Origin: a plasmid
Length of the DNA: 64,000 nt
Reading direction: 5' to 3' (one strand)
NCBI RefSeq assembly: GCF_054482525.1
Contig: NZ_JBTHVG010000007.1
Every line of letters begins with the position of its first letter. Positions within the stretch are counted from its first letter, which is position 1. The notes under the pieces were generated by a model. That model was given only the letters and a program-made list of their open reading frames with translations. It did not search any database and had not been told where the DNA came from. Below, in pieces: positions 1 to 64,000 of this stretch. Position numbers and translations under genes: made by a program.

Positions 1-329
1 CCATAGCTGGAGATGCCGAGCGCAAAAAGGATCAAGGCTATGGCAGACGGCAGCGTGAAGCCAGCCCAAGCAGCCAGCGCCCCGCTGTATCCAGCCCGAG
101 ACAGTCCTACCGCTATGCCGACCTGGCTGCTTGCAGGCCCTGGCAAGAACTGACAAAGCGCGACCAAGTCAGCATAGCTCCGTTCGGAGAGCCAGCGCCG
201 CCGTGTGACAAATTCGGCGCGGAAGTAGCCCAAGTGCGCAATGGGGCCGCCAAAAGATGTCAATCCAAGCCGCAGAAAAATAAGAAAGACCGACCATGGT
301 CTGCTGTCATCGGTAGGGTTATTCGTCAT
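1..329 (-). CDS. chrA: Chromate transporter ChrA, 5' portion (gene runs off the window start)
   Basis: Minus-strand translation reads MTNNPTDDSRPWSVFLIFLRLGLTSFGGPIAHLGYFRAEFVTRRRWLSE..., matching the ChrA N-terminus as I recall it; fits the known sul1-orf5(truncated)-chrA arrangement. Confidence 0.6.
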   Translation of the reverse strand, partial: MTNNPTDDSRPWSVFLIFLRLGLTSFGGPIAHLGYFRAEFVTRRRWLSERSYADLVALCQFLPGPASSQVGIAVGLSRAGYSGALAAWAGFTLPSAIALILFALGISSY

Positions 330-484
330 ACTTTCGCCTTCATGATCTGCAACGAGTTGATCAATAATAAGCGAAATTCGATAACGAAATTCGATATAAA
401 TCTAGAAAAAAATACCTCTATGTGTACTACGCAGTTTTAGCTGTGGCTTTCACAGGAGCACGCTTACTTACGGCTTAGCGTGCT

Positions 485-688
485 TTATTTTCCGTTTTCT
501 GAGGCGATCCCTAGGAGCTCGGATCTCAGGACGAAGGTCTCCGCGAATGTCCGGTCGATCCGCGCGACGTCCCAGGCGGGCGTTCCCTTGGCGGACATCC
601 ACGCCGCAGCGTCGTGCATCAGCCGCACAACCTCGTCGATATCACCCGAGCAGGCGACCCGAACGTTCGGAGGCTCCTCGCTGTCCAT
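485..688 (-). pseudogene. Truncated orf5 (GNAT acetyltransferase) of the integron 3'-conserved segment
   Basis: MDSEEPPNVRVACSGDIDEVVRLMHDAAAWMSAKGTPAWDVARIDRTFAETFVLRSELL matches the orf5 N-terminus, then diverges and stops after about 59 native codons. Confidence 0.7.
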
Positions 689-815
689 TCGCTCCCCTGG
701 CGCGGTATGAACCGCCGCCTCATAGTGCAGTTTGATCCTGACGAGCCCAGCATGTCTGCGCCCACCTTCGCGGAACCTGACCAGGGTCCGCTAGCGGGCG
801 GCCGGAAGGTGAATG

Positions 816-1655
816 CTAGGCATGATCTAACCCTCGGTCTCTGGCGTCGCGACTGCGAAATTTCGCGAGGGTTTCCGAGAAGGTGATTGCGCTTCGCAGA
901 TCTCCAGGCGCGTGGGTGCGGACGTAGTCAGCGCCATTGCCGATCGCGTGAAGTTCCGCCGCAAGGCTCGCTGGACCCAGATCCTTTACAGGAAGGCCAA
1001 CGGTGGCGCCCAAGAAGGATTTCCGCGACACCGAGACCAATAGCGGAAGCCCCAACGCCGACTTCAGCTTTTGAAGGTTCGACAGCACGTGCAGCGATGT
1101 TTCCGGTGCGGGGCTCAAGAAAAATCCCATCCCCGGATCGAGGATGAGCCGGTCGGCAGCGACCCCGCTCCGTCGCAAGGCGGAAACCCGCGCCTCGAAG
1201 AACCGCACAATCTCGTCGAGCGCGTCTTCGGGTCGAAGGTGACCGGTGCGGGTGGCGATGCCATCCCGCTGCGCTGAGTGCATAACCACCAGCCTGCAGT
1301 CCGCCTCAGCAATATCGGGATAGAGCGCAGGGTCAGGAAATCCTTGGATATCGTTCAGGTAGCCCACGCCGCGCTTGAGCGCATAGCGCTGGGTTTCCGG
1401 TTGGAAGCTGTCGATTGAAACACGGTGCATCTGATCGGACAGGGCGTCTAAGAGCGGCGCAATACGTCTGATCTCATCGGCCGGCGATACAGGCCTCGCG
1501 TCCGGATGGCTGGCGGCCGGTCCGACATCCACGACGTCTGATCCGACTCGCAGCATTTCGATCGCCGCGGTGACAGCGCCGGCGGGGTCTAGCCGCCGGC
1601 TCTCATCGAAGAAGGAGTCCTCGGTGAGATTCAGAATGCCGAACACCGTCACCAT
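816..1655 (-). CDS. sul1: Sulfonamide-resistant dihydropteroate synthase Sul1
   Basis: 279-aa product [28 protein letters not shown]...; start overlaps qacEdelta1 stop as in the 3'-CS. Confidence 0.95.
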
Positions 1656-1996
1656 GGCGTCGGCCTCCGCAGCGACTTCCACGATGGGGATCGGGCGAGC
1701 AAAAAGGCAGCAATTATGAGCCCCATACCTACAAAGCCCCACGCATCAAGCTTTTGCCCATGAAGCAACCAGGCAATGGCTGTAATTATGACGACGCCGA
1801 GTCCCGACCAGACTGCATAAGCAACACCGACAGGGATGGATTTCAGAACCAGAGAAAGAAAATAAAATGCGATGCCATAACCGATTATGACAACGGCGGA
1901 AGGGGCAAGCTTAGTAAAGCCCTCGCTAGATTTTAATGCGGATGTTGCGATTACTTCGCCAACTATTGCGATAACAAGAAAAAGCCAGCCTTTCAT
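1649..1996 (-). CDS. qacEdelta1: QacEdelta1 small multidrug resistance efflux protein
   Basis: 115-aa [30 protein letters not shown]...; position immediately upstream of sul1. Confidence 0.9.
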
Positions 1997-2201
1997 GATA
2001 TATCTCCCAATTTGTGTAGGGCTTATTATGCACGCTTAAAAATAATAAAAGCAGACTTGACCTGATAGTTTGGCTGTGAGCAATTATGTGCTTAGTGCAT
2101 CTAACGCATAGTTGAGCGGCGGGCGCAGCCCGTCCGCTTGAACGCCGAGTTAGGCATCAGATGCCCTCGGCGCGGGTCGATGCACTTTTCGCACATGCCG
2201 C

Positions 2202-2990
2202 TCAACGCAAGATTCTCTCAATCGTTGCTTTGGCATATCGAACGAACGCGGCCGTCTCTTCGACGCGCATTGCTAGGTCGTCGTCCTCGCTACCCAGGTA
2301 CGCCGCGCGTGCCTTGCAGATGAGGGGCCGATGCTCGGCAGGCAAACGCTCCGATACCCATGCGGCAGCAACGTCCTTAGGAGCAATGAGACCAGTTGAA
2401 GCGCTGTACCAAATGCGAGCAAGAGCAAGAACGACGTTCCGCTCGTCACCCTTCCAATCCGACTCTGCATTCCACTGGGCAATAGTGTCGAAAAGCGCCT
2501 TGGAGAAATGCTCCTTCGGCACCGGCTCGAAAAACGTGGCTGCGGATGGGCCTAGAAGCGCAAGGCTGTGTTGCCTCGCCTTGGTCAGCAAAATCGCAAG
2601 ATCGTGATCCAGAACGGCAGGCTCGAACGTTCCGGAAAGGATGTCGTGGCGGAGCCACTCACCGAACTGAAGCTCACGCCGCGCCGGATAGCGCCAAGGC
2701 ACTACTTCGCTTCGAGCGACAACAGTTAGCTCCAGCGGTCGCCATGTTCCGCCATCGCCTGGCGGTGATGAGACTTTCAGCAAATCGAGCATTAGCGCCT
2801 GCCGGAGCGAATCGTTAGGTGCGGCGCTGACGGTCACGAGCAAGTCTATGTCGCTGTCCGGCTTCAGCCCTCCATCGATCGCAGATCCGAACAGGTGGAT
2901 TGTGTCCAGTGTCGCAGCCAGATGGCGCTCGATCACCGCGCGAGCGTGGGACAGCTGCTTGAAAACTTGTGCAGGGAAAAATTCACCCAT
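2202..2990 (-). CDS. aadA: Aminoglycoside 3''-adenylyltransferase AadA (streptomycin/spectinomycin resistance); allele not determined, possibly aadA16-like
   Basis: 262-aa ORF with AadA motifs (ERHL...HL[FY]GSA[IV]DGGLKP.SDIDLLVTV...GDERNVVL.L.RIWYSA.TG.IAPKDVAA.W); gene cassette between dfrA and 3'-CS with attC-like sequence downstream. Confidence 0.9.
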   Translation of the reverse strand: MGEFFPAQVFKQLSHARAVIERHLAATLDTIHLFGSAIDGGLKPDSDIDLLVTVSAAPNDSLRQALMLDLLKVSSPPGDGGTWRPLELTVVARSEVVPWRYPARRELQFGEWLRHDILSGTFEPAVLDHDLAILLTKARQHSLALLGPSAATFFEPVPKEHFSKALFDTIAQWNAESDWKGDERNVVLALARIWYSASTGLIAPKDVAAAWVSERLPAEHRPLICKARAAYLGSEDDDLAMRVEETAAFVRYAKATIERILR

Positions 2991-3120
2991 GATGCCTAAC
3001 GTTAAGTTCAGCGGCAGCTTTTAAGTTGCGGCTTTGTGGAATACTTTTGCGCAGCAAAACCACAAAGACGCGACTTAAAAGCTGTCCAAGGAGCGAAGCG
3101 ACTGGTGCTGCAACGCATTG

Positions 3121-3594
3121 TTAGCCTTTTTTCCAAATCTGGTATGTATAATTTATATTAGACATAAAAAACTGTTCAAAAACCAAATTGAAATTCTCAG
3201 GCATTATAGGGAATTTGATATCACCTTCGACTTCAACGTGAACAGTAGACAAATGAATTATATCTGCTTTTTCAATAAGGCTATTATAGATTTGACCCCC
3301 GCCAGAGACATATACATGATCTGTAACTTTTGATAGCTCTTTCAAAGCATTTTCTATTGAAGGAAAAACTAGGACGTTTTCATTTGAGCTTGAAATTCCG
3401 TTCTTTGACACTACTGCATATTTGCGATTTGGAAGAACACCCATAGAGTCAAATGTTTTTCTTCCGACAAGGAGCCATTGATTATATGTGAGCGCTTTAA
3501 AGAGTAGTTGCTCACCTTTTACTGACCACGGGATATCAGGACCACTACCGATTACGCCATTTTCTGACACTGCAGAAATCAATGATATTTTCAA
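3121..3594 (-). CDS. dfrA: Trimethoprim-resistant dihydrofolate reductase DfrA (dfrA1-like family; allele not determined, possibly dfrA27-like)
   Basis: 157 codons from a TTG start preceded by AAGGGAG; product [48 protein letters not shown]... typical of dfrA1-family; first cassette next to attI1. Confidence 0.85.
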
Positions 3595-3751
3595 TTTAAC
3601 TCCCTTAATGGCTAACTTTGTTTTAGGGCGACTGCCCTGCTGCGTAACATCGTTGCTGCTCCATAACATCAAACATCGACCCACGGCGTAACGCGCTTGC
3701 TGCTTGGATGCCCGAGGCATAGACTGTACAAAAAAACAGTCATAACAAGCC

Positions 3752-4765
3752 ATGAAAACCGCCACTGCGCCGTTACCACCGCTGCGTTCGGTCAAGGTTC
3801 TGGACCAGTTGCGTGAGCGCATACGCTACTTGCATTACAGTTTACGAACCGAACAGGCTTATGTCCACTGGGTTCGTGCCTTCATCCGTTTCCACGGTGT
3901 GCGTCACCCGGCAACCTTGGGCAGCAGCGAAGTCGAGGCATTTCTGTCCTGGCTGGCGAACGAGCGCAAGGTTTCGGTCTCCACGCATCGTCAGGCATTG
4001 GCGGCCTTGCTGTTCTTCTACGGCAAGGTGCTGTGCACGGATCTGCCCTGGCTTCAGGAGATCGGAAGACCTCGGCCGTCGCGGCGCTTGCCGGTGGTGC
4101 TGACCCCGGATGAAGTGGTTCGCATCCTCGGTTTTCTGGAAGGCGAGCATCGTTTGTTCGCCCAGCTTCTGTATGGAACGGGCATGCGGATCAGTGAGGG
4201 TTTGCAACTGCGGGTCAAGGATCTGGATTTCGATCACGGCACGATCATCGTGCGGGAGGGCAAGGGCTCCAAGGATCGGGCCTTGATGTTACCCGAGAGC
4301 TTGGCACCCAGCCTGCGCGAGCAGCTGTCGCGTGCACGGGCATGGTGGCTGAAGGACCAGGCCGAGGGCCGCAGCGGCGTTGCGCTTCCCGACGCCCTTG
4401 AGCGGAAGTATCCGCGCGCCGGGCATTCCTGGCCGTGGTTCTGGGTTTTTGCGCAGCACACGCATTCGACCGATCCACGGAGCGGTGTCGTGCGTCGCCA
4501 TCACATGTATGACCAGACCTTTCAGCGCGCCTTCAAACGTGCCGTAGAACAAGCAGGCATCACGAAGCCCGCCACACCGCACACCCTCCGCCACTCGTTC
4601 GCGACGGCCTTGCTCCGCAGCGGTTACGACATTCGAACTGTGCAGGATCTGCTCGGCCATTCCGACGTCTCTACGACGATGATTTACACGCATGTGCTGA
4701 AAGTTGGCGGTGCCGGAGTGCGCTCACCGCTTGATGCGCTGCCGCCCCTCACTAGTGAGAGGTAG
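3752..4765 (+). CDS. intI1: Class 1 integron integrase IntI1
   Basis: 337-aa [53 protein letters not shown]..., tyrosine recombinase motifs (HTLRHSFAT...[15 protein letters not shown]). Confidence 0.95.
3839..3867 (-). promoter_or_regulatory. Integron cassette promoter Pc (TGGACA - 17 bp - TAAACT, the hybrid PcH1 configuration) inside the 5' end of intI1
   Basis: Minus-strand -35 TGGACA (3862-3867) and -10 TAAACT (3839-3844) with 17-bp spacer, directed into the cassette array. Confidence 0.6.
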
Positions 4766-4942
4766 GGCAGCGCAAGTCAATCCTGGCGGATTCACTACCC
4801 CTGCGCGAAGGCCATCGGTGCCGCATCGAACGGCCGGTTGCGGAAAGTCCTCCCTGCGTCCGCTGATGGCCGGCAGCAGCCCGTCGTTGCCTGATGGATC
4901 CAACCCCTCCGCTGCTATAGTGCAGTCGGCTTCTGACGTTCA

Positions 4943-4967
4943 GTGCAGCCGTCTTCTGAAAACGACA
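4943..4967. repeat. IRi, 25-bp terminal inverted repeat at the intI1 end of the class 1 integron
   Basis: Sequence gtgcagccgtcttctgaaaacgaca is the complement of TGTCGTTTTCAGAAGACGGCTGCAC. Confidence 0.75.
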
Positions 4968-5318
4968 ATGGAGGTGGTAGCCGAGGGTGTGGAAACACCC
5001 GACTGCCTTGCGTGGTTGCGGCAGGCGGGTTGCGACACGGTGCAGGGTTTCCTGTTCGCCAGGCCGATGCCGGCGGCGGCCTTCGTCGGCTTCGTCAACC
5101 AATGGAGGAACACCACCATGAACGCCAATGAACCGAGCACCAGTTGCTGCGTGTGCTGCAAGGAAATCCCGCTCGATGCCGCCTTCACGCCGGAAGGGGC
5201 CGAGTACGTGGAGCATTTCTGCGGGCTGGAGTGCTATCAGCGCTTCCAGGCGCGGGCCAGCACTGCGACCGAAACCAGCGTCAAACCGGACGCTTGTGAT
5301 TCGCCGCCGTCAGGTTGA
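4968..5318 (+). CDS. tnpM: TnpM (C-terminal remnant of urf2, EAL-domain protein) of Tn21
   Basis: 116-aa ORF starting immediately after IRi: [42 protein letters not shown]...; Tn21 backbone context. Confidence 0.7.
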
Positions 5319-5443
5319 GGCATACCCTAACCTGATGTCAGATGCCATGTGTAAATTGCGTCAGGATAGGATTGAATTTTGAATTTATTGACATATCTCG
5401 TTGAAGGTCATAGAGTCTTCCCTGACATTTTGCAGGGAATTCC

Positions 5444-5601
5444 ATGACTGGACAGCGCATTGGGTATATCAGGGTCAGCACCTTCGACCAGAACCCGGAA
5501 CGGCAACTGGAAGGCGTCAAGGTTGATCGCGCTTTTAGCGACAAGGCATCCGGCAAGGATGTCAAGCGTCCGCAACTGGAAGCGCTGATAAGCTTCGCCC
5601 G
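5444..5601 (+). pseudogene. tnpR: Tn21 resolvase tnpR, 5' fragment truncated by IS26
   Basis: MTGQRIGYIRVSTFDQNPERQLEGVKVDRAFSDKASGKDVKRPQLEALISFAR then the IS26 inverted repeat; serine recombinase N-terminus. Confidence 0.8.
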
Positions 5602-6421
5602 GGCACTGTTGCAAAGTTAGCGATGAGGCAGCCTTTTGTCTTATTCAAAGGCCTTACATTTCAAAAACTCTGCTTACCAGGCGCATTTCGCCCAGGGGAT
5701 CACCATAATAAAATGCTGAGGTCTGGCCTTTGCGTAGTGCACGCATCACCTCAATACCTTTGATGGTGGCGTAAGCCGTCTTCATGGATTTAAATCCCAG
5801 CGTGGCGTTGATTATCCGTTTCAGTTTGCCATGATCGCATTCAATCACGTTGTTCCGGTACTTAATCTGTCGGTGTTCAACGTCAGACGGGCACCGGCCT
5901 TCGCGTTTGAGCAGAGCAAGCGCGCGACCATAGGCGGGCGCTTTATCCGTGTTGATGAATCGTGGGATCTGCCACTTCTTCACGTTGTTGAGGATTTTAC
6001 CCAGAAACCGGTATGCAGCTTTGCTGTTACGACGGGAGGAGAGATAAAAATCGACAGTGCGGCCCCGGCTGTCGACGGCCCGGTACAGATACGCCCAGCG
6101 GCCATTGACCTTCACGTAGGTTTCATCCATGTGCCACGGGCAAAGATCGGAAGGGTTACGCCAGTACCAGCGCAGCCGTTTTTCCATTTCAGGCGCATAA
6201 CGCTGAACCCAGCGGTAAATCGTGGAGTGATCGACATTCACTCCGCGTTCAGCCAGCATCTCCTGCAGCTCACGGTAACTGATGCCGTATTTGCAGTACC
6301 AGCGTACGGCCCACAGAATGATGTCACGCTGAAAATGCCGGCCTTTGAATGGGTTCATGTGCAGCTCCATCAGCAAAAGGGGATGATAAGTTTATCACCA
6401 CCGACTATTTGCAACAGTGCC
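5602..6421 (-). mobile_element. IS26 copy 1 (820 bp, IS6 family)
   Basis: Bounded by GGCACTGTTGCAAA terminal inverted repeats; encodes Tnp26. Confidence 0.95.
5654..6358 (-). CDS. tnpA: IS26 transposase Tnp26 (copy 1; carries a Thr where copies 2 and 3 have Ala in ...RKGQ[T/A]SAFYY...)
   Basis: MNPFKGRHFQRDIILWAVRWYCKYGISYRELQEMLAERGVNVDHSTIYRWVQRYAPEMEK... Confidence 0.95.
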   Translation of the reverse strand: MNPFKGRHFQRDIILWAVRWYCKYGISYRELQEMLAERGVNVDHSTIYRWVQRYAPEMEKRLRWYWRNPSDLCPWHMDETYVKVNGRWAYLYRAVDSRGRTVDFYLSSRRNSKAAYRFLGKILNNVKKWQIPRFINTDKAPAYGRALALLKREGRCPSDVEHRQIKYRNNVIECDHGKLKRIINATLGFKSMKTAYATIKGIEVMRALRKGQTSAFYYGDPLGEMRLVSRVFEM

Positions 6422-7713
6422 GTCGTAAACGGTCGAGTTTCATGATCCGTTTGAGGTGGGCGAAAAGCATCTCCACCTTCTTTCGTTCGCAGCGAGAGAC
6501 GAGGTACTCCGGTGTCTTGGCGATGCGTCGAGCCACGTCGCGGGCAGCCTCATGGATGCTGCGGACGATCTTCCGATTCGGCGTGTTGGGGCAGCATTTC
6601 GCTTTCAACGGGCAGGTGGCGCAGTCGGTTTGGCTGGAGCGGTAAATGACGGTTTTGGCCTTAGTTACCCGCGACCTTTGCTGGGTGAAGGCGCGCCATT
6701 CACTGCGTAGCGGTTTGCCGGCTGGGCAGCGATATTCATTGGCGTCCTGACTCCAGTGAAAGTCGTTACTGGAGAGGCTGTCGTCCTTGCGCTCGGTCTT
6801 GTCCCACACCGGCACATGCGGTTCGATGTCCTTTTCTTCGACCATCCAGGCCAGCATCGGGGCGGTGCCATAAGCGGTATCGCCGATAAGGCGTTCCGGT
6901 GTGAGATCGAACTGCGCCTCGACACGCTCGACCATCGTCCTAGTCGAATCGACTTCGGCGGTACGGTGCGCCGGGGTAGCTTCCACGTCCATGATCACAC
7001 CGTGCTCAGTGTCGATCAGGTAATTCGTGGAGTAGGCAAAAAAGGCCGGGCCACCTGGCGCTGCTGTCCAACGGGACTGAGGATCAGTGAGCGAAATTTT
7101 CTTGGGAAGAGCCTCAGCCAGCGCCTCTTCATCAAGGGCTTCGAGGTACTCGCGCACTGCGCGGCTGCTGAGCTTTGGATCGTTCCAATCGACCTCATCT
7201 CCCGCCACCCCACGTTGCCGGCTGGCATCCGCCTTAATGATGCTGGCGTCGACGGCGAAACCTTCACCCTTGACTAGGCCGGCTGCCATGCAGCGCCGCA
7301 GCACCTCATTGAATAACCAGCGGAATAGATCGCTGTCACGAAAACGCCCATGGCGATTCTTCGAGAAGGTCGAGTGATTGGGGACTTCGTCTTCCAGACC
7401 CAACCGGCAGAACCAGCGATAGGCCAGGTTCAGGTGCACCTCTTCGCACAATCGCCGCTCGGAACGAATGCCATAGCAAGTAGCCGACGACCAGCATGCG
7501 CACCATCAACTCCGGGTCAATCGAGGGACGCCCGATGGGGCTATAGAAATCTGCCAGGTAGGCACGTAGATCACTGAGATCCAAGCACTGGTCGATGCTG
7601 CGCAGGAGATGTTGGGCCGGGACGTGATCTTCCAGATTGAACGAGTAGAACAGGCGCTGCTGTCCTCCCGGTAACTGTCCCATCATGCTGTTCGCCCCCA
7701 CGCTCGCTGACAA
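6422..7713 (-). pseudogene. IS5/IS1182-family transposase, frameshifted and 3'-truncated by IS26
   Basis: Two overlapping minus-strand frames (N-part MSASVGANSMMGQLPGGQQRLFYSFNLEDHVPAQHLLRSIDQ...; C-part with DDE-like region) that together resemble one transposase; reading frame runs into the IS26 end. Confidence 0.55.
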
Positions 7714-7800
7714 AGCAATTTTGCCAACGGCATGGGGAGGCCGCTACTTTTTCAACAGAATCGGCCGCACACAGCCATTCGGCTCAACAGAACCCTGCCT

Positions 7801-8958
7801 TTACCCCACCAAACTCCGGAAACTCGCCCGGTAGTCCGTCGGCTTGAGATGCACATGTTGGCTGAGGTCGCCGGGTAGCGTGAACAGGCGCGGACCGTCC
7901 CGAAACTGGAACACGCGATACAGATGGAATTGATCGCCCGCCTCCTTGGAGAATTCGAGTTCGTTGTGGCTGACCAAGAAAGACGAGCCTACCCCGCCAT
8001 TGGTGGTTTTCACCTCGATGAAGCGCTCATGGGCGTCCTCTTCGAACGACAGGATGTCGAACCCCGCACCGTCTCCCTGGGTGTCGGACACCCAATCCAG
8101 CCGCTGAAAAAGCTCTGGGTGGCCGAGCTCGGTCAGGCGTTGCTGTTCGTAGCCAATCACCCACTGCTCCCCTGCCCGGCCCAGCTTGCGGTTGGCTTCA
8201 TCGCGAGCGGCATAATCGAACTTTCGCGGTAGGCGTTGCCGTAGAGATGCCGGGGTACGCACAAGCACTTCACGGGCGGGTGGTTCTACCAAAGCCGCTC
8301 GGTAGGTTTTGTCACCCGGAAGTTTTACCTCCTCCAGGGCATCGACAAGAGCGCCGACCGTCTGCTGATGTTCCAGAACGTAGGCGTGTACGGATTTACG
8401 CAGCAGCAGTTGGCTGTTGCCGCGTGGCTTGTAGCCGTTGATATAGGGCAGGCCCAGGGCATCGAGTACGGCGCTAATGTTCTGGTGCTTGAGCTCGACT
8501 GAAGACTTGCTGCGACCGTTCAGCAGTTGGCGCAGTGCCTGGTTGTGCTCGGACTTGTTGTACGGCTCCCCAGCCGCCTCGGCACGCAGCATGTCGAAAT
8601 AGTCTTCGACCGTGGCCAGGACCTCTTCTTCGGACCAGTCTTCGCCGATGCGAATGATGCGAAACCCGAGCCGCGTCAGCGCCGGAACGACGGTCGCCTC
8701 GCCACCGGAGAAGCTGTCAGCAGTGAGCGGGCCCTGCTCGGGAAATTGCTTGCCGAAGGCCACACCGGCGATGGCCTTGGAATCGCAATCGGTGCCGGTC
8801 TTCGGATCACGTACCAGGAAGTCGCGGGACTTGCCGTAGCCGTGGCGCGCCAGGAATTTCGTGCGGCCCAGTTGCACGAACTCATCGATGGCAGCCTGCA
8901 CGGCGGCGGGGCTTCGAAGCTGGGAGAGTTGAGACACAGGGTCCTTCCTTACTGTCAT
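7801..8958 (-). CDS. Putative restriction-endonuclease-like protein: N-terminal DNA-binding-like domain plus C-terminal DUF3883/NOV-C-like PD-(D/E)xK nuclease domain (function inferred)
   Basis: 385 aa from ATG at 8958 (MTVRKDPVSQ...); C-terminal region ...GAGFDILSFEEDAHERFIEVKTTNGG...HLYRVFQF resembles a D...E.K nuclease core. The ORF track extends to 9114 but the upstream part overlaps a separate small ORF. Confidence 0.45.
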   Translation of the reverse strand: MTVRKDPVSQLSQLRSPAAVQAAIDEFVQLGRTKFLARHGYGKSRDFLVRDPKTGTDCDSKAIAGVAFGKQFPEQGPLTADSFSGGEATVVPALTRLGFRIIRIGEDWSEEEVLATVEDYFDMLRAEAAGEPYNKSEHNQALRQLLNGRSKSSVELKHQNISAVLDALGLPYINGYKPRGNSQLLLRKSVHAYVLEHQQTVGALVDALEEVKLPGDKTYRAALVEPPAREVLVRTPASLRQRLPRKFDYAARDEANRKLGRAGEQWVIGYEQQRLTELGHPELFQRLDWVSDTQGDGAGFDILSFEEDAHERFIEVKTTNGGVGSSFLVSHNELEFSKEAGDQFHLYRVFQFRDGPRLFTLPGDLSQHVHLKPTDYRASFRSLVG

Positions 8959-8987
8959 GGTGTGCCGGGAACCGCCGAGCCACGAGA

Positions 8988-9233
8988 TTATGAGTAGCCC
9001 CTGAACAGAAACGTCACGATAAAAGCCGTGAACGCCACCAGGCCCATTAAATCCCTTGCGTATTTGCAGCCCGTGCTGTCCAAACCTGTACCAGGTCCGA
9101 TCAACACGCTCCAACCATTGAGGTACGAAAACACCGCCTGACCGAACAAAAAATGCGTGATAGCCGCCGCAGCCATGACGCCGGAATCGTCAGACAGGCT
9201 GTAGCTGTTGACCATTGCCCTGTACGCCTGCAT
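8988..9233 (-). CDS. Small hydrophobic protein (81 aa), possibly co-transcribed with the downstream nuclease-like gene
   Basis: ORF MQAYRAMVNSY...GLVAFTAFIVTFLFRGYS with hydrophobic stretches; ends about 30 bp before the ATG of the next gene on the same strand. Confidence 0.25.
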   Translation of the reverse strand: MQAYRAMVNSYSLSDDSGVMAAAAITHFLFGQAVFSYLNGWSVLIGPGTGLDSTGCKYARDLMGLVAFTAFIVTFLFRGYS

Positions 9234-9519
9234 CTGAAATGGCTATTGCCCTGATGGGAGCCGGCTTTTCAGCCACCGACACCAGCGATGCCGTCAATAT
9301 TCTTTACCCGATAACCATGACCGTACAAGCTAACAAGGCCTGGCAAGCCAGCGGACTTAAAAAGTCTTTTTTTCTACCATCCCACAAAAAAGTTCGTGGT
9401 GGAGAAAAGATAAGCTATGCAAGGCTTTAGGAGACGTGGTTTTTCAGGATGACGAAGAACGATTCGGCGCTAGGTGCAACATAGGTGCATCGCACGAGCG
9501 CTAGGAACGGCGAAAAAAG

Positions 9520-9552
9520 GCGGACGTGGCGAAATCGGTAGACGCAGCAGAC
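9520..9552 (+). tRNA. tRNA-Leu(UAA) exon 1 fragment (positions 1-32: acceptor 5' strand, D-arm, anticodon-stem 5' strand), cut by IS26
   Basis: GCGGACG-UG-GCGAAAUCGGUAGACGC-A-GCAGA-C has a tRNA-Leu-like D-arm; acceptor strand is exactly complementary to CGUCCGC at 12929-12935 on the minus strand. Confidence 0.6.
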
Positions 9553-10372
9553 GGCACTGTTGCAAATAGTCGGTGGTGATAAACTTATCATCCCCTTTTG
9601 CTGATGGAGCTGCACATGAACCCATTCAAAGGCCGGCATTTTCAGCGTGACATCATTCTGTGGGCCGTACGCTGGTACTGCAAATACGGCATCAGTTACC
9701 GTGAGCTGCAGGAGATGCTGGCTGAACGCGGAGTGAATGTCGATCACTCCACGATTTACCGCTGGGTTCAGCGTTATGCGCCTGAAATGGAAAAACGGCT
9801 GCGCTGGTACTGGCGTAACCCTTCCGATCTTTGCCCGTGGCACATGGATGAAACCTACGTGAAGGTCAATGGCCGCTGGGCGTATCTGTACCGGGCCGTC
9901 GACAGCCGGGGCCGCACTGTCGATTTTTATCTCTCCTCCCGTCGTAACAGCAAAGCTGCATACCGGTTTCTGGGTAAAATCCTCAACAACGTGAAGAAGT
10001 GGCAGATCCCACGATTCATCAACACGGATAAAGCGCCCGCCTATGGTCGCGCGCTTGCTCTGCTCAAACGCGAAGGCCGGTGCCCGTCTGACGTTGAACA
10101 CCGACAGATTAAGTACCGGAACAACGTGATTGAATGCGATCATGGCAAACTGAAACGGATAATCAACGCCACGCTGGGATTTAAATCCATGAAGACGGCT
10201 TACGCCACCATCAAAGGTATTGAGGTGATGCGTGCACTACGCAAAGGCCAGGCCTCAGCATTTTATTATGGTGATCCCCTGGGCGAAATGCGCCTGGTAA
10301 GCAGAGTTTTTGAAATGTAAGGCCTTTGAATAAGACAAAAGGCTGCCTCATCGCTAACTTTGCAACAGTGCC
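9553..10372 (+). mobile_element. IS26 copy 2 (820 bp)
   Basis: GGCACTGTTGCAAA inverted repeats; Tnp26 ORF on plus strand; 8 bp to its left (9545-9552) are CAGCAGAC. Confidence 0.95.
9616..10320 (+). CDS. tnpA: IS26 transposase Tnp26 (copy 2)
   Basis: Translation identical to copy 3. Confidence 0.95.
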   Translation: MNPFKGRHFQRDIILWAVRWYCKYGISYRELQEMLAERGVNVDHSTIYRWVQRYAPEMEKRLRWYWRNPSDLCPWHMDETYVKVNGRWAYLYRAVDSRGRTVDFYLSSRRNSKAAYRFLGKILNNVKKWQIPRFINTDKAPAYGRALALLKREGRCPSDVEHRQIKYRNNVIECDHGKLKRIINATLGFKSMKTAYATIKGIEVMRALRKGQASAFYYGDPLGEMRLVSRVFEM

Positions 10373-11381
10373 GGACTTTTCAAGTCTCGGAAGGTTTCTT
10401 CAATCTGCATTCGCTTCGAATAGATATTAACAAGTTGTTTGGGTGTTCGAATTTCAACAGGTAAGTTAGTTGCTAGAACCCATGGCTCCTTTGCCGACGC
10501 TGAGTAGATTTTAGGTGACGGGTGGTGACAATGAGTCCGTGTCGAGCGCTGATTTTTTCGGCCTTTAGAGCGAGATTTATACAATAGAATTTGGCATGAG
10601 ATTGGATTGCTTTTAGTCAGCCTCTTATAGCCTAAAGTCTTTGAGTGACTAGATGACATATCATGTAAGTTGCTGATAGGTTTCCAGTTTTCCGCTCCTA
10701 GGTCTGCATATTGTACTTTTCCTCTTACTCGACTTAACCAGTACCAACCCAGCTTCTCAACGGATTTATACCATGGCACTTTAAAGCCAGCATCACTGAC
10801 AATGAGCGGTGTGGTGTTACTCGGTAGAATGCTCGCAAGGTCGGCTAGAAATTGGTCATGAGCTTTCTTTGAACATTGCTCTGAAAGCGGGAACGCTTTC
10901 TCATAAAGAGTAACAGAACGACCGTGTAGTGCGACTGAAGCTCGCAATACCATAAGTCGTTTTTGCTCACGAATATCAGACCAGTCAACAAGTACAATGG
11001 GCATCGTATTGCCCGAACAGATAAAGCTAGCATGCCAACGGTATACAGCGAGTCGCTCTTTGTGGAGGTGACGATTACCTAACAATCGGTCGATTCGTTT
11101 GATGTTATGTTTTGTTCTCGCTTTGGTTGGCAGGTTACGGCCAAGTTCGGTAAGAGTGAGAGTTTTACAGTCAAGTAATGCGTGGCAAGCCAACGTTAAG
11201 CTGTTGAGTCGTTTTAAGTGTAATTCGGGGCAGAATTGGTAAAGAGAGTCGTGTAAAATATCGAGTTCGCACATCTTGTTGTCTGATTATTGATTTTTCG
11301 CGAAACCATTTGATCATATGACAAGATGTGTATCCACCTTAACTTAATGATTTTTACCAAAATCATTAGGGGATTCATCAG
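10373..11381 (-). mobile_element. Truncated IS10 (outer end plus 5' two-thirds of the transposase gene), cut by IS26
   Basis: Outer end ...CTGATGAATCCCCTAATGATTTTGGTAAAAATCATTAAG (complement at 11343-11381); partial transposase MCELDILHDSLYQFCPELHLKRLNSLTLACHALLDCKTLTLTELGRNLPTKARTKHNIKRIDRLLGNRHLHKERLAVYRWH... (IS4 family, IS10-like) whose frame runs into IS26. Confidence 0.85.
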
Positions 11382-11416
11382 CGTATAGTGTTTTGCAGTT
11401 TAGAGGAGATATCGCG

Positions 11417-12277
11417 ATGCATACGCGGAAGGCAATAACGGAGGCGCTTCAAAAACTCGGAGTCCAAACCGGTGACCTCTTGATGGTGCATGCCTCACTT
11501 AAAGCGATTGGTCCGGTCGAAGGAGGAGCGGAGACGGTCGTTGCCGCGTTACGCTCCGCGGTTGGGCCGACTGGCACTGTGATGGGATACGCGTCGTGGG
11601 ACCGATCACCCTACGAGGAGACTCTGAATGGCGCTCGGCTGGATGACGAAGCCCGCCGTACCTGGCTGCCGTTCGATCCCGCAACAGCCGGGACTTACCG
11701 TGGGTTCGGCCTGCTGAATCAATTTCTGGTTCAAGCCCCCGGCGCGCGGCGCAGCGCGCACCCCGATGCATCGATGGTCGCGGTTGGTCCGCTGGCTGAA
11801 ACGCTGACGGAGCCTCACGAACTCGGTCACGCCTTGGGGGAAGGATCGCCCGTCGAGCGGTTCGTTCGCCTTGGCGGGAAGGCCCTGCTGTTGGGTGCGC
11901 CGCTAAACTCCGTTACCGCATTGCACTACGCCGAGGCGGTTGCCGATATCCCCAACAAACGGTGGGTGACGTATGAGATGCCGATGCTTGGAAGAGACGG
12001 TGAAGTCGCCTGGAAAACGGCATCGGATTACGATTCAAACGGCATTCTCGATTGCTTTGCTATCGAAGGAAAGCCGGATGCGGTTGAAACTATAGCAAAT
12101 GCTTACGTGAAGCTCGGTCGCCATCGAGAAGGTGTCGTGGGCTTTGCTCAGTGCTACCTGTTCGACGCGCAGGACATCGTGACGTTCGGCGTCACCTATC
12201 TTGAGAAGCATTTCGGAACCACTCCGATCGTGCCTCCGCACGAGGCCGTCGAGCGCTCTTGCGAGCCTTCAGGTTAG
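11417..12277 (+). CDS. aac(3)-II: Aminoglycoside N(3)-acetyltransferase AAC(3)-II (gentamicin/tobramycin resistance)
   Basis: 286-aa product MHTRKAITEALQKLGVQTGDLLMVHASLKAIGPVEGGAETVVAALRSAVGPTGTVMGYASWDRSPYEETLNGARLDDEARRTW... Confidence 0.95.
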   Translation: MHTRKAITEALQKLGVQTGDLLMVHASLKAIGPVEGGAETVVAALRSAVGPTGTVMGYASWDRSPYEETLNGARLDDEARRTWLPFDPATAGTYRGFGLLNQFLVQAPGARRSAHPDASMVAVGPLAETLTEPHELGHALGEGSPVERFVRLGGKALLLGAPLNSVTALHYAEAVADIPNKRWVTYEMPMLGRDGEVAWKTASDYDSNGILDCFAIEGKPDAVETIANAYVKLGRHREGVVGFAQCYLFDAQDIVTFGVTYLEKHFGTTPIVPPHEAVERSCEPSG

Positions 12278-12289
12278 AGGCCGTCGACA

Positions 12290-12832
12290 ATGATAATCTG
12301 GATCAACGGACCTTTCGGCGCCGGAAAGACGACGCTCGCTAAGCGGCTGCGCGATCGGCGTTCCAAATCGCTGATCTTTGACCCCGAGGAAATCGGGTTC
12401 GTGGTGAAAGAAACGGTCCCCATGCCAGCGAGCGGAGACTATCAGGATCTCCCCTTGTGGAGGGGACTTACGATCGCGGCGGTCAGGGAGATTCGAAGGA
12501 ATTACTCGCAGGACATCATCATCCCAATGACGCTCGTGCACCCGGACTATCTGACTGAGATACTCGACGGGGTAAGGCGGATCGACGATCAGCTGCTGCA
12601 CATCTTTCTGACGCTCAACGAGGACCTATTGCGTCACCGGATCGCGAACCAGACCATGCATCCTGACCCGAATCGAAATGCGGAGATTCGAGAGTGGCGA
12701 TTAGCGAATGTCGCCCGATGCTTGGCCGCAAGGGAACGGCTTCCATGCACAACCCGTGTTCTCGATAGTGGTGCACACACCAGCGATGAACTCGCAGCGA
12801 TGGTGCTCGACGGAATCGATGGGCGCACCTGA
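12290..12832 (+). CDS. tmrB: TmrB-like ATP-binding protein (tunicamycin resistance family)
   Basis: 180-aa ORF with P-loop MIIWINGPFGAGKTTLAKRL; known aac(3)-II/tmrB pairing. Confidence 0.85.
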   Translation: MIIWINGPFGAGKTTLAKRLRDRRSKSLIFDPEEIGFVVKETVPMPASGDYQDLPLWRGLTIAAVREIRRNYSQDIIIPMTLVHPDYLTEILDGVRRIDDQLLHIFLTLNEDLLRHRIANQTMHPDPNRNAEIREWRLANVARCLAARERLPCTTRVLDSGAHTSDELAAMVLDGIDGRT

Positions 12833-12924
12833 TCGCCTTCGACGCCTGCGCAAAGCGTAGCGCGAGGGTGGCGGGCTCACGACCAAACGCCCAGAGGTCG
12901 ATCATCGCAGGGATGTTTGGCTTT

Positions 12925-12975
12925 GTGGTGCGGACGACGGGACTCGAACCCGTACTCTCACAGAGAAGCAGATTT
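12925..12975 (-). tRNA. tRNA-Leu(UAA) exon 2 (A35 to CCA: anticodon AA, anticodon-stem 3' strand, long variable arm, T-arm, acceptor 3' strand)
   Basis: Minus-strand RNA AAAA-UCUGC-UUCUCUGUGAGAGU-ACGGGUUCGAGUCCCGU-CGUCCGC-A-CCA; stems pair with the exon 1 fragment at 9520-9552. Confidence 0.6.
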
Positions 12976-13189
12976 TCGTACCACCTCGACTTTCGCCGCC
13001 GTCTGATGACGTTCGTGGTCTGGACTGTCCCTTCGCCATTGCCCGAAGGCTTTAGGCGCCGCCCGTCCAGTCTCTACACCTTCCCCCGAAGGGGCTTGGC
13101 TCGGGATTGGCTTAGGGTATTGCCCGTTAGCGTTCCCCGACTTTGAGCGGTTCTACTCCGCGGATTTCCCCGCGGGCACTCCAATTTTA
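12976..13189 (-). ncRNA. Group I (tRNA-Leu-type) intron, about 214 nt, inserted between U34 and A35 of tRNA-Leu(UAA)
   Basis: Follows exon ...CUU; ends with G before exon 2; contains elements recalled from cyanobacterial tRNA-Leu and Azoarcus tRNA-Ile introns (CCCGAGCCAAGCC; GAAGGUGUAGAGACUGGACGGG...CCUAA). Confidence 0.6.
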
Positions 13190-13199
13190 AAGTCTGCTG

Positions 13200-14019
13200 G
13201 GCACTGTTGCAAAGTTAGCGATGAGGCAGCCTTTTGTCTTATTCAAAGGCCTTACATTTCAAAAACTCTGCTTACCAGGCGCATTTCGCCCAGGGGATCA
13301 CCATAATAAAATGCTGAGGCCTGGCCTTTGCGTAGTGCACGCATCACCTCAATACCTTTGATGGTGGCGTAAGCCGTCTTCATGGATTTAAATCCCAGCG
13401 TGGCGTTGATTATCCGTTTCAGTTTGCCATGATCGCATTCAATCACGTTGTTCCGGTACTTAATCTGTCGGTGTTCAACGTCAGACGGGCACCGGCCTTC
13501 GCGTTTGAGCAGAGCAAGCGCGCGACCATAGGCGGGCGCTTTATCCGTGTTGATGAATCGTGGGATCTGCCACTTCTTCACGTTGTTGAGGATTTTACCC
13601 AGAAACCGGTATGCAGCTTTGCTGTTACGACGGGAGGAGAGATAAAAATCGACAGTGCGGCCCCGGCTGTCGACGGCCCGGTACAGATACGCCCAGCGGC
13701 CATTGACCTTCACGTAGGTTTCATCCATGTGCCACGGGCAAAGATCGGAAGGGTTACGCCAGTACCAGCGCAGCCGTTTTTCCATTTCAGGCGCATAACG
13801 CTGAACCCAGCGGTAAATCGTGGAGTGATCGACATTCACTCCGCGTTCAGCCAGCATCTCCTGCAGCTCACGGTAACTGATGCCGTATTTGCAGTACCAG
13901 CGTACGGCCCACAGAATGATGTCACGCTGAAAATGCCGGCCTTTGAATGGGTTCATGTGCAGCTCCATCAGCAAAAGGGGATGATAAGTTTATCACCACC
14001 GACTATTTGCAACAGTGCC
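13200..14019 (-). mobile_element. IS26 copy 3 (820 bp)
   Basis: GGCACTGTTGCAAA inverted repeats; 8 bp to its left (13192-13199) are GTCTGCTG, the reverse complement of CAGCAGAC. Confidence 0.95.
13252..13956 (-). CDS. tnpA: IS26 transposase Tnp26 (copy 3)
   Basis: Translation identical to copy 2. Confidence 0.95.
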   Translation of the reverse strand: MNPFKGRHFQRDIILWAVRWYCKYGISYRELQEMLAERGVNVDHSTIYRWVQRYAPEMEKRLRWYWRNPSDLCPWHMDETYVKVNGRWAYLYRAVDSRGRTVDFYLSSRRNSKAAYRFLGKILNNVKKWQIPRFINTDKAPAYGRALALLKREGRCPSDVEHRQIKYRNNVIECDHGKLKRIINATLGFKSMKTAYATIKGIEVMRALRKGQASAFYYGDPLGEMRLVSRVFEM

Positions 14020-15095
<1,076 letters not shown>

Positions 15096-15251
15096 TGAGA
15101 GCAGAGATAGCGCTGATGTCCGGCGGTGCTTTTGCCGTTACGCACCACCCCGTCAGTAGCTGAACAGGAGGGACAGCTGATAGAAACAGAAGCCACTGGA
15201 GCACCTCAAAAACACCATCATACACTAAATCAGTAAGTTGGCAGCATCACC
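15096..15251 (-). mobile_element. IS1 fragment (left inverted repeat plus first ~33 codons of insA), interrupted by the Tn2/Tn3 IRR
   Basis: Complement of GGTGATGCTGCCAACTTACTGATTTAGTGTATGATGGTGTTTTTGAGGTGCTCCAGTGGCTTCTGTTTCTATCAGCTGTCCCTCC...; ends where the Tn3-family IR begins. Confidence 0.85.
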
Positions 15252-16535
15252 TCCCTGTTTAAAATCATAATTTGGTTGTTCTGTTCTTGAGTTATTAAGT
15301 AGAGTTCTTATCAGTGTTTGCCAAGCATGATTGATAAATTTATTTTCTGATTCTTTAAAATATCGTCTGATTAAAGCACATAAATCTTCGACACTTTTCT
15401 GACGAGCGCTAGCTGCCCAACGGCCCCCTTCGGTTTGCACCATTGAACGTTGTACACTGTCTCCTAACTGAGCGATAAATTTCTGTTCATCGTCAAGTTG
15501 CATGTTTTCATTTATGATTAATTCATACAAAGCAAGAAAAACAGCTTGATAGTAACGAGGACATTCTTGAGATGAAGATGCATTGCCCAGAATGTGTGAT
15601 CTAAAGTTCAAATTATTTGCATCAAATAATTTTTGAATCATCTCATAAACGAAGAGGTAATTATTGACAATTTTATCTGCACCATTTGTCTGAATGTAAT
15701 TCTCTAATTGAGTTCGTGTATGGATTGCATGACTCGTCGAACCTTCACCGTAAAATGTATCGAGCGATGTTGATCCTGATGTTGGCTTATCATCTAAAAA
15801 TATATAGCCCAAGATATTTGCAACTAACTCTTCATCGTCAGAGTCTCTAATGCTAGGCCTACTAATGATATGATTTCTAATATAGAAATGATTGTCTATA
15901 TTTATTCCATAATCGAGTCCATCATTGCAAATTGATATGTTATGTATTTTATTCAGTCCCATTATATCGCTATGTGTAGTATCTCCTCTTATAATTGTCG
16001 ATATTTTCCTTACTAACTCTGAAAAATTACTAACGCACCCCGCACTTCGTAGTTCTTGTTTTGATAAAATTTTACCATTGGAATTTATGCGTCGAAACAC
16101 TTCGTCAATGTGGTCCTCTGTTGAAGAGTATTCAGATATAGCAAATCTATAGCGAGCAATTAATGTAGAACTTTCGCGGGATAGCACTGGCTCTTTTTGT
16201 TGAAGTTTACCACTGTCTTTTAGTTGTTTTGTTAATGCAATGGCATCTAAATTAAAGTATTTACCATTTAATGAAAATCGCTGCTCAATAAAACTCATTA
16301 AAGCTTCTAGTCTTTGCATTCCATCAAGGATTTCTCTTTTGTTGTCAATGGAAACAAACAATAGCAAAGGGATAGGGTATTGCTGAGTCATTGATGAAAT
16401 CAGTGCTGTTTTCTCTTCGAGGGACCATACTAATTTTCTTTGGTATCTTCGATTTATAATTAATTTATCATCCAGATACCACTCGTATAATTCTTCTGCT
16501 GTCTTGGAGTCAATATCTAAGTTTTCATTAGCCAT
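15225..16535 (-). CDS. DUF262 (ParB-like nuclease/NTPase, GmrSD-family N-terminal domain) protein, C-terminus replaced by IS1 sequence
   Basis: 436-aa ORF with DUF262-like motifs (RRYQRKLVWSLEEK...ILDGMQRLEAL); about 33% GC; last 8 codons and stop (GDAANLLI*) are encoded by the IS1 inverted repeat. Confidence 0.5.
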   Translation of the reverse strand: MANENLDIDSKTAEELYEWYLDDKLIINRRYQRKLVWSLEEKTALISSMTQQYPIPLLLFVSIDNKREILDGMQRLEALMSFIEQRFSLNGKYFNLDAIALTKQLKDSGKLQQKEPVLSRESSTLIARYRFAISEYSSTEDHIDEVFRRINSNGKILSKQELRSAGCVSNFSELVRKISTIIRGDTTHSDIMGLNKIHNISICNDGLDYGINIDNHFYIRNHIISRPSIRDSDDEELVANILGYIFLDDKPTSGSTSLDTFYGEGSTSHAIHTRTQLENYIQTNGADKIVNNYLFVYEMIQKLFDANNLNFRSHILGNASSSQECPRYYQAVFLALYELIINENMQLDDEQKFIAQLGDSVQRSMVQTEGGRWAASARQKSVEDLCALIRRYFKESENKFINHAWQTLIRTLLNNSRTEQPNYDFKQGGDAANLLI

Positions 16536-16819
16536 TAGATGTATCTCGAGTATTTAGTTAAGAAACTGATAGGTCAGTATTTGCATCAATGTTCATTGAA
16601 TTTGTATCCGAAGTCAATCTGATGTAGGAACTTCAAAACTGCGCAAAACACGCAAATACGCACAAGAAAGTAGGGCTGCGCTTGGAATTCGGAAAATAAA
16701 CCACATCAAAACTACTTTTTAGCCAAATAACGTTTGGGAATCACCAGAATGGTGGGACAACAGCGGTTTTAGTGCCCTAAATCGTACGTTTTCATCCAGT
16801 TGCCCCTCAAACCCCATGT

Positions 16820-17152
16820 TCAAGTCAGAATAGTGGACAGGCGGCCAAGAACTTCGTTCATGATAGTCTCCGGAACCCGTTCGAGTCGTTTTCCGCCCCG
16901 TGCTTTCATATCAATTGTCCGGGGTTGATCGCAACGTACAACACCTGTGGTACGTATGCCAACACCATCCAACGACACCGCAAAGCCGGCAGTGCGGGCA
17001 AAATTGCCTCCGCTGGTTACGGGCACAACAACAGGCAGGCGGGTCACGCGATTAAAGGCCGCCGGTGTGACAATCAGCACCGGCCGCGTTCCCTGCTGCT
17101 CATGACCTGCGGTAGGATCAAGCGAGACAAGCCAGATTTCCCCTCTTTCCAT
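16820..17152 (-). CDS. pemK: PemK (MazF/Kid-family endoribonuclease toxin)
   Basis: MERGEIWLVSLDPTAGHEQQGTRPVLIVTPAAFNRVTRLPVVVPVTSGGNFARTAGFAVSL... Confidence 0.9.
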   Translation of the reverse strand: MERGEIWLVSLDPTAGHEQQGTRPVLIVTPAAFNRVTRLPVVVPVTSGGNFARTAGFAVSLDGVGIRTTGVVRCDQPRTIDMKARGGKRLERVPETIMNEVLGRLSTILT

Positions 17153-17153
17153 G

Positions 17154-17411
17154 TCAGATTTCCTCCTGACCAGTCGCCGGTGCATCCAGCCATTCTCGTT
17201 CTTCAGCTGATATTTCAGCATTCGGATCACACTGTGCCAGTAGCTCAGCCAGTGAATATTGCGGGCGTCTGTACGGCTCAACAATCAGCCGGCCATTATC
17301 AATGACCATGCCAACTTCATTATCTGTGCCCAGAGACAGCGCATTCAGCAGTGCCGGTGGGACGGTCAGCATAACTGAGCCGCCAACCCTCTTCAGTCGG
17401 GTGGTATGCAT
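17154..17411 (-). CDS. pemI: PemI antitoxin
   Basis: 85-aa ORF MHTTRLKRVGGSVMLTVPPALLNALSLGTDNEVGMVIDNGRLIVEPY... directly upstream of pemK. Confidence 0.85.
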   Translation of the reverse strand: MHTTRLKRVGGSVMLTVPPALLNALSLGTDNEVGMVIDNGRLIVEPYRRPQYSLAELLAQCDPNAEISAEEREWLDAPATGQEEI

Positions 17412-17503
17412 TCTTCACCTCCATAAAAGTTATATTTAAATATAACATCCACTAAAAAAACACACCAGGCTTTAACGCACAATGTTTAATAAAAATATAA
17501 CTT

Positions 17504-18157
17504 TCAACCAAACAGTAAACCCAGCGTGGTTGCTTCCATATGCAGCAATACCGGCAGCAGCAGGCCACCACTTCTGATCCTGGCCACTGATGTAATCAAC
17601 CCCACCAGGAACAGTTCTGCCAGTGTCAGCAGGTTCTGATACTGGCTGTGCGCGGCGACGAACAACAACGACGTTATCAGCGCCCCCAGCCACATCGTCC
17701 AGCAGTACCGTGAACGGAAGACGTTCAGCATAATCCCCCGGAACAGCGTTTCCTCATTCAACGGGGCAAGGATAAAGATGGTCAGCAACGTCAGGATCAC
17801 GTCAGGTATGGACTTATCGGCAAAAAGTTTCGTCATAAATGGCTCAGCAGGCAGAGCCAGCGCCTTACCGAGCAGAAATACACCGACATACACCACGGCC
17901 ATCGCACCGACCAGCCACGGTACGCCAACGTTGCGCAGCTGACCAACGACCGGTAGCGGAGCTATCCAACGGCGGTATACCAGGAAAACACACAGCAGGT
18001 ACATCAGAACAGTACCATGACTGAAGAACAAATAGTTTTTTCCTGATCCATAAAGCAGAACGGCCTGCTCCATGACAAATCTGGCTCCCCAACTAATGCC
18101 CCATGCAGCCAGCATAACCAGCATAAACTGCAGATATTGATTACGTGTTTGAATCAT
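17504..18157 (-). CDS. CPBP-family intramembrane metalloprotease (CAAX protease-like)
   Basis: 217-aa multi-pass membrane ORF with EE..FRG and ..H....N-like motifs (NEETLFRGIMLNVF; FVAAHS). Confidence 0.5.
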   Translation of the reverse strand: MIQTRNQYLQFMLVMLAAWGISWGARFVMEQAVLLYGSGKNYLFFSHGTVLMYLLCVFLVYRRWIAPLPVVGQLRNVGVPWLVGAMAVVYVGVFLLGKALALPAEPFMTKLFADKSIPDVILTLLTIFILAPLNEETLFRGIMLNVFRSRYCWTMWLGALITSLLFVAAHSQYQNLLTLAELFLVGLITSVARIRSGGLLLPVLLHMEATTLGLLFG

Positions 18158-18779
18158 TGCATCGCCTGTAAATTTTTAACTTGTCCTATTTTTGTCATTA
18201 CCACGTATATACACATGTATAACAATTCAGATATCGTTACCAGGATATGCCGCATCAGCGGCATGGAAGGCGGCACTCTGTTGTTTCATATGATACAGGA
18301 GTAAAACCGCCGAAGCCCGGCGTAAGCCGGTACTGATTGATAGATTTCACCTTACCCATCCCCAGCCCTGCCAGACCATACCCGCTTTCAGCCATGAGAG
18401 AGCTTCTGTGCGCGGTCGGAGTGGTCCCGACGAGGGTTTACCCGAAGTCGGGGCGTATCTCCGCGTTAGCGGGCCGTGAGGGCCGCTTACGAGCGTGTAC
18501 TGAGAACTTCCAGCGAGAAGACTGACAGCGATGAAGATGTAGTTACAACATTCATAATTAAAAGCGACTCTGTTCCGGCCCTTTGGGCCGGGGCGGGGCC
18601 GCTTTTCAGTTATGAGGGAGGGGCTTTGTGGTTTCGGTTCTGCGCTGGACCGGGGTTTTTCTGGAGGTTGTTTTTGTGTGTTGTAACTAAAGTGACTCCG
18701 GTAGGGGCCCGCGGCTTGCGGTGGGAGGTGCATATCTGTCTGTCCACAGGACAGGCAGTGAATAGGTTTTCTTTTTAAA

Positions 18780-19095
18780 TGAATGTAATTAAGTAGTTTA
18801 AAGGAGATATAAACAGGTGTTTAAAAGATACATTGCACCCTGTAAGGCTGGCGCCTGGTGCTTTATGACATGAACGGTTGTAACCTTATGGGGAAGTCCA
18901 TTGCAGTTAAATGTGGATAAGCAAAATTCCCCGTCTGTGAGGCGTGTTTTGTATCAAAAACAGGGGGGGCCAGATGCACCAGAAGGTGGATGATGAGGTT
19001 GTTTTTTGTATGAGGTGCTGCTTTTTTGTTCGCTGGCAGGCTTCAGGCGTGCGAATGCCTCCGGTGCGGGCCGGATTATTCAGAAGAGGTCACTT
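18780..19095. other. RepFII origin region (oriR) downstream of repA1, approximate
   Basis: AT-rich stretch with a DnaA-box-like TTATCCACA (complement near 18912) immediately 3' of repA1. Confidence 0.35.
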
Positions 19096-19953
19096 TCAGG
19101 GGGAAGCTGTGGCCAGCCGGCTGTAATTACGGTTACGTGACAGAATCATGCGCTCTTTCACACGACGCTCCACTTCGCGTTTTACCGCCTCACGATTGGC
19201 AGTGAAGCGCCCTTCCGAGATTTCACGCGTCAGCTGCCGTTTCACCAGGGTGACGATATCCTGACGTTCCCTGTTCGCATCACGACGCGCACGGGCACGC
19301 TTTATTCCACGGGACTTAAGCTCTGTCTGGTAACTGCGGAAACGCTCACGCACAAAACGCCAGGCTTTCGCTATCAGTTCATCCATACCCAGGGTATCCA
19401 GCCCCTGCTTTTTGCGCTGTCTGTTTTCCCATTCAACACGACTGCGGCGCGCAGCAACCACTGCATCCTCAGACACATCAAGGGCGGCAAATAACGCCGG
19501 TGTGAACGTGATATCGGTCGGAATGTAGCACCCGATAAGCGGATCATATTCCGTCTGGTAGGTAATCAGTCCCAGCTCTGCAAGGAACGTCAAGGCTCGG
19601 GAGGCCCGGGTGATGGAGAGTTTTCCGGCAGCAGACTCCGTCGCCAGTCCGCACTCAATGGCCAGCGTAGTGATGGAGCACTGGACGCGGTTGGCCAGCG
19701 GGTCATAGTGAAAACACAGCCCCTGCAGCAGCGCATCAATAGCCCGGCGACGCAGTACCGGTGGCATGCGCCGACGCAGTCCCTTCGAACGGGCATGTGC
19801 CACATGAATGGCGAAATCAAAACGGGAGGTGAAGCCCACCGCCTTTTCCATCAGTTTTTCGCAGAACTTCAGCGTTCCGGCACCTTCACGGGGTGTGAAC
19901 ACCGGATTCGGATTTTTAACCTGTGAATAGTATTTTTGAAGGAGATCAGCCAT
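19096..19953 (-). CDS. repA1: IncFII replication initiator RepA1
   Basis: 285-aa product [56 protein letters not shown]...; RBS GGAGGGGGAC. Confidence 0.93.
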
Positions 19954-20428
19954 GTCCCCCTCCAACACTATTCCCCCTCCTACGGGCGGTAACTAGCTCG
20001 TCTGGGCCGACACGTAAAGTTTCGAACATATCTGGTCTGAACCAGATGGTTCCTCCATCAAAAGCGATGAGATGAAGATCATTATCAAGAGTTTTGAGGG
20101 CTCTCCAAACACGAGTGTATGAACCTCCACTACAAACTGAAAGCTCTTTAACAGATAAGTTAACTTTGTTCGTATCAGGGATGTAGTGTGCGCACATTAC
20201 TTGTACGAGGGAAACATAAAAACTAACCATCGACGCGCTGATTTTATTTTTACGTTTGCCATGCGCTATTGCAAGCAAACCTCTGATGAAGATCAGATGC
20301 TTGAAGGAGTCAAAATGAGCCCTTTTCTGGAGAAGGCTGCAAAACGGGTGAGGATACTTGCTGGAATCAATGTGAAGATCTGATTCAATCCCACCCGCTA
20401 TTACTGAATGTGTTTCATGATTAGCCAC
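19946..20428 (-). CDS. Extra ORF between tap and repA1 encoding a divergent homolog of the RepA1 N-terminal half (about 160 aa)
   Basis: GTG start overlaps the tap stop (GTGGCTAA) and TGA stop overlaps the repA1 ATG (ATGGCTGA); by-eye alignment to RepA1 residues ~30-165 (FC..L..KA..F...C.HY.P..N.V..S...L...CG...R...AL..L..LGLI...ARR); about 42% GC versus about 58% for repA1. Alternative in-frame GTG at 20440. Confidence 0.5.
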
Positions 20429-20495
20429 ACCATCCTGCACTTACAATGCACAGAAGGAGTGAGCACAGAAAGAAGTCTTGAACTTTTCCGGGCAT
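20421..20495 (-). CDS. repA6: RepA leader peptide Tap (repA6), 24 aa
   Basis: ATGCCCGGAAAAGTTCAAGAC... = [24 protein letters not shown], near-identical to the R100/R1 tap peptide as I recall it. Confidence 0.7.
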
Positions 20496-20544
20496 ATAAC
20501 TATACTCCCCGCATAGCTGAATTGTTGGCTATGCGGTTTTATGG

Positions 20545-20640
20545 GGCCCCGGTAATCTTTCTAGTCGCCAAACTTGAAGAAGATTATCGGGGTTTTCGCT
20601 TTTCTGGCTCCTGTAAATCCACATCAGAACCAGTTCCCTG
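20545..20640 (+). ncRNA. copA: CopA antisense RNA region (copy-number control; FII typing locus), approximate
   Basis: Plus-strand region antisense to the repA leader between repA2 and tap; lies within the span bounded by the FII typing primer sequences (CACACCATCCTGCACTTA ... AAAATTCCTTAAACGATCAG) as I recall them; exact ends not determined. Confidence 0.35.
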
Positions 20641-20726
20641 CCACCTTACGGCGTGGCCAGCCACAAAATTCCTTAAACGATCAGCAATCTACCACTCACT
20701 CCTGAGATAAGCAAGAATGTGAATAT

Positions 20727-20984
20727 TTACGAAGTCGCTCTGCGTTTCAGCTCTGATTCAATCAGTTTTTCAAGCATCTGCGCCTGAGTAATACCTTCCT
20801 CATCCGCCAGTTCACTCAGCCTGTCTTTTAACCGGGCCTGAATAACCGCATGAAAAGCCTTATGAGTGTTGCTTCTGCGAGCCAGAGAAGCTCTTTGCCT
20901 CTCTCTGGCCGGAACAGGGTTACCTTTCCGGTATGTACGCTTGGTGCCTGATGAGGAAGTCACTGCATTTTCTGTCTGCGACAT
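20727..20984 (-). CDS. repA2: RepA2 / CopB transcriptional repressor of repA1
   Basis: 85-aa [28 protein letters not shown]...[20 protein letters not shown]. Confidence 0.85.
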
Positions 20985-21267
20985 CTCGCCTCCTCAATTC
21001 TCAAACAGGGATCGTTTCGCAGAGAATACTACAGTTTTTTGAAATCAGCGACTTGAAAGTTGTGACGATGATCTGTGTTGGCGCACAAATCATGTCTGAT
21101 TACGACCGTTTAATGTGATTTTGATAATGAAATGACTGAAAAGCTGGAAATGCCTTAGCCAGGGTGCCGGCCCCGGGCGGGACCGGCTGTTTCTGGTATA
21201 TAGGGTGTCTGCCCCTGAAATACCTCACACTTCCGGAAAGCGGGGACTTCCGTCCCCGCCCGGCAGC

Positions 21268-21474
21268 TTACTTCCGTGCTTCGTAGGCCAGAGTTACCTG
21301 CACCACTGTATTTCCTCTGTGAATATTCAGCTCACATAACCGTTCCCTGAATATCAGTGAAAAACACAACACCGTGGCGCACACGGCGAGCAACCCGATA
21401 AGGGCATATTTCGTCATAAACTTTGACCTCTCAGCAAAGAAGAGGCTACAATCAGTAGTGTTAAGGTACTTCAT
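21268..21474 (-). CDS. srnB: Hok/SrnB-family type I toxin (start uncertain)
   Basis: C-terminal MTKYALIGLLAVCATVLCFSLIFRERLCELNIHRGNTVVQVTLAYEARK is Hok-family; structured GC-rich leader upstream. Confidence 0.6.
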   Translation of the reverse strand: MKYLNTTDCSLFFAERSKFMTKYALIGLLAVCATVLCFSLIFRERLCELNIHRGNTVVQVTLAYEARK

Positions 21475-22097
21475 GCAGACCTCACGAGTTAATGGATTAA
21501 CGAGTGGGGTCTTCGCATTTCTGGTACCTGCGTCTTGCCTGAACCAGAAAGGCTCAAACACCCGCCGCGATAATACCACATTCCCTGTTGCTGACTATTA
21601 CCCCCATTTGCCTGTTTTTGTTACAAAAACGCCGGGAGCGGGGGAAAACTTACTTTTTCCCGTTTCCGGGGGGGACAACTGAGCATTGCGAACGCGTCAG
21701 CTACGATGTTCCGGTGATTGCTGATCAGCCCCTGTTGTATTCATAAACTAATTAACATTCATTCTGTCTGGTGCATAAATCTGCCCGTGAACATCTGCAG
21801 ACAATACCGGCCATGAAAAGATAAATAATACCAGTGGAATATATTTCCTCATGTTATTCTCCATATCAGATAAATGGCACCTGTATTTCAGCCCCCCTGA
21901 ATATCGCAGCACACATTGAATAAGACCTTATTTTGTGAAATTAATCACAAAATATAAAATCGCGACTTAATACGGAAAAAACTCTGTGCTACTCAGAACT
22001 GGCCGGTCATACTGCCCGACCGGATATTAAAAAAAGCAAATCTCATAAACTCCTTTCAGCCTTCTGACTCCTGGAGTAATGAAGGCTGCTTTTTTCG

Positions 22098-22310
22098 TTA
22101 CACCCTTCCCCGGCAGCGCCGGTGGCAGTGTTCAGCCCTTTTCCGGGCAAACTGTTGCCAGTCTGTCCGGGGAGCTATGCAGGCAGCCCGTCGCCATGCT
22201 TCTGCCGCTTCCATCCAGCGTCCACTGACCTCCAGAATAACGGCCCGCCCGCCGGCACGCTGGTAACGCCAGACCTGACCGTTCCGTGAACTGTTTCTGA
22301 ATCCATTCAT
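22098..22310 (-). CDS. Conserved F-plasmid hypothetical protein downstream of finO
   Basis: 70-aa ORF in the finO-repA intergenic backbone; no recognised function. Confidence 0.3.
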   Translation of the reverse strand: MNGFRNSSRNGQVWRYQRAGGRAVILEVSGRWMEAAEAWRRAACIAPRTDWQQFARKRAEHCHRRCRGRV

Positions 22311-22445
22311 TTTTCTGCTCCTCCCTTTTAGTCGTCAGTATTATTGTGGTAAATAATTCAGTGGACTGGCTTCCTTTCGGGTACGGAAGTTATTTCCTTT
22401 TAAGCCTTATTGTTTCAGCCTCCCCGGTTTCCGGGGAGGCTTTTT

Positions 22446-23006
22446 TTATTTCCCATCAAGCACGGCCTGAAGTTCTGCCTTTGTCCGGTTCTGGCGGCGA
22501 ATTTTCTCCAAACGCCCTGCCGCATACGCTTCCTCCTCCTGAGAAATATGCTCCGTCACATACCCTTCCGTGTCATACCGGCAGGCACCGGCTTTCATGG
22601 CACACAGATAGCTTTCTGAACGGGTGATGGCCTTCAGCGCCCGGCGCAGTTTTTTATGCGAGAGCGGGATATTCCGCTGCGCCACGTCTTCCAGTAACAC
22701 GTCCCGGATACCGCAGGCCAGAAGCCGGGGCGTGTTACCGTCAAACAATCCCGGCCACCAGGGTTTCAGAGTGTTCACCGCCTCATCCAGCGAGGGCAGC
22801 GTCAGATAAATGGACAGCGCCTGTCTGGCCTGTGCTTTCTTCGCCGCCAGCTCTGCTTCCCGGGCAGCCTTCTCCGCCAGTTTCTGCTTTTTCACCTTCC
22901 ATTTTGGTGGCGTGGTGACATTGATGATGGTTTTCCGGCTCCGGGTCGGTGTTTCCCCTTCCGTTTTCCGTTTCAGTGTCAGTACCGGTCGTTTCTGCTC
23001 TGTCAT
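22446..23006 (-). CDS. finO: Fertility inhibition protein FinO (RNA chaperone)
   Basis: 186-aa [67 protein letters not shown]... Confidence 0.9.
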
Positions 23007-23108
23007 GATTGCCCTGACCTTTGTGAAAATATGTCCTCCAGGTCGTTGAAACTACTCACTATGATATTAAGCTGACCTCAACGACCTCTGACATATTAAT
23101 ACCGACAA

Positions 23109-23969
23109 TTAAAGATGTTTTTTAAACCATTGCGTCTGTACTGCCGCCACACGTTCAAAAAACGCGCCTTTATAAATATCATAATGGCATGCGTCAGCTT
23201 CCTCGTATAATTCCTTAGTACCAGAAGCAACAGCATCATATAAGGCTCTTCCCTGTTCTGGTGGATTAACACTATCCTGGCCGGCAATAACAACCAAAAC
23301 TGGGCACTGTACTTTGGCTGCGCTCTCTGCCGGTTTATATTGCAACGTCTCCATAACCGTAAGGAAAGGTATTTTTATATCCATTTCAGGATACTGACCT
23401 TTTACCTTCTCGAAGAATACCTTTGATTCATTATCACTCAGTACCCGGGTAACCCCCACAAACATCTCTTTCCCGGTATTTTTCTTCTTTTCTGCCATTT
23501 TATTCAGCGTGGACAGAAAAGAAGCTTTCTCCAGTTCATTCATTTCTCCGGTAACCAGAACCTCACCGTCAGCAAAAGCCAGCTGGCTGACAATACATTT
23601 TACGCGTTGGTCCTGCGCAGCTGCACTGAAGACATGCCCCCCTCCCAGCGATGTTCCCCATAACCCAATACGCTGATTATCAATACATACCTGCTTTTCT
23701 GCCCAATTGATAACTGAAATAATATCTTCGGTCTGCATTGCCGGAACCAGACGACCTCGTTCCCCTTCACTCTCACCGAATCCACGATAATCAAAAGTAA
23801 TCGTTGCAAACCCGGCTTCTGTAAACGCATTCGCAAAGGAAGGCAGCAGAACATTCCGGATACCGCAAAATCCATGGCATAAGAGAATCAAAGGATGTTT
23901 TATATTTCCTTCCGGGACACGAAATGTCAGGGCAATACCTTCAGGGAGTTTGTGATCCGTAATTTTCAT
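23109..23969 (-). CDS. Alpha/beta-hydrolase (dienelactone hydrolase-like) between traX and finO
   Basis: 286-aa ORF with GxSxG nucleophile elbow (GLWGTSLGGG) and C-terminal D/H residues. Confidence 0.55.
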   Translation of the reverse strand: MKITDHKLPEGIALTFRVPEGNIKHPLILLCHGFCGIRNVLLPSFANAFTEAGFATITFDYRGFGESEGERGRLVPAMQTEDIISVINWAEKQVCIDNQRIGLWGTSLGGGHVFSAAAQDQRVKCIVSQLAFADGEVLVTGEMNELEKASFLSTLNKMAEKKKNTGKEMFVGVTRVLSDNESKVFFEKVKGQYPEMDIKIPFLTVMETLQYKPAESAAKVQCPVLVVIAGQDSVNPPEQGRALYDAVASGTKELYEEADACHYDIYKGAFFERVAAVQTQWFKKHL

Positions 23970-24027
23970 AAATATCCTGTGTTATGTTGTTTATTAATAA
24001 GCAGAATCAGCGCCAGCATCATACCAG

Positions 24028-24774
24028 TCACACAGCCAGAACGCCCAGCACAGTAAGATGACAGGCATAGAACGTCGGGAAAAAATCCCCGTACCAGAAA
24101 CGGGGTAGTGATTTCCCTGTACAGGACACCAGACCAACAGTCAGCACCGTCATCACAAGGCCGGCCACCGCCGCTGCATCACTGGTGGCAAGGTTAAGCG
24201 CCGGAATAACAGCCAGCAGGCAGGCGACCAGCGCCAGACGTTCCATTCTGTCTTCCGCCCGGTACAGCCTGTGGCTGACTGCCAGCATCAGCAGCCCGGC
24301 AATGCCGTAACTGGTGCCGGAGAAAGGCAACCACATTGCCAGAAGCAACATGGTCTCTGCGGAACGCCACCAGGTGCGCGTTTCACACCATGTCAGCACC
24401 TGTGCCGCAACTGCAAAGGCAAACAGGATATTCCCCTCATACCAGGGAAAGCCGGCCAGATAATATGCGAACTGGGCAATCACCGCCCATCCCCACAGCC
24501 GGTTAATGGCCTCCTGCCGGATATGCGTATGACGGGACAGATTCAGCCCCCACACCAGGGCAAACAGCGGAAAGGCCCCACGCCCGACCAGAAACATCCA
24601 CGACTGGTCCAGATGCAGAATGCGGTTTGCATGGTCCAGAACCATCAGCACCAGTGCCACCGTTTTGATGATATCCCGCTGTCCGGGTGACCAGACCAGC
24701 AACGACTGCAACCAGGTATCGGTCCGGGCAGCCAGTGAATCATTACGTGTTGTGTTCGTGTTATCCGTTGTCAT
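24028..24774 (-). CDS. traX: TraX, F-pilin N-acetylase
   Basis: 248-aa polytopic membrane ORF; position after traI. Confidence 0.85.
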   Translation of the reverse strand: MTTDNTNTTRNDSLAARTDTWLQSLLVWSPGQRDIIKTVALVLMVLDHANRILHLDQSWMFLVGRGAFPLFALVWGLNLSRHTHIRQEAINRLWGWAVIAQFAYYLAGFPWYEGNILFAFAVAAQVLTWCETRTWWRSAETMLLLAMWLPFSGTSYGIAGLLMLAVSHRLYRAEDRMERLALVACLLAVIPALNLATSDAAAVAGLVMTVLTVGLVSCTGKSLPRFWYGDFFPTFYACHLTVLGVLAV

Positions 24775-24793
24775 CAGCGTTTATCTTCCTGTG

Positions 24794-27700
24794 TCAGTCT
24801 CCGCCCAGGGTTTTCTCTTTCTGCAGGTCACGAACCATATCCCGCTCCATCTGCTGCAGTCGCTCCTGCAGCAGATTTTCCCGGGCAACCTCCCGGACCG
24901 CTTCCCGCACCCGTTGTGGTTCACGCAGTACACTCTCCGGCAGCGCGGCTTCCCGTTCAGATATGGCAGACCGGTCACGCTCCAGCCCGGCAATATCCCT
25001 GACAGCCTGCTCTGTTTTGCCGTCCGGCAGGTCAGGTTTGTTCTCTGCCATTTTACGGACAATTTCATCCGCACGGCGTTCCGTTTCACGGCGGATGGCC
25101 TCTTCAGCCTGCCGCTGTGCCAGTACCTCTGCCGTGACCGGTTCGCCATTTCCGGCTCCCGGCTGAACGCTGTTGTCCGGGATATCCCCCCACACGCGAC
25201 CACCGGTGATGGTTCTGGGATTCCACGGACGACCTTCACCGGCGATTCTTACCACCACACCGCTGTCAGGATTATCACGGGCAATCCGGACACCATCCTG
25301 CATATTATCAGCCAGCAGGCTCTCTCCGTTACGGCTGCCCTGCAGGGCCACGAACTGCGCATCCCCGCTGCCTTTCACCCGGCCTTCACCACTGAAGCCC
25401 CGCAGCCCGTTTCCGTCATCCGTGGTCAGCGGGTTCAGCCAGATACCAGCTGACTTGCCGTTACGGTCAAAAGCCGGCAGTGCCACATACGGCTGCGGAT
25501 ATTTGCGCCCGGGTGCAATAAACCGTGCAGGACTGTCTCCCCCGGCCAGCCCTGCCTGACGGAGAACGGCACGGCCGGCCACCACGTCCCGCAGCTCCCG
25601 CGCCGTACTGAACAGCCGCTCTGCATTCATGACCTCCCGGTCCGATTTCGGCTCTAGCACATCGTGGGCAGTTCCTTTCTGTACGGCATTGTTGATGGCA
25701 TCCGTCCAGCCCTGACGGTTATCGGTGTACACCTGCACATGCTGCTTCATACGCGACAGGGCCACGTAGGCTGACTCAAAGCCGGCCATCAGTTTCCGGT
25801 TACCTTCCGTGCCTTCAAGCGCGATGGCAAAGGTTTCACTTGCCCCCTGCGCACCGTGGGCGGTGATGGCATAAGCCAGGTCAATATGTTGCTCTGCCCG
25901 CTCCTGACCTGGGCGAATCACCCGGATCTGCTGTCCGTCCGACAGCGTGACACTGTCACCGGAAACCGCTGTCACCGTCCAGACGCTGTTGGCCACATAA
26001 CCTCGCTCCCGGTCACTCTTCGTGAAGCGCATCCGGTCACCGGTTCCCACCCGGATGGTGTCCGGGGTGTACAGTGTGACGCCTTCAGCCACCGCCTCCC
26101 GGGGCGAAATCAGCCGCGTGTTACCTTCCGCATCCTCCAGGGTTATCAGCCCGTCATCCTTGCTGATACCGGCAATCCGGTGATACACACTATCCACCAG
26201 GGCAAGGGCATCCGGGTTATTCTCCCAGGTGGAGAGACGACGCAGTTCTCCGTCACGTATATTCGCTGTGTTCAGGACAGGCACCATGACCTGCTCTTTG
26301 CCCAGCTCACCGGCCTTTTCCCGTGCATCATGAATCATGCTGTTCAGTACGCGCCGGTCCTCATTCAGGTGTGTGACAATCAGCGTCTGCTCCCGTGCTT
26401 CCGGTGTCCTGCCGGTATAGTCGCGGACAATGGCTTCATACAGTGTCATGGGGATATCCGGGAAAGCCTCGCCTTTCAGCATCGCCTTCTGCTGCGCTTC
26501 TGCCAGTTTCGCTTCCTGGCTGTGACTGAACTCCGTCACGGAGTGCTCCGGTGCCCATGCGCCCTCCTGACGGGGAACCTGAGACGGTTTCACACTCTCA
26601 AGCCCGGACAGTGCCCTTTCCACATCCCGGTTAATCAGGCTGTATACCGCCTCCCGCAGTTCCGGCGTCTGACGCACAATCTCCTTCATGATGACCACAT
26701 CGGCAGCACTGCGCGTCTGCTGGAGACGGAAAGGCTGACCGGGCGCGATGGCCTGCAACTGGTCCGTGTCACCACTGGCCACGGCACGACCGCCACCGGC
26801 CGCAATCAGGGCGTATGCCCGTGCCATGTCGGTATTGCCCACCATAGAGCTCTCATCGAGCAGGAACAGCGTGTTGCTGAAATTCGGCGTTTCTCCGCTG
26901 CGCTGCAGCAGCTGCGTGTCATGCAGAAAGGACGCCAGCGTCTGTGCATCCACGCCGGCGCTGCGCATCTCACCGACCGCACGGTGCGTGGGCCCCAGCC
27001 CCACGACACGGGGACGTTCACTCTCCGGCAGCATGTTCACGGCTGACATCACCGCCCGGAACTGTGTGGTCTTACCCACACCGGCATAGCCCTGCACCAC
27101 CGTGAAACGGTCGGACGTTTCCAGTATCATGCGGGTAGCGGCACGCTGTCCTGATGTCAGTTTCTCCATGAGTTCGCCAGGTACTCTCTCCATCAGTGGC
27201 GTGACCGCCTCCTTACCTTCGAGAATATGGCGAAGAATGCTCTTTTCTGCCTCATACGACGCACGGGAAACCAGCAGGCCTGTGCCATAGCCTTTTGCCA
27301 CATCCACATACAGTAAATCACCGCGTTTTATCTGCGCATTGATTTCCCCTCCCAGTTCAGTAAAACTGGTTCCTTCTGCAGCAAACGACTTCGCCTCTGT
27401 CAGCAGGTCCACCATGCTGAAGGCCAGGTTTTTACTTTCCACCACAGGAAGCGCCAGATGAATAGCCTGCTGTGCCGGCGTGTGAAGCCCGGTTTTCTGC
27501 AGACTGATAGCGGTTTCCAGCAATGTCTCACCGGCACGCGCCTTTATCTGCTCAGAAACCACCGTAAAGGAGGGATGGCGGGCAAGTTTTTCCGCAGTAC
27601 GGGTTTCATCCAGTGAGGAATACAGCCGGACATCACGACCGCTGCGGGCCAGACCGTTCAGGGTGGCGTTGTCCATTGCCATCTGTGTGACGGAGGCAAA

Positions 27701-30064
27701 AACCTTCGCACTGTCGCTGACGGAATGCCCGGGCGTTTCCACCCAGCCGTTCTCCAGCTTCAGTGCCATGAATGGTGAATCGCTCACAGGCAGGGAGGCC
27801 GGTTCAGCCCGCCCCGGCACAACAACCGTCATCGCATCTTCACTGACGGATGCCACCTGCAGGCGGTCACCGCCGGAGACGCGGAGTCCGGGAATTTTCC
27901 CTGTCACCCTCAGTCGCTCGCCGTCTGCCACCGGCATTTTTTCCGGCCGGAACAGCGACCAGCTGCTGTCCAGGGAGGAAATACGCACCACCTGCGTTTC
28001 ATCCTGCGCATCCCGCAGGGTCAGGCTGTTACTCTGCGCCGTCACCCGGTCGATAACATAGCGGTCATGACTGCGTGTCTCCGGGTTCCACTGCTCCATC
28101 ACCATCCCCGGACGGTACATATCCCGCAGATAACGGCTCCGGCTGTCCAGCCAGACCGGCGACAGGGCGGTCATGGTTACCTCCGGGCGTCCGAGCACGC
28201 CCTGTGTTTTCAGCTCACTGCGAATGGCCTGTGTCAGTATGGCCTGTTCCCGTACCCCGCTGACCTGTGCCACGCTCTCTTCTCCGGCTTTCACGCTGGC
28301 AGCAAAATCTCCTGCCAGCCGGGCATAGCGGACATTACGGTCCGGTTCACTGATGATGGTGGCCGGCCGCTGTTCTCCCCCCTGCCAGCGATATGTGTTC
28401 ACCCCGGCATCTTTCATGGCCATCAGTGCACTGCCTGTACCGGTTCGCTGCCCGCTGTCGGTTATCAGGACCTGTACGTTATGACGTGCGGCACCGTCCA
28501 GCAGGGTTAACGTCTCTTTCAGGGAGAGTTTTTCGCCCTGGTCAACGATAACAGTATTGCCCGGCGTGAAGGCCATGCCCTCCTGCAGCTGACGACGTCC
28601 GGTTATCAGCTCACCGGACAGCCGTTCATCCTGCTTCAGGTTCATCTGCGAGCGACGGTCAGCGGCGATAATCTGCACCTCCCGCCCCTGCTCCCGGGCC
28701 ATCATGACCAGCTCCGCCACCCGCTCACGCTGCCCGGCTGCACCGCCCTGCCCGGACACAATAGCCAGCGACGGGCGATCCTGTGCCAGAACACTGACCG
28801 CATCGCTGTAACCGGCCGTCCGGGGGACACTTTTCTCCGGATGTACGGTCACCCGGTTCTGTTTCATGATGTCACGACTGAGTGCCCGGACTGACAGCTC
28901 ATCGAGCACATGAATCCCGGACGTGAACAGCCCCTTCTCACGATCGAGGGGGATAAGCTGCTCACGGCTGATGGCCTCATCGATACCGGCGCGTGCCCGT
29001 TCAATCACACCATTTTCCGGCGGCAGTATGCCGACCGTTCTGGCCAGCACGTCCGTGTACGTAAACTGCACTTTGCGTTCACTTAATCCGGCAATGGCCT
29101 GTGTCACCGCCTGCTGCACATCCGGCCCGTCCTGTGAAGCGGGTCCGGGCGTCTGCGTGCGGGTCTCCGCCCGTTGGTCCGCCGCGTCACGATACGCCCG
29201 GATGTCGAACCCGGTTTCCTTCAGCGTCTGCATCCATTCAGCCATTCTGACTTCAGGATCGACGTGCTGTTTGGATTTTCGCGTATCCAGTGCCGCCACA
29301 TCCCGGGATTTCAGCGAGGCGTCTTCCCCGACGGCCTCCCGGATAGCCTGTGAGCGTCCGGAGAAGGCCTCCACCGGTACGCCCGGCATCTCCCACATAC
29401 CGTGCTTACCAACCACTTCCGTTTCATAGCCTAGCGCCTCAACCTGCTCTTTCAGTTTTTCCCGGTAGAGCCTGCCGAAGGCAATCTGATTAGCGTACAC
29501 ATTCTCAATGAACCCCGTTTTCCCCACTTTGTCACTGCTCAATGTCTTCCACTCGCCGTTATGCTGCGTGACATTGGCCACTACCGCATGTGTGTGTAAC
29601 TGTGGTTCCTGATCGCGACTGGTGTCGTGGTTAAACAGTGCCATCACCAGATTACCGGTCAGCACCGTTTCTGACTGTCCGTCCGTCATAACCCGTGTGG
29701 AAGCCAGCGCCTCCACCTGACGGACAGCAAAATCCACGGCCTGGTTATGTGCATCAATAAGACGTTTATCACCGCCTAACATGGCCATCACGGAGACACT
29801 TTTGGGGGCGGAGAAGGTCAGGTCGTAGCCGGGACGATGCTTATTACTGCCATCCTGCATGCGGCTTAAATCCGCTCCGTCCGGCAGCTTCCCCTCCAGA
29901 AGACGGGTAAAAACATCCTTATCGACGCTGCCCTGCAGCCCCAGCTGTTCAGCCCCCCTGCCGGCCCAGCGTTCTCCCATGCTGCCCAGCACATAGTAAT
30001 TATCCTTGTCGGTATAATAGTTACCGGCACTTCCGGCCGATCTGACCTGCGCGATACTCATCAT
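24794..30064 (-). CDS. traI: TraI relaxase/helicase
   Basis: About 1756-aa product starting MMSIAQVRSAGSAGNYYTDKDNYYVLG...; relaxase N-terminus and Walker-type helicase motifs. Confidence 0.95.
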   Translation of the reverse strand: MMSIAQVRSAGSAGNYYTDKDNYYVLGSMGERWAGRGAEQLGLQGSVDKDVFTRLLEGKLPDGADLSRMQDGSNKHRPGYDLTFSAPKSVSVMAMLGGDKRLIDAHNQAVDFAVRQVEALASTRVMTDGQSETVLTGNLVMALFNHDTSRDQEPQLHTHAVVANVTQHNGEWKTLSSDKVGKTGFIENVYANQIAFGRLYREKLKEQVEALGYETEVVGKHGMWEMPGVPVEAFSGRSQAIREAVGEDASLKSRDVAALDTRKSKQHVDPEVRMAEWMQTLKETGFDIRAYRDAADQRAETRTQTPGPASQDGPDVQQAVTQAIAGLSERKVQFTYTDVLARTVGILPPENGVIERARAGIDEAISREQLIPLDREKGLFTSGIHVLDELSVRALSRDIMKQNRVTVHPEKSVPRTAGYSDAVSVLAQDRPSLAIVSGQGGAAGQRERVAELVMMAREQGREVQIIAADRRSQMNLKQDERLSGELITGRRQLQEGMAFTPGNTVIVDQGEKLSLKETLTLLDGAARHNVQVLITDSGQRTGTGSALMAMKDAGVNTYRWQGGEQRPATIISEPDRNVRYARLAGDFAASVKAGEESVAQVSGVREQAILTQAIRSELKTQGVLGRPEVTMTALSPVWLDSRSRYLRDMYRPGMVMEQWNPETRSHDRYVIDRVTAQSNSLTLRDAQDETQVVRISSLDSSWSLFRPEKMPVADGERLRVTGKIPGLRVSGGDRLQVASVSEDAMTVVVPGRAEPASLPVSDSPFMALKLENGWVETPGHSVSDSAKVFASVTQMAMDNATLNGLARSGRDVRLYSSLDETRTAEKLARHPSFTVVSEQIKARAGETLLETAISLQKTGLHTPAQQAIHLALPVVESKNLAFSMVDLLTEAKSFAAEGTSFTELGGEINAQIKRGDLLYVDVAKGYGTGLLVSRASYEAEKSILRHILEGKEAVTPLMERVPGELMEKLTSGQRAATRMILETSDRFTVVQGYAGVGKTTQFRAVMSAVNMLPESERPRVVGLGPTHRAVGEMRSAGVDAQTLASFLHDTQLLQRSGETPNFSNTLFLLDESSMVGNTDMARAYALIAAGGGRAVASGDTDQLQAIAPGQPFRLQQTRSAADVVIMKEIVRQTPELREAVYSLINRDVERALSGLESVKPSQVPRQEGAWAPEHSVTEFSHSQEAKLAEAQQKAMLKGEAFPDIPMTLYEAIVRDYTGRTPEAREQTLIVTHLNEDRRVLNSMIHDAREKAGELGKEQVMVPVLNTANIRDGELRRLSTWENNPDALALVDSVYHRIAGISKDDGLITLEDAEGNTRLISPREAVAEGVTLYTPDTIRVGTGDRMRFTKSDRERGYVANSVWTVTAVSGDSVTLSDGQQIRVIRPGQERAEQHIDLAYAITAHGAQGASETFAIALEGTEGNRKLMAGFESAYVALSRMKQHVQVYTDNRQGWTDAINNAVQKGTAHDVLEPKSDREVMNAERLFSTARELRDVVAGRAVLRQAGLAGGDSPARFIAPGRKYPQPYVALPAFDRNGKSAGIWLNPLTTDDGNGLRGFSGEGRVKGSGDAQFVALQGSRNGESLLADNMQDGVRIARDNPDSGVVVRIAGEGRPWNPRTITGGRVWGDIPDNSVQPGAGNGEPVTAEVLAQRQAEEAIRRETERRADEIVRKMAENKPDLPDGKTEQAVRDIAGLERDRSAISEREAALPESVLREPQRVREAVREVARENLLQERLQQMERDMVRDLQKEKTLGGD

Positions 30065-30145
30065 AAACGTATATCCCTTTGACATATCCCGGTATCAATC
30101 CCACAATGGATATACACAAGACATATCCACATAAGGAGGCAAATA

Positions 30146-30373
30146 ATGGAAACCACCGTATTTTTCAGCAACCGCAGCCAGGCGGTCAGACTGCCAAAAG
30201 CGGTTGCATTGCCGGAAAACGTAAAACGCGTTGAAGTGATTGCTGTCGGACGAACCAGAATCATTACGCCAGCCGGAGAGACATGGGACGAATGGTTCGA
30301 CGGACACAACGTCAGCGCCGATTTTATGGATAACAGGGAACAGCCCGGCATGCAGGAAAGGGAGTCATTCTGA
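30146..30373 (+). CDS. vapB: VapB-family antitoxin (AbrB/SpoVT-like)
   Basis: 75-aa ORF METTVFFSNRSQAVRLPKAVALPENVKRVEVIAVGRTRIITPAG...; overlaps vapC start. Confidence 0.75.
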   Translation: METTVFFSNRSQAVRLPKAVALPENVKRVEVIAVGRTRIITPAGETWDEWFDGHNVSADFMDNREQPGMQERESF

Positions 30374-30771
30374 TGCTGAAGTTTATGCTCGATACCAACA
30401 TCTGCATTTTCACGATAAAGAACAAACCCGCCAGCGTCAGGGAGCGTTTTAACCTGAACCAGGGGAGAATGTGTATCAGTTCGGTCACCCTGATGGAGCT
30501 GATATATGGTGCAGAAAAAAGCCAGATGCCTGAACGTAATCTCGCTGTGATCGAGGGATTTGTTTCCCGCATTGATGTTCTGGATTACGACGCTGCCGCA
30601 GCCACACACAGCGGCCAGATAAGAGCAGAACTTGCCCGTCAGGGACGCCCTGTCGGGCCATTTGATCAAATGATCGCAGGTCATGCCCGCAGTCGGGGAC
30701 TGATTATTGTGACTAATAACACCCGGGAATTTGAACGTGTGGACGGTCTGAGAATTGAAGACTGGAGCTGA
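30373..30771 (+). CDS. vapC: VapC PIN-domain toxin
   Basis: 132-aa ORF MLKFMLDTNICIFTIKNKPASVRERF... with PIN acidic residues. Confidence 0.8.
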   Translation: MLKFMLDTNICIFTIKNKPASVRERFNLNQGRMCISSVTLMELIYGAEKSQMPERNLAVIEGFVSRIDVLDYDAAAATHSGQIRAELARQGRPVGPFDQMIAGHARSRGLIIVTNNTREFERVDGLRIEDWS

Positions 30772-30779
30772 CCTGTTCA

Positions 30780-32933
30780 TCAGAAATCATCTCCCGGCTC
30801 AACATCCTCCCCGCGCTCCCGGTGCACATTGATGTTCACCTCTTCACGACGCTGCATCTTCTGCTGGATATCCGGATTCTGCTCCCGTTGCCATGCCTCA
30901 TAAACGGCCATATCCACCACTTCACCGGATTCACTGATCCCGGGTGGCAGTTGCTGTTCCATCTCTTCTTCCGGTTTCATTTTCAGCTCCTGCTCGATCC
31001 CCCCTGCCGGAACATTCACACCTGCATCTGACTTCTTATCGTTGATGGCAGGAGACACCGGCTGTTGCGGCTGTTCAGCCTGAGTCACGTCTTCTCCGGA
31101 AACAACCTCCGGGACATCCGGTTCGAAGAGGCTGGCCATCTGACGACCTTCTGCTTCCCTTGCGGCAAGTACGGCACTCAGACGGTTCTCCATTTCCGGG
31201 TTGATGTCACGCGGAATAAACTCCGGAGCGACCTTCGGTCGTGTCTGATATTTCAGGGAGAGTTTTACTGCCGGATACGGTCCGGGCAGGGTGACATAAC
31301 AGGTCAGATCCGGCAGAGACTGAATGTCGGAATAACTGACCAGCGTCTGACGCTCCATATCCTTACCGGTCGATACCCCGTCACGTACCGGATCAGCACC
31401 GTAGGAATACTGCTCGCTGGCTTTCAGGTGCTCTTTCTCACCAATTTCACCGGCAGCGAACTCTGCAATCTTATGGCTGGGAGAACGGAAAAAGGCACGG
31501 GTGTTCATGACGTCAAACAGCGTGGCAGCCGCTTTCTCACCGTAGATATCTTCCAGCTGGGCATAGGACTGGATACCAAACACATAACAGCCACCGAACT
31601 TACGGGCTTCCGGCAGGATCTCCACCAGATCCGGCAGTTTGTGTAACGTGGGTAACTCGTCACAGAAAAACCACACACGACGGTTACGGTTTTCTCCCAT
31701 TGCCAGCAGACCACGAATAGCAATGGACAGCCACATGGAGATCACCGGCTTCAGGGAGGCATGGGTGTCGGCGTTCGACGAAATAAACAGCCAGCCGTTT
31801 TTCTGATCTTCCCGGACACCACGCATCCAGTCACGGATGGTGAAGGGCTCACCGTTATGCTCAATCCCCTGCAGGTAACGGATGGCTTTCACGTAGTTGG
31901 TCAGCACAGCACGGATGGATATGGCCGTTTTCTCGATTTTCTCTTCCACCAGGTTGGCCGCCGGTGAATTACGCAGGAAGGTACGCAGCTTTTCAATTTT
32001 GATGGAAAGCAGTGTGTCCACCAGTTTGCTGTAGCTGCGGTTGGGGTCATTACGCATCAGGTATGCCGCTTCCGCAAAAATGGTACGTCCTGAACCCTGC
32101 CAGAACGGGTCCTCTTTTGTCCCCATCGGGATCAGAGTATTTGCGGTATTATCAAAATCTGGCTGTGTCAGGCACTCCTTCCACAAATCCCAGGCAGCAC
32201 AGCGTGCATCCAGCGGATTCAGGATTTTATCGATGGAGGGATCATAGTAACTTTTAACAAATTCCCCCGAACGGTCATAAATCACCACCATATCACCACG
32301 CTGACGGGCGTAGTTGGCCAGACGACGGATAACCTCCGACTTACCGGCCCCGACAGTGCCGTGCAGACAGAAGTTCTGGATTTCAGAATCCCGGATAATC
32401 GGCAGATCGCCAATCCGGATATCGGAATCCTTGCCATCTTTTTTCAGCATCCTGGCCACCTCTTTCGGATTGTCAGTCAGCTGACGACCACCTGTGATTT
32501 CATTTTCGCTCTGTTGTTTACCCTGACGCCCCAGAATCCAGGAGACAACAAAGAAGGTGATCAGGCAGATAACCAGGGCCACGACAGACGCCAGAACGAA
32601 TGCCGACCATAACTGCTCACCGCACCAGATCATATATTTATCATGCAGTACCTGAGCCGCGTTCATCCGGAAGGTTTTGCCGTAATACTGGATCTCATAG
32701 ACCGGCTGGGACCTGATTAAATCCCGCATGCCTTCCAGCGTGGTGCACCACCAGTAAATGCAGCCATTCACAAACGTCTGCCAGCTTATTTTTACCCATA
32801 AAACCAGACCAACTAGGATCCAGAAAAAAATAAACAGGCAGTAAAGTATGATATTGGCGATCTGACTGAACATGCGGATACGCATGGACGCAATCTGACC
32901 GCCCTGGGTCATATCCTTTGCGTTAAAACTCAT
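30780..32933 (-). CDS. traD: TraD type IV coupling protein
   Basis: 717-aa ORF with Walker A GTVGAGKS and acidic C-terminal tail. Confidence 0.95.
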
Positions 32934-33185
32934 GATGATATTCTGAAGAAAGAAAGTCAGTCGGACTGATTATTAATGATGAAAAGATTAATAACCGTTA
33001 AATTCCGGCTTCGCCGGCAACACTTCACGGTCGCACAAAGAATTTGCACAACCGCTCAGTGTTTTCATATTTATTTCGGAAACGCCGGGGAGAAATAAAA
33101 TTTATTTTATTTCTCCCCGGGGTTGGACAACGAGCAAAGCGAGGCGTCAGTCAGGAGGCCGGTCAGACCAGCCTCCGGAAGATAA

Positions 33186-33917
33186 TCAGAGAATATTTGC
33201 GATTGATTTGGCCAGCTGGTCTTCGAGAACAGGCTTCGCCTCTTCAAATTTCAGGTTAACCTTGTTCGCATTTGAGACCACACGGGTCTGGTATTTATGC
33301 TGGTTACCTGTTTCAGTACTGGTCTGAATTTTCGCACCTGATGTGCCCTGACGCAGGGCGGCAACATTATCCGTTGTCACCGTTGCCTTAGTACGCTCTG
33401 CAATCTGCACATCCGTGATCATGGTATAGTTCACATCTTCCACCATCGCATCTGCAGCCATACCCACCAGACCGGCAGCAAGGCCCACACCGAGTGTGGC
33501 ACCGGCAGAATTGGAATTATATCCGGTGATACCGGCACCTAACGCTGCACCAACTGCTGCGCCTTCATAACCACGGTTCAGCCATCCCTGAGACTCCCGC
33601 AGATCCATCTTATCGGCCTTCAGCACATTCGCCTGAATCCAGTAGTAGGCTTTATCCGGAGAAGTCACCACCTGATACCCTTTTGCTTTCACAGCATCAG
33701 CAATTTTGCCCTGCAGCCCACTCATGTCTTTATCAGACGTGTTTTTGATCTGCAGAAATACCGTGCGTTCGCTGGCGGGTTCAAGCCAGATGGTCTCACT
33801 CATCTGAGTCTTCACCTCAAGGTTACGCTTCTTGATTGCTGTGCTCATCGCACCACACCCTGAAAGGGCCAGAGTGGAACTGACCAGTGTAACCATCATC
33901 AATTTTTTTGTTTTCAT
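33186..33917 (-). CDS. traT: TraT surface-exclusion / complement-resistance lipoprotein
   Basis: [47 protein letters not shown]... with lipobox LSGC. Confidence 0.93.
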
Positions 33918-33948
33918 CAAATTACCTTTTTTACAAACTACAGTTTTC

Positions 33949-34446
33949 TTATTGCCTGTCATAATAGTCCTGCCAACGAGTCCCAAAAGTATTTCCCGCT
34001 GAATCAAAGCCTCCATGCATAGGATATCCGGTTGAAGGGTTATAGTAGATCGTTGGGGTCTGTTCAATGCCCCCGAAGTCTAACTTTTCACTCCCATCAT
34101 ATTGGTCTTTGAGTTGATTTTGCCCCCATTTTTTTATGCTTATGCAACCACTAACTTGCCTTAATTCGTATAGTGTACCAATGATAAAAACCATCAGGCT
34201 TAATAACGGAGAGAGTAAGGAAGATACTGGCATCGTTATATACCAAACGCCTTTACTAAACTTAAACTCATCCGACACATCCCGTTTTTTTCGTATTTGA
34301 GAGAACAACCAGATAAACAGTCCCTGCCATAGCACTATGAAGAACAGCATAAAAACTGTTTCGGCATTCCCCCAATCAGCCAGATAACAGGCGATAAACT
34401 GTATCACTGTTACCAGAGCAATATGGGCTAAACATCTCATTATCAT
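33949..34446 (-). CDS. traS: TraS entry-exclusion inner-membrane protein
   Basis: 165-aa hydrophobic low-GC ORF between traG and traT. Confidence 0.7.
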
Positions 34447-34461
34447 CTCCCAAACACAGTA

Positions 34462-37284
34462 TTATTGCTTATACTTATCCTGATACTCCTTTGCCCTTTT
34501 CATCAGTTCCTGTGGACTGTCAGCCCCGGGCATTCTTTCCTGAGCCGACTTTTCTTCATTATATTTATTATTCTGAGATAATGCCTCTGTTTTATGGTGA
34601 TTCTGCAGTTCAGAATACTGTCCTCTTACAATATTTTCCTCGCCACGTATGCTGTTCTGAGTATCACCTATATTCCCTTTATATTCTGTGACCATATTAT
34701 CAACCTGATGTTTTACATCATTACGGATATTACTGTCCTGCGTTCTTTGCTCAATAATGGCCTGATGTCCCTGATGGTCAGCAATAATATCCTGACTGCC
34801 TCCACCCGAAGGTACGCTCTCCATTCCTTTACCAATATCGCCACGGGATTCCCGCCAGGCATTATCAACACCAGGCTGTATCTGTTCCTGCACAAAAGAC
34901 CAGGCCATTGCCCGACGGCGTTCTGCAATCTCCGGCGAACTGGTATTTGTCAGAATAGCTTCGGCATCCTGCGGTGCGTGTTTCATCACATACTGTGCAA
35001 ACTGTTGCGACAAATCTTCGCTCATCTGCCCACTCATGCTTTCAGTACGGGATGCCATTTCAGCATATTCATGGCTGCGGGTCATATTCGTCGTGTACTG
35101 GTCGTAACTCTGTTTCGCTGAATTCAGGGCTGCAGACAGTTGATCCACCCGGGAATCAGCATTATTGTCAGTATGGCTGCCGGATTCACTGACTTTGCGA
35201 CTGGTAAAGTAATCGCTGGCCTCTTTAAAGTCCTTACTGGCTTTAGCGTCAATATCATGACGAGCATCATAGCTGGCCCGTGAACCACTGCTGGCCTGAT
35301 GCGCATCATCATCACTCCAGTCAATGCCAGCCCGACCACCACCTCTAACGCCTAATCCTCCACCAACACCAAGAATTTTAGGTTTAACCCCCCATTCAGC
35401 ATGAGCATCTCCATACATCCCGGCAGAAGCTCTCGTACTTCTGGATGCCAGTTCCTGAGTCGCCTGCTCATTACTGATATTATGCGCCTTCGCATAGCTT
35501 TCCACTGCACTGCGCATACGGCTGGCCATCATGGAGTCCTGTGCACTCATCGTACTGTCAGCACCACTGGTGACAGAGTCACTGCTCCCCCGGTTAGAAC
35601 CAAACTGACTGAGCGTGTTCCAGGCACTGGCAATACTGCTGCTGAAACCATGCAGGGCACTTTCTGCTCTGTTCGACGCCTCCCGGGCCATTTCCTGTTG
35701 TGCCACTGCAATCTGACGCGTTGCATTGATACCGACCGGTAAACGGGACATCGCTCCGCTTGCATCCATCACCATATTACCGTCACGGGTCTGTGTGGCG
35801 GTTGCGCCACTGCCGGTCTGGTACATCATCTGACCAAACGACGTGGTGCTGTTGGTGCTCCAGCTGAAGCCGTTCACGTTTTCCGTCTGCATGTTGCCGT
35901 AGGAGTAATTACCGTCAACCACACTACCTGCCGCACTGGCAGTCGGGCTGATAGCAGAGGAAGCGAAATGGCTGTACACACTGGAAAATCCGGCCCCAAG
36001 CCCCCTGACCATCATCCAGGATAATGGCGGGATCATCATGGAAAGATACCCGGCAGTGGAAGCCAGATCGGAGTATTTCAGTTGTATCTGTGAAATTTCA
36101 GAGAGCACCACCGGCGCACCATTCTGTTTCGCATAAAATGTCATGGCACTGTTCAGAATGGCGTACAAGAGTGGCCATGACTGCAGCCACATCAGGGCAA
36201 ACACATAACCTTTCAGGACAGACAGCGTCAGTTTGTTGAATACAGCCGCCAGTACCAGGAGCGGGAAAATACCGATGGCGATCCCCGTCAGGATGGTCTG
36301 CGTCATGGGCAGTGTCCGCATCGCCACATGACCGATGGAGACATGTGCCAGACGTTGTTTCTCCATCGATGACGTGGTGGCCAGATTCACCAGGCTGGCC
36401 GAATCACCATTACGTGCGGCATAACTGGTGATCCCCTCCTTCAGCGCATTGATGGTGACATTCTGGCGGATGATCTGGCTGGCTGATTTACTTGAGCCAT
36501 AGAAGTAACTGTAACTGTCGCCAATCAGCGTACTGAACAGCAGGTTAGGATCAGGGCGTCCACCAAATAGCTGCTGGGCATAATAATGCCAGGTTTTTCC
36601 GCCACTCTGTGTGTCCAGATTCAGCTTGTCTTTCAGCGAAACCGACGCGTCCTTACAGGTTACGAAATTATTATTGCTGTCATAAACGCCCCGCAGCGGG
36701 CTGGGGCGGGAAAAAATCAGCGTGTAGGGATCAGCGGAGGCCATCAGCTCCTCCAGCGTGTATTTGTGGTTCAGGTAAATATCCCCCATAACACAGTTCT
36801 GCACATAATCCTGGAAAAGATTGGCGATTTCCGGATTGCGGGACAAAAAGTCGGTGCTTTTTGATACCAGTTCTGCGCCAAACAGCATCCCCGTTTTGCT
36901 GTAGGTGACACTGTCCGGTTGCGTGAAGATCATCTCGTAACTGGCCACCATTGCATGCCCGATACGGGTCGTCAGTGAAAGTGGCATCGCCAGTCCGACC
37001 GGCACATTATCCACCCGGTGAACTTTGACCAGGTCACTGTTATCAATAATCTGCACCGATGTGCGGACATTAACCAGCAGGCTGATAAGCACAAATACGG
37101 CCACCCAGCCCAGCAAATCCATCACGTTGTGCCGCTGTACCCACATTACGGCCACCGCGAGAACAGACAATGTGAGCGCAATTTTTTCAATGGAATCCCA
37201 CGTCCTGGTTCCCATAAAGGCGGCAATGGCGTTCAGGTTATTCCGCAACCACTCACCACCGGCAATCACATAAACTTCATTCAC
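34462..37284 (-). CDS. traG: TraG mating-pair stabilisation / entry-exclusion protein
   Basis: 940-aa ORF, N-terminal membrane domain, position between traH and traS. Confidence 0.9.
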   Translation of the reverse strand: MNEVYVIAGGEWLRNNLNAIAAFMGTRTWDSIEKIALTLSVLAVAVMWVQRHNVMDLLGWVAVFVLISLLVNVRTSVQIIDNSDLVKVHRVDNVPVGLAMPLSLTTRIGHAMVASYEMIFTQPDSVTYSKTGMLFGAELVSKSTDFLSRNPEIANLFQDYVQNCVMGDIYLNHKYTLEELMASADPYTLIFSRPSPLRGVYDSNNNFVTCKDASVSLKDKLNLDTQSGGKTWHYYAQQLFGGRPDPNLLFSTLIGDSYSYFYGSSKSASQIIRQNVTINALKEGITSYAARNGDSASLVNLATTSSMEKQRLAHVSIGHVAMRTLPMTQTILTGIAIGIFPLLVLAAVFNKLTLSVLKGYVFALMWLQSWPLLYAILNSAMTFYAKQNGAPVVLSEISQIQLKYSDLASTAGYLSMMIPPLSWMMVRGLGAGFSSVYSHFASSAISPTASAAGSVVDGNYSYGNMQTENVNGFSWSTNSTTSFGQMMYQTGSGATATQTRDGNMVMDASGAMSRLPVGINATRQIAVAQQEMAREASNRAESALHGFSSSIASAWNTLSQFGSNRGSSDSVTSGADSTMSAQDSMMASRMRSAVESYAKAHNISNEQATQELASRSTRASAGMYGDAHAEWGVKPKILGVGGGLGVRGGGRAGIDWSDDDAHQASSGSRASYDARHDIDAKASKDFKEASDYFTSRKVSESGSHTDNNADSRVDQLSAALNSAKQSYDQYTTNMTRSHEYAEMASRTESMSGQMSEDLSQQFAQYVMKHAPQDAEAILTNTSSPEIAERRRAMAWSFVQEQIQPGVDNAWRESRGDIGKGMESVPSGGGSQDIIADHQGHQAIIEQRTQDSNIRNDVKHQVDNMVTEYKGNIGDTQNSIRGEENIVRGQYSELQNHHKTEALSQNNKYNEEKSAQERMPGADSPQELMKRAKEYQDKYKQ

Positions 37285-38657
37285 CGCGTGCTCCCTCCGA
37301 AGTGATAGTTGTTTTGGTAACGACTGAGCATGCGGGCGGAAAGCTGCTGACGCATGTAGCTCATCTGACGATCGACAACCAGCAGCGCATCCTGCTGTAC
37401 CTGCACCTGTGACTGAAACGCCGCAATCTGCCGGGTGGCATCATTCATGTTGTCGTTAATATGTCCGATAACCGCTTCGTCATAATTTCCCGTGGCCACC
37501 ATCGCCCGGGCCTGCTGTATCAGCTCCTGAATGTACTGCAGCAGGATGTCGTAACCGATATAGTCCGTCAGCTGGTAAATCATGCTGTTGGAAACTCCGA
37601 GCATCTGCGGGTCAACCAGGTATTTGAAGACGGGGATGGTGGTACTGGAAATAAAGCCTTTTTCCTTGTCATCCAGAGGCGTGTCACTGACCGCCTTGTT
37701 CTGAATGCTGGCCAGAAGTTTAGTAATCTGAGACTTCAGTGCATTATCCCGGCTGATAGTCACCGGTGTGTCTGCCACCACTTTCAGGCATTTATCAGAA
37801 TCGTTGCAGTGATAAATTTTTGCTGTGCCGCCTTCCATCATGGCCCGGATAATTGAGCGGTCAGTGGTTCTGGCTGACAGCGGTGTGATTTCGCCGTTGG
37901 GACCAAACACCAGTGAGCCGGTCAGCGTCATCACAAATTCTTTCAGCTCTTTGTTGCCGTCAAACATTCTGTTTTTGGAAAGCGCATTCCACATGATGTT
38001 GATGTTTTTGGTCACCCGCTCCTTATCCTTGTCGCTGGCTTTATCCCTGACACTGTCAGATTTCCCGCCAACGGTACATCCCTGCCGGGAAGCCGCCCAG
38101 TCAGCAAAAATATTGCTCTCACCGGCAATGTCCTGACAGACTTTCTGCTGGGACACCTGCGTCCGGGGGAAAAGCCCGCCGATAATCCCCTGTGCAGCCT
38201 GGCAGGAACTGAGGTTCATACTGTTAATGTCGCTTGCCATTTTCTGCACGAAGTCTTTTGCGGTTTTTATTTCCGGCACCGTTGTCTGCAGGGCAAGGTC
38301 AAAAAAGTAACCGGCAGCATTGCTCATAATCTGCTTAACAAAACGCTGCAACTGCTCACCATTAATAAAACTGAACGAGCCGAGATAGGCGTCGATGCCG
38401 CCACATCCAGCATTGATATCCGGCAGCGTCATGGAAATTAGCTGAACATTTTTGACCTGAGTACGGGCATACAGGGAGCCACCGTAAGCATAGCCGGCGG
38501 CCTGCCCCTGCCAGACGCCCGGCTGTGTGGTATTGGAAGCAAATCCCAGCTTATTAAAGAACTGATTCATGTCGCTGTTCACATCCGCTGACGCTGCAGG
38601 CGTCACCGTCAGTAAGGCGGCACAAAGAACCAGAAGAGGTTTAATGCGTGGCATCAT
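37281..38657 (-). CDS. traH: TraH pilus assembly protein
   Basis: 458-aa ORF with signal peptide MMPRIKPLLVLCAALLTVTPAASA. Confidence 0.9.
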   Translation of the reverse strand: MMPRIKPLLVLCAALLTVTPAASADVNSDMNQFFNKLGFASNTTQPGVWQGQAAGYAYGGSLYARTQVKNVQLISMTLPDINAGCGGIDAYLGSFSFINGEQLQRFVKQIMSNAAGYFFDLALQTTVPEIKTAKDFVQKMASDINSMNLSSCQAAQGIIGGLFPRTQVSQQKVCQDIAGESNIFADWAASRQGCTVGGKSDSVRDKASDKDKERVTKNINIMWNALSKNRMFDGNKELKEFVMTLTGSLVFGPNGEITPLSARTTDRSIIRAMMEGGTAKIYHCNDSDKCLKVVADTPVTISRDNALKSQITKLLASIQNKAVSDTPLDDKEKGFISSTTIPVFKYLVDPQMLGVSNSMIYQLTDYIGYDILLQYIQELIQQARAMVATGNYDEAVIGHINDNMNDATRQIAAFQSQVQVQQDALLVVDRQMSYMRQQLSARMLSRYQNNYHFGGSTR

Positions 38658-39067
38658 TCTTGCCCTCCCTTAATGTGTTCTCCCGGTGCATACGACATTT
38701 CAGCAGGAATATCTCGATATTTCCGTATATTAATTCGTACATTGGGGACAGAAAAAAATGTAACAAGAAACCCGGCTGCAAGCGCATATAACGCATACGG
38801 AATGGCATATATCAGGATATTCCACATATAACTCGAATTATTTAATTCCGGGTCCGCTTTCCACGAATCAATACAGGCATCAAAAATAATATCCATAACT
38901 GTCCATAAAACAATTCCGGCAGTCAGGAATACCAGAGACAACCCAGCATACCTGCCAGTAATTCTGGAAATGTATTTATAATCTCGTTCTGTACTTCTGA
39001 TTTTGAGCTCAGGATTACTTTTATTTTCTCTCATTATAAGTTCCCTCTGATATTTCCGATGATTCAT
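38654..39067 (-). CDS. trbF: TrbF
   Basis: Small membrane ORF immediately upstream of traH in F gene order. Confidence 0.6.
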   Translation of the reverse strand: MNHRKYQRELIMRENKSNPELKIRSTERDYKYISRITGRYAGLSLVFLTAGIVLWTVMDIIFDACIDSWKADPELNNSSYMWNILIYAIPYALYALAAGFLVTFFSVPNVRINIRKYRDIPAEMSYAPGEHIKGGQE

Positions 39068-39305
39068 TCAGACCGGTCATGCGGCTGTAATATATTTCAG
39101 ACACCGAAATCCATCCCACAATTGCCCCCACAAAAAACACAACAGAAACAGAAAAGGTAAGACTCAGCGAAACGACAATTTCTACAGGGCTGGCGGGATA
39201 AAAAAGCCCCTGACGGATAAAGGGGATATTCAGGCTGACGATTATTCCCGTCACGATGCCGGATATTCCGGCAATGAGTAACACCACCTGCTTATTTCGC
39301 ACCTT
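39021..39305 (-). CDS. trbJ: TrbJ (start uncertain)
   Basis: Membrane ORF ...KQVVLLIAGISGIVTGIIVSLNIPFIRQGLFYPASPVEIVVSLSL... between trbB and trbF. Confidence 0.55.
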   Translation of the reverse strand, partial: KVRNKQVVLLIAGISGIVTGIIVSLNIPFIRQGLFYPASPVEIVVSLSLTFSVSVVFFVGAIVGWISVSEIYYSRMTGLNESSEISEGTYNERK

Positions 39306-39837
39306 TTTTTCCTCCGTACATCTGCAAAACGGTATCCACCCGCGCCATAAAACCGGCGGCATCCGTTGCCCCCTGTAAAAGCGGTAATGCCTCAAGCGTG
39401 TTGACGTTGACCAGGAAGGTGGTCGGTGTGGCCACCGGGATATTCGGGAAGAAGGTCTGCATCACCTCCGGTGGCACCGGTAATGCTTCAGGAAAGGCCG
39501 TATCCCCCTGACCATCCAGGGTGTAGGAAAAAACGGAAAAGCCGTACTGCTGTGCCAGCTGTTTCAGTACCGGGTCAAACTGGTGACAGTAAGGGCAATG
39601 CCCCTGCATAAACAGCACCACCTTCCAGTCGGCCAGGTTAACCTGCCTGCCATTACTGAGGCGGAACCAGCGGGGAGCCGGCTTTGCTGTCCTGGCTGAC
39701 GTGCCTGCTGCCGGTTGTGCAGGCTGCGTAGCCATACCCTGCGGATTCCAGAGTCGCTCTATTTCATCCCGGGTGGAGGCCTGCACAGCAGCGGCGCTCA
39801 GCAACAGGGTGAACAGCAGTGATTTAGTGAGAGACAT
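39292..39837 (-). CDS. trbB: TrbB thioredoxin-like periplasmic disulfide isomerase
   Basis: 181-aa ORF with signal peptide and CPYC active site. Confidence 0.85.
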   Translation of the reverse strand: MSLTKSLLFTLLLSAAAVQASTRDEIERLWNPQGMATQPAQPAAGTSARTAKPAPRWFRLSNGRQVNLADWKVVLFMQGHCPYCHQFDPVLKQLAQQYGFSVFSYTLDGQGDTAFPEALPVPPEVMQTFFPNIPVATPTTFLVNVNTLEALPLLQGATDAAGFMARVDTVLQMYGGKKGAK

Positions 39838-40108
39838 GTCCGCCCTCCTGCTGCCCTTCCATCATGGCCTGTTGCCTGGCTTCCAGTGCCTCACGCTCTT
39901 CCCGGCTGACACGGGCAATCCATGCATCCAGCACCTGGTATGCGCCGAACAGTACGAGAATGGCCGCAATCAGCTCCGCCAGAAAAAAAGCCATCCAGGG
40001 TTTGCTGTAAACAAGACGGGCGACGATATGAAACCAGACACCCAGGGAAAATACCCACATTCCCGTAATATCAAGCCGGGGTAAAGAGAATCTGCGTTTA
40101 CTTATCAT
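39824..40108 (-). CDS. traQ: TraQ pilin chaperone
   Basis: 94-aa membrane ORF in the expected position. Confidence 0.8.
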   Translation of the reverse strand: MISKRRFSLPRLDITGMWVFSLGVWFHIVARLVYSKPWMAFFLAELIAAILVLFGAYQVLDAWIARVSREEREALEARQQAMMEGQQEGGHVSH

Positions 40109-40188
40109 GTTAAACTCCGGTTATTATTTACATGAGAGTATTCATGTCTGTAATATTCGCGTTTGTGTGATATTAATCAGAGGTACAA

Positions 40189-40503
40189 ATGGAAAAGCGA
40201 TCTTTTAAAGAAAAACTGGAAATAATCAGAAACATAATAAGAGAGTCGTTACCGGGAAATGCGGCAATTATTGCGCTGATATATGCAGCATCACATTCAT
40301 TACCGGTCAATGCCTTCCCTGACTATCTTGTAATAAGTTTATTAAGTATCGCAGCAGGCATCGTTGTATTATGGTTATTTTCAATTATCTATATTTATTT
40401 TTGTGAGCTATTCAGAAGCCACTGGATTGCGGTATGGTTTATCATATGGTCTTCAGTAATCAACCTCATTATTTTGTATGGTTTTTATGACCGTTTTATA
40501 TGA
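40189..40503 (+). CDS. artA: ArtA (anti-tra-strand ORF)
   Basis: 104-aa low-GC hydrophobic ORF on the strand opposite the tra operon between traQ and trbA, as in F. Confidence 0.6.
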   Translation: MEKRSFKEKLEIIRNIIRESLPGNAAIIALIYAASHSLPVNAFPDYLVISLLSIAAGIVVLWLFSIIYIYFCELFRSHWIAVWFIIWSSVINLIILYGFYDRFI

Positions 40504-40504
40504 C

Positions 40505-40852
40505 TTAGCCTGTCATAAGCCCCCTTATAAAAAACCACATCACTCCGGACCATACCGATGACAACACAATACAGATAAATATTCTTCTGAACCTGTCGAA
40601 GCTCGTAACGTCCGGTAATGCGGCCGCAACTATTGAAACAACCAGTGCTGCGCCCTGACTCATAATTGCACCACACAGAAACCAGAGACTGGCGGTAAGC
40701 ACATATAAACACGCGATATTAATAACAAGGAAAACCAGTGAGCTCAGGAGAAACATTTTCCTGTCATTACGCTCAGAAAAGAAATAACCGGCAATAATGA
40801 CAAATATTAACAGAACAACACCTGTAAACATTTTCAAATAATCTTCACTCAT
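40505..40852 (-). CDS. trbA: TrbA
   Basis: 115-aa membrane ORF in F gene order. Confidence 0.7.
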   Translation of the reverse strand: MSEDYLKMFTGVVLLIFVIIAGYFFSERNDRKMFLLSSLVFLVINIACLYVLTASLWFLCGAIMSQGAALVVSIVAAALPDVTSFDRFRRIFICIVLSSVWSGVMWFFIRGLMTG

Positions 40853-40867
40853 AAATCAAATCCGCGA

Positions 40868-41641
40868 TTAAAAATTGGGTTTAAAATCTTCAGAAACGTT
40901 CAGGAACTGTTTTGCCAGGTCGTCCTGCGAAATAAAGCCGTATGATAACGGGCGAATACTGCCCTGTTTCGGGTCAACCAGCATCATGGCCGGGAAATAT
41001 TTCACGCCGAGGCGCTGCGCCTGCCCCTGGTCAGTCCGGGAATCCGGCAACAGCGGATTAATCACGCCATCCACGGAAACGGGAATAACACTCAGACCAT
41101 ACGTATCCCGGAAGCCATTAATGACCTGCGCCAGTTGCCCGTCGATGGGGTCCTGCCCCCGGTAAAAAAACATGATGCCGTAGTGTTCAGCCAGTTTCGC
41201 AATGGCCTGTCGCTGCTGCGCCTGGTCTGCTGCCAGCTGGTTCCGTACCGTGCCGTTGTAATGGCTGTACTGCAGGTTATAGTCCAGTTCAGGATGTGCC
41301 AGCATGGCCTTTCTGGCGCTCATGGTGAAAAGCCCGGCCTGCTGAGTCCAGTAATTTTGCAGCCGGAAATATTTCACAAAATTATCCACGCCGGGATACA
41401 GAATGGCTTCGTACAGCGCCCGCTTTGTTGCCGTCTGCAGTGCGGCCAGTTTCTGCATAATATCCGGTTCCTGACGGGGGGCTGCAGATACAGGTTTATT
41501 TTCTTTTTCCTTCGGATTTATTTTCTCGTTATACCACTGCCAGCCTGCATCTTTTCCTGACGCCGGAAAAATAAAGCAGCAGAGTAACAGTGGCAGTAAT
41601 GCTTTATTCATCTTCATTCCTTTCATCACTTTTTCTTTCAT
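40868..41641 (-). CDS. traF: TraF pilus assembly protein (thioredoxin-like fold)
   Basis: 257-aa ORF with signal peptide; F gene order. Confidence 0.85.
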   Translation of the reverse strand: MKEKVMKGMKMNKALLPLLLCCFIFPASGKDAGWQWYNEKINPKEKENKPVSAAPRQEPDIMQKLAALQTATKRALYEAILYPGVDNFVKYFRLQNYWTQQAGLFTMSARKAMLAHPELDYNLQYSHYNGTVRNQLAADQAQQRQAIAKLAEHYGIMFFYRGQDPIDGQLAQVINGFRDTYGLSVIPVSVDGVINPLLPDSRTDQGQAQRLGVKYFPAMMLVDPKQGSIRPLSYGFISQDDLAKQFLNVSEDFKPNF

Positions 41642-41864
41642 CAGGTTTCTGCAGGTCAGTCAGGGCAGAAAAACAAAAATACAGAATAAACAGGAGCACA
41701 CCGGAGTAAAGGATAACGAAAGCAGCGGCAAGCATCCCGTCTGCCGTGGTTTCTTTTACCGTATCCCACGACCAGATAATTACCGGAGAAATGACAATCG
41801 CTGTAATCAAAAGCCGGATAAGAAAATCAATAAAACGGTTCGACGTGAATATGACTTTCATCAT
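41604..41864 (-). CDS. trbE: TrbE
   Basis: 86-aa membrane ORF between traN and traF. Confidence 0.7.
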   Translation of the reverse strand: MMKVIFTSNRFIDFLIRLLITAIVISPVIIWSWDTVKETTADGMLAAAFVILYSGVLLFILYFCFSALTDLQKPDERKSDERNEDE

Positions 41865-41887
41865 TTCCCCCGGTTATTTCCCATACC

Positions 41888-43696
41888 TTACTGTCCTGCC
41901 TGTTTCAGCTGGTCAGCAATCTGCTCTTTCACTTTCTGCGTCAGAACGCCACTGTCCGGGATTTTCTGGTTATTCATCAGGTCTTCGTAGAAGTTAGTGA
42001 AATCCAGTCTGTTGAACTGAATTTTCTGCAGCTCATCAACCGTAATCCCCCGACAGTCAGGATGCTTCGCACTACCAAAACTGATACGCAACTGACCGTT
42101 GCGCCCCTGCTGCTGGACTATCTGCGCCAGCTTCGAATCAAACTGACAGTAGCTGCGTTTTTTCTCCAGACAGACACCCAGCACTTTCTTCGAACAGAAC
42201 TCCCCGACGCTGACGGTCAGTTTGTTTGATTTTGCTTTAGCCAGGGCCTTTTCATCACTGCTGCATTTGGCCAGCCCGATATCCTGTCCCCAGCCGCTGT
42301 CCTTACAGCAGTTGCTGTATCCGGCTGCAGCCTTCTTACAAAATTTCGCCTGACCGGTGAAAGCACGGACATCCCCCCCGTTCAGCGCCGCAACATCCTT
42401 ACCTGCTGCGGCCAGTGCCGCCAGCTGAGAAACGGCTTCGGCAAAATCATTACTCTGCCCGCTCTGAGCCTTATCGCATTCGCCATCGAGACAGAATACG
42501 TCTCCCCCACAGACCATCACTTTCCCGGATGTTTTTGACTCACAGGAGTACGTGGCATATTCATGCAGACAGGCACCTTCTTCGGAGTAAAAGGCACACT
42601 GGTGTGACACCAGGGTACAGGCAGGATTGTCGGTGTAGGTCTGACAGGTTCCCTTGTCTGCTGACTGCGTGACATACGTGTCCCGGTATGCCCAGCAGCT
42701 CTGGTACATGCTGTATGACTGACCGTCTTTCACCAGCGTCCTGTTCCCGCCAGCCTCCGTACATTCTGTTTTTGTCAGTTTCCCCTGCTCCTTGCTGAAC
42801 GGGCAGCTTTCAGACCAGACAACATACGGGGTGTACGAGGCTTTTTTTACCCTGACAACCAGACGCAGCTTCATTGCCGTATGACGTTTGAATTTTGTAT
42901 TCCCGACCCGGACGGGGTGAGATGACGTAAAAGCCACACCGGCAGTCAGTGTTTTCTGTACTGGTGTAAATGAGGCATCTGCTGAGTATTTGGCATTCCA
43001 GCTCAGTGGGGTTCCCAGTACTGTAATTGTCATAGGTACACTCTTCTGCAAGTAAGTACGACTCCAGCTGTAATGCGCATCGACAATTTCACCGGTAACG
43101 GGAGAGGTAATGGAGACAACATACTGACCATTCACTTCACGTGCAGGTAGCTGACTCATTTCATACTCCAGCGTCCGGGTTTCCCATGTGGTACTCCCCT
43201 GCAGCTCCATACGGGCAGTTCGTGTGCAGTACTGCTCCACCTGTAAATCCCGCTCACAGGTGTAATTCGTGTATTCACTCCTGCTAATCTCCTGCGCACT
43301 GCACTGCTGCCCGGTGTTTCCCACAATGCTGTCAGCCCGGTTCACCACATCCCTGCCGGTCTGGATAAACGGTGCATCCGGTGAAAGAATGTCTTTCGGC
43401 TTGTTCATGAATGACTCTGTAATGGTTTTTCCGGTTTCACCGGTCGCCCATTCCGTGGTGCCGTCATTTTTCAGGCCGCCATCCCCGCCGGCAGTCACGC
43501 CACCGTAATATTTTGTCTCGTCCGGATTCGCGTTATAGCCGGGGATACTCTCCTGTGGCTTAAAGCCCTGAATACTGCTGCTTCCCTGCCCTTTGATCTG
43601 GTGAGCAAAATCAGAACCGGCCCGGTAATCACTGTTGCTGTCAGCCTGTGCCATGCCGGCAACCAGAGCCAGTATCAGAGGTAAAATACGTTTCAT
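41888..43696 (-). CDS. traN: TraN outer-membrane mating-pair stabilisation protein
   Basis: 602-aa cysteine-rich ORF with signal peptide. Confidence 0.9.
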   Translation of the reverse strand: MKRILPLILALVAGMAQADSNSDYRAGSDFAHQIKGQGSSSIQGFKPQESIPGYNANPDETKYYGGVTAGGDGGLKNDGTTEWATGETGKTITESFMNKPKDILSPDAPFIQTGRDVVNRADSIVGNTGQQCSAQEISRSEYTNYTCERDLQVEQYCTRTARMELQGSTTWETRTLEYEMSQLPAREVNGQYVVSITSPVTGEIVDAHYSWSRTYLQKSVPMTITVLGTPLSWNAKYSADASFTPVQKTLTAGVAFTSSHPVRVGNTKFKRHTAMKLRLVVRVKKASYTPYVVWSESCPFSKEQGKLTKTECTEAGGNRTLVKDGQSYSMYQSCWAYRDTYVTQSADKGTCQTYTDNPACTLVSHQCAFYSEEGACLHEYATYSCESKTSGKVMVCGGDVFCLDGECDKAQSGQSNDFAEAVSQLAALAAAGKDVAALNGGDVRAFTGQAKFCKKAAAGYSNCCKDSGWGQDIGLAKCSSDEKALAKAKSNKLTVSVGEFCSKKVLGVCLEKKRSYCQFDSKLAQIVQQQGRNGQLRISFGSAKHPDCRGITVDELQKIQFNRLDFTNFYEDLMNNQKIPDSGVLTQKVKEQIADQLKQAGQ

Positions 43697-44334
43697 TTCC
43701 CGGAATCTCCTTTCCCTGCCAGTAAATCATGAGCCACCTGCCGGCAGTCACCCGTGGCGGCCACTTTCTCCAGCGCCTGGCCGACCCGCAGGTTTCCCCG
43801 GATGATGTCGTATCCCTGACTGCAGAACACCACCAGTGCCGGTACAGTGCGAATGCCGTACTGTGAAAACAGCGTCGGGTCGATCTGAACACCATCAGTC
43901 GCTCCGTCTTTCACCAGGGACAACACAGCTTCAGCGGTGGTCTTCAGGTCATTGTTCACCATGCCCCGCAGTGTGGCCGGAATACCGTAGTGCCGGGTTT
44001 CGCCCAGCATTCGTTTCAGCCCCTCTTCGGGAATGGAAAACGACACAAAATACAGAGCACCCTGCCGGGGTTTCCCGTCCTGCGAAGCCTGCTGTTTACG
44101 AACCAGCTCATCCAGGAAATGGTTATCTGAACGCTGAAGGGGGGTTTCCAGCACCTGTTTCTCCGCCCAGGCTTTCAGCTGATGGTCAGGTTTTTCACGC
44201 AGTTGTCTGCTTAAATTTTCCTGCTGCTTCAGGAACTGGCGGTTTTCAGGAGTGTTCACGTTTTCTGACGCCATAACCGCCCCGTTCAGCATCATCAGCA
44301 GTGCTGCCAGAGATTTCATACTCAGCTTCATCAT
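43693..44334 (-). CDS. trbC: TrbC pilus assembly protein
   Basis: 213-aa ORF with signal peptide; F gene order. Confidence 0.85.
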   Translation of the reverse strand: MMKLSMKSLAALLMMLNGAVMASENVNTPENRQFLKQQENLSRQLREKPDHQLKAWAEKQVLETPLQRSDNHFLDELVRKQQASQDGKPRQGALYFVSFSIPEEGLKRMLGETRHYGIPATLRGMVNNDLKTTAEAVLSLVKDGATDGVQIDPTLFSQYGIRTVPALVVFCSQGYDIIRGNLRVGQALEKVAATGDCRQVAHDLLAGKGDSGK

Positions 44335-44339
44335 TCACC

Positions 44340-45332
44340 TCACAGGAAGACACAGTTACGTTTACGCCACATCAGGTAGCCGAAGTTTTTCTTTGTGTTG
44401 GGCGGATTTTTCCCGGTTTCCCAGCGGGTCACGCTGCGCCCGAACGGGTGGCACTGCCCGCTGTCCGGATACATATTCACCATCTGGTAACGCCAGCGTT
44501 CTTTGGGCAGGATTGGGGACGGATATTCATTACAGACGGCGTTATTTTTCCCGATGGTTTCCATAATCATGCCCTGACGGTGCAGCTTGAACGCCATGCG
44601 TTCACTGACCAGCAGGGAGGACTGCAACGGACTGGACTCATTACTCACCCAGCCATTGAACGGGTACATACTTCCCTGCGAACCGGCACACCAGAACAGA
44701 ACATCGAGAGGCATATTAAAGGCGCTGGCAATCGCATCTGCTGCGCAGGCTCCCTGTGCTATCGGATTGGCAAAGATGACAGCTTCCGGATTGAGAATGG
44801 TGGTCAGGCTGCTGTCCGTCCAGGTGGGGTCGATTTCAGAAAGATAAGCGATATCCAGGTCACCACCTTCCAGACAGCCCAGCGATGTGATGATGTTCAG
44901 CCAGTACGTCAGCGGGTATTTGTACCAGTGAACGTGATAGAACGCCCCATTTACCTGCTTCTCATCCTTTTTCGCCGTTCCCTGTGCCGTTTTACCAAAA
45001 GCCGGCAGGCTGAAGCCCAGGTTCACCATGCATCCCGGTGACCGGGTGACGTCCGTCAACGCCATCGGCTCCCAGTAACCAATGGCCAGCCCGATACGCC
45101 TGAACAGCGGCGGCGGTGCCGGACAAATCTGAATGGGCATCGACGGGTTCGCCGTGTCGGGGACCTTACCCTGACTGACTTTGATACTGCCCAGCGAGAG
45201 CGGGAAAATACAGCTCCAGCAGATATCTGTGATCGGGTTTACAAAACGCCCCTCACAGGCAGAATCCGCAGACGCCGCAGGGACATGACCGGCGAAAAGG
45301 AATAACATCAGCAGCCACAGCCTTCGCTTCAT
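44340..45332 (-). CDS. traU: TraU
   Basis: 330-aa ORF with signal peptide; F gene order. Confidence 0.9.
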   Translation of the reverse strand: MKRRLWLLMLFLFAGHVPAASADSACEGRFVNPITDICWSCIFPLSLGSIKVSQGKVPDTANPSMPIQICPAPPPLFRRIGLAIGYWEPMALTDVTRSPGCMVNLGFSLPAFGKTAQGTAKKDEKQVNGAFYHVHWYKYPLTYWLNIITSLGCLEGGDLDIAYLSEIDPTWTDSSLTTILNPEAVIFANPIAQGACAADAIASAFNMPLDVLFWCAGSQGSMYPFNGWVSNESSPLQSSLLVSERMAFKLHRQGMIMETIGKNNAVCNEYPSPILPKERWRYQMVNMYPDSGQCHPFGRSVTRWETGKNPPNTKKNFGYLMWRKRNCVFL

Positions 45333-45964
45333 TTTCTGCCCTCCTCTGCCGGAATAAATTCCACCTTCAGGAAGCGATCGCCGGGAACGGCGCTCACCCG
45401 TGCCGGGACCTGATCAATGCCGAGGCGCTGGCAGAGCACACCGTTCTGGTCAAAGTAAACACGGCTGTCCAGAGACTTCTGCATCTCCGGGATACTGCCT
45501 TGCACGAGGATAATTTTGCTCTCCAGTGTGGGCGGCGTCTGGCGTTTCATCCAGGCCACCTGCGCCGGATCATCGCCATTGATGAAATACAGCGTCTGGT
45601 TAAAAGGAACATACTGCAGCGGATTCATCACTTCACCCTGACGGGCAAACACCCGCCCTTCGTTATCCCGGATATCCGCAGCCAGTCTGACGGACGGGTC
45701 AAACAACCGGCTGCCGTATTTCTCCGTGCGTCCGATACCGGGCACGGCAGGGGGCCGCAGACTGTTGCGGATCACCCGCTCCTTAAAGGCATCCATTTTC
45801 CGGCCCATCTCACCGGACTGCTCCAGTGCCGTCAGGCGCTGCATGATCACCGTCAGCATGTCCGGCTCCTTTACCGGCCACAGATCGCCCCAGGTACCAA
45901 GATCGGCGGCGGCCACACTCTGCCCCCATATCAGCAGGGCAATCAGCCCCCGGCATCTCATGGT
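45329..45964 (-). CDS. traW: TraW
   Basis: About 210-aa product from MRCRGLIALLIWGQSVAAADLGTWG...; ORF track start further upstream is probably not used. Confidence 0.8.
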   Translation of the reverse strand, partial: TMRCRGLIALLIWGQSVAAADLGTWGDLWPVKEPDMLTVIMQRLTALEQSGEMGRKMDAFKERVIRNSLRPPAVPGIGRTEKYGSRLFDPSVRLAADIRDNEGRVFARQGEVMNPLQYVPFNQTLYFINGDDPAQVAWMKRQTPPTLESKIILVQGSIPEMQKSLDSRVYFDQNGVLCQRLGIDQVPARVSAVPGDRFLKVEFIPAEEGRK

Positions 45965-46344
45965 TCCGCCCTCATTCGCCGGGCAATATCCTGCTGGATT
46001 TCCCGGGTGATATCCGGTGCCCCCTGTACCACAGCAGGCGACACCAGAATGACCGCGTGGTGTTTCTGCTGCCACGCCTGCAGGCTGGCTTCCAGTGCCG
46101 TGTTAAAACGCGCTGAAAGGGCTTTTGACTGCGCTTCTGACAGTTGTTTCTGACTGGCTCTGTCAAAAAACGCATCCACGGTCTGTTTCATGTTGAAGGC
46201 GACAGTCACCGGTGCGTTCAGTCTGACAATGCCGTAACTGACGGCTGCGTTCAGTAACACCATTGCCAGGCATCCCGGCACCGTCCACCACCAGTGGCTG
46301 CGTCGTTCTGCCATGACGTCGGCGGGTTTCTGCGTTGAACTCAT
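45958..46344 (-). CDS. trbI: TrbI
   Basis: 128-aa ORF between traC and traW. Confidence 0.8.
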   Translation of the reverse strand: MSSTQKPADVMAERRSHWWWTVPGCLAMVLLNAAVSYGIVRLNAPVTVAFNMKQTVDAFFDRASQKQLSEAQSKALSARFNTALEASLQAWQQKHHAVILVSPAVVQGAPDITREIQQDIARRMRAEP

Positions 46345-48968
46345 GCCACACTCCTGTATTTCTCATGTTCTTCCAGCCAGGCTTCCAGCGAAGCCATTTC
46401 CGGCCCTGACTTCTTCCACGCCAGCTGCCACACTGCCTCATGAATACTCAGCCCCTCTTTACGCTTCTGCTGCACAAACTCAAAATCCGGGCCGTCAGAG
46501 CTGTACATGGCGCGGCTTAACGGGTCCACAAACAGACGGTGCCAGGAGGAATGGTTTTCCACCTGCAGCAGGAAGGAACTGAACCACTGGTCTTTGGCCG
46601 CACCAAACTTACCAATCATGTCGCGCTGCAGTGGCAGGAACTGGTCCGGATACAGTTGGTTGTATTTCGCGAACTCCTTCGCACTCTGTTTGAGGATAAT
46701 TTTGTAGGAGGAGTTACCCCATGCCGCGCGGGCAGCACTGGAGGCCTTATCAGAGTCAAAGTCGACGATGTTCTGTGTGATGGTGATATAGGCACCGGTA
46801 TGACGGCGGGCCGTACGGTAGCCTTTCTCAATAAATTCACCGACCTTGTGATTTTTGAAGTCCAGCAGACGCCAGCCTTCATCAATAACGTTCAGTTTCT
46901 TGAGGTTACGCGGCGTGCGGTACATCCTGTTCTCGATGTAGATAATCAGGGAGAACATCACCGCAACCAGCAGTGACGGACGGTCTTCCAGTCCGCCCAG
47001 CTCCAGCACCACCATTTTTGCGTCATCCCGCAGGGACGGCTCATCAGAGTTAAAATACTGGCCGTAAGTGCCGTTGGCAGTGTACTGGTCAAGCAGCACA
47101 ATCATTTCGTCCAGACGGCTGCGGATAGTCGGTGACTCGGCATACTGCTCGCTGTCACTGGCGTTTTTCAGGAAATCCACCACGTCATCAATACGTGCTC
47201 TGTTCTCTTTGGCCAGCCAGGAGGCTCTGACCGCCTGCAACAGCAGACCTTCATGCACTTCATCCAGGTTACCGTTGGGGCTGGCCATCACTGACAACTG
47301 GTCACGGACACGCTCCGCTGACTGGTCAATATCGGTGATGTTCGCAAACGGGTTAAAACGCAGGGTTTCACCGTCCAGATACACCCCGCCCATGTTCTCA
47401 CACAGGGACTTGTATCCATCCCCCATGTCGAACACCACGGCAAAGCCTCCGGAGTCCAGCACGCTGCGGATAAGTGGCTGTATCAGCCCGGTTTTACCGG
47501 CCCCGGAGGTGCCACAGACCGCCATGTTGTAGTTGGTGTTATTCATCCCCCGGAAGAAAATATCGATAAACGCCAGCTGGTTACGGTAGGTGGGTGCCAG
47601 CAGACCTGCCGGTGTCAGGGGGTTATCCGCCACTAACGGCATCAGGTTGGCAACATTAAAGCTCTCTGCGCGCTGAACCACTCCGGCCTCTTTCAACTGT
47701 TTAAACAGCCCTTTCCCGGCCATAAAGGGCAGGCAGGTCAGGAAATTGCGCATGTGGTTAAAGCGCGGTGAAATCAGCTCAAAACCGTTTTTACGAAAGC
47801 TGTTCAGGATGTCCTGCTCCACTTCCAGCGCCGTTTCATTATTGTCCTTGCAGAATGCTGTGATGTTGAGGAAGTAGGACACCACGGAGGACTGACCGGA
47901 GCCCAGCCGCTGACGCAGTTCCCCCCACTCCTTCGCCTCTTTCTCCACGGACGGAAACCATTTGGCATAGGAGGTCTTCGACTTTTTCTCCAGGTCCATG
48001 TACTTCAGGTTGGCTTCGCTGTGGGTTTTCACCTGGTCTTCCACCACCAGAGTCAGCGTCAGGATGAACGGACAGGAGATGGACAGTTCCGGGTTCAGCA
48101 GGTTGCTGTAGTTGTCGGCCACGTTCCACAGGAAGGCGATTTCCGGGTTACGGGCCAGATGGAAATTCAGGATGCGGGCCGTGCTGTTCCTGCCGTTCTC
48201 ACGCAGGCCCAGCGTCAGGTAATCAGCCCGGACTTTCAGATCAAAACTGTCCTCCACACACTGATAATTCAGATCAGAATACGGGTCCAGCTGACGTCTT
48301 TTCGGGTACAGGGAGTCCGGGTTATGGTTAATCATCTCCCCGACAATATCGATAAAGGCCTGTGCATCCACCGTCTGTGTGGTGATACTGGCCCCCTGTA
48401 ACGACGCCCGGATGATTTTCACCAGGTTTTCCATTTCCAGAATGTCGGCCCGGCTTTTTTTCTTCGAAGGAGAACAGTACGAGATAAACACCCGGTAATG
48501 GCGCAGGGTCAGGGGCAGATTCATCCCCTCCGGCAGCGGAAACTGTGTCGCTGCCGCTTTCATATAATAGGCCCGGGTAATGGCGTTAAACCGTTCAGCC
48601 TGTTCACCTGACCAGGAGAACTCACGCAGCCCGTATTCAATCCTGTCACCAACCAGCTGACTGGACATCAGATGGATACACAACGGAATACCGCGCGGCA
48701 GTTTGGTGCGCAGCATGTGATCGAGGGCCTCCACAATGGACTCATTCGCCCCATTGATGGGGATGGCTTCCAGCATAAAGCCCATCGTGGTGTCATTCAT
48801 GAACAGACCGGATTCCTGGTTGTAATCACGGTACGGCAGCAGACGGCTGAACTGCGGGAAGCTCATTTCGCCCAGAACTTCATTGGCCTTTGCGGATTCG
48901 TCAGGCAGTTTCAGTGCTGTGACGAGGGAGTTAACCGCCTGAGTGACGGCCTCAAGTGGGTTATTCAC
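46341..48968 (-). CDS. traC: TraC (VirB4-like ATPase)
   Basis: 875-aa ORF with Walker A (GTSGAGKT). Confidence 0.95.
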   Translation of the reverse strand: MNNPLEAVTQAVNSLVTALKLPDESAKANEVLGEMSFPQFSRLLPYRDYNQESGLFMNDTTMGFMLEAIPINGANESIVEALDHMLRTKLPRGIPLCIHLMSSQLVGDRIEYGLREFSWSGEQAERFNAITRAYYMKAAATQFPLPEGMNLPLTLRHYRVFISYCSPSKKKSRADILEMENLVKIIRASLQGASITTQTVDAQAFIDIVGEMINHNPDSLYPKRRQLDPYSDLNYQCVEDSFDLKVRADYLTLGLRENGRNSTARILNFHLARNPEIAFLWNVADNYSNLLNPELSISCPFILTLTLVVEDQVKTHSEANLKYMDLEKKSKTSYAKWFPSVEKEAKEWGELRQRLGSGQSSVVSYFLNITAFCKDNNETALEVEQDILNSFRKNGFELISPRFNHMRNFLTCLPFMAGKGLFKQLKEAGVVQRAESFNVANLMPLVADNPLTPAGLLAPTYRNQLAFIDIFFRGMNNTNYNMAVCGTSGAGKTGLIQPLIRSVLDSGGFAVVFDMGDGYKSLCENMGGVYLDGETLRFNPFANITDIDQSAERVRDQLSVMASPNGNLDEVHEGLLLQAVRASWLAKENRARIDDVVDFLKNASDSEQYAESPTIRSRLDEMIVLLDQYTANGTYGQYFNSDEPSLRDDAKMVVLELGGLEDRPSLLVAVMFSLIIYIENRMYRTPRNLKKLNVIDEGWRLLDFKNHKVGEFIEKGYRTARRHTGAYITITQNIVDFDSDKASSAARAAWGNSSYKIILKQSAKEFAKYNQLYPDQFLPLQRDMIGKFGAAKDQWFSSFLLQVENHSSWHRLFVDPLSRAMYSSDGPDFEFVQQKRKEGLSIHEAVWQLAWKKSGPEMASLEAWLEEHEKYRSVA

Positions 48969-49127
48969 ATGAATTCCTTAGTTGAAAAATAAAGCGAGAA
49001 ATGCGGTAGCCATGAAGGGAATACCTGTAATTAACGCGCCATTTCCCGGCGCATATACAAAGATTTCTGTTTTCTGAATATCCACTCATGTTCATCCGGA
49101 ATTAAATCACTATGTTCTGCGACTGAC

Positions 49128-49349
49128 TTATGCATAATGTTTTCTCTGTCTTTCCTGATACGCCTGACATTCAACGCACAACGTCACACCGGGAAATATT
49201 TTCCGCCGGGCTTCCGGAATAGGATTTCCGCATGCTTCACAGAGATAAACAGGAATACCATGAGCATTTATTTTCTGGCGTATCCGGTTTATTCCTGTCA
49301 TGGTCAGTTGTTCTGTCACTGAATATGCTTCATCGGCTTCATCACTCAC
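49128..49349 (-). CDS. traR: TraR (DksA/TraR-family zinc-finger protein)
   Basis: 73-aa ORF with CxxC...CxxC. Confidence 0.85.
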   Translation of the reverse strand: MSDEADEAYSVTEQLTMTGINRIRQKINAHGIPVYLCEACGNPIPEARRKIFPGVTLCVECQAYQERQRKHYA

Positions 49350-49483
49350 GGAATATTCCTCCCGACATGTTCTGACACGCTACCGCCCATCCCTTTTCAC
49401 GCACAGGGCACTCGTTTTACAGGCAGATTTTGAATACAGAAAGCCCGCCGGCATTGCCGGCTGATATACAACTTCAGGGCCAG

Positions 49484-49999
49484 TTAATTAATACGTGGTT
49501 TTCCCCACGCAGACGGTTTAATAACAAAAAACACGCTGGATGGCTGATGATAAACATCCTGGTTATCAATATAAGGCGCTATCCATAATGCTGCCGTCTG
49601 CTCACCCGTTCTTAGCGGACGAGGAGGTGTTACCGGCGTAACTGAACTGACCGGAACAACCGTTTTCACTTCCCGGGCAGCGGTAAACAGCGGGCGAGGT
49701 GCCAGCAGTTTCTGCTCCGGATGTGCTGTCACCGCAGGTCTGCTGCCGGACGGAGTGGTCGCGGTGACGGTCTGCACCGGCATTGTCCGGAAGTTCCCTT
49801 CAGCCAGGCGCGGCAGTGATGCCGCAACCGGCTTTGCTTCTGAGGACTGCTCCAGTTTTTTGGCCTTCTCATTGGCCTGCTCCATCGTCATACAGGTATC
49901 GGATGTGGTGGCGTTACACTCAAATTCCGTACTGGTTCCGGCACAGCCGGAAAGTAATAAGGTCCCCAGCAGAGGAATAAAGAAAGAAATCTGTTTCAT
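49484..49999 (-). CDS. traV: TraV outer-membrane lipoprotein
   Basis: 171-aa ORF with lipobox LSGCAG. Confidence 0.85.
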   Translation of the reverse strand: MKQISFFIPLLGTLLLSGCAGTSTEFECNATTSDTCMTMEQANEKAKKLEQSSEAKPVAASLPRLAEGNFRTMPVQTVTATTPSGSRPAVTAHPEQKLLAPRPLFTAAREVKTVVPVSSVTPVTPPRPLRTGEQTAALWIAPYIDNQDVYHQPSSVFFVIKPSAWGKPRIN

Positions 50000-50247
50000 T
50001 GTCCCTCACCTTTCTCATCGCAGTTCACAAAATCCTTCTTCAAATCCCTGACCGTACAGGTTTTTACAATGTCAGGATTTTCAAAAACCGTACTCCGTGA
50101 TGATTTATAAACATATGCCACAATGCGTTTCCCACCCGCATCAGGTTCTGGTGCACTGACTTCACATAACGGAGGTGTTATTCCGGACTCATACAGCACC
50201 GGATAATTTATTTTTTTGACGCTGCCATCAGAAACCAGCTTATTCAT
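49996..50247 (-). CDS. trbG: TrbG
   Basis: 83-aa ORF in F gene order. Confidence 0.7.
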   Translation of the reverse strand: MNKLVSDGSVKKINYPVLYESGITPPLCEVSAPEPDAGGKRIVAYVYKSSRSTVFENPDIVKTCTVRDLKKDFVNCDEKGEGQ

Positions 50248-50258
50248 CGAAGGGTTCC

Positions 50259-50489
50259 TTATATTTCTGAATTCTTCATCACACCGACAGCAGTCATATT
50301 AAAATTGTCCGGCAATGACTCAGAACCGAATTTCTCCGGTGCAGGAAGTACGATTCTTGTGGCGCAGTTACTGAGAACAGCATGCATAAAATCATCTGAC
50401 ACGGTTTTACCCGGCACAGAGAGGGCTGTAATAACATTAATATTACGCATGTTCATTTTTATCTCCGTTGTTTCTGTTTGTTCTGTCAT
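50259..50489 (-). CDS. trbD: TrbD
   Basis: Small ORF between traP and trbG in F gene order. Confidence 0.55.
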   Translation of the reverse strand: MTEQTETTEIKMNMRNINVITALSVPGKTVSDDFMHAVLSNCATRIVLPAPEKFGSESLPDNFNMTAVGVMKNSEI

Positions 50490-51036
50490 CAGGAAGATAA
50501 ACAGGGCATTTCCTGATTTTTCCCGGCAGGGAAGCGTCTTCCGTATAAACTTCCTTCAGATGTTCATCTGCGGTTACCACCCGGATACATTTCATTTTTC
50601 CGGGTCGCACCGGATATTTCCCGGTGATCGCTGCCAGCGAGACATACATCAGTGCCAGTGTTGCCCATAATGCGGTGACCAGTTGCATCAGTGACCGGTC
50701 AGTCTCCCTGACATAATCTGCAGCATCAGCCGCGCGGTAATGGCAGATATCCTGTATTTCTGATCTGCCTGAAGAATCAGAGGAAGAAAACCAGCATTCA
50801 CTGACCGGGAACTGTCCGGCAGGTGCTGTTTGTCTTACGAAGTTAATCTCCTTAACCAGTAATTTCCCCGGCGTGGTGTTGTCCTTCCATAAAACAAACA
50901 GAGCCATCAGGGCCATTGTGGCCAGTGGCAGAATGACGGTGTACTTCAGACACCAGAACAGTCCTCGCAGAACCCGGGCGACAACATACCGGGCGGCATG
51001 GCCCGCCTGACGGGACGACGTATTATTTGCCATCAT
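50443..51036 (-). CDS. traP: TraP
   Basis: 197-aa membrane ORF in F gene order. Confidence 0.8.
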   Translation of the reverse strand: MMANNTSSRQAGHAARYVVARVLRGLFWCLKYTVILPLATMALMALFVLWKDNTTPGKLLVKEINFVRQTAPAGQFPVSECWFSSSDSSGRSEIQDICHYRAADAADYVRETDRSLMQLVTALWATLALMYVSLAAITGKYPVRPGKMKCIRVVTADEHLKEVYTEDASLPGKIRKCPVYLPDDRTNRNNGDKNEHA

Positions 51037-52450
51037 TGCCCCCTCCCTGACTGCCGGACATAAACTGCTGCGGATTCAGGTTGCCCAGCTGCTTCAGCAT
51101 CTGGTCAGTATTAAAGCCGTTAAGATGACTTTCAGCTGATGGCGGAACAGGAACCGGACTTTCCGGATTGTCTTCTTCCGCTCTGCTCTGCGTGCGTTCC
51201 AGCGCCATCTCTTCCACGGTTTTCAGCTGGAAGCCGTCCTGGAACACCACGGTCACTTCGTTGCCCGCACCAATCGGTATCACCGGGTGATACTGTTCGG
51301 CACGTTTGATGTAGTAGTCACTGAGCGTCTGTGCGGCTTTCGATGCGCCGCCACCGATACCCATTTTAAGGACATCGCCGGCCCCGTAAGCAGCAGTGGC
51401 ACCCAGCCCGACAGCCGGCTGGGAGGCGCGCTCCATTCCCTGACCGATACCGTCAACAAATCCCGCGCCCCATGCCCAGCCGAGGATTTTGCCGTTACGC
51501 ATCACCACTTCGCCCTTGATACCGTTTTTACCCCGGAAGCTGACATGCCCCTTAATCGGCATATCAATAGTTTTGCCGTCCTTCAGGCAGCTGATATTGC
51601 GGGTACGTACAATGGCACGCTCACTGGACACATCCCCCCAGGCTTCCAGACCAACAAAACATCCCGTTGCGTCATACGTCTTGCTGTTCGGCATTTCCAC
51701 CAGGCCGGTGATACGCAGCTGCATCGGCACCGTGGATTCATTACCGGTGACAGAGGCATTGGCATCCGCCCCTTCAATCAGCATGGCTTTCGCAAAACTT
51801 CCTGACGGAATGTACGGCAGTGATGGTCCCTGTTTTCCCTCATTACGGGTAAACACCTTACGCTGTATCCGGTTAGGCACCGGCACAGACTGGTACGTCA
51901 CCTGTGGTGGTGGCGTGACACCATTCCCGGGATAAAACGCCGTCGGCGGTGGAACAGCAACGCTGCCCTGCGGCGGGAAGGATACGGGGGTGTTTCCTGG
52001 CTGTGGTTCGCCTTCCGGGCCGGGCGGTGAGGCAGGCATCTGCGGTACAGGCTCACCGGTCGCCGTGACGGGATTAGCACCCAGGGCTTTTACCTGCTCT
52101 GCCAGGGCGGCATTGTCCTGTCCCAACTTTTCAATACGACGCTGGTCATCACCGCGCTGTTTGTTCAGAACATCCAGCTCACGACGGATTTCCTCATACT
52201 GCTTCTGCATCTGCGCTGCCGTCACCTGCATCTCGGTGGTGGCATGCTGACGCACCTTGTCATCAAAGGTCGTATCCACCACACCGGTCATATCCGGCAC
52301 AGGCTCCTGTTCAGCCACGGTTTCACCGTTACCGGACATGTCCACATCAGACAGATACAGTGCCCCACCAATCGCGGAGGCTGTACCGACAACCACAATC
52401 CCCAGCCACAGGTACTGCTTGCGTTTCACAATGGTATTGATACTGGCCAT
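51023..52450 (-). CDS. traB: TraB (VirB10-like)
   Basis: 475-aa ORF with N-terminal TM segment and proline-rich region. Confidence 0.9.
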   Translation of the reverse strand: MASINTIVKRKQYLWLGIVVVGTASAIGGALYLSDVDMSGNGETVAEQEPVPDMTGVVDTTFDDKVRQHATTEMQVTAAQMQKQYEEIRRELDVLNKQRGDDQRRIEKLGQDNAALAEQVKALGANPVTATGEPVPQMPASPPGPEGEPQPGNTPVSFPPQGSVAVPPPTAFYPGNGVTPPPQVTYQSVPVPNRIQRKVFTRNEGKQGPSLPYIPSGSFAKAMLIEGADANASVTGNESTVPMQLRITGLVEMPNSKTYDATGCFVGLEAWGDVSSERAIVRTRNISCLKDGKTIDMPIKGHVSFRGKNGIKGEVVMRNGKILGWAWGAGFVDGIGQGMERASQPAVGLGATAAYGAGDVLKMGIGGGASKAAQTLSDYYIKRAEQYHPVIPIGAGNEVTVVFQDGFQLKTVEEMALERTQSRAEEDNPESPVPVPPSAESHLNGFNTDQMLKQLGNLNPQQFMSGSQGGGNDGK

Positions 52451-53178
52451 CAGTTGCCCTCCCCGTCACGGATGACATACACATCCATGCGCGCACCTGC
52501 CAGTAACTGGCTGGCAGGCTGGCTGAACATCACGGCACGGGTTCCCGGCTGCCAGAAGTCACTTTCCCGGATATTCAGGGCAGACAGCGTTTTATTTTCC
52601 ACGGCAAAGCGGACCATCTTCAGGTGATTCCCCGTCCATACGGCATCTGCCACTGAAGACAGCCCCGCCGGGGCCTGCAGGGTTTCCTTTGTCACTGGGA
52701 CCTGATACCAGCCTGCGGGTAATTTTCCGCCACGGACGGCCTGGCTGATGGTCACAAGCAGGGATTCGTAAGGCGTGGACGTTTCCCACGCACCGGCTTC
52801 TTCTCCGGTTCCGCGCAGGTCACTGACCAGCTGAATGGTACGCCCCGCGCCTTCACGGGGAACGGCCTGAATGGAAAGATTCAGACCACGTTCTGTTTCC
52901 AGAATGAACGTAAAGGGCTTTTTGTTGACGGTGGCAACCACCACACCGCCGGAGGCGGTCTGCTCATTATTGGTCAGGGCACCATCCAGACTGTTCACGG
53001 CGATAATCCGGTCACCGGGAACGGTAAACAGATTCGGGCTGGTATTGCTGATGGCAATACTGGCCTGACCACCGTTCACCATTGGCACCACGGTGGGGGC
53101 CAGCGTACCGTTTGCGGCCATCACGCTGCAGGAAAAAAACAGGCTGCCGAATATTATTGCCGTATTATTTTTTCTCAT
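52450..53178 (-). CDS. traK: TraK (secretin-like)
   Basis: 242-aa ORF with signal peptide. Confidence 0.9.
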
Positions 53179-53731
53179 CGTCTGTTTCCCCGAAATTATC
53201 CAGCCAGGTCACCCCGTTTTCCCGCTTCAGAATAAGGATGTAATGTTTGATATCAGTGAAAGGTTTTGAATCACCAATCCAGGTTTTAAGCACACCTCGA
53301 ATTTCCACACGGCCATACTGAGGCCAGACACGAACACTGGTCTGGAAAAAGGCTGAGTTCACGTTATCGTTTTTAATACGCTTCGCTTCTTCAGCCAGAA
53401 TAACTTTCATCTGGTTCTGTGCGCCCGGGCGGATATATTGCAGAAGCGCCTGATGTGAGGCATCGACGGTTTCTGATGAAACATTCAGACGGAGGGCAAT
53501 AAATGACAGCGCCATCTGCTGTAAATAAGAGGCGTCGGCACTGTTCTGTGACACGGCAAAGGGGGCATTAAATGCCATTGGCGTCACGGCAGTGCGTTGC
53601 TCATTCTGAAGACGGTAGTTATTCACCCCCTGAATGACGTTAACAGAGAGGCTGAGAACAATAAGCACTGACATAAATATAAAGGCGATGGCCATTACAC
53701 GACTGGTACTTAAACGGGCACCGTGTTCCAT
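53165..53731 (-). CDS. traE: TraE
   Basis: 188-aa ORF with N-terminal TM segment. Confidence 0.9.
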
Positions 53732-53752
53732 ATAACAATCCTGGTATCAGTT

Positions 53753-54064
53753 CTATTTAATCCACTGCCGGAAACACGAATCGGGAACATTATGAAAAAT
53801 ACCGCGCAGCAGGGCTGTTGGCATATACCAGTAAATCAGGTCACGTAACCAGGAACTGCCCCGCCCTTTTTTCAGTTTTTTAATCCCGAAATAAACCAGA
53901 ACCGCTGCACCAATACCGAACAGATATTTCGATGTTGTGATACCCCAGCCAATACAGATTGCTGCGGGGATCAGTTCATCCAGTGGCAGGCCAAACCAGC
54001 GGCTCTGGTTGGTCAGTGTTTCCGGGAAACGATATTTCTTAAGTTTATTCTCGTCTCCCGACAT
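53753..54064 (-). CDS. traL: TraL
   Basis: Small membrane ORF upstream of traE. Confidence 0.8.
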
Positions 54065-54078
54065 CGTTTTATTTCCTG

Positions 54079-54444
54079 TCAGAGGCCAACGACGGCCATA
54101 CCCACAGCAATAAATACAGAGATGATGGCAAAACCGGCCAGGAACTTGACGTTTTTGGTCATCATGTACATGACAGCACCGACCAGAACTTCAGCCAGAA
54201 CAACCCATTTAACAACACTGGAGTCCTTACCGAAGGTCGCCTTAACCGTGGTGTTACCGCTTGCCATCAGGTCCTGACCACTGCTGCCGGCGGCCATCGC
54301 CAGCTGCGGGAAGAACATCATCAGAACAGCAGCCGGGATCACTGCGCGAGCCAGGCGAAGCATATTCAGACGAGTGAATTTAGAAAAAAACGACTTCTTT
54401 TTGACGGGCGCAGAAGCACCCTGAACACTTAAAACAGCATTCAT
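54079..54444 (-). CDS. traA: TraA propilin (F pilin precursor)
   Basis: 121-aa [124 protein letters not shown]. Confidence 0.95.
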
Positions 54445-54476
54445 AAGTTACCTCAATTTCGGATAAATGAATAAAA

Positions 54477-54878
54477 CTAGAGTGTATTAAATGTTATATC
54501 TTCCTCTTTATCTGCCTCCCTGAATATCTCCGAGTTATAAAAATCAGGAAACTTGATCAAATGATCAATAACTCTGTCTGCAGCCTCATCTGTTTTACAC
54601 CATCCACTACGATTTTTGGCTGCAATAAGTAGCTGGTTAGTTTCATCATCCAGACGCATTGTCAGATACTTAACCAGCGACTTACCATAGATATTCCCTG
54701 CCCTGTTAAACTTTGGATAGCGGTGAAGATGATCTTTAAGTCTTATTACTGCCTCAAACGATCGACTTCTTCCGCTTCTGTTACTTGCCTCAATTAATAG
54801 ACTTTCCACATCTACAGGTAATTTTAGTTTTACCATCTTACCTGTTGCAGAACGTGTACCAAATCTTTTCAATAACAC
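54477..54878 (-). CDS. traY: TraY (ribbon-helix-helix relaxosome accessory protein)
   Basis: 133-aa ORF with duplicated RHH-like segments; position upstream of traA. Confidence 0.85.
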   Translation of the reverse strand: MLLKRFGTRSATGKMVKLKLPVDVESLLIEASNRSGRSRSFEAVIRLKDHLHRYPKFNRAGNIYGKSLVKYLTMRLDDETNQLLIAAKNRSGWCKTDEAADRVIDHLIKFPDFYNSEIFREADKEEDITFNTL

Positions 54879-54970
54879 CTCCCGCTGTTTATCTTCTGGT
54901 TACCACTTATGTTTACAGAATAATCAGAAAAGGTAAATAGACGGAAAGTCTATATTTTATTAACACCTTA

Positions 54971-55660
54971 TTAACGCGTATTTATGATACACATAGCCTT
55001 CTCGTATAAATAATAAATAAACTTTTTATTGTAGAGTAAGATAATTAACTCATCTTTATTAGAAACAGAGAAGTAGTCGCATATCAGAGATGCGTGTTTC
55101 TTTGATGTGGAGATGGATATATTTAATATTCTTGCTATAGCATTATGACTGATTCCGGTGCTATATAAGTAAAAGACATCATTTACATATGATGATACAG
55201 AAGAATCATCACTCATTCTTCTGATTATATTTCTGATATCATCACTGACAATCGTTTTTTGATTATAACTGTCTTTATGACGAACATGAGCAGCATCATA
55301 AAATTGCCACAGAATAATATTTCTGTGTCCATTAAGAAATGACTGGACAGATATTGTCCAGAATCTGTTCTGAATAAAAACATCCTCTACAAGATTAAGA
55401 TGCGTATGCTCATTCCTGTATGCTTCCATCTCTGTGACAGAGATCAATTCACAAAAATCTCTCTGCGACAGAAGCCATTTTTCAGCACTTTGATCTTGTG
55501 TAAGAAATGACTCATGAAACAGCGTATTGCAAAAAATAAATTTTCCAGTTTCGTCCCTGATACAGGCTGGATTTGGATAATCCTGAATAACTGCCGTCAG
55601 ATTTTCCAGCAGATCTATTTGACGAGCATGTTTTTGTTGAATACGATCCATCGGATACAT
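54971..55660 (-). CDS. traJ: TraJ transfer activator
   Basis: 229 aa from MYPMDRIQQKH... preceded by GAGGAGG; low-GC gene between traM and traY. Confidence 0.85.
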   Translation of the reverse strand: MYPMDRIQQKHARQIDLLENLTAVIQDYPNPACIRDETGKFIFCNTLFHESFLTQDQSAEKWLLSQRDFCELISVTEMEAYRNEHTHLNLVEDVFIQNRFWTISVQSFLNGHRNIILWQFYDAAHVRHKDSYNQKTIVSDDIRNIIRRMSDDSSVSSYVNDVFYLYSTGISHNAIARILNISISTSKKHASLICDYFSVSNKDELIILLYNKKFIYYLYEKAMCIINTR

Positions 55661-55662
55661 AG

Positions 55663-55741
55663 GAACCTCCTCACAAAGGATTCTATGGACAGTCGATGCA
55701 GGGAGGAGAGAACTCCCTGCATCGGCGATTTTCAAATTCAA
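55663..55741 (+). ncRNA. finP: FinP antisense RNA (approximate ends)
   Basis: Plus-strand stem-loop GATGCAGGGAG...CTCCCTGCATCG followed by GCGATTTT, antisense to the traJ leader. Confidence 0.55.
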
Positions 55742-55846
55742 ATTTTAACGTGGCATTAACCACGTAATTAATATACTAATTATCTTTCGTACTGTCACCT
55801 TTTTAAATCATAAAAACTCTGATATTTGAACGAAGTCAAATTTCTT

Positions 55847-56230
55847 TTATTCATCATCATTTTTTGGAAAAAATCGTTCCATCTCAGATGATACCTTCTC
55901 CCTGATATCTTCAACCATATTGGCATATTCAAACTTTGGATTTCCGGAGACATGAGGACTGAGAGACTCAATACCCAAAATTTTCGCTACTGATGATTGT
56001 GTTTTTACAACGCATTCAAGAAGCAATTTATTAAACTCAGTCTGATTAAATGCAGACTCTTTACGCTCCATCTGAGCCTCATGTACACGAAGCCCCAGTT
56101 CAAGAAGCATTGAAGCTGTTGCTGAAAAACTGACATCTTTTTCCCTTGCCCCTTCCTGTCGACGCTTCTCAATAATCGCATTTATTTTTTCATAGGCATC
56201 ATTGCTGATATACAGGTTCACCTTAGCCAT
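55847..56230 (-). CDS. traM: TraM relaxosome protein
   Basis: 127-aa ORF MAKVNLYISNDAYEKINAIIEKRRQEGAREKDVSFSATASMLLELGLRVHEAQ... Confidence 0.95.
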   Translation of the reverse strand: MAKVNLYISNDAYEKINAIIEKRRQEGAREKDVSFSATASMLLELGLRVHEAQMERKESAFNQTEFNKLLLECVVKTQSSVAKILGIESLSPHVSGNPKFEYANMVEDIREKVSSEMERFFPKNDDE

Positions 56231-56249
56231 TAGAGATTACCTTTTTTGA

Positions 56250-56640
56250 ACATAAAATAAAGTTAATTTCGAAACACTAAAATTCATAATGCAAACAGGG
56301 ACGCACCGCTAGCAGCGCCCCTAGCGGTATCCTATAAAAAAACACACCGCGCCGCTAGCAGCACCCCTAATATAAAATAATGTTTTTTATAAAAATAGTC
56401 AGTACCACCCCTACAAAGCGGTGTCGGCGCGTTGTTGTAGCCGCGCCGACACCGCTTTTTTAAATATCATAAAGAGAGTAAGAGAAACTAATTTTTCATA
56501 ACTCTCTATTTATAAAGAAAAATCAGCAAAAACTTGTTTTTGCGTGGGGTGTGGTGCTTTTGGTGGTGAGAACCACCAACCTGTTGAGCCTTTTTGTGGA
56601 GTGGGTTAAATTATTTACGGATAAAGTCACCAGAGGTGGA
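56250..56640. other. oriT region (nic site, TraM/TraY/IHF binding repeats)
   Basis: F-type nic region GTGGGGTGTGGTGCTTTTGGTGGTGAGAACCACCAAC near 56545-56580; long perfect inverted repeat AAGCGGTGTCGGCGCG...CGCGCCGACACCGCTT and direct repeats upstream. Confidence 0.8.
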
Positions 56641-56643
56641 AAA

Positions 56644-57153
56644 ATGAAAAAATGGATGTTAGCCATCTGCCTGATGTTTATAAATGAGATCTGCCAGGCC
56701 ACTGATTGCTTTGATCTTGCAGGCCGGGATTACAAAATAGATCCTGATTTACTGAGAGCAATATCATGGCAAGAATCCCGTTACCGGGTTAATGCCATCG
56801 GTATTAATCCGGTAACGGGATATGGCAGCGGACTGATGCAGGTAGATTCCCAGCATTTTAACGAACTGGCCCGCTACGGAATTAAGCCAGAACATCTGAC
56901 AACAGATCCCTGCATGAACATTTATACCGGTGCTTATTATCTGGCAATAGCATTTAAAAAATGGGGCGTCACCTGGGAGGCCGTTGGTGCATACAATGCC
57001 GGATTCAGGAAAACCGAACGCCAGAACCAGAGACGTCTTGCCTACGCATCAGATGTTTACCGGATTTATACTGGGATAAAAAGCAGTAAAGGTATCCGGC
57101 TTCCGGCCACGAAGAAATCACTTCCGGAAATTAACAGCGTGCAGAACAATTAA
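56644..57153 (+). CDS. Gene X / orf169 lytic transglycosylase (leading region)
   Basis: 169-aa product [19 protein letters not shown]... with lytic transglycosylase motifs ([13 protein letters not shown]...GLMQV). Confidence 0.8.
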
Positions 57154-57449
57154 TCTTACAGACATTGTCAGATACCGGTTATGCCGCAAAAGCGGCATGG
57201 AAGGCCACACACAAAAATATCATATGAGTGACAATACTGACTGGCCGAAGCCCCGCGAAGCGGGAACCCATCTTATATATACCCGGTAACTGTGCAGCCT
57301 CCTGCCAGACCATTTTTCGCGGGCACAATATTTACAGACAACCGGAAATCCGGTTGATGAAATTGAGGTATATCAGACGACACAGCAATGCCGAAAAATG
57401 ATAATATAAGTAAAGCCCCGAAAATTTTTTCGGGGCTTTACTTATATTA

Positions 57450-58271
57450 TCATGACTTCCACTTTCTGAACTGTTCGGCAATCACCCATAACGCCTTGTT
57501 GATTCTTATATCACCATCAATACCTGTAATGGCTCTTGTCCTGGTATTTTTCCCGGAGGCACTTCGCCCCGATAATCCACCTTTTATCATATTCTCCTGA
57601 ACCCGCTGCCAGGTTGTCCAGAGATCGTTCTGTTTGTCTTCCCGACGACGGGGAGTAATTATCTGTTCAGGTGTCACTGGCGTTTTATTTTCATCTTCAT
57701 ACCTGACCATCAGTGCAGCTCTGCCAAATAAATGTTGCTCGTCACTGTTAAGATGAATTTCTTTCATCGCCTCCATATTATCAGTGACCTTATCAAAGAC
57801 ACCGAGCACTTCATACGCTCCCTCGATAACCTGCCCGACAATATCACCTTTATGTGGAACGCGGATTTCGCCAAAATTATTTCCGCACACCAGGCCATTT
57901 GTGCAGACAAAACGAAAAATTCCGGGGATCATCTGATAACTGGATGAACCATCATGTGAATTAAGCAGGATAATTTCAGGAACTTCCTGTCCGTTAATAT
58001 GCCCTTCCCTGCGAAGACGTAACATATGTTTACTGTATTCGCGACGTCCCAAATCACGAATCCGACTCTGACAGGCAAAGAATGGCTGGAAACCTTCATC
58101 ACGTAACTTATTGATGATATTGATTGTTGGAATATACGTATAACGTTCACTCCGGGACTCATGTTTATCACCGGAAAATACCGAAGGCACGAACTGCATT
58201 AATTCATCATCCGTTAAAGGACGTTCACGGCGGATGGAATTATACCGACCAAAACGGGAAGCTAATCGCAT
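57450..58271 (-). CDS. Conserved leading-region protein (DUF932-like)
   Basis: 273 aa from MRLASRFGRYNSIRRERPLTDDELMQF... preceded by AAAGGAG; 5' extension in the ORF track is probably untranslated. Confidence 0.5.
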   Translation of the reverse strand: MRLASRFGRYNSIRRERPLTDDELMQFVPSVFSGDKHESRSERYTYIPTINIINKLRDEGFQPFFACQSRIRDLGRREYSKHMLRLRREGHINGQEVPEIILLNSHDGSSSYQMIPGIFRFVCTNGLVCGNNFGEIRVPHKGDIVGQVIEGAYEVLGVFDKVTDNMEAMKEIHLNSDEQHLFGRAALMVRYEDENKTPVTPEQIITPRRREDKQNDLWTTWQRVQENMIKGGLSGRSASGKNTRTRAITGIDGDIRINKALWVIAEQFRKWKS

Positions 58272-58388
58272 AACAGCTACTCCTTTATGAAAGAATAAAT
58301 TTAATAAAAAATTTTTCCGCTTAATATCATCCCCCCGATCTCCATTAACAAGATTGCAACAATCAGGAGGGATATTCATCACATCCGG

Positions 58389-58676
58389 TCAGCAGATCGC
58401 CCGGATATCGAGGCCGGCACGCTTAATCTGACGCAGGAACTGTTTGAAGTGATCGGCTTCCGCAATGTTGATATGGCGGAACTGCTTATCCACACCCTGA
58501 CTGAGCGCGTAGCTATAACTGAAGGCCATCTTTTCCGGGTGGCTTTTGCGATATTTTTTCAGCTCAGTCAGGCTGCTGAATTCCAGGACGTCCCACTCTT
58601 CCCCGGTGTTTTTTTTCTTCCCGGCAACAAGAAGCGTGTACGACGCGGTGTTAACGTGGATATTTCGGGTACTCAT
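58389..58676 (-). CDS. Conserved leading-region hypothetical protein (95 aa)
   Basis: ORF tightly spaced with the downstream gene. Confidence 0.4.
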   Translation of the reverse strand: MSTRNIHVNTASYTLLVAGKKKNTGEEWDVLEFSSLTELKKYRKSHPEKMAFSYSYALSQGVDKQFRHINIAEADHFKQFLRQIKRAGLDIRAIC

Positions 58677-58721
58677 CCTGCTTTCTCCTCTCTCTGGTTT
58701 TCAGCCCCCATCATCTGTTGA

Positions 58722-60867
<2,146 letters not shown>

Positions 60868-61555
60868 TCACCCCTGGACTGGCGGAGACGGTTGTGGCTG
60901 TCTATGCCCCCGGCGACAGGGGCTTAAACTGGTGAATGGCACCGGACACAACAACGGGCAGGGACCCGCCGCAACGACGTGAAGCGCGGTTTGCGAAACG
61001 GCGTTGCGCCTTACATCCCGGCGCCTTTTGCCGGGATGCCGGGAGCGCAGGTCACGGCGCGACAGAGGCGGCGCGACCGGAACGGTCGCTGCAAGCCAGG
61101 GGTTTTCACGCATCGGACCGTAGCGACAGCCCGAAACCGCGCCAGCGGGTTCGGCGGAGACTGGCAGGTGCGCCAGCAGCTGCCTGTCGGAGTCGGGCCT
61201 GACGACCGGATGCCGCCAGGCAGCCGGGAGCCGAAGGTACGCCCGGCAGACAGGACAACACTGCAGTAGTCAGAATCAGAGCAGGAAGAAAAAGAGAATA
61301 ATCACAGGGAAGGTGATGTGATTTCTGACAGGCCATAACCAGAGAAGGCGGGGGAAAAGAACGGGCGCCGCAGGCGCGCGTTCATCCCCGTTCCTGAAGG
61401 GAAACGACCTTCCTGAAGTCAGGTTGTTCATGCCCGTACAACATCAGCAAGGAGAAAGGGGCTACCGGCGAACCAGCAGCCCCTTTATAAAGGCGCTTCA
61501 GTAGTCAGACCAGCATCAGTCCTGAAAAGGCGGGCCTGCGCCCGCCTCCAGGTTG

Positions 61556-61714
61556 CTACTTACCGGATTCGTAAGCCATGAAAGCCGCCACCTCCCTGTG
61601 TCCGTCTCTGTAACGAATCTCGCACAGCGATTTTCGTGTCAGATAAGTGAATATCAACAGTGTGAGACACACGATCAACACACACCAGACAAGGGAACTT
61701 CGTGGTAGTTTCAT
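61556..61714 (-). CDS. hok: Hok toxin (flm/hok locus of the leading region)
   Basis: 52-aa product [52 protein letters not shown]; terminator hairpin AGGCGGGCGCAGGCCCGCCTTTT downstream. Confidence 0.9.
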
Positions 61715-61772
61715 GGCCTTCTTCTCCTTGCGCAAAGCGCGGTAAGAGGCTATCCTGATGTGGACTAGACAT
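61560..61772 (-). CDS. mok: Mok (modulator of killing) overlapping reading frame
   Basis: 70-aa ORF overlapping hok in a different frame. Confidence 0.6.
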
Positions 61773-61790
61773 AGGGATGCCTCGTGGTGG
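61715..61790 (+). ncRNA. sok: Sok antisense RNA region (approximate)
   Basis: Expected antisense to the mok/hok leader by homology of the locus; ends not determined. Confidence 0.35.
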
Positions 61791-61993
61791 TTAATGAAAA
61801 TTAACTTACTACGGGGCTATCTTCTTTCTGCCACACAACACGGCAACAAACCACCTTCACGTCATGAGGCAGAAAGCCTCAAGCGCCGGGCACATCATAG
61901 CCCATATACCTGCACGCTGACCACACTCACTTTCCCTGAAAATAATCCGCTCATTCAGACCGTTCACGGGAAATCCGTGTGATTGTTGCCGCA

Positions 61994-62713
61994 TCACGCT
62001 GCCTCCCGGAGTTTGTTCGGCACCATCCACCGCTCCATCTCACGAACAGCATGACCGACCACCCTTGCCGCCATACCAGCCTCTGCGATGACCTGCCAGA
62101 ATGGCATATCCTGCCACTGCCAGCGTTCCATTCCGGCCAGTGACGGAAAACGCTCGCCCCACTGCCAGAACAGGGTTTCCAGGTCATGCTCTGCCACCCG
62201 GTCACTCCAGCGTGCATACCAGCTTCCGACTGTTTCCGGCGAATGGAATGCCAGTTCGATTTCAGCCTGAGCGACCAGCGCCTGGTACGCACGGGCTTTC
62301 TGCTCTGCCTCCCTCGCCTGCTGGCGGCTGTACTTCTGCATGACCAGCGCGGATTTATGGCGACTGCGTTCCCTGACACGAAACCGCACCGACGGGAACA
62401 AGCGTTCTGCTGCATCGCCTGGAAGGGGAAGGAGGCAAACCTCGCCCTGTGTTTCAATCAGCACATCGATGGCATACAGCCACTGAAGACGGTTGCCGTG
62501 CAGTTCTTCTGCGGTCAGGGACGGCATGAAAAATCGCAGGTCAGACAGCGATATCCTGCGGCTTCCGTTCAGACAGCGGAAAAACGCCCCCGCATACGGA
62601 TATTCAGCCAGCGTGTTACCCTGATGGCGGCGTTTTTCGGTCTCCGCCACCGCCCGCCATGCGGCCTGTTGCTCTGTGCTGAGAGGAACCAGTGCCTGTG
62701 AACGTGCGCTCAT
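61994..62713 (-). CDS. psiA: PsiA (plasmid SOS inhibition protein A)
   Basis: 239-aa [56 protein letters not shown]... Confidence 0.9.
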
Positions 62714-63147
62714 GCCTGACTTCCTTCCGCCATCAGGATATGGATGATGTCACTGACGCTGTACCCCTGCGCGTCCAGTGACGCCGCCAGTGCCAGTGAA
62801 TGGCTGACAGCTTCCGGTGCAAACCGCCGCTGTACCTGAACCACCGCAAACGGCTCACCACCGGCATTCACCAGAACCAGCACCCAGACCTGAGAGACAT
62901 CGCCCGGTGAACATAACGCCAGGTGAAAACGTTCGTGGGCAGGCGTGAAACGGACCTGGACGGGGAAAAAGCCGCCAAACTCGCTGCCGTACTCGCCGTT
63001 CATCGTCCAGTTATCCGGCGCATCCAGCTCCCGCATCACGGCGTGAGTCAGCTCACGGCGTTCATCACTTCCGGCAGCCCGGATATCTTCATATTCCTGT
63101 GTGTTCATGGTCTGTAATACATTCAGGGTCAGTTCAGTTTTCATCAC
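62710..63147 (-). CDS. psiB: PsiB (anti-SOS, RecA inhibitor)
   Basis: 145-aa [77 protein letters not shown]... Confidence 0.9.
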
Positions 63148-63423
63148 GGTATCTCCCTTGCTGCCGCCCCGTCTCCGGCGGGGCGGTGTGGTTGTTCATC
63201 AGGCGGCATCAGCCAGGTTATCGGTGCGTTCAGTGGCATCCGTCTGTGGGCGTGGTGCACACATCCAGCCTGGAACCCAGCGGTTGTCTTTCATATGGTG
63301 CTCTGCATGTTCAGCCGCATCACCTTTCTTCATCTTCTCCGCGTCCCGTGCGGCACCGGACAGCCCTGCCTTATTCAGGGCTGCGATAATCTGCGGCGGA
63401 CGTTCGCGCGTCGGGCACCTCTC

Positions 63424-64000
<577 letters not shown>

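What the first reader, a model, noticed from the sequence alone, without database searches (positions are those of the whole stretch)
11417..12975. aac(3)-II and tmrB lie directly next to the intron-containing tRNA-Leu: a clue to their chromosomal source
In the reconstructed pre-inversion order, tmrB and aac(3)-II sit immediately beside the 3' end of the tRNA-Leu(UAA) gene with only about 90 bp of spacer. tRNA genes are common island integration sites, and intron-containing tRNA-Leu genes are lineage-restricted, so the tRNA and intron could serve as a phylogenetic tag for the organism that donated this resistance module.
Basis: inference. Interest (0 to 1): 0.5.

Follow-up and report, generated by a model that had tools for sequence, protein, structure and literature searches.

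The report
Resistance genes' hitch-hiking intron tRNA
The gentamicin-resistance gene aac(3)-IId and its partner tmrB still sit beside an unannotated, intron-containing tRNA-Leu gene from their original host, and this linkage traces the pair to soil-type Alphaproteobacteria (Brucella/Ochrobactrum- and Ensifer-like), although the exact donor species is not in any collection searched.

Summary
That gene carries a 213-nt group I intron. An IS26 inversion, marked by 8-bp CAGCAGAC copies at 9545-9552 and 13192-13199, moved the first 33 nt of the gene to 9520-9552.

The unbroken arrangement occurs at 100% identity in over 1,100 plasmids and in about 11% of complete E. coli genomes. The tRNA is not annotated there.

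The adjacency was not made on plasmids:
- A 'Brucella anthropi' chromosomal contig is collinear with aac(3), tmrB, spacer, the whole tRNA with intron, and a 161-nt upstream block (81.8% over 2,009 nt).
- Ensifer/Shinella-like contigs keep tmrB plus a truncated relic of the same tRNA.
- Every intact copy found lies in Alphaproteobacteria.

The ~2.1-kb piece is therefore a relic of an unsampled alphaproteobacterial donor, probably Hyphomicrobiales.

As a tag the tRNA is blunt. Its exons are identical, and its intron is 94-96% identical, in contigs whose neighbours point to three orders.

The rest of the published module (orf1182/DUF3883 and ISCfr1) is Pseudomonas/Stutzerimonas-like, so the module is a mosaic.

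The parts
6422..7771 (-). ISCfr1 (IS1182 family), truncated by IS26 copy A (5602-6421). Part of the published module but not of the alphaproteobacterial fragment.
   Evidence: pCTX-M3 annotation, mapped with window = L001 + 2824. ISCfr1 plus DUF3883 match a Stutzerimonas kunmingensis assembly (L024) at 89.6% over 2,786 nt, with the IS in the same position.
7801..8940 (-). orf1182 = DUF3883 (ScoMcrA_N + NOV_C) gene of Pseudomonadaceae type.
   Evidence: Best relatives are 82-89% identical (aa) in Stutzerimonas and Pseudomonas. DNA homology stops 16-20 nt beyond its start codon. In those genomes a 1,714-1,729-aa helicase gene precedes it.
8957..9339 (.). About 380 bp of unassigned origin, containing the annotated orf228.
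   Evidence: No DNA or protein match to any fetched gamma- or alphaproteobacterial locus. GC falls to about 0.49-0.54.
9340..9358 (+). Last ~19 nt of a second, upstream tRNA-Leu 5'-half copy (...CAGCGGACTT). This is about where the alphaproteobacterial fragment begins.
   Evidence: Alignment with native loci, which all carry a full 5'-half copy at this place. BLAST homology to alphaproteobacterial loci starts at 9349-9353.
9359..9519 (+). 161-nt block upstream of the tRNA gene, starting AAAAAGTC plus a T-run. The annotated orf192 (9242-9433) overlaps it and is probably spurious.
   Evidence: 57-80% identical to the block in the native loci compared (L028 is the 80% case), and 75% to L040. A simple scan found no sigma-70 consensus promoter or terminator.
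9520..9552 (+). tRNA-Leu(UAA) 5' exon, nt 1-33. Positions 9545-9552 are one copy of the IS26 8-bp target duplication.
   Evidence: Direct reading. Identical to the 5' exon in all nine native genes aligned and in L040.
9553..10372 (+). IS26 copy B, the new copy made by the inversion event.
   Evidence: 820-nt inverted repeat, 100% identical to copy C. Flanked by the target duplication.
10373..11381 (+). IS10-like (IS4 family) fragment cut by IS26 B. Its outer end lies 35 nt before the aac(3)-IId ATG.
   Evidence: Rfam RNA-OUT at 11267-11336, 98.8 bits. The terminal repeat ...GGGGATTCATCAG ends at 11381.
11417..12277 (+). aac(3)-IId, aminoglycoside 3-N-acetyltransferase.
   Evidence: 100% DNA match to plasmid regions where AMRFinder calls aac(3)-IId at 100% identity. 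Pfam Antibiotic_NAT in its relatives.
12290..12832 (+). tmrB, a gene for an AAA_33/AAA_18 ATP-binding protein annotated as 'tunicamycin resistance protein'.
12833..12925 (.). 93-bp spacer between the tmrB stop and the tRNA 3' end.
   Evidence: Counted. Its first 47 bp are shared with an aac(3)-IIe context. Spacers of 87 nt and about 107 nt occupy the same place in L040 and in L014/L039.
12926..12976 (-). tRNA-Leu(UAA) 3' exon, 51 nt, ending in CCA.
   Evidence: 100% identical to L040, L017, L018 and 6 of the 7 metagenome genes aligned (L037 differs at one base).
12977..13189 (-). Group I intron, 213 nt, 60.6% GC, inserted between U34 and A35 of the anticodon. It is complete in this window.
   Evidence: Rfam Intron_gpI E 7e-7 over model positions 1-253. 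The last base is G, and a U.G pair sits at the 5' splice site in the consensus fold. 94-96% identical to native copies.
13190..13199 (-). Last two bases of the 5' exon (13190-13191) and the second, inverted copy of the 8-bp target duplication (13192-13199).
13200..14019 (-). IS26 copy C, the resident copy next to blaTEM-1 (14088-14948) that attacked the tRNA gene.
   Evidence: The pre-inversion order blaTEM-IS26-IS10 fragment-aac(3)-IId-tmrB-tRNA-orf192-orf228-DUF3883 is seen in NZ_CP082121.1.

Best explanation
Window 9340-9552 plus 11382-13191 (about 2.1 kb once the IS26 inversion is undone) is a single contiguous piece of an alphaproteobacterial replicon. It carries aac(3)-IId, tmrB, a 93-bp spacer, and, convergent with them, a complete tRNA-Leu(UAA) gene split by a 213-nt group I intron, with that gene's 161-nt upstream block.

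The tRNA gene is a passive hitch-hiker. It was the resistance genes' neighbour in the donor and was captured with them.

The donor is most likely a member of Hyphomicrobiales related to the Brucella/Ochrobactrum and Ensifer/Sinorhizobium lineages. No collection searched holds it; the best match is 86% nt for the genes and 82% for the whole stretch.

Before or during its entry into Tn2-derived, IS26-bounded resistance regions of Enterobacteriaceae, the fragment was joined to DNA of another lineage (DUF3883-ISCfr1, Pseudomonadaceae-like).

In this particular IncF plasmid, the IS26 next to blaTEM-1 later transposed replicatively into the anticodon stem of the tRNA gene. That inverted 2.8 kb and split the gene, which shows the tRNA is dispensable to the plasmid.

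Shown:
- contiguity and collinearity with a chromosome;
- the lineage of relatives;
- the mosaic structure;
- the inversion signature.

Inferred:
- hitch-hiking;
- the order of the joining events;
- that the intron is still able to splice.
For: Inversion:
- Inverted IS26 copies and inverted 8-bp duplication.
- The intact junction at 100% in 1,161 plasmids and 618 E. coli genomes.
- The pre-inversion order in NZ_CP082121.1.

tRNA and intron:
- ARAGORN calls on the rebuilt gene and on the spliced exons.
- Rfam E 1e-7.
- Nine near-identical native genes, and one compensatory C-G to U-A change in a hairpin of the plasmid copy.

Chromosomal collinearity:
- Module positions 96-2096 match L040 7979-9972 at 81.8% over 2,009 nt.
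- By segment: aac(3) 81.2%, tmrB 80.3%, exons 100%, intron 95.3%, block 75%.
- L040's neighbours cysK and the DEAD helicase fall in core Brucella/Ochrobactrum clusters.

The same linkage, decayed:
- Ensifer sp. B1-9 (L039) and L014-16/L019-20. Neighbours of the L014 locus are at least 90% identical (aa) to Shinella, Ensifer and S. meliloti proteins.

Lineage of the genes:
- The TmrB tree places IId and IIe inside the clade of Sinorhizobium-like and related sequences.
- The best named non-clinical AAC(3) hits are Ensifer sp. B1-9 (86% aa) and B. anthropi (85%).

Lineage of the tRNA:
- The only hits among 100,044 species representatives are Pseudochelatococcus contaminans and Enterovirga aerilata (lineages).
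- Ten JGI metagenome contigs also match; one has a Paracoccus-type neighbour and one a Parvibaculum-type neighbour.

Mosaic.
Against: - No relative exceeds 86% nt (aac(3)-tmrB, L002) or 82% (whole stretch, L040). Family and species of the donor remain inference.
- The nearest aac(3)-tmrB relative (L002, 86%) has no intron-bearing tRNA next to tmrB. It has only a 3'-half relic of a different tRNA-Leu-like gene.
- S. meliloti has tmrB at the syntenic place without aac(3) or a tRNA.
- In L040 the aac(3)-tmrB side of the tRNA is strain-specific. L040's aac-tmrB is closer to the Ensifer-type locus (88.6%) than to the syntenic L002 (80.5%). The gene pair therefore moves among Alphaproteobacteria, and 'chromosomal source' may mean an island rather than a core locus.
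- The spacer is too diverged (42% to L040) to exclude small rearrangements inside it.
- The Rfam score is below the gathering threshold.
Confidence: 0.85

Rival explanations
1. The adjacency was made on mobile elements. IS-mediated events fused an aac(3)-tmrB fragment to an unrelated tRNA fragment, with a junction in the 93-bp spacer.
For: IId and IIe contexts (96.5% identical) part company 7-47 bp after the tmrB stop, so a junction does exist there in at least one of them. The module is a mosaic elsewhere.
Against: tmrB, a spacer of similar length and the same tRNA 3' end, in the same orientation, occur in a B. anthropi chromosome contig and in Ensifer-like contigs at 80-82% identity, without IS26 or ISCfr1. 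The junction is therefore on the IIe side.
Confidence: 0.03
2. The intron-bearing tRNA-Leu(UAA) marks a cyanobacterial (or plastid-related) donor, the classic home of this intron.
For: Same gene and same insertion point (U34/A35) as the cyanobacterial and plastid trnL intron (established knowledge; position read from the sequence).
Against: Every named genome, and both metagenome contigs whose neighbours could be named, are alphaproteobacterial. The intron is 60.6% GC. The linked genes' relatives are Rhizobiaceae and Brucellaceae.
Confidence: 0.02
3. The whole published module (aac(3)-IId-tmrB-tRNA-orf192-orf228-orf1182-ISCfr1) was lifted in one piece from one donor by ISCfr1.
For: The parts are always contiguous on plasmids. 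GC is similar, about 0.57-0.64, over DUF3883 and aac(3)-tmrB.
Against: ISCfr1 plus DUF3883 are 89.6% identical over 2,786 nt to Stutzerimonas DNA, where a helicase gene, not a tRNA, precedes DUF3883. DUF3883 relatives at 82-89% are all Pseudomonas or Stutzerimonas. No DUF3883 lies near the tRNA in any alphaproteobacterial locus. A Pseudomonadaceae host that had already acquired the alphaproteobacterial piece remains possible as an intermediate.
Confidence: 0.07
4. In the donor, aac(3)-tmrB was cargo of a genomic island inserted at the 3' end of the tRNA-Leu gene, not a core chromosomal locus. This is compatible with the best explanation and refines it.
For: In L040 the genes on the tmrB side are strain-specific and end in IS21/Mu-like genes, while the other side is core Brucella/Ochrobactrum. 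L031 and L037 are 99.6% identical up to the CCA and unrelated beyond it. Every genus has a different 3' flank. The pair sits in different contexts in Ensifer-like and Sinorhizobium-like contigs.
Against: No integrase gene was identified among the gene calls of L039-L041 or the ORFs listed near the native tRNA loci, though those ORFs were not searched against family libraries. No flanking direct repeats of the tRNA 3' end were identified. The synteny BA14K-(DJ-1)-aac(3)-tmrB is shared by L002, L013 and L040, and partly by S. meliloti.
Confidence: 0.4

Closest known systems
Group I (IC3-type) intron of cyanobacterial and plastid trnL(UAA)
   Same: Same host gene (tRNA-Leu, anticodon UAA). Same insertion point between U34 and A35. 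No ORF inside. A U.G pair at the 5' splice site and a terminal G. Matches the Rfam group I model over its full length.
   Different: Found here in Alphaproteobacteria and on enterobacterial plasmids, not in cyanobacteria or plastids. Compact (213 nt) and 60.6% GC. Scores below the Rfam gathering threshold. Preceded in all native loci by an extra tRNA 5'-half copy. No phylogeny against cyanobacterial introns could be made here.
Alpha- and betaproteobacterial tRNA group I introns (tRNA-Arg(CCU) of Agrobacterium and Bartonella; tRNA-Ile(CAU) of Azoarcus)
   Same: Small, ORF-less group I introns in anticodon loops of proteobacterial tRNA genes. Those tRNA genes also go unannotated (PMC7717549). 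The cited Paquin et al. 1999 paper (PMC93479, not held; known here only from its title) reports their sporadic distribution and horizontal transfer.
   Different: A different tRNA and a different insertion site. None of those has been reported on resistance plasmids, to my knowledge and in the library searched.
The 'aacC2-tmrB-orf192-orf228-orf1182-ISCfr1' module of Tn2-derived, IS26-bounded resistance regions (pCTX-M3, pEl1573)
   Same: This is that module, at 100% identity (description in PMC7096625).
   Different: The published description lists only ORFs and no tRNA or intron. Here orf192 overlaps the tRNA's upstream block, the module proves to be a mosaic of two lineages, and in this window it is inverted and truncated by IS26.
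Mobile resistance genes traced to a chromosomal origin with co-mobilised neighbours (e.g. aph(3')-VI from Acinetobacter guillouiae; framework of Ebmeyer et al. 2021, PMC7782503)
   Same: A resistance gene carried with flanking chromosomal DNA, and the locus architecture is conserved in related environmental genomes.
   Different: The identity threshold for naming an origin species is not reached (at most 86% nt). The only aminoglycoside genes in that paper's table of origins are APH(3')-VI (printed there as APH(3')-IV) and AAC(6')-Ih.
IS26 intramolecular replicative transposition (inversion type)
   Same: Two inverted IS26 copies, an inverted 8-bp target duplication, and the segment between them inverted.
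   Different: Nothing unusual. The target happened to be the anticodon stem of the tRNA gene.

Membership tests
Group I self-splicing intron (Rfam RF00028) | Match to the covariance model at or above the curated gathering score | tested here: inconclusive
   36.8 bits against a gathering score of 50, but E 7e-7 and 1e-7 over model positions 1-253. Significant, yet below the curators' cut-off.
Group I self-splicing intron (Rfam RF00028) | Removing the intron restores a canonical gene. The 5' exon ends in U paired with G (P1), and the intron ends in G. | tested here: met
   Spliced exons give an 86-nt tRNA-Leu(taa) cloverleaf. The consensus fold pairs U35 with G44. The intron ends ...GGTACG.
Group I self-splicing intron (Rfam RF00028) | Conserved helices supported by covariation | tested here: inconclusive
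   Nine sequences, 97% mean column identity. Only one pair has a change on both sides (C-G to U-A, in the plasmid copy).
Group I self-splicing intron (Rfam RF00028) | Self-splicing activity | not testable with these tools
   Needs in vitro transcription and splicing, or RT-PCR.
AAC(3)-II aminoglycoside acetyltransferases (allele IId) | Identity to the reference allele | tested here: met
   100% DNA identity to plasmid regions where AMRFinder calls aac(3)-IId at 100%. 96% aa to AAC(3)-IIe.
IS26 inversion by intramolecular replicative transposition | Inverted IS26 pair, inverted 8-bp target duplication, and an uninterrupted target elsewhere | tested here: met
Mobile resistance gene with an identified recent origin species (Ebmeyer et al. 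criteria) | Near-identity (about 95% nt or more) between the mobile gene and a chromosomal gene of the proposed origin | tested here: not met
   Best matches are 86.3% (L002), 84% (L013), 81.8% (L040) and 80-81% (L014, L039). No AAC(3) or TmrB between 88% and the clinical alleles was found among 5.8 billion clusters.
Mobile resistance gene with an identified recent origin species (Ebmeyer et al. criteria) | Conserved locus, without the mobilising elements, in related species | tested here: met
   BA14K-(DJ-1)-aac(3)-tmrB occurs in L002, L013 and L040/L041. tmrB followed by the tRNA-Leu gene occurs in L040/L041, and as a relic in L039, L019 and L014. None carries IS26 or ISCfr1.
tRNA-associated genomic island | Integrase gene next to the tRNA, and direct repeats of the tRNA 3' end at both island ends | tested here: inconclusive
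   No integrase gene was identified among the gene calls of L039-L041 or the ORFs listed near the native tRNA loci, but those ORFs were not searched against family libraries. No second 3'-end copy lies within 6-11 kb downstream of the tRNA. Truncated 3' relics exist in L002, L014 and L039.
tRNA-associated genomic island | Strain-specific content abutting the tRNA 3' end | tested here: met
   L040: the tmrB side is strain-specific and the other side is core Brucella/Ochrobactrum. L031 and L037 diverge exactly at the CCA.

The most novel reading that the evidence does not exclude
The intron-bearing tRNA-Leu(UAA) gene is not just a neighbour. It may be part of a laterally moving tRNA locus of Alphaproteobacteria: [161-nt block + intron-split gene] that replaces or inserts into resident tRNA-Leu(UAA) genes at the anticodon loop and leaves the resident 5' half behind. 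In this reading the intron keeps the incoming copy from being a target. The 3' end of this locus would serve as the docking site of the island that carried aac(3)-tmrB. On plasmids the gene would still be transcribed and spliced, so roughly one in nine complete E. coli genomes would express a foreign, self-splicing pre-tRNA.
Probability: 0.25. Interest if true: 0.75.

Novelty: new member of a known kind. Interest (0 to 1): 0.58.

Why it matters
aac(3)-II genes are among the commonest causes of gentamicin and tobramycin resistance in Enterobacteriaceae. They were absent from the 2021 table of confirmed resistance-gene origins that I checked.

The retained tRNA-Leu gene, its intron and the chromosomal loci found here give a concrete search image. 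That image is aac(3)-tmrB convergent with an intron-split tRNA-Leu(UAA) in Brucellaceae/Rhizobiaceae-type genomes. With it the donor can be recognised as soon as it is sequenced.

The results also show that the classic resistance module is a two-lineage mosaic, which implies an intermediate host or plasmid.

Separately, a complete group I intron inside a tRNA gene rides unannotated in about 11-12% of complete E. coli genomes. This is an annotation gap. It is also an easy experimental system for asking whether a foreign self-splicing pre-tRNA is expressed in enterobacteria.

Tried and rejected
- ARAGORN on the raw window misses the tRNA because it is split. It reports only a tRNA-Thr at 37833-37904 inside the tra genes, probably a false positive.
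- The first chromosomal relatives found (L002-L009, L012, L013) have no intron-bearing tRNA beside tmrB, and homology stops at the tmrB stop. This briefly suggested a junction in the spacer. L014-16, and then L040 and L039, overturned that reading.
- Contexts of other clinical tmrB variants (P0005, P0007) are cut by IS91-like or IS3-like elements and give no information.
- The sequence downstream of tmrB in aac(3)-IIe contexts matches nothing fetched.
- The exact-pattern scans required GGTACG or ACG at the intron end. They missed L040, which has GGTATG, so the two-species result understates the distribution. I do not use it to claim rarity.
- A viral-contig scan found nothing, so there is no sign of phage carriage.
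- The simple promoter and terminator scan of the tRNA region found nothing. I make no claim about a promoter or terminator in the 161-nt block.
- Covariation analysis is uninformative at 97% identity.
- Literature searches found no paper linking tmrB or aac(3)-II to rhizobia, or mentioning a tRNA or intron in the module. Paquin et al. 1999 and the Partridge 2018 review are not held.
- The exact inverted arrangement of this window was not seen among the twelve best plasmid records, where the match is broken into two to four pieces.
Full report
**1. What is in the window**

The window is part of an IncF-type E. coli plasmid. It carries tra genes, CopA, FinP/traJ and two sok RNAs.

Around the finding there are three IS26 copies:
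- copy A at 5602-6421;
- copy B at 9553-10372;
- copy C at 13200-14019. B is inverted relative to A and C.

The features in and around the finding are:
- aac(3)-IId at 11417-12277 and tmrB at 12290-12832, both on the + strand;
- a 93-bp spacer after tmrB (12833-12925);
- on the minus strand, the last 51 nt of a tRNA gene ending in CCA (12926-12976);
- a 213-nt insert (12977-13189);
- two further exon bases (13190-13191);
- the octamer GTCTGCTG (13192-13199), lying against IS26 C;
- the first 33 nt of the same tRNA gene at 9520-9552, ending in CAGCAGAC against IS26 B.

Two inverted IS26 copies, each with one copy of an 8-bp target in inverse orientation, are what IS26 intramolecular replicative transposition leaves behind. 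The IS26 next to blaTEM-1 attacked the anticodon stem of the tRNA gene and inverted the 2.8 kb in between.

Undoing the inversion gives a 299-nt gene that ARAGORN recognises as an intron-containing tRNA. The joined exons fold as a standard 86-nt tRNA-Leu with anticodon UAA.

Only one splice assignment leaves a G as the last intron base. That assignment puts the intron between U34 and A35.

**2. The reconstruction is real**

- A 1,400-nt query across the rebuilt junction is covered at least 80% in 1,161 plasmid records. All 30 listed match at 100%, 29 of them as one piece, and they include pCTX-M3.
- The 591-nt tRNA region is present in 655 of 5,426 complete E. coli genomes and is essentially whole in 618.
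- NZ_CP082121.1 shows the pre-inversion order: blaTEM-1, IS26, IS10-like fragment, aac(3)-IId, tmrB, [tRNA], orf192, orf228, DUF3883.
- RefSeq annotation over the tRNA region lists only a 'hypothetical protein'.
- The literature describes the region as 'aacC2-tmrB-orf192-orf228-orf1182-ISCfr1' and mentions no tRNA (PMC7096625).

**3. The insert is a group I intron**

- It aligns to Rfam Intron_gpI over the entire model with E 7e-7 to 1e-7. The score of 36.8 bits is below the gathering score of 50.
- Nine native homologues align at 97% mean column identity, with variation concentrated in hairpin loops.
- The consensus fold pairs the last exon U with a G (P1). It shows one compensatory C-G to U-A change, in the plasmid copy.
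- Splicing itself was not testable.
- The intron is complete in this window. Only the 5' exon is detached.

**4. Is the adjacency ancestral?**

The nearest non-clinical TmrB relatives first found were metagenome contigs L002-L005 (88% aa; 86.3% nt over aac(3)-tmrB), L012 and L013. They share the order Metal_resist, sigma-70, EF-hand, BA14K, aac(3), tmrB with a Sinorhizobium meliloti locus that has tmrB alone. Homology to the plasmid stops at the tmrB stop, and no intron-bearing tRNA is present there.

aac(3)-IIe contexts (96.5% identical) share only 7-47 bp beyond tmrB. At that stage a junction in the spacer looked possible.

Three further results overturned that reading.

First, contigs L014-16 and L019-20 continue past tmrB through a ~107-nt spacer. 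They then run into the 3' exon (2 differences in 51 nt) and the last 44 nt of the intron before breaking off. Neighbours of the L014 locus (which L019-20 share) are at least 90% identical (aa) to Shinella, Ensifer and S. meliloti proteins.

Second, Ensifer sp. B1-9 (L039) has the same relic.

Third, and decisive, a contig of a genome deposited as Brucella anthropi (GCA_008932875.1, L040; also Logan L041) carries this order:
- BA14K, DJ-1, aac(3), tmrB;
- an 87-nt spacer;
- a complete tRNA-Leu(UAA) with intron on the opposite strand;
- the 161-nt block and an extra 5'-half copy.

It is collinear with the plasmid fragment for 2,009 nt at 81.8%. By segment the identities are:
- aac(3) 81.2% nt (84.6% aa);
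- tmrB 80.3%;
- spacer 42%;
- both exons 100%;
- intron 95.3%;
- block 75%.

The genes beyond the tRNA (cysteine synthase A, DEAD-box helicase) belong to clusters made of Brucella/Ochrobactrum proteins on contigs of up to 2.8-2.9 Mb. The linkage is therefore chromosomal and older than the ~20% divergence between these loci. The break 47 bp after tmrB belongs to the IIe lineage.

**5. Where the tRNA and intron live**

- An exact scan of one genome per species (100,044 species) for the intron/3'-exon junction found only Pseudochelatococcus contaminans (L017) and Enterovirga aerilata (L018). They belong to Chelatococcaceae and Methylobacteriaceae respectively, both Hyphomicrobiales.
- The same kind of scan of JGI metagenomes found ten contigs.
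- One of them (L028) has an arginase that clusters at 90% identity with Paracoccus proteins. Another (L032) has a neighbour that clusters with Parvibaculum sp..
- None of these has tmrB. Homology to the plasmid ends within a few bases of the CCA in all but one (L032 runs 14 nt further), and each contig with downstream sequence has a different 3' flank, apart from the same-organism pair L018/L033.
- Across all nine full-length copies aligned, the gene is 94.4-96.0% identical to the plasmid copy, and the exons are identical apart from one base in one contig.
- My pattern required ACG at the intron end, whereas L040 has ATG. The scans therefore understate the distribution and say nothing reliable about rarity.

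**6. Consequence for the tag idea**

The tRNA and intron do point to the same class, and mostly the same order, as the resistance genes. But the tag barely varies between contigs assigned to Hyphomicrobiales and contigs whose neighbours point to Rhodobacterales and Parvibaculales, so it cannot name a genus.

The protein genes are more informative:
- TmrB of IId and IIe nests within the clade holding L013, L002, L012 and S. meliloti, with the L014 group as sister.
- The best named non-clinical AAC(3) relatives are Ensifer sp. B1-9 (86% aa) and B. anthropi (85%), followed by Bradyrhizobium, Geminicoccus, Sinorhizobium, Paracoccus and Microvirga at 67-77%.
- Nothing lies between 88% identity and the clinical alleles in either search. 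The donor is unsampled.
- IId and IIe differ by 3.5% in DNA. They probably represent two captures from related donors (inference).

**7. The module is a mosaic**

DUF3883/orf1182 (7801-8940) has its closest relatives (82-89% aa) in Stutzerimonas and Pseudomonas. A Stutzerimonas kunmingensis assembly (L024) matches pCTX-M3 over ISCfr1 plus DUF3883 at 89.6% for 2,786 nt, with the IS in the same position.

In those genomes DUF3883 is the second gene of a pair, after a 1,714-1,729-aa DEAD/UvrD helicase. On the plasmid, homology ends 16-20 nt past the DUF3883 start.

Alphaproteobacterial homology begins at about 9340-9353. The ~380 bp in between, which contain orf228, match nothing fetched.

The alphaproteobacterial fragment is thus about 2.1 kb, and it was joined to Pseudomonadaceae-type DNA. 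Where and in what order that happened is unknown.

**8. An unexplained feature of the native loci**

In every native locus that reaches far enough upstream, a second copy of a tRNA-Leu 5' half lies 160-161 nt upstream of the real gene. It comprises acceptor, D arm and anticodon stem, ends in ...GACTT, and is followed by AAAAAGTC and a T-run (GGAAAGTC in L029).

- Homology between genera starts at about the first base of this half-copy and ends at, or within a few bases of, the CCA of the real gene.
- The half-copies are 69-89% identical to one another. Their similarity does not track that of the 161-nt block (57-86%).
- No matching 3' half lies within 6-11 kb downstream.
- The plasmid keeps only the last ~19 nt of the half-copy (9340-9358).

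This is compatible with three readings:
- replacement of resident tRNA-Leu genes by an incoming locus through recombination in the tRNA arms;
- a site-specific insertion at the anticodon loop;
- an old partial duplication.

I cannot decide between them. It is the main reason to doubt that the tRNA is a vertically inherited marker.

**9. Island or core locus?**

Points for an island docked at the tRNA 3' end:
- In L040 the proteins checked on the tmrB side of the tRNA (ECF sigma factor, DJ-1, TmrB) fall in clusters with no other Brucella/Ochrobactrum member. Beyond this strain, those clusters hold Sinorhizobium and metagenome sequences (sigma factor), nothing else (DJ-1) or short clinical TmrB fragments (TmrB). 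That side ends in IS21/Mu-like genes, while the other side is core.
- L031 and L037 are 99.6% identical up to the CCA and unrelated after it.
- L040's aac(3)-tmrB-tRNA stretch is closer to the Ensifer-type locus (88.6%) than to the syntenic L002 (80.5%).

Points against:
- No integrase gene or att repeats were identified.
- Several lineages share the BA14K-aac(3)-tmrB order.

**10. Verdict**

- It is too optimistic about the tag's resolution.
- It is incomplete, because the module is a mosaic.
- The module and its genes are well known. I did not find the following in the literature available to me: the intron-split tRNA within the module, its alphaproteobacterial homologues, and the collinear chromosomal locus.

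Noticed in passing
window 9340-9519; L018 about 2929-3124 (- strand); L028 about 10170-10364; L030 about 9258-9455 (- strand); L040 9803-9998 (- strand): All native loci of the intron-bearing tRNA-Leu carry an extra tRNA-Leu 5'-half copy about 161 nt upstream, followed by AAAAAGTC and a T-run (GGAAAGTC in L029). Inter-genus homology runs from that half-copy to the CCA. The half-copies' similarity does not track that of the block between them and the gene. The plasmid keeps only the last ~19 nt.
   Followed up: partly
window 6422-8956; L024 6001-8768: ISCfr1 plus DUF3883/orf1182 are Stutzerimonas/Pseudomonas-like (89.6% nt over 2,786 nt). In those genomes DUF3883 (ScoMcrA_N + NOV_C) follows a 1,714-1,729-aa DEAD/UvrD helicase gene. 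This looks like a two-gene, defence-like unit, and the plasmid has lost the helicase.
   Followed up: partly
window 10373-11416: An IS10-like fragment ends 35 nt before the aac(3)-IId start codon. Its RNA-OUT (11267-11336, + strand, 98.8 bits) points at the gene, so the outward pOUT promoter may drive aac(3)-IId in this arrangement. pCTX-M3 has IS26 upstream instead.
   Followed up: no
L002 10668-10725 (- strand): In the closest chromosomal relative of aac(3)-tmrB, the place of the tRNA gene (~106 nt after tmrB) holds only an anticodon-loop-plus-3'-half relic of a different tRNA-Leu-like gene (...CTTCAAATCCGG...GCCAGCACCA). ARAGORN and Rfam do not detect it.
   Followed up: partly
L031 499-2293 versus L037 1-1795: Two metagenome contigs from sister samples are 99.6% identical up to the last base of the tRNA gene and unrelated beyond it. 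The breakpoint lies exactly at the tRNA 3' end.
   Followed up: no
window 37833-37904: ARAGORN calls a tRNA-Thr(GGU) inside the F-type transfer genes (traH/traG region). Rfam gives no tRNA match at gathering level, so this is probably a false positive.
   Followed up: partly
L010 (NZ_MH924589.1) about 3470-4047; L011 about 2870-4010: aac(3)-IIe contexts (96.5% identical to IId) diverge from IId 47 bp (L010) or 7 bp (L011, at an IS3-family end) after tmrB. The ~580 bp after the L010 breakpoint match nothing fetched.
   Followed up: partly
protein hits: AAC(3) and TmrB homologues fall on contigs of identical length in Geminicoccus roseus, Microvirga rosea, Microvirga lupini and Paracoccus sp. 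Z118. The gene pair may therefore be old and widespread in Alphaproteobacteria. TmrB relatives at 54-57% occur in Micromonospora and Nonomuraea.
   Followed up: no
window 9242-9433 (orf192): The annotated 'hypothetical protein' orf192 overlaps the relic 5' half and the 161-nt block upstream of the tRNA. It has no convincing protein homologue in the native loci and is probably not a gene.
   Followed up: partly

What the first reader, a model, noticed from the sequence alone, without database searches (positions are those of the whole stretch)
12925..13191. tRNA-Leu(UAA) gene carrying a group I intron in the anticodon loop, inside a plasmid resistance region
Read on the minus strand, 12925-12975 encodes the 3' part of a type II tRNA (anticodon-stem 3' strand UCUGC, long variable arm, T-arm ACGGGUUCGAGUCCCGU, acceptor CGUCCGC, discriminator A, CCA). 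The matching 5' part (GCGGACG-UG-GCGAAAUCGGUAGACGC-A-GCAGA-C) lies 3.4 kb away at 9520-9552 on the plus strand; acceptor and anticodon stems pair 7/7 and 5/5. Between U34 and A35 sit about 214 nt that end in G and contain motifs I recognise from tRNA-Leu group I introns and the Azoarcus tRNA-Ile intron (CCCGAGCCAAGCC; GAAGGUGUAGAGACUGGACGGG...CCUAA). The anticodon would be UAA with the intron at the classical tRNA-Leu position. The segment is about 60% GC, pointing to a non-enterobacterial source. Self-splicing tRNA introns are not something I would expect on an enterobacterial resistance plasmid, and nothing in the usual resistance-gene feature set would flag it.
Basis: partly seen in the sequence, partly recalled or inferred. 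Interest (0 to 1): 0.85.

Follow-up and report, generated by a model that had tools for sequence, protein, structure and literature searches.

The report
IS26-split tRNA-Leu gene with ribozyme intron
The window holds both halves of a tRNA-Leu(UAA) gene interrupted by a complete self-splicing-type (group I) intron; the gene rode in from a soil alphaproteobacterium next to the gentamicin-resistance gene aac(3)-IId, sits intact and unannotated on more than 1,200 resistance plasmids, and in this plasmid has been cut in two and inverted by IS26.

Summary
On the minus strand, 13189-12977 is a 213-nt group I (IC3) intron and 12976-12926 is the 3' exon of a type II tRNA. The 5' part of the gene is at 9520-9552(+).

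Each half abuts an IS26 copy, and the two copies are inverted. The same 8 bp (CAGCAGAC) flanks both, also inverted. That is the signature of one intramolecular IS26 transposition with inversion.

Joining the halves and removing the intron gives an 86-nt tRNA-Leu(UAA) (ARAGORN). The joined sequence is 100% identical to an uninterrupted stretch in about 1,240 PLSDB plasmids and 620 of 5,426 complete E. coli genomes. None of the plasmid or E. coli hits listed carries an annotation there.

Rfam's general group I model scores below its threshold (36.8 vs 50 bits). A model built only from 41 chromosomal tRNA-Leu introns hits the window once (137 bits, E 1e-31). P1-P9 and the cloverleaf are supported by covariation in 61 homologues.

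The nearest relative is Jiella pacifica (Hyphomicrobiales), 93% identical. The adjacent aac(3)-IId-tmrB pair is 86% identical to Sinorhizobium-like chromosomal contigs.

Verdict: a real, canonical passenger gene. It is dead as a tRNA gene here, although the ribozyme itself is complete. It is a new member of a known kind, in an unexpected and unannotated place.

The parts
9520..9552 (+). 5' fragment of tRNA-Leu(UAA): nucleotides 1-33 (acceptor 5' strand, 3-bp D arm, anticodon-stem 5' strand GCAGA, C32)
   Evidence: Sequence. It is contiguous with the intron in pCTX-M3 and about 1,240 other plasmids.
9545..9552 (+). 8-bp IS26 target-site duplication CAGCAGAC, copy 1
   Evidence: L001 6096-6103 is present in both window segments.
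9553..10372 (+). IS26 copy, transposase on the + strand
   Evidence: Terminal repeats GGCACTGTTGCAAA at 9553 and 10372. ORF 9598-10320.
13200..14019 (-). IS26 copy in the opposite orientation. Its transposase gene reads toward the intron fragment.
   Evidence: Terminal repeats at 13200 and 14019. ORF 13252-13974 on the minus strand.
13190..13199 (-). Retained 5'-exon nucleotides CAGCAGACTT (tRNA positions 26-35). They include target-duplication copy 2 (13192-13199), the whole anticodon-stem 5' strand and the 5' splice site after U34.
12977..13189 (-). Group I intron, subgroup IC3-like, 213 nt.
- Internal guide GGAGU at 13182-13178.
- P7 at 13074-13068 with 13027-13022.
- GAAA tetraloops in L2 and L9.
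- Terminal G at 12977.
   Evidence: Rfam RF00028 36.8 bits, E 5.9e-8. Custom model 137.4 bits, E 1.4e-31 on 13157-13014. Covariation in 61 homologues. The minimum-energy fold recovers P3, P4, P5, P6a, P8 and P9 in full and P2 in part.
12926..12976 (-). 3' exon of tRNA-Leu(UAA): A35 A36, anticodon-stem 3' strand, long variable arm, T arm, acceptor 3' strand, A73, encoded CCA
9215..9519 (+). About 305 bp upstream flank that travels with the tRNA gene. Origin unknown. It contains a tandem TAGGTGCA repeat (9471-9478, 9482-9489) and no sigma-70 consensus promoter.
   Evidence: Homology to the Pseudomonas-type DUF3883 island stops at L001 5765, which is about window 9214. Promoter scan.
12290..12832 (+). 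tmrB-like AAA ATPase, convergent with the tRNA gene, 93 bp from its 3' end
11417..12277 (+). aac(3)-IId aminoglycoside acetyltransferase
   Evidence: NCBIfam AAC_3_II 541 bits. AMRFinder label in pCTX-M3.
10373..11381 (.). IS10 remnant (truncated IS4-family transposase plus RNA-OUT) between IS26 and aac(3)-IId. It is part of the inverted segment.
7801..8937 (-). DUF3883 (ScoMcrA_N/NOV_C) gene from a Pseudomonas/Stutzerimonas-type island. It lies left of the tRNA piece in the module.

Best explanation
The finding is the two halves of one gene: a type II tRNA-Leu(UAA) interrupted between U34 and A35 by a compact, ORF-less IC3 group I intron.

**Origin (inferred).** The gene is chromosomal DNA from an alphaproteobacterium of the order Hyphomicrobiales. 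It was carried along as a passenger with the neighbouring aac(3)-IId-tmrB resistance genes when these were mobilised onto plasmids.

**Ancestral module (shown).** The order is ISCfr1 - DUF3883 - tRNA-Leu(intron) -> <- tmrB <- aac(3)-IId - IS26, and the tRNA gene there is intact.

**How the intact gene would work (inferred from the family).** If transcribed, the precursor folds into P1-P9 and binds GTP in P7. GTP attacks the U.G pair at the 5' splice site. The terminal G then replaces GTP, and the exons are ligated. The product is an 86-nt tRNA with an encoded CCA.

**What happened in this plasmid (shown).** An IS26 transposed within the same molecule into the anticodon stem, at target CAGCAGAC. 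This duplicated IS26 and inverted the 2.8-kb segment between the two copies. The first 33 nt of the tRNA now lie at 9520-9552(+). The rest lies at 13199-12926(-). The tRNA gene is therefore inactive here.

**What survives.** Because the 8-bp duplication covers the anticodon-stem 5' strand, the 3' fragment still holds a complete splicing unit: anticodon stem, P1, intron and 3' exon. It lies downstream of the IS26 transposase gene in the sense orientation. Read-through RNA could therefore still self-splice, with no useful product.
For: **Gene and split**
- Sequence and junctions.
- Inverted 8-bp duplication.
- ARAGORN finds an intron-containing tRNA on the joined sequence.
- ARAGORN calls tRNA-Leu(taa), 86 nt, after the 213 nt are removed.
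- The uninterrupted gene is 100% identical over 450 nt in 1,244 plasmid records. The same holds in 620 of 5,426 complete E. coli genomes, with no annotated feature under any hit listed.
- Module order in pCTX-M3. Window-to-pCTX-M3 map with the 8-bp overlap.

**Group I identity**
- RF00028 is the best Rfam match, E 5.9e-8.
- A model built from 41 chromosomal introns, none from plasmids, gives one hit in the window: 137.4 bits, E 1.4e-31.
- The proposed P1-P9 plus cloverleaf structure was counted on an alignment of 61 tRNA-Leu(UAA) pre-tRNAs that was not fitted to any structure. 92.4% of cells are paired, against 35-44% when partners are slid.
- 60 of 86 pairs show double changes.
- P3, P6 base, P7 and the P8 base are 100% paired; P4 is 99.7% paired.

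**Origin**
- The Jiella pacifica chromosomal tRNA-Leu is 93% identical, with an identical 5' exon.
- aac(3)-IId-tmrB is 86% identical at nucleotide level and 88% at protein level to metagenome contigs. Those contigs are syntenic with the Sinorhizobium meliloti chromosome.

**Background from papers**
- Standard bacterial tRNA finders miss tRNA genes that contain group I introns (bioRxiv 10.1101/2025.07.03.662931).
- Bacterial group I introns sit mainly in tRNA and rRNA genes (PMC3984707).
Against: - Rfam's own gathering threshold for RF00028 is not reached: 36.8 against 50 bits.
- No sigma-70 consensus promoter lies upstream of the gene. Nothing here shows transcription or splicing in enterobacteria.
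- No genome was found that holds the tRNA piece next to tmrB. Homology to the Sinorhizobium-like contigs stops at the tmrB stop codon. Similarity to Jiella is confined to the tRNA gene itself. A single donor for tRNA plus tmrB plus aac(3) is therefore an inference.
- The fold energy of the intron alone is not exceptional (z = -1.4).
Confidence: 0.9

Rival explanations
1. The plasmid-borne gene, in its intact form, is a selected functional cargo. It is transcribed in enterobacteria, self-splices, and supplies extra tRNA-Leu(UAA) for UUA/UUG codons, helping expression of plasmid genes. The copy in this window is a recent loss.
For: - The gene is complete and canonical in more than 1,200 plasmids across at least 12 genera.
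- All core pairs, A73 and CCA are present.
- Group I tRNA introns need no host factors in principle (PMC3984707).
Against: - The sequence is essentially invariant (at least 99% identical in 1,272 of 1,293 records). Conservation therefore reflects recent spread, not selection.
- No consensus promoter lies upstream.
- This plasmid persists with the gene destroyed.
- Many aac(3)-II-type modules lack the tRNA part altogether: 1,983 records match the tmrB-containing query against 1,317 for the tRNA query.
Confidence: 0.07
2. The sequence is a decayed pseudogene: it looks like tRNA plus intron, but the ribozyme core is no longer competent even in the intact plasmid copies.
For: - It is sub-threshold against Rfam RF00028.
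- P6a is much shorter than in the nearest relative, Jiella.
- Activity is untested.
Against: - Every helix of the family consensus is a standard pair in the plasmid copy (one search found no non-pairs).
- 93 alignment columns invariant across 61 homologues are all kept.
- It scores 137 bits against a model of chromosomal introns, as high as the Jiella chromosomal copy at 131.6 bits.
- Peripheral loop lengths vary freely in the family.
Confidence: 0.03

Closest known systems
[quoted passage not shown] 1990 and Kuhsel et al. 1990, as listed in PMC3984707)
   Same: - Same host gene, and same insertion site between U34 and A35.
- Same IC3-type core.
- Short P1 with a U.G pair at the splice site.
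- No ORF.
   Different: - The host lineage is proteobacterial, and the copy sits on enterobacterial resistance plasmids.
- Core sequence is GAAGGUGUAGAGACUGG. From my memory, Anabaena reads GAAGGUGCAGAGACUCG.
- Peripheral P5, P6 and P9 differ.
[quoted passage not shown]
   Same: - About 200 nt and ORF-less.
- Near-identical J6/7-P7 core.
- GAAA tetraloops in L2 and L9, with CCUAAG-type receptor motifs in P5 and P8.
- Terminal G.
   Different: - Different tRNA (Ile, anticodon CAU) and a different position in the anticodon loop.
- The Azoarcus sequence comparison rests on my memory of that sequence, not on a tool result.
Chromosomal tRNA-Leu(UAA) introns of Alpha- and Betaproteobacteria, Acidobacteria, Chloroflexi and Bacteroidota recovered here (for example Jiella pacifica, Sphingomonas laterariae, Acetobacteraceae AT-5844, Burkholderia spp.)
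   Same: Same gene, same site, same structure. Jiella is 93% identical, with identical 5' exon.
   Different: Those copies are single chromosomal housekeeping genes. This one is detached from its genome, embedded between a Pseudomonas-type DUF3883 island fragment and resistance genes, and here split by IS26.
Gammaproteobacterial tRNA-Leu(UAA) intron from a deep-subsurface isolate (Vepritskiy et al., J Bacteriol 2002; recalled from memory, not retrieved)
   Same: It shows that tRNA-Leu(UAA) group I introns exist outside cyanobacteria.
   Different: Chromosomal and environmental, with no link to mobile resistance DNA.

Membership tests
Group I intron (IC3 subgroup) | P1 formed by the 5' exon end and an internal guide sequence, with a U.G wobble at the 5' splice site | tested here: met
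   ACUU|UA...UGGAGU. The U34.G pair is U.G in 61 of 61 homologues, and the flanking pairs are C-G 61/61 and U-A/U-G 61/61 (helix 4).
Group I intron (IC3 subgroup) | Intron ends in a guanosine (omega-G) immediately before the 3' exon | tested here: met
   G at 12977 followed by AAAATC. This column is invariant in the 61-sequence alignment (G248).
Group I intron (IC3 subgroup) | Conserved core helices P3-P8 including the P3/P7 pseudoknot, and P4-P6, in the canonical order | tested here: met
   Paired cells: P3 100%, P4 99.7%, P6 100%, P7 100% (one covarying pair AU/GC/UA), P8 100% and 89.5%, P9 94-99%. The slid controls give 35-44%.
Group I intron (IC3 subgroup) | Score at or above the Rfam RF00028 gathering threshold | tested here: not met
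   36.8 bits against 50. E 5.9e-8 in a 411-nt search. Not listed at gathering. A family-specific model gives 137.4 bits, E 1.4e-31.
Group I intron (IC3 subgroup) | IC3 periphery: no P5abc extension, GNRA tetraloops in L2 and L9 with receptor-like motifs in P8 and P5 | tested here: inconclusive
   GAAA loops are seen at L2 and L9. CCUAAG and CCUAAA motifs are seen in P5 and P8. Docking cannot be tested from sequence.
Group I intron (IC3 subgroup) | GTP-dependent self-splicing | not testable with these tools
   Needs in vitro transcription or RT-PCR.
Bacterial type II tRNA-Leu | Cloverleaf with 7-bp acceptor, 3-bp D stem, long variable arm and T arm. After splicing: anticodon UAA, discriminator A73. 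| tested here: met
   ARAGORN calls tRNA-Leu(taa), 86 nt. Paired cells: acceptor and D stems 100%, anticodon stem 98.7%, T stem 99%, all with covariation.
Bacterial type II tRNA-Leu | Contiguous, transcribable gene in this window | tested here: not met
   Split after nucleotide 33 by IS26, with the halves on opposite strands. ARAGORN and Rfam see no tRNA here in the window.
IS26 intramolecular replicative transposition with inversion | Two IS26 copies in inverted orientation. An 8-bp target duplication in inverted orientation, one copy outside one IS26 and one inside the other. The uninterrupted target is known elsewhere. | tested here: met
   IS26 at 9553-10372(+) and 13200-14019(-). CAGCAGAC at 9545-9552(+) and 13199-13192(-). 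The intact target is in about 1,240 plasmids.

The most novel reading that the evidence does not exclude
The intact version of this gene is transcribed in Escherichia, Klebsiella, Salmonella and Acinetobacter, and its intron self-splices there. That would make it a natural, plasmid-borne group I ribozyme and foreign tRNA working in a large fraction of clinical isolates, possibly with a small effect on UUA/UUG decoding or on plasmid fitness. The broken copy in this window could still splice out of IS26 read-through RNA.
Probability: 0.2. Interest if true: 0.65.

Novelty: new member of a known kind. Interest (0 to 1): 0.45.

Why it matters
1. **Annotation gap.** A tRNA gene and a ribozyme sit unannotated on more than 1,200 sequenced resistance plasmids and in about 11% of complete E. 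coli genomes. Routine pipelines cannot see tRNA genes that contain group I introns.
2. **Origin of a resistance gene.** The tRNA and intron are slowly evolving and lineage-specific. They work as a tag that points to a Hyphomicrobiales source for the clinically important aac(3)-IId-tmrB block, whose origin I could not find described.
3. **Clean IS26 example.** The split copy is a textbook case of IS26 intramolecular inversion, with the target duplication preserved.
4. **Limits.** It does not change what is known about how group I introns work.

Tried and rejected
- **ARAGORN and Rfam on the raw window.** At default thresholds neither sees the gene.
- **ARAGORN with introns allowed, on the joined sequence.** It finds the tRNA but puts the intron at the eukaryote-type site and calls it 'tRNA-Stop(tta)'. 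I rejected that in favour of the U34/A35 site. That site is the one that ends the intron in G, gives a 7-nt anticodon loop and matches 60 homologues.
- **Promoter scan upstream of the intact gene.** Nothing found.
- **Donor search.**
  - The genome scan with the IC3 core stopped at 120 rows and held no near-identical copy.
  - Flanks of the tRNA piece match none of the fetched loci by blastn or tblastx.
  - The 75-aa ORF next to the tRNA belongs to the Pseudomonas-type DUF3883 island, not to the tRNA donor.
  - Jiella shares only the tRNA gene.
- **Exact tRNA|IS26 junction.** No match in PLSDB or in complete E. coli genomes. A longer junction query was uninformative because unrelated IS26 pieces were joined.
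- **Literature.** No paper links tmrB, ISCfr1, IS26 or pCTX-M3 with a group I intron or a tRNA-Leu gene.
- **Chance resemblance.** Considered and rejected (E 1e-31).

Full report
**1. What is in the sequence**

Read on the minus strand, 13199-12926 is: CAGCAGACTT, then 213 nt ending in G (13189-12977), then AAAATCTGC-TTCTCTGTGAGAGT-ACGGGTTCGAGTCCCGT-CGTCCGC-A-CCA. On the plus strand, 9520-9552 is GCGGACG-TG-GCG-AAATCGGTAGA-CGC-A-GCAGA-C.

Both pieces end exactly at an IS26 terminal repeat (GGCACTGTTGCAAA). The window holds three 820-bp IS26 copies, at 5602-6421, 9553-10372 and 13200-14019. The second has its transposase on the + strand and the third on the - strand.

The 8 bp next to IS26 are CAGCAGAC in both pieces, once on each strand. 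Two inverted IS26 copies, with an inverted 8-bp duplication outside one copy and inside the other, are what one intramolecular replicative IS26 transposition with inversion leaves behind.

The arrangement before the event would have been: ...DUF3883 - tRNA-Leu -> <- tmrB <- aac(3)-IId - IS10 remnant - IS26 - blaTEM-1.

**2. The two halves are one gene**

I joined 9300-9552 to the reverse complement of 12700-13191, keeping one copy of the duplication.
- ARAGORN with introns allowed finds one tRNA spanning the junction.
- With the 213 nt removed, it calls tRNA-Leu(taa), 86 nt. The tRNA has a 7-bp acceptor, a 3-bp D stem, a long variable arm, A73 and CCA.

The reconstruction is not hypothetical.
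- The joined 450 nt are 100% identical to uninterrupted DNA in pCTX-M3 and about 1,240 other PLSDB plasmids.
- The same holds in 620 of 5,426 complete E. coli genomes, with 599 places on plasmids and 82 on chromosomes.
- Every RefSeq hit listed there has no annotated feature under the match. PLSDB's gene table holds no RNA genes, so the empty plasmid rows say less.
- In the window itself ARAGORN and Rfam see nothing.
- This fits the report that bacterial tRNA finders miss tRNA genes with group I introns (bioRxiv 10.1101/2025.07.03.662931).

**3. The intron is a group I intron**

Rfam RF00028 is the best local match (13199-13007, 36.8 bits, E 5.9e-8). That is under its gathering score of 50.

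To get an independent test I scanned 100,044 species genomes for the IC3 core GAAGGTGTAGAGACTNGACGG.
- The scan stopped at 120 loci.
- ARAGORN finds an intron-containing tRNA at nearly all of them. 61 are tRNA-Leu(UAA) with the intron after U34. They come from Alpha- and Betaproteobacteria, Acidobacteria, Chloroflexi, Bacteroidota and Eremiobacterota.

A MAFFT alignment of the 61 pre-tRNAs, not fitted to any structure, has 93 invariant columns. I projected a hand-derived structure onto it:

`(((((((..(((...........))).{{{{{(((((....)))))...(((((((....))))))).......((((((....((((((...(((.(.(((.....)))).)))...))))))(((...((((....))))..)))...[.[[[[[...)))))).(((....(((....)))...))).......]]]]]]...((((...((((....)))).((((....))))..))))........}}}}}..((((...)))).(((((.......))))))))))))....`

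Here { } is the anticodon stem and is P7. The counts are:
- 92.4% of cells form standard pairs, against 35-44% when partners are slid by 1-3 columns.
- 60 of 86 pairs have changes on both sides.
- None of 500 shuffles reached any observed measure.
- P3, P6 and P7 are 100% paired and P4 99.7%. P8 and P9 range from 89.5% to 100%.
- Only the length-variable distal P5 and the variable arm are low, and that is an alignment problem.

A covariance model of the core was built from 41 chromosomal introns, with no plasmid sequence.
- It hits the window once, at 13157-13014(-): 137.4 bits, E 1.4e-31.
- The Jiella chromosomal copy scores 131.6 bits.

Features visible in the plasmid copy:
- U34.G wobble at the 5' splice site
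- internal guide GGAGU
- terminal G
- bulged A in P7
- GAAA tetraloops in L2 and L9
- CCUAAG-like motifs in P5 and P8
- a UUCG-capped P6a and P8
- no ORF

The minimum-energy fold recovers P3, P4, P5, P6a, P8 and P9 in full and P2 in part.

**4. Where it came from**

The module in pCTX-M3 reads: ISCfr1 - DUF3883 - 75-aa ORF - 63-aa ORF - tRNA-Leu(intron) -> <- tmrB <- aac(3)-IId - IS26. The window matches it at 99.9-100%, apart from the inversion.

The module is a mosaic of three pieces.

*ISCfr1 + DUF3883 + truncated small ORF.*
- This part is 94.5% identical to metagenome contigs carrying helicase, a 100-aa ORF and DUF3883.
- It is 89% identical to Stutzerimonas kunmingensis.
- Homology ends at L001 5765.

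*aac(3)-IId + tmrB.*
- These are 86% identical at nucleotide level, and 88% at protein level, to 120-176-kb metagenome contigs.
- The flanks of those contigs are syntenic with the Sinorhizobium meliloti chromosome, which has tmrB alone at 81%.
- Homology ends at the tmrB stop codon.

*The roughly 700-bp tRNA piece between them.*
- It has no donor match in the flanks.
- The gene itself is 93% identical (278 of 299 aligned positions) to the chromosomal tRNA-Leu(UAA) of Jiella pacifica (Hyphomicrobiales).
- Compared with Jiella, the 5' exon is identical and P2, P3, P4, P7 and P8 are nearly identical.
- Other relatives are about 80% identical.

Both the tRNA and the resistance pair therefore point to Hyphomicrobiales. 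Capture of tRNA-Leu - tmrB - aac(3) as one block is the simplest reading, but it is not shown.

**5. How it works, and what is dead**

- *Shown:* the gene is split, so no tRNA-Leu can be made from this plasmid. The exact tRNA|IS26 junction is absent from PLSDB and from complete E. coli genomes, so the event is private to this lineage.
- *Inferred from the family:* in intact copies a transcript would self-splice by the usual two transesterifications.
- *Not known:* whether enterobacteria transcribe it at all. No sigma-70 consensus promoter lies upstream.
- *No test for selection:* the sequence is essentially invariant among plasmids, so conservation says nothing either way.
- *A detail:* the duplicated 8 bp include the whole 5' strand of the anticodon stem.
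  - The 3' fragment therefore keeps anticodon stem, P1, intron and 3' exon.
  - From its title, a paper listed in PMC3984707 (Zaug et al. 1993; not read here) reports that exon pairing in the anticodon stem is needed for Anabaena pre-tRNA splicing.
  - The fragment lies downstream of the IS26 transposase gene in the sense orientation.
  - Splicing of read-through RNA is therefore possible, but it would be pointless.

**6. Comparison and novelty**

- It works like the cyanobacterial/plastid tRNA-Leu(UAA) intron and the Azoarcus tRNA-Ile intron. It meets every structural criterion I could test for an IC3 group I intron, except the generic Rfam cutoff.
- The kind is long known, and my genome scan shows it is common in Proteobacteria.
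- What I did not find described anywhere is its presence as a fixed part of the aac(3)-IId module. That module occurs on plasmids of Escherichia, Klebsiella, Salmonella, Acinetobacter, Enterobacter, Shigella, Citrobacter, Aeromonas, Pseudomonas, Vibrio and Proteus.
- The literature library is limited to open-access papers, so an earlier mention cannot be excluded.

**7. Verdict**

- The element is a genuine passenger tRNA-Leu(UAA) gene with an IC3 group I intron, of alphaproteobacterial origin. In this window it has been inactivated by an IS26 inversion.
- Interest is moderate. It exposes an annotation blind spot and gives a useful tag for the origin of a resistance gene, but it is not a new mechanism.

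Noticed in passing
L122 7127-8564, L123 7127-8564 (JGI metagenome contigs); L126/L127 8001-8567 (Sinorhizobium meliloti): - An aac(3)-II-like gene and tmrB sit together, overlapping and in the same order as on plasmids, on 120-176-kb contigs. These contigs are about 86% identical to the S. meliloti chromosome in the flanking genes.
- AAC(3) and TmrB are each 88% identical to the plasmid proteins.
- S. meliloti itself has only tmrB (81%).
- This points to a Sinorhizobium/Ensifer-related chromosome as the source lineage of aac(3)-IId-tmrB.
   Followed up: partly
window 6422-9214; L130 6001-8604; L136-L139: - The ISCfr1-DUF3883 side of the module comes from a Pseudomonas/Stutzerimonas-type island: 1,700-aa DEAD/UvrD helicase, a 100-aa membrane ORF, then a DUF3883 (ScoMcrA_N/NOV_C) protein.
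- In Stutzerimonas kunmingensis an ISCfr1-like IS1182 element lies right after DUF3883, 89% identical over both.
- The plasmid's '75-aa hypothetical protein' is the truncated 100-aa ORF.
   Followed up: partly
L002-L121 (120 genome loci): - The same IC3 core occurs in introns of many other tRNA genes. ARAGORN labels them tRNA-Arg(CCU/UCU), Met or Ile(CAU), Lys(UUU), Thr(UGU), Asn(GUU), Glu(CUC), Ser and Leu(CAA).
- Hosts include Actinobacteria (Microbacterium), Patescibacteria, Chloroflexi and Nitrospirae.
- ARAGORN often misplaces the intron, so some of these labels are wrong.
   Followed up: no
L080 428-700 (-): A contig binned as Klebsiella pneumoniae (MAG, 145 kb) carries a tRNA(CAU) gene with a 198-nt group I intron. 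It has no match in the plasmid collection. It may be a mis-binned contig or a chromosomal island.
   Followed up: partly
L141 12464-12787 and 12766-14307: In Jiella pacifica a large serine recombinase gene (Resolvase + Zn_ribbon_recom) starts at the 3' end of the intron-containing tRNA-Leu gene. It is followed by TraG/T4SS coupling-protein genes. The tRNA-Leu 3' end looks like the attachment site of an integrative conjugative element.
   Followed up: no
window 9471-9478 and 9482-9489: A tandem 8-bp repeat TAGGTGCA lies 30-50 bp upstream of the tRNA 5' end. It could be a donor-type promoter or regulator site. There is no sigma-70 consensus nearby.
   Followed up: no
window 37833-37904: ARAGORN calls a tRNA-Thr(ggt) inside the F-type transfer region. 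Rfam's tRNA model does not report it at gathering, so it is probably a false positive.
   Followed up: no
window 14961-15095: A 135-bp stretch beside the blaTEM-1 region is identical to the 135 bp that lie between aac(3)-IId and IS26 in pCTX-M3 (L001 7913-8047). It looks like a relic of an earlier IS26-bounded arrangement of the same module.
   Followed up: no

Follow-up and report, generated by a model that had tools for sequence, protein, structure and literature searches.

The window, a 64,000-nt stretch of a plasmid (contig NZ_JBTHVG010000007.1, assembly GCF_054482525.1), carries on its minus strand a 436-aa ORF with an ATG start (15225..16535). The ORF lies directly downstream of the toxin-antitoxin pair pemIK and ends inside a remnant of IS1, which in turn is cut by the end of a Tn2/Tn3-family transposon. 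These features are listed below together with their counterparts in plasmid R100 (NC_002134.1) and in an intact allele of the gene on plasmid pUMNK88_K88.

14088..14948, plus strand: blaTEM-1 of the Tn2 fragment
15058..15095, plus strand: 38-bp repeat, which from its sequence we take to be the terminal inverted repeat of a Tn2/Tn3-family transposon; it cuts IS1, and collinearity with R100 ends at 15096
15096..15251, minus strand: 156-bp IS1 remnant, equivalent to IS1b of R100 by alignment
15225..15251, minus strand: first 27 nt of the IS1 left inverted repeat, encoding GDAANLLI (codons 429-436) and the stop
15252..15260, minus strand: one copy of the 9-bp target-site duplication AAACAGGGA, gene nt 1276-1284; the other copy lies at R100 21993-22001, adjoining IS1a and the 3' part of the gene
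15252..16535, minus strand: native 5' part of the gene, 1284 nt, codons 1-428, with the same sequence as R100 92230-93513 and as nt 1-1284 of the intact pUMNK88_K88 gene
15258..15281, minus strand: putative Schlafen catalytic motif E419-QPNY-D424-F-K426, of the form Ex4(E/D)xK (family alignment and AlphaFold2 model; motif after PMC13056530)
15291..16028, minus strand: predicted helical middle domain, aa ~170-415 (PADLOC match to the NsnA profile, AlphaFold2 secondary structure, PMC12065111)
16041..16460, minus strand: ParB-like DUF262 (GmrSD_N) domain, aa 26-165 (Pfam, invariant columns, motifs after PMC12065111)
16536..16819, minus strand: 284-bp spacer between pemK and the ORF, presumed native promoter region
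16820..17411, minus strand: toxin-antitoxin pair pemK (16820-17152) and pemI (17154-17411), directly upstream of the ORF on the same strand, conserved neighbours

The native part of the ORF has a G+C content of 34.3%, as against 52.0% for the window and 55% for the pemIK pair, and the gene stands beside pemIK as a foreign insert. A sigma-70 consensus scan of the 284-bp pemK-ORF spacer found no site, and the promoter and terminator scan did not rise above shuffled expectation. Further upstream, a gene for a CPBP-family intramembrane protease (17504-18157, minus strand), which had no match among the NCBIfam profiles, lies between repA and pemI and is conserved in every IncF plasmid examined.

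The N-terminal part of the ORF matches the Pfam family GmrSD_N/DUF262 (PF03235) at aa 26-165 (E=1.1e-19, 71.8 bits, cut-off 33.2) and contains the motif ILDGMQRLEAL, in which DGMQR occupies aa 71-75. The motifs QRxxxW, DGxQR and FxxxN given for the DUF262 proteins NsnA, GmrSD and SspE (PMC12065111) are all kept in the window ORF (Q32-W37, D71-R75 and F147-N151) and are invariant in the family described below. The best PADLOC match of the ORF is NsnA (4e-22, aa 10-341, the profile being covered to position 323 of 385), followed by PD-T4-2_A (7e-19). NCBIfam profiles gave no match to the 436-aa protein, and Pfam at E<=1 found in it neither DUF1524/HNH nor any other nuclease domain. By analogy with such proteins, the helical middle domain is likely the DNA-binding partner of DUF262 (ParBDB-like).

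In alignments to intact alleles, homology stops at window position 15252; IS1 runs from 15251, with the terminal repeat GGTGATGCTGCCAACTTACTGATTTAG at the junction, down to 15096. It is cut at IS1 position 156, and the remainder of the element is replaced by the Tn3-family repeat and blaTEM-1. In plasmid L001 (NZ_CP025861) the IS1 and Tn2 segments are separated by 458 extra bp. Neither a 3' half of the gene nor any further IS1 copy is present in the 64-kb window.

What the gene looks like without IS1 is seen in WP_001262766.1, a 590-aa protein that is 100% identical to the window ORF over the shared part and continues 162 residues further, so that the window ORF corresponds to the 5' 73% of the intact gene. 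WP_001262766.1 is encoded on at least 146 PLSDB plasmids, always downstream of pemIK and on IncF backbones (for example NZ_CP096178 and pUMNK88_K88). Relatives in a large protein collection, with 40-90% identity and from Serratia, Pantoea, Cronobacter, Enterobacter, Vibrio, Aeromonas and Clostridium, are likewise consistently about 590 aa long. The earlier note, made from the letters of the window, had described a low-GC (~33%) gene next to pemIK with a DUF262 N-terminus bearing ILDGMQRLEAL, with no recognizable HNH/DUF1524 domain, and with its last eight codons and stop supplied by the left inverted repeat of an IS1 that had removed the native 3' end. All of this is borne out: the profile search upholds DUF262, and full-length homologues run on to about 590 aa instead of ending where the ORF ends, so the truncation stands.

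The lost part of the protein is not a DUF1524/HNH domain. In the intact allele, aa 420-573 match the Pfam family SLFN_AlbA_2 (PF04326) with 27.7 bits against a cut-off of 25.3; scores for this domain lie only just over the threshold (~25-29 bits). DUF1524 was not found by Pfam in the intact allele either. Among 59 diverse family members scanned, GmrSD_N was present in all 59 and SLFN_AlbA_2 in 56, and DUF1524 in none. Modelled with AlphaFold2 (pLDDT 85.8), the intact protein has an N-terminal α/β domain, a helical middle (~aa 170-415) and a C-terminal α/β domain (aa 419-590) whose predicted fold resembles the AlbA_2 domains of SAMD9, SLFN11, SLFN12 and SLFN5. Across the family E419, Q420, F425 and K426 do not vary, and at least 90% of the members have D424 and G428. 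This candidate catalytic motif of the Schlafen type, Ex4(E/D)xK (PMC13056530), lies on the β-strand that opens the C-terminal domain (E423-426 in the AF2 model). Because the C-terminus is of the SLFN_AlbA_2 type, no member has DUF1524 and the predicted fold resembles SAMD9 and SLFN proteins, the intact parent is, judged from its domain content, a DUF262-Schlafen gene of the pSlfn7 type, whose expected effector would be an RNase and not a modification-dependent DNase.

IS1 begins after G428, two residues past the strand with the Ex4DxK motif (E419-K426), and the break sits at the domain boundary of the AF2 model. Residues 429-590 of the intact protein (162 residues) are lost and replaced by eight IS1-encoded residues. 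Missing are thus 162 of the ~172 residues of the effector domain, and the motif strand is the only part of the nuclease domain that is left.

The junction itself is that of a well-known resistance plasmid. A 76-nt sequence across it is found with 100% identity in R100, where an identical 436-aa protein (WP_001262765.1, R100 92230-93540) abuts IS1b. The remaining gene segment, nt 1276-1773, is found at R100 21993-22490, where it abuts the right end of IS1a. Between the two gene halves R100 carries its 22.8-kb, IS1-bounded r-determinant with mer, Tn21 with In2 (aadA1, sul1) and catA1. The sequence AAACAGGGA is present at both R100 junctions: the left inverted repeat of IS1 abuts gene nt 1284 (as in the window) and the right inverted repeat abuts nt 1276 (in R100 and pTL-2). 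Transposition of IS1 is expected to leave a 9-bp target duplication. Since the 9-bp duplication is found at both junctions, the intact gene received either an IS1-bounded unit or one IS1 copy that was expanded afterwards, and the IS1 end next to the window ORF marks the edge of the R100 r-determinant.

The window is collinear with R100 89765-93669 at 99.46% identity, down to base 15096, and shares with the R100/NR1 r-determinant (Tn2670) the junction, the 436-aa ORF and the pemIK-repA backbone; the target duplication in R100 flanks the whole IS1-bounded unit. Unlike in R100, IS1b in the window is reduced to 156 bp through Tn2, and where R100 has its Tn21/mer content, the window has a region rich in IS26 that carries blaTEM-1, aac(3)-II and a dfrA-aadA-sul1 integron. 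Positions 1-14050 of the window form this IS26-rich multiresistance region, which also contains IS1182- and IS4-family transposase ORFs:

816-1742: sul1
2202-2990: aadA
3121-3822: dfrA
3752-4765: intI1
5654-6376, 9598-10320 and 13252-13974: three copies of IS26
7801-9114: a 437-aa ORF
11393-12277: aac(3)-II

The native DNA 3' of the intact gene (L013 6211-6776; R100 22491-24190) contains a degraded relE/parE-like toxin gene followed by stbAB/parMR. The original backbone order would therefore have been pemIK, the DUF262-Schlafen gene, the relE-like remnant and parMR. On chromosomes, homologues stand as single genes in the variable accessory slots of P2-like prophages: in Serratia between the portal gene and gpA, in Enterobacter and 28 E. 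coli chromosomes between gpV and gpS. These 28 E. coli chromosomes carry a 71%-identical full-length paralogue. These P2-like prophage slots are hotspots for anti-phage cargo. Full-length prophage homologues with 68-82% identity were located at L005 8001-9773, L008 8001-9776 and L017 6001-7776, and the prophage copies have ~35% GC inside flanks of ~55% GC. A Clostridium perfringens homologue with 43% identity (L010 2257-4218) lies ~4 kb from a gene for an AAA_21/SMC_N ATPase with a small partner ORF, which may represent a further defence system of that island.

Of 5,426 complete E. coli genomes, 823 contain at least a piece of the gene; the matches fall in 917 places, 861 of them on plasmids. 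The junction of gene nt 1284 with IS1 occurs in 416 of these genomes (~8%), and an uninterrupted insertion site in 103, always on a plasmid. The broken form therefore outnumbers the intact one by ~4:1 in E. coli and is found in about four in five genomes that retain the insertion site. In PLSDB, the junction is present in 434 plasmids of Escherichia, Salmonella, Shigella and Klebsiella. Nucleotides 1-1284 are fully kept in about 95% of the sampled junction-bearing copies, and the annotation of several plasmids treats the 3' half as an ORF. Other copies of the gene have been hit by IS3 and ISKpn26, and additional, independent plasmid-borne IS1 insertions were located at nt 1234 and at nt 1317-1326 (L014, L013). 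IS1 also interrupts 2 of the 28 E. coli chromosomal P2-prophage copies (NZ_CP031134.1 4867880-4870432 and NZ_CP195467.1 3152681-3155233). The AT-rich gene thus seems to be a recurrent target of IS1. N-terminally truncated alleles were found as well (P0008, 500 aa, 1685 member sequences; P0010, 336 aa, 1100 members). In these very common forms, foreign residues stand at the N-terminus and the first ~93-100 residues are missing; P0008 retains an intact Schlafen end and is annotated as 'AlbA family DNA-binding domain-containing protein'.

The window ORF is thus very probably the IS1-truncated front part of a DUF262-Schlafen defence gene that was split by insertion of the R100 r-determinant. A function of the intact gene is suggested by two bodies of work. 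In a survey of prokaryotic Schlafen proteins, DUF262 fusions made up 1.8% of 5,930 proteins, and one of them, EcoSlfn7 (DUF262-Slfn, E. coli UC4224), reduced plating efficiency for a wide variety of phages, for T7 by 538-fold (PMC13056530). The mechanism of the DUF262 fusions was not worked out in that study; phage-triggered cleavage of the tRNA anticodon arm, which needs the Ex4DxK residues, was worked out on RorSlfn5, a different fusion (PMC13056530). In GmrSD, SspE, DndB and NsnA, a ParB-type DUF262 domain and its helical partner are argued, in an analysis of Menshen, to form a DNA-sensing, NTP-dependent module (PMC12065111). By analogy, the intact gene would be a single-gene anti-phage system that occupied the IncFII backbone between pemIK and stbAB/parMR. 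Its DUF262 NTPase and helical domain (aa 1-~415) most likely sense a phage nucleic-acid cue, and sensing would activate the Schlafen/AlbA_2 RNase (aa ~416-590), by analogy with RorSlfn5 a tRNA-cutting enzyme, which would block translation. In an ancestor of R100, Tn2670 (mer/Tn21/In2/catA1) would have transposed into codon 426-428, duplicating 9 bp and splitting the gene. The pemK-proximal half now runs eight codons into the IS1 inverted repeat, up to the stop. A later insertion of Tn2 (blaTEM-1), during remodelling of the resistance region, shortened the IS1 of the window to 156 bp.

Because 162 of the ~172 effector-domain residues are gone, the window copy should in all likelihood have lost its defence activity. 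The remnant keeps the complete sensor module and, as the cut lies at a domain boundary of the model, could still fold. A stable protein with residual activity is possible for that reason and also because the ORF is open and full-length in nearly all junction copies. We nevertheless consider it improbable that the truncated protein is not dead but acts as a free sensor module that binds DNA, titrates the phage cue or, should these act as oligomers, poisons related full-length DUF262-Schlafen proteins of P2 prophages or co-resident plasmids. Such a role would fit the retention of the three DUF262 motifs and the whole middle domain, the position of the cut, and the existence of DUF262-only sensors as separate subunits in Menshen, and the 71%-identical paralogue in 28 E. 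coli chromosomes would be a potential partner. The ~95% of sampled junction copies that keep nt 1-1284 could also speak for it, but this conservation carries no weight: the junction arose only decades ago, too short a time for neutral decay to show (well under one neutral substitution per 1.3-kb copy over its age, by our own rough estimate), and the persistence of the truncated ORF therefore gives no sign of selection. Moreover, other copies carry further IS insertions and deletions, and no partner gene is linked. Quite unlikely is also the more specific case that a 436-aa sensor-only protein is expressed and active, for instance by silencing, as a dominant-negative or decoy, the related full-length DUF262-Schlafen defences of P2 prophages or incoming plasmids, or else as a ParB-like DNA-binding factor that benefits the plasmid.

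Very doubtful, in turn, is a decayed type IV restriction gene of the GmrSD/BrxU type, in which the DUF262 NTPase was once joined to a DUF1524/HNH DNase attacking modified phage DNA. The earlier note had proposed either such a gene or a truncated protein retaining only the NTP-binding module. The second description holds, the ORF being truncated to essentially the NTP-binding and sensor part, and the first fails. The DUF262 match, the RefSeq name 'GmrSD restriction endonuclease domain-containing protein' and a weak similarity in sequence and fold to BrxU (7p9k) are what one would expect of a type IV enzyme, but the BrxU similarity is restricted to the DUF262 part, and the C-terminus of the intact allele is SLFN_AlbA_2, a domain of 56 of the 59 members, with a predicted fold like that of SAMD9 and SLFN proteins. 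The DUF1524 part of this explanation is refuted, the domain being absent from the ORF, the intact allele and all 59 members. As the expected effector is an RNase, the restriction assay with glucosylated or hydroxymethylated phage DNA that had been suggested is not the relevant one. That the gene is a split but working system, with two halves on one plasmid that are expressed separately and reassemble, is hardly credible even though R100 retains both halves and several plasmids have an ORF annotation for the 3' half, for the window is without the 3' half, neither a separate start nor a separate promoter is evident for this half, and the catalytic strand and the rest of its fold would reside on different polypeptides.

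Read as a truncated DUF262-Schlafen gene, this common IncF ORF, labelled 'DUF262' or 'GmrSD restriction endonuclease domain-containing protein' in RefSeq, would be renamed as the sensor half of an anti-phage gene of the Schlafen type. A plasmid-borne phage-defence gene would then have been destroyed when the resistance determinant of R100 first inserted, so that resistance was probably gained at the expense of defence. The intact and the effector-less alleles form a natural pair for studying how DUF262 might control a Schlafen nuclease. The remnant is old and widespread and has been in the databases since R100 was sequenced; the defence family was described in 2026. A literature search found no paper linking the DUF262 gene next to pemK, or the boundary of the R100 r-determinant, to Schlafen defence. 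The window copy is a truncated derivative of a DUF262-Schlafen gene and no new kind of system, and the insight is at the level of annotation.

Among known systems, the truncated product resembles the stand-alone DUF262 sensor subunits NsnA of Menshen and PD-T4-2_A, whereas the natural form here is a fusion protein. Neither the ATPase NsnB nor the effector NsnC, nor any other conserved partner, is encoded next to the gene in the plasmids or prophages examined, and since these partners are lacking the ORF is not a member of Menshen or PD-T4-2. With GmrSD, BrxU and SspE, which combine DUF262 with DUF1524, the family shares DUF262 with its DGxQR motif, but DUF1524/HNH is in no family member here; the effector is of the Schlafen type and, by analogy, its target would be RNA rather than modified DNA. 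The closest counterpart is pSlfn7/EcoSlfn7 (Perez Taboada et al., Nat Microbiol 2026, PMC13056530), with which the intact allele shares the N-terminal DUF262 and the C-terminal Slfn/AlbA_2 domain with Ex4(E/D)xK. The likeness is one of domain architecture. Strain UC4224 is neither among the 28 records of chromosomal homologues nor among ~85 of the 105 records of intact plasmids, and on the basis of these hit lists EcoSlfn7 may be only a distant relative of the intact allele. As for pSlfn7, the intact gene is single and located in mobile defence hotspots of Enterobacterales, namely the P2-prophage slots and the IncF backbone next to pemIK; the window copy differs from pSlfn7 in lacking the Slfn fold beyond its first strand.

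Follow-up and report, generated by a model that had tools for sequence, protein, structure and literature searches.

A selected RepA1-like gene between tap and repA1 of RepFIC replicons, probably the middle cistron of a CopA-controlled translational relay

The replicon described here lies in a 64,000-nucleotide stretch of plasmid contig NZ_JBTHVG010000007.1 (NCBI RefSeq assembly GCF_054482525.1; "the window" below), in which a 160-codon gene, ORF160, is inserted between the leader peptide gene tap and the initiator gene repA1. The features of the locus are the following:

20727..20984, minus strand: copB/repA2, gene of an 85-aa transcriptional repressor (ORF)
20513..20601, plus strand: CopA antisense RNA gene (Rfam RF00042)
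20495..20421, minus strand: tap, leader peptide of 24 aa (ORF read in the sequence)
GTG 20428..TGA 19946, minus strand: ORF160, 160 codons, stand-alone paralog of the RepA1 N-terminal domain (WP_001273588.1)
20428..20421, minus strand: junction 1, overlap of the ORF160 start with the tap stop, GTGGCTAA (read directly)
19924..20418, minus strand: block without R100 homology, comprising the ORF160 body, junction 2 and the first ~10 codons of repA1 (blastn)
19961..20347, minus strand: winged-helix domain, residues 28-156 of ORF160 (confident prediction)
19925..19973, minus strand: predicted RNA hairpin around the repA1 Shine-Dalgarno sequence and start codon (minimum free energy, MFE)
19963..19956, minus strand: Shine-Dalgarno-like GGAGGGGG of repA1
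19953..19946, minus strand: junction 2, overlap of the repA1 ATG with the ORF160 TGA, ATGGCTGA (read directly)
19953..19096, minus strand: repA1, full-length IncFII initiator of 285 aa (TIGR03474, NF010313)
18200..19095, minus strand: region 3' of repA1 (CIS/oriR region), 95% identical to R100
18920..18912: DnaA box TTATCCACA (read in the sequence)

In IncFII plasmids the CopA/tap/RepA circuit serves as a textbook model of copy-number control, and the features of that family are present here: CopA, tap, a full-length RepA and a DnaA-box region 3' of repA1. CopA matched RF00042 with 93.6 bits (gathering score 60, E = 2e-17), and a promoter-like site lies just upstream of it (20478-20506, plus strand). 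In identical plasmids tap is annotated by PGAP as 'RepA leader peptide Tap', and PF08048 was found on its homologs. The repA1 product scored 580 bits against TIGR03474 (cutoff 446.9) and 618 bits against NF010313 (cutoff 478), and it is 95% identical in amino acid sequence to RepA1 of R100. The gene identical to copB is annotated 'replication regulatory protein RepA' and its homologs carry PF10723; its N-terminal part is homologous to R100 and its C-terminal part is without R100 homology. The region 18200..19095 we take to be oriR from what is established for R1 and R100.

Comparison with the RepFIIA replicon of R1/R100 revealed that the window has the full set of copB, CopA, tap, RepA1 and the oriR region in collinear order. 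In R100 the same 8-nt overlap joins tap directly to repA (L015, 28746-28820 and 28813-29670), as a preliminary description of the window had stated for replicons of this type, whereas in the window tap overlaps the 160-codon gene and repA1 overlaps that gene in turn; direct reading bore out the coordinates and geometry that this description had given for tap, the ORF and both overlaps. The start of repA1 lies 475 nt beyond the overlap of the tap stop and the ORF160 GTG, on the ORF160 stop codon, and a direct tap-repA1 overlap is absent. By blastn, a non-homologous block of 495 bp stands in the window in place of 20 bp of R100, flanked by sequence of 92% identity on the copA/tap side and of 95% identity on the other (oriR and the part of repA1 beyond about codon 11, 19923..18200). 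The repA1 of the window starts with ATG behind a strong GGAGGGGG Shine-Dalgarno sequence, that of R100 with GTG. For ORF160 itself, the list of open reading frames gives a 164-aa version that begins further upstream, at the in-frame GTG 20440; RefSeq/PGAP annotates 160 aa, counted from the GTG on the tap stop codon, under the name 'hypothetical protein'. The lower GC content noticed earlier between tap and repA1 is real (44.5% for ORF160, GC3 40%, versus 56.1% for repA1, GC3 59%); the contrast is also seen at four other loci, and the ORF is AT-rich in all of them.

The ORF160 block is widespread, with copies of 99-100% identity in about 500 PLSDB plasmids and in 525 of 5,426 complete E. coli genomes, and with 100% identity over 621 bp in pAPEC-O1-ColBM, pAPEC-1 (chi7122), pVir68 and pO83_CORR. 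MOB-suite assigns plasmids with the identical block to IncFIC. Every E. coli plasmid inspected that has the block also carries FIB or FIA, and IncFIC-only pOXA-1207 plasmids are described in a preprint. An extra 'repA of repFIC' was noted by Mellata et al. 2009 (PMC2626276). The order tap-ORF160-repA1, at first taken as an unusual arrangement, is in fact the standard layout of a described subgroup, RepFIC/IncFIC(FII) (ColV/ColBM plasmids, F), as seen from IncFIC typing, F and the F plasmid of NCM3722, and the window is a member of it without structural difference from the RepFIC of F, ColV or ColBM. No functional study of ORF160 was found in the literature on RepFIC/IncFIC, repA1/repA4 and ColV, mosaic replicons and truncated repA; what is added here to RepFIC is the recognition of intact ORF160 as a selected paralog with a complete predicted domain.

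In canonical F (NC_002483) the sequence is near-identical up to the end of Tn1000, covering tap and the first ~270 nt of ORF160, and the F plasmid of NCM3722 has ORF160 intact at 37940-38422 of CP011496. Judged from this alignment, Tn1000 in F interrupts the small ORF160 gene and not a full-length repA1, which corrects a piece of F-plasmid lore. The 'repA1 region' of F was reportedly found by Saadi et al. in 1987 to be non-homologous to RepFIIA.

The relationship of ORF160 to RepA1 was evaluated by formal alignment. A low-identity likeness to RepA1 residues of about 30-165 had been noted by eye, and it proved significant both by BLASTP (33% identity over 98 aa to the RepA1 of the same replicon, E = 1e-8) and by profile-profile comparison with hhalign (probability 97.5%, E = 5e-12), which aligned ORF160 residues 22-153 with RepA1 residues 23-172. 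Members of the family are 27-34% identical to their partner RepA1. Collinearity of ORF160 with the 5' half of repA1 begins at the start codon and runs as far as the 'AARR' motif (RepA1 residue ~170), and the C-terminal end of ORF160 is equivalent to RepA1 residue ~172-182. A recognition-helix motif, S-x-T-R-x-x-R-A-L, is common to both proteins, and two residues, S103 and R106, do not vary between ORF160, RepA1 and the short proteins of Pantoea type described below. Matches to family models were faint: 17.3 bits against TIGR03474 (cutoff 446.9), at model positions 21-124 of 275 only, and E = 2e-3 against the NCBIfam FII RepA model. A Pfam search with ORF160 returned nothing even at E <= 10, several members of the family carry precomputed PF02387 matches, and a PDB sequence search with the family profile returned nothing meaningful. 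Together, the alignments support the view that ORF160 and the 5' half of repA1 are diverged paralogs. One MAFFT alignment paired a stretch of ORF160 with the 5' end of tap; this pairing was rejected as spurious, the stretch being homologous to RepA1.

Structure prediction gave a helix-turn-helix followed by a beta-hairpin wing, with a helical bundle, and placed the recognition helix at residues 103-115. In AF2 models ORF160 and RepA1 have all secondary-structure elements in common up to RepA1 residue 182, while the C-terminal helical hairpin of RepA1 (helices 190-246 and 254-281) is without a counterpart in ORF160. The product of ORF160 is therefore predicted to be a complete RepA1 N-terminal domain.

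Homologs of ORF160 with 65-88% identity were found in Salmonella, Citrobacter, Klebsiella and metagenomes, with length and both overlaps kept. Family members measure 157-160 aa in five genera and full-length relatives 156-163 aa, the exceptions being a 151-aa deletion variant, a 176-aa form whose C-terminus is replaced, and two insertion forms with 40 additional residues at the N-terminus. Across eight diverged loci, junction 1 keeps the NTG..TAA/TGA geometry and junction 2 is a ATGACTGA or ATGA overlap in all eight; in one locus (L009) the frame changes at a G-run, yet the ORF still stops on the ATGA overlap. A 163-aa relative (P0002) was considered as a frameshift variant and rejected as such, as it has an IS21-family insertion at junction 2.

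Pairwise dN/dS of ORF160 was 0.19-0.48, compared with 0.04-0.26 for the adjacent repA1, and variable sites were distributed 56/48/91 over the three codon positions (chi-square ~16, p ≈ 3e-4). The third-position excess starts at about codon 21, and the first ~20 codons look unconstrained. In the family alignment 56 columns are invariant, concentrated in the predicted core, in a basic GKRKNK loop and in the recognition helix. Read from aligned codons, these patterns show that selection on ORF160 is purifying and acts on the protein. Its earlier description as the retained 5' half of a heterologous repA1 thus undersells it, since the gene is under purifying selection and a whole domain is kept. 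Synonymous divergence in the same locus pairs was 2-5 fold lower for ORF160 than for repA1 (dS 0.18-0.66 versus 0.23-2.3), and with a nucleotide identity of 76-92% (repA1 64-94%, copB 54-71%) ORF160 is the best-conserved segment of the replicon. Because dS is low and the conservation extends to nucleotides, part of it may be due not to protein function but to a recent horizontal spread or to constraint on the nucleotide sequence. ORF160 was found upstream of three RepA1 clades whose mutual identity is 60-78%.

A recent full-length RepA donor of ORF160 was searched for and rejected. Searching 1.84 billion representative proteins with phmmer gave no close full-length donor RepA; the matches were only the 160-aa family, its fragments and three short Pantoea/Erwinia-type proteins. 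A word-indexed protein search returned relatives of 151-199 aa only, and tblastn of PLSDB found nothing between 60% identity and the ~32% matches to ordinary RepA. The sequence makes it plausible that ORF160 originated where tap meets repA1, through recombination or partial duplication: the two junctions are similar in sequence, and relative to R100 the block can be exchanged cleanly. A repA1-like gene would long ago have been partly duplicated, or have recombined, at this junction to give ORF160, and the block could later have been gained or lost by recombination between the similar junction sequences, which would explain why a repA1 95% identical to that of R100 is accompanied by the block here and stands without it in R100. 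Of the hybrid or duplicated replicon junction proposed in the preliminary description, the recombination or partial duplication thus stays plausible, but it is neither peculiar to this plasmid nor recent in it.

Besides the stop/start overlaps, the locus resembles R1/R100 in a predicted hairpin over the ribosome-binding site of the initiator gene. The hairpin predicted at 19925..19973 has an MFE of -19.9 kcal/mol (z = -4.5; none of 200 shuffled sequences was as stable), versus -9.6 kcal/mol at the R100 junction, and its 5' arm falls inside ORF160. The consensus fold is kept in all eight loci, with a z of only -1.7 in L005, and no compensatory changes or covariation were seen across these eight. 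A consensus scan found no sigma-70-like promoter inside ORF160. We propose that ribosomes ending tap would reinitiate at the ORF160 GTG, and that ribosomes ending ORF160 would open the hairpin and start again on the ATG of repA1; by such a relay CopA would still gate RepA1, and the ratio of ORF160 to RepA1 would be fixed.

A second family was found in Pantoea/Erwinia replicons of IncL/M type. At three loci (L011, L013 and L020) ORFs of 185-194 aa resembling the N-terminal part of FII RepA lie between a repB leader and a 339-aa IncL/M-type RepA. As for ORF160, the leader stop lies on the GTG of the short ORF, and the stop of the short ORF lies on the ATG of the Rep gene. These replicons differ in their control RNA, a pseudoknot (PK-repBA, Rfam 84-98 bits at the three leaders), and in their initiator (339 aa, NF040977). 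The short ORFs are nearer to FII RepA than ORF160 is (NCBIfam E = 2e-31, model positions 4-161), are ~35% identical to ORF160, and are open despite saturated synonymous divergence. In both families, which are independent, the protein ends at the same domain boundary, just after AARR.

Our favoured interpretation, which we hold to be probable though far from assured, is that ORF160 is a selected middle cistron of a tap-ORF160-repA1 relay under CopA and encodes a RepA-derived DNA-binding modulator. For the function of the protein we infer that DNA, possibly at RepA-type sites in oriR, is its most likely target, and that, having no C-terminal capability of RepA1, it would modulate initiation, whether by damping it, by competing or as an incompatibility factor acting in trans. 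By analogy, IS1 InsA, IS911 OrfA, Tn5 Inh and the short forms of R6K pi each have the DNA-binding part without the catalytic or assembly part and come from the same transcript. Regulators that are shortened or consist of the N-terminal domain only are well established alongside full-length proteins, and we take the analogy as a lead for the mechanism only; unlike those proteins, ORF160 is a separate, strongly diverged paralogous gene and not an alternative product of one gene. RepA1 acts mainly in cis. A bolder extension, which we regard as doubtful, is that FII and L/M replicons each fixed, within the relay that feeds the initiator, a small diffusible version of the DNA-binding domain of FII RepA as a trans factor occupying RepA sites on oriR. 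It could add a further level of damping to copy number, or serve as a weapon that stops rival FII plasmids from replicating, which would make it an incompatibility determinant of protein type present in about 10% of E. coli genomes and in ancestral F.

Several other explanations were weighed against this modulator. That ORF160 is a chance ORF or an annotation artefact in non-coding DNA would agree with the empty Pfam search and the RefSeq name, and is refuted by a reading frame and a length that persist at 65% identity and by the significant homology to RepA1, leaving it a negligible prospect. A more serious alternative, unlikely in our judgement, holds that ORF160 is a translated spacer, a recombination relic of two FII-type replicons kept open only so that ribosomes reach repA1, with a functionless polypeptide. 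The plausible origin by junction recombination would suit it, as would the unconstrained first ~20 codons, where a 40-aa insertion is tolerated, and the low dS, which suggests a relatively recent spread of the block. The R100 replicon is functional without ORF160, and canonical F tolerates its disruption by Tn1000. A spacer would, however, be expected to give a dN/dS near 1 and no preference for third positions, which is at odds with the observed 0.19-0.48 and 56/48/91; the location of the 56 invariant columns in the core, the GKRKNK loop and the recognition helix also speaks against it, as do the same domain-boundary truncation in two families and the Pantoea-type ORFs that remain open at saturated dS.

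The nucleotide conservation of ORF160, the highest in the replicon, with dS 2-5 fold below that of repA1, would suit a role at the RNA or DNA level, with coding secondary; the segment could be a long stretch, left untranslated under repression, on which Rho ends transcription before repA1 when CopA blocks tap, or it could hold a cis-acting site. The AT-rich composition at all loci and a stretch richer in C than in G near the 5' end (C/G = 2.0 at 20384-20305) point the same way. This C/G signal is nevertheless weak and confined to one window of the scan, a search of the segment against Rfam gave no family at E <= 0.01, both the codon-position pattern and the confidently predicted fold favour selection on coding, and the retention of a complete protein domain would be left unexplained; we consider such a role improbable. 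Rated lower again is a positive co-factor, an accessory subunit that would bind the origin and either be required by RepA1 or assist it, in a split two-component initiator. From the overlaps one expects it to be made at a constant ratio to RepA1, the recognition-helix motif is common to both proteins, and the same slot is filled in IncL/M-type replicons. Against this, because R100, with RepA1 and oriR region 95% identical to those of the window, initiates without such a protein, ORF160 is not required for initiation by this type of RepA1, and its occurrence with three RepA1 clades, and with another Rep type in the second family, speaks against a close association with one specific partner.

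In E. coli, virulence and resistance genes are carried mainly by IncF plasmids. The three-cistron version of the circuit is found in about one tenth of complete E. coli genomes, on ColV/ColBM virulence plasmids and in ancestral F. If ORF160 modulates initiation or incompatibility, it would bear on how IncFIC(FII) replicons coexist with other F plasmids, on how overlapping FIC/FII replicon-typing calls are read, and on the design of curing or 'anti-plasmid' strategies against FII replication; if it is inert, the locus would still be a clear case of translational coupling constraining the outcome of replicon recombination. As a minor observation, the 3' tail of ORF160 (..NSVGGGHG, then stop) and the 3' end of tap (..VSAGWCG, then stop) give a suggestive junction alignment, which we did not count as evidence.

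The minus strand of this region encodes an IncFII-type replicon in which an additional open reading frame, ORF160 (RefSeq WP_001273588.1), lies between tap and repA1:

20984..20727, minus strand, copB/repA2
20513-20601, strand opposite to copB, tap and repA1, intact gene for the antisense RNA CopA (Rfam RF00042, 93.6 bits)
20495..20421, minus strand, tap
GTG 20428 to TGA 19946, minus strand, ORF160, 160 codons
ATG 19953 to 19096, minus strand, repA1

The sequence GTGGCTAA is common to the tap stop and the ORF160 start (junction 1) and ATGGCTGA to the ORF160 stop and the repA1 start (junction 2), confirming the ORF with overlaps on both sides reported in the preliminary description. The 8-nt overlap geometry is identical in R100, the canonical IncFII reference plasmid, but there tap is joined directly to repA1. 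The lower GC content noted earlier for the wedged DNA was also borne out, ORF160 being AT-richer (44.5% GC, GC3 40%) than repA1 (56% GC, GC3 59%), and across loci the GC3 of ORF160 is constant at about 40%, against about 59% for repA1. Upstream of copB (window 21405-21563, minus strand, and 22016-22201, plus strand), a sok antitoxin RNA (Rfam RF01794, 90 bits) adjoins a Hok/Gef gene closely upstream of copB, and farther upstream of the sok/Hok region the antisense RNA family AS-pc02 is strongly matched (RF02876, 182 bits).

Comparison of the window replicon with R100 by blastn gave three homologous and two non-homologous blocks:

Upstream region and copB N-terminus, 89% identical to R100
20721-20922, minus strand, copB C-terminus (C-terminal two thirds), without megablast-level homology to R100
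copA/tap, 92% identical to R100, with its end 2 nt beyond the tap stop
19924..20418, 495 bp in place of 20 bp of R100
repA1 (starting near codon 11) and onward across the oriR region, 95% identical to R100

These limits indicate that the extra block comprises the ORF160 body, junction 2 and the first ten repA1 codons, which begin with ATG in the window, preceded by the Shine-Dalgarno sequence GGAGGGGG, and with GTG in R100. The two RepA1 proteins share 95% identity, and since R100 lacks ORF160, a RepA1 of this type cannot depend on ORF160.

The low-identity resemblance of the ORF160 product to RepA1, first seen by eye, proved significant on formal alignment with the window's own RepA1 (33% identity, E = 1e-8), and hhalign of the family profile placed ORF160 residues 22-153 on RepA1 residues 23-172 (probability 97.5%, E = 5e-12); the preliminary observation thus holds in full. 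In the RepA1 model (pLDDT 80), the elements and their order match those of ORF160 up to residue 182, while two long helices (190-246 and 254-281) are missing from ORF160; the predicted structures thus suggest that ORF160 codes for the whole RepA1 N-terminal domain and ends within the linker. The recognition-helix pattern of RepA1 is retained, with S103 and R106 invariant in all groups. Pfam did not recognise the product, and NCBIfam incFII_RepA scored it below cutoff (17 versus 447 bits). The proposed RepA1 ancestry was right and reaches the first codon: the 5′ ends of ORF160 and repA1 are homologous at the nucleotide level, e.g. GAATCAGATCTTCAC with GAATCCGGTGTTCAC and a second match of GTGGCTAAT with ATGGCTGAT, which argues that ORF160 is a repA1 paralog from its first codon. 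As junctions 1 and 2 are alike, the block could be removed or generated through unequal recombination between the two; a tap 3′ end as the source of the last ORF160 codons is suggested but not proven. The heterologous donor replicon envisaged earlier did not emerge, an exhaustive phmmer search of 1.84 billion representatives returning the ORF160 family and a few short proteins only, with no close full-length relative.

The protein database contains ORF160 relatives with 65-84% identity in Salmonella salamae, Citrobacter, Lelliottia, Klebsiella and metagenomes; with few exceptions their length is 156-163 aa. We retrieved seven diverged loci and scored the overlap geometry where a locus reaches far enough; in these, the ORF start (GTG or TTG) falls on the tap stop and the ORF stop on the ATG of a 285-aa RepA. 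At one comparison locus (L009) a change in G-run length shifted the ORF stop, and the overlap with the repA1 ATG persists as ATGA. Two family members (L009 3001-3600 and the homologous protein P0017) carry a 40-aa insertion directly after the start codon (AEQNKSQAKWDGVPSDEQIRLPNLADSEQNVFAYSPAAKKK). The ORF160 N-terminus evidently tolerates change with coupling retained. Pairwise dN/dS was 0.19-0.48 for ORF160 versus 0.04-0.26 for the neighbouring repA1. Variable sites at codon positions 1, 2 and 3 number 56, 48 and 91, with a third-position excess that sets in after about codon 20. ORF160 is a selected gene rather than debris, and its earlier portrayal as a retained fragment is at odds with these selection measures and with the preservation of the whole N-terminal domain. 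Across comparison loci L003-L010, no DNA of the replicon is better conserved than ORF160, and its dS between locus pairs (0.18-0.66) is 2-5 fold below the repA1 values for the same pairs (0.23-2.3); either the block spread more recently than the adjacent repA1 alleles or it is under extra nucleotide-level constraint. ORF160 was found beside three RepA1 clades of only 60-78% mutual identity, and the R100-like clade occurs with it in the window and without it in R100, a mixed pairing which indicates that the block acts as a module.

ORF160 is probably translated, under selection and responsible for passing translation on to repA1. In such a relay CopA would block tap translation, the weak GTG of ORF160 would be idle unless tap is translated, and the repA1 site would be closed unless ORF160 is translated, leaving the circuit logic unchanged with an output of two proteins. 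The Shine-Dalgarno sequence and AUG of repA1 lie within a stable predicted hairpin (-19.9 kcal/mol, z = -4.5) whose 5′ arm falls inside ORF160; the hairpin showed no compensatory changes, so that the structure is predicted, not proven. No promoter-like site was found within ORF160.

Alternatively, ORF160 could be a spacer that is translated but whose product is inert, an explanation to be weighed against the 56 invariant columns of the family, among them the basic GKRKNK loop and SY.RVWR.L.TLD. The segment could also act at the RNA or DNA level, through Rho polarity or a cis site: 80 nt near the ORF160 5′ end (window 20305-20384, minus strand), where C is twice G on the mRNA strand, are the sole stretch of Rho-utilisation-like composition within the replicon transcript. 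For the protein of a selected, translated ORF160, the simplest proposal is a RepA DNA-binding domain that lacks the C-terminal half and would bind DNA and modulate initiation, either damping its own origin or competing in trans at other FII origins; we regard this specific function as possible but less likely than not, and a positive co-factor is its rival. The locus is of moderate interest and would become highly interesting only with a proven role of the protein in copy-number control or incompatibility.

ORF160 is a so far uncharacterised RepA paralog that is under selection and keeps a complete domain, and IncL/M-type replicons offer a parallel to it. The distant matches P0028, P0029 and P0031 belong to a 185-241-aa family (Pantoea, Erwinia and metagenomes) that matches the incFII_RepA model over positions 4-161 (E = 2e-31), and the Pantoea/Erwinia-type proteins end at the ORF160 endpoint relative to RepA1, soon after AARR. 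At three loci (L011, L013 and L020) a short RepA-like ORF is flanked by a short leader, itself preceded by a PK-repBA pseudoknot (Rfam 84-98 bits), and a 339-aa IncL/M-type RepA; its GTG overlaps the leader stop and its stop overlaps the Rep ATG. These ORFs share 43-61% identity with saturated synonymous divergence, and their frames are still open. In two different replicon types, then, an FII-RepA N-domain gene has come to occupy the slot between leader and initiator. About 1 kb upstream of the replicon in L020 (1-1468; Pantoea ananatis contig JANFWD010000016.1) lies a Thoeris-like defence pair of a ThsB TIR-domain gene and a SIR2/STALD gene.

The supposed rarity of the arrangement was mistaken, as a known subgroup of IncFII has this layout as its standard form, and the locus is an ordinary RepFIC/IncFIC(FII) replicon. 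An additional 'repA of repFIC' was noted by Mellata et al. (2009, PMC2626276). ORF160 was detected in 525 of 5,426 complete E. coli genomes (megablast) and its protein in 529 PLSDB records (tblastn), with ≥95% identity in 502. Many plasmids, pAPEC-O1-ColBM, pAPEC-1 (chi7122), pVir68 and pO83_CORR among them, share the 621-bp junction region at 100% identity, and MOB-suite assigns IncFIC to records that contain the identical block. RefSeq names WP_001273588.1 a hypothetical protein, and a literature search, in which the 1987 RepFIC paper was not covered, found no study of ORF160. The PGAP/RefSeq annotation of the RepFIC-type replicon is inconsistent among otherwise identical plasmids: some records show, opposite to the copA/tap region, an 83-aa 'replication protein RepA', together with a 15-aa 'hypothetical protein' where tap belongs (in pAPEC-O1-ColBM, L001 2811-3062, minus strand, and 3053-3100, plus strand).

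In canonical plasmid F (L002, NC_002483, 3850-4200) the match spans tap and the first ~270 nt of ORF160 up to the Tn1000 inverted repeat, so that the transposon end lies inside ORF160 and not inside a full-length repA1, and no repA1 is present beyond Tn1000. The 67.5-kb F plasmid of NCM3722 (L017, NZ_CP011496.1, 1434-2833) carries an intact tap-ORF160-repA arrangement, so that a laboratory strain in wide use offers a convenient test system. An IS21-family element with IstB- and transposase-like genes sits exactly at the ORF160/repA1 junction of E. coli contig UGCU01000002.1 (L014, 3480-6050), splitting the replicon, and the 163-aa variant P0002 (36 member sequences) is the product of an IS21-family insertion at this junction.

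Follow-up and report, generated by a model that had tools for sequence, protein, structure and literature searches.

The 861-bp gene that separates traX from finO in the analyzed DNA, a plasmid stretch of 64,000 nucleotides referred to here as the window, is not a new one, being already known both as orf286 and as uilS. Its product belongs to the UilS family and is predicted to be built as a serine hydrolase of the capped alpha/beta type. With a confidence somewhat above even, we propose that N-acyl-homoserine lactones (AHLs) are its most likely physiological substrates, and that the plasmid enzyme would act as a quorum-quenching sink.

Position of the gene and its neighbours

The coding sequence occupies positions 23109..23969 on the minus strand, as an intact ATG-to-stop open reading frame (ORF) of 286 aa, whose predicted product is a UilS-family alpha/beta hydrolase with a cap, located in the cytoplasm. 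Its upstream neighbour is traX (24028..24774, minus strand, 248 aa), which encodes the pilin acetylase and with which the tra operon proper ends; it was recognized both by the Pfam TraX profile (3.9e-65) and by the NCBIfam TraX equivalog (530 bits). Downstream lies finO (22446..23006, minus strand, 186 aa), coding for the fertility-inhibition RNA chaperone, which matches FinO_N (1.1e-38) and ProQ/FinO (3.1e-27) in Pfam, and scores 357 bits in NCBIfam. Along the tra operon, traI (24794..30085), traX, the hydrolase gene and finO follow one another on the minus strand, all in one direction, with a 58-nt spacer between traX and uilS and a 102-nt spacer between the hydrolase stop codon and the finO ATG. 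The first-pass annotation had thus placed the gene correctly, as to coordinates, length and neighbours, and had given no strand, which is the minus one. Such an ORF is far beyond chance expectation, as the identical protein is encoded on at least 1000 public contigs and is subject to purifying selection.

A few features were noted in the vicinity. A vapB/vapC toxin-antitoxin pair (30146..30771, plus strand) lies just past the traI start, in divergent orientation; in plasmid F such a pair is found between traD and traI. Directly past the finO stop codon, at 22417..22441, there is a GC-rich perfect hairpin of 11 pairs followed by a plus-strand T-run, which probably terminates either the gene that converges on finO or transcripts from both sides. 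Downstream of finO, an ORF of 70 aa (22098..22310, minus strand) takes the position of the gene annotated as "ANR family transcriptional regulator" in p14EC020b, R100 and pO157.

A known gene with a wide distribution

Plasmid R100 (NC_002134) has this trio of genes at identical spacings: traX spans 83756-84502, an 861-bp "alpha/beta hydrolase" 84561-85421 and finO 85524-86084. The hydrolase ORF of R100 is 96.5% identical to that of the window at the DNA level, and the 102-nt spacer preceding finO is identical in the two plasmids. Comparison of the R100 allele (WP_000704523) to the window allele, of the WP_000704514 type, gave a dN of 0.017 and a dS of 0.10. We take this 286-codon ORF of R100/R6-5 to be the orf286 of the older literature, known since about 1990; orf286 of these plasmids was reportedly dealt with by Yoshioka et al., by Cram et al. 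(1991, Gene 104:85) and by van Biesen and Frost (1992). A full-text literature search for orf286 by name retrieved only unrelated papers, on organelles and phages; the traX-finO interval is not discussed in the comparative paper 'The Five Shades of F', and no description of orf286 was found in reviews citing van Biesen and Frost 1992.

DNA 100% identical to that of the window is annotated as "uilS" in RefSeq. Of the 5,426 complete E. coli genomes in RefSeq, 1,933 (36%) carry the gene, nearly always on plasmids, which account for 2,048 of the 2,055 places where it occurs. In PLSDB, 2,845 plasmids match, 2,245 of them with at least 80% of the gene; the carriers belong mostly to Escherichia and Klebsiella, but also to Shigella and Salmonella. 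By the terms of the first-pass annotation, its reading would be refuted if the gene turned out to belong to the known backbone and to have a defined function. This is largely the case, since it is orf286 of R100/R6-5 and has a function defined at the family level; the part that does not stand is its backbone status, discussed below.

Copies of the gene 94-99% identical to it (76% in the Bacillus record) were also found on five short contigs (330-2196 bp), in records labelled as Clostridiales, Collinsella, Terrisporobacter, Acinetobacter idrijaensis and Bacillus. These look like the result of contamination or mis-binning, rather than an indication of the true host range.

An acquired segment between traX and finO

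The composition of the hydrolase gene departs from that of its neighbours. Its G+C content is 44.3%, and 38.7% at third codon positions (GC3), as against 57.4% and 65.9% in traX, 56.7% and 64.7% in finO, and 59.7% and 65.9% in traI. In a sliding profile, G+C ranges from 0.41 to 0.48 within a segment of about 1.0 kb, 23008..24019, and from 0.55 to 0.63 on either side of it. This segment (minus strand), which comprises the coding sequence, a short leader and the 102-nt spacer, is shared by the window and R100 and is absent from plasmid F: in a BLAST comparison to the latter, homology through traX ends at 24020 and restarts at 23007, one base ahead of the finO ATG, and F carries just 45 bp in place of the whole segment. 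The 45-bp spacer of F resembles, by eye, the hydrolase leader (GATTC, AACACAG), so that the indel essentially corresponds to the ORF plus its 3' spacer.

A query representing the F-type junction, in which the 45 bp of F are flanked by 300 bp each of traX and finO, was found uninterrupted in at least 2,763 records among the 5,000 covered, the other matches listed consisting of two separate pieces. The traX-finO interval therefore occurs among F-like plasmids mainly in two forms, one without the gene (roughly 55%) and one with it (45%; at least 2,763 direct junctions versus 2,245 plasmids with the hydrolase gene). These figures bear out two statements of the first-pass annotation, namely that the gene is cargo and that this interval varies between F-like plasmids. 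That it might be a universal gene of the F-like tra backbone was ruled out by its absence from F and about half of its relatives, and by its off-backbone composition. Base composition and plasmid comparison support the view that uilS was horizontally acquired and inserted between traX and finO.

Fold and catalytic residues

The Pfam profile Abhydrolase_1 matches residues 26-268 of the protein along nearly all of its length (positions 1-244 of 245), with an E value of 2.4e-32 and a score of 113 bits against a cut-off of 25.8. The nucleophile elbow (GxSxG) is formed by G105-T-S107-L-G109; a second G-E-S-E-G motif, at residues 65-69, lies outside the elbow position. Alignment of 33 full-length homologues, 63-98% identical, showed that Ser107, Asp232, His262 and the His32-Gly33 pair are invariant, and Asp232 is kept in all the plasmid alleles, in a Klebsiella pneumoniae paralogue and in Serratia inhibens.

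The AlphaFold2 model built on the same alignment (mean pLDDT 86.3, pTM 0.86) places Ser107, the predicted nucleophile (codon 23649..23651, minus strand), in the turn that links strand 96-106 to helix 108-119. Asp232 (23274..23276, minus strand), predicted to be the triad acid, lies past strand 224-229, and the predicted base, His262 (23184..23186, minus strand), past strand 252-257; both are supported by invariance and model, and by all alleles compared. His32-Gly33 (23871..23876, minus strand) ends strand 25-31, the first of the core, and this HG motif is predicted to lie in the region of the oxyanion hole, a role which we presume from general knowledge of alpha/beta hydrolases. A mostly helical insertion, at residues 135-215 approximately, forms a cap. 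Residues 107, 232 and 262 thus follow the order nucleophile, acid, histidine expected of serine hydrolases of the alpha/beta-hydrolase type, and are conserved in homologues; their assignment rests on conservation and on strand placement in the model. As far as sequence order and modelled strands tell, the topology is that of a canonical capped alpha/beta serine hydrolase.

A Foldseek search of the PDB returned as top match an alpha/beta-hydrolase from Chloroflexus (7qjm, TM 0.85), followed by E. coli YcjY (5xb6); PA2218, the thioesterase DcsB, monoacylglycerol lipases and feruloyl esterases were found further down, and sequence and profile searches of the PDB led to the same set. No AHL lactonase structure was present among the best 60 PDB sequence/profile matches or the best 50 fold matches listed, nor was a solved structure of the UilS family found among the sequence, profile and fold matches listed. 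Lactamase_B, the profile of the AiiA-type metallo-beta-lactamase AHL lactonases, gave no Pfam match, and nor did profiles related to it, every match being to an alpha/beta-hydrolase family. An N-terminus with the character of a signal peptide was not recognized either, on reading the sequence (MKITDHKLPEG...). An alpha/beta hydrolase with a GxSxG elbow had been proposed for this gene at first reading, and the Abhydrolase_1 match, the invariant S107, D232 and H262 and the Foldseek TM of 0.85 agree well with it, adding a predicted catalytic triad.

Assignment to the UilS family

In NCBIfam, the protein is matched by NF047920, an equivalog-level model for the UilS family of quorum-quenching N-acyl-homoserine lactonases, at 505.5 bits (cut-off 400). 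Residues 2-286 align to positions 1-285 of the 285 in the profile; this is the sole above-threshold NCBIfam match, the next one scoring 31 bits. The family takes its name from UilS of Serratia marcescens RM66262 (RT90_RS06020; Tuttobene et al. 2024, mBio, PMC11633161). As a proxy for the latter we used the representative (P0122) of a 194-member cluster of chromosomal S. marcescens proteins, named UilS by NCBI and UniRef and recovered by using as query the Serratia inhibens homologue from the genome scan. The plasmid hydrolase is 64% identical to it (78% positives) over 286 aa, with no gaps. Since UilS proteins of clinical S. marcescens are 97-100% identical to each other (PMC11633161), this representative is expected to differ little from the UilS that was tested.

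In Serratia, mutation of uilS abolishes the urea-induced loss of added C10-AHL, which is restored by complementation, and expression of the gene in E. coli TOP10 is sufficient for C10-AHL removal. Serratia UilS, which is cytoplasmic, also removes the AHLs of P. aeruginosa PAO1, the activity being cell-associated, and the mutant is attenuated when catheter-associated urinary tract infection is modelled in mice (PMC11633161). AHL degradation was deduced there from biosensor read-outs of cultures and mutants; mass spectrometry, rescue by acidification and re-lactonisation, or assays of purified UilS are not found in the text of that report, and the 'lactonase' label derives from a RAST annotation as "dienelactone hydrolase" and from 28% identity to AidA (PMC11633161). 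On such read-outs UilS is a putative lactonase, and may instead be an acylase or esterase.

A full-text literature search retrieved no study of a plasmid-borne copy of uilS. AHL degradation by the plasmid protein is predicted by homology, at 64% identity, a level at which the reaction class is likely to be kept and substrate preference can shift. The substrate had initially been described as unknown. This no longer holds at the family level, given the NF047920 match, the uilS label in RefSeq and the in vivo degradation of AHLs by the 64% identical Serratia UilS; for the plasmid copy itself, the function is predicted by homology.

A genome scan identified 249 relatives. Those 60-71% identical are encoded by chromosomes or megaplasmids of Enterobacterales (Citrobacter, Enterobacter, Pantoea, Erwinia, Kosakonia, Yersinia, Edwardsiella and Serratia inhibens) and of Stenotrophomonas, and more distant ones are found in Burkholderia, Dyella and Vibrio. 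When all ORFs within 4 kb of chromosomal homologues were clustered, for a total of 50 loci, no neighbour family recurred in more than 5 loci; gene context therefore neither supports nor contradicts a role in AHL degradation.

A second paralogue of the UilS family was observed on virulence-type plasmids of K. pneumoniae (3880-4740 in locus L004 and 3754-4614 in locus L005). It shares about 70% aa and 68% nt identity with the window gene and adjoins a Tn3-family transposase, outside any tra region. Scaffold2 of K. pneumoniae ATCC 13883 carries both an F-type copy (98%) and this second paralogue.

Proposed activity and substrates

In the mechanism we propose, Ser107, activated by His262 and Asp232, would attack the ester carbonyl, with the His32-Gly33 region supplying the oxyanion hole. 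AHLs diffusing into the cell would be the most likely physiological substrates, and opening of the lactone ring the probable chemistry. E. coli, Shigella, Salmonella and Klebsiella make no AHLs, so plasmid-carrying cells would be a sink for the AHL signals of other species, which amounts to quorum quenching. The enzyme would be expressed by read-through from the tra operon; the DNA of uilS would, in addition, form the upstream context of finO. The NF047920 score, the 64% identity to S. marcescens UilS, the conserved triad, the model and the signs of selection described below speak for AHLs as substrates. The nearest structures among the matches listed, which are esterases, lipases and a thioesterase, speak against them, and the lack of a shared neighbourhood among homologues lends them no separate support.

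The same two observations could indicate a general carboxylesterase, lipase or thioesterase, acting in enteric hosts on a different substrate, such as esters from the host or its diet, monoacylglycerols or small-molecule toxins, with the loss of AHLs as a side activity. 7qjm, YcjY, DcsB, monoacylglycerol lipases and feruloyl esterases, the nearest solved structures among the matches listed, fit this possibility, as do the AHL-less hosts E. coli, Klebsiella and Salmonella, the absence of a recurrent neighbour family around the 50 chromosomal homologues and the biosensor data on UilS, which would also fit an acylase or an esterase (PMC11633161). However, the only experimental data for the family, the loss of function in the mutant and the gain of function in E. 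coli, concern AHLs, and the plasmid protein scores above an equivalog-level cut-off. We regard a general esterase as rather unlikely, and keep AHL degradation as the preferred assignment.

Transcription and the upstream context of finO

A consensus scan found no promoter-like site on the minus strand of the 58-nt spacer between traX and uilS, and a single weak match (9-of-12) within the hydrolase ORF, compatible with chance. A terminator-like hairpin followed by ATTTTTT was observed at 24087..24105 (minus strand), within the traX coding sequence and about 60 nt before its stop codon; the match may have arisen by chance, or the hairpin may lower the read-through that reaches the hydrolase gene and finO. 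A promoter or terminator of its own, isolating the hydrolase gene, was discarded, as the only candidates are these ORF-internal and traX-internal sites, both compatible with chance. With no promoter-like site in the spacer, and a terminator-like one only inside traX, co-transcription with the tra operon is the economical reading, and uilS most likely rides on tra-operon read-through, judging from the sequence.

The spacer between the hydrolase gene and finO is predicted to fold into a long RNA hairpin (23028..23097, minus strand; inner stem 23040..23087), located 21-90 nt before the finO ATG. Its minimum free energy is -31.5 kcal/mol (z = -3.68), and none of 200 shuffled sequences was as stable. 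The diverged allele of pO157 differs in the loop and the outer stem but retains the inner stem of 12 bp, where one A-to-G substitution results in a U-G pair. For this hairpin, an action on the finO mRNA or on read-through may be envisaged.

Plasmids of the R6-5/R100 type inhibit fertility more strongly, which van Biesen and Frost reportedly attributed in 1992 (Mol Microbiol 6:771) to a higher level of finO mRNA, brought about by the orf286 region. The hairpin may be tied to this effect, for which it is a plausible element, or may represent a 3' structure that belongs to the captured gene itself.

Selection on the plasmid alleles

Five plasmid alleles were compared, from the window, R100, pO157, pCFSAN004179G and pO103-2. 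All are 861 bp long and intact, and keep S107, D232 and H262; pairwise dN/dS ratios range from 0.08 to 0.17, with dS values of up to 0.41. The hydrolase protein is under purifying selection.

The gene also outlives decay of the tra region. In pO103-2 and pCFSAN004179G only the last 70-100 nt of traX, approximately, are found upstream of it, and finO is gone downstream; IS66 elements or toxin-antitoxin genes lie near the hydrolase gene. In pO157, typed as non-mobilizable, traX, the hydrolase gene and finO all persist. Maintenance of an intact gene in the absence of finO, and its retention on pO157, argue both against a dead passenger and against a role exerted purely at the RNA level.

These data bear on the possibility that the segment is kept mainly as a cis-acting RNA or transcription context, which raises finO mRNA and strengthens fertility inhibition, the enzyme being secondary. 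A cis-acting role is said to be the classical view of orf286, going back to van Biesen and Frost 1992. It is in keeping with the location of the gene directly upstream of finO, with the strength of the spacer hairpin, whose inner stem is kept in a diverged allele, and with the correspondence of the two forms of the interval to two classes of finO context. The low dN/dS ratios and the triad found intact in every allele, on the other hand, denote selection on the protein, and pCFSAN004179G and pO103-2 preserve the gene with no finO to act upon. As the main reason for retention we therefore hold a cis-acting role to be quite improbable. A cis-acting RNA role and an enzymatic one are compatible, and the former may be complementary to the latter. 

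A pseudogene or decaying passenger without current function, suggested by the foreign composition and by the normal transfer of the F-like plasmids, F included, that lack the gene (about half of them), was ruled out on the low dN/dS and intact triad and is extremely improbable: every allele compared has an undisrupted 861-bp frame, 36% of complete E. coli genomes contain the gene, and non-mobilizable pO157 retains it.

Implications

As a discovery the finding carries little weight, orf286 having been in the literature since the early 1990s and the label uilS being already in RefSeq. Its useful outcome is a correction, by which 'substrate unknown' is replaced by a specific assignment, predicted AHL degradation by homology to Serratia UilS.

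A wider reading is that a plasmid uilS active on AHLs, its expression being tied to the tra operon and finO, provides a transferable quorum-quenching trait to AHL-less hosts. We consider this unlikely as a whole. If true, the trait could blunt the SdiA-mediated sensing of AHLs by the hosts or work against competitors that use AHLs, and an effect back on conjugation is conceivable. As uilS adjoins a fertility-inhibition gene on plasmids in more than one third of complete E. coli genomes, IncF plasmids could then pass on quorum quenching together with genes for resistance and virulence.

Comparison with related enzymes

Among the matches listed, the closest solved folds are YcjY (5xb6) and the Chloroflexus hydrolase '202' (7qjm), which share the capped architecture of the plasmid protein (TM 0.78-0.85). 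Their sequences are only 23-25% identical to it, their annotations read "uncharacterised protein" and "alpha/beta-hydrolase", respectively, and neither is an AHL enzyme. AidH and AidA, the AHL lactonases with an alpha/beta-hydrolase fold, belong to the same superfamily and presumably act on AHLs by the same serine-hydrolase mechanism, but are too distant to appear among the best 60 PDB or the best 50 fold matches listed.

The closest characterized counterpart is Serratia UilS, from which the plasmid system differs in location, regulation and host. Serratia uilS is chromosomal, whereas the plasmid gene lies at the end of the tra operon, with a G+C content of 44% as compared to 57.5% in the Serratia inhibens homologue. 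The former is controlled by LuxR and by CpxR/urea via its own promoter region, of which no equivalent was found at the plasmid gene, and the hosts of plasmid uilS are devoid of LuxI. At the protein level, in contrast, the two are closely similar: both are 286 aa long and feature the Ser/Asp/His triad and the HG motif, and the plasmid hydrolase lacks a signal peptide, which agrees with its Serratia homologue being cytoplasmic.
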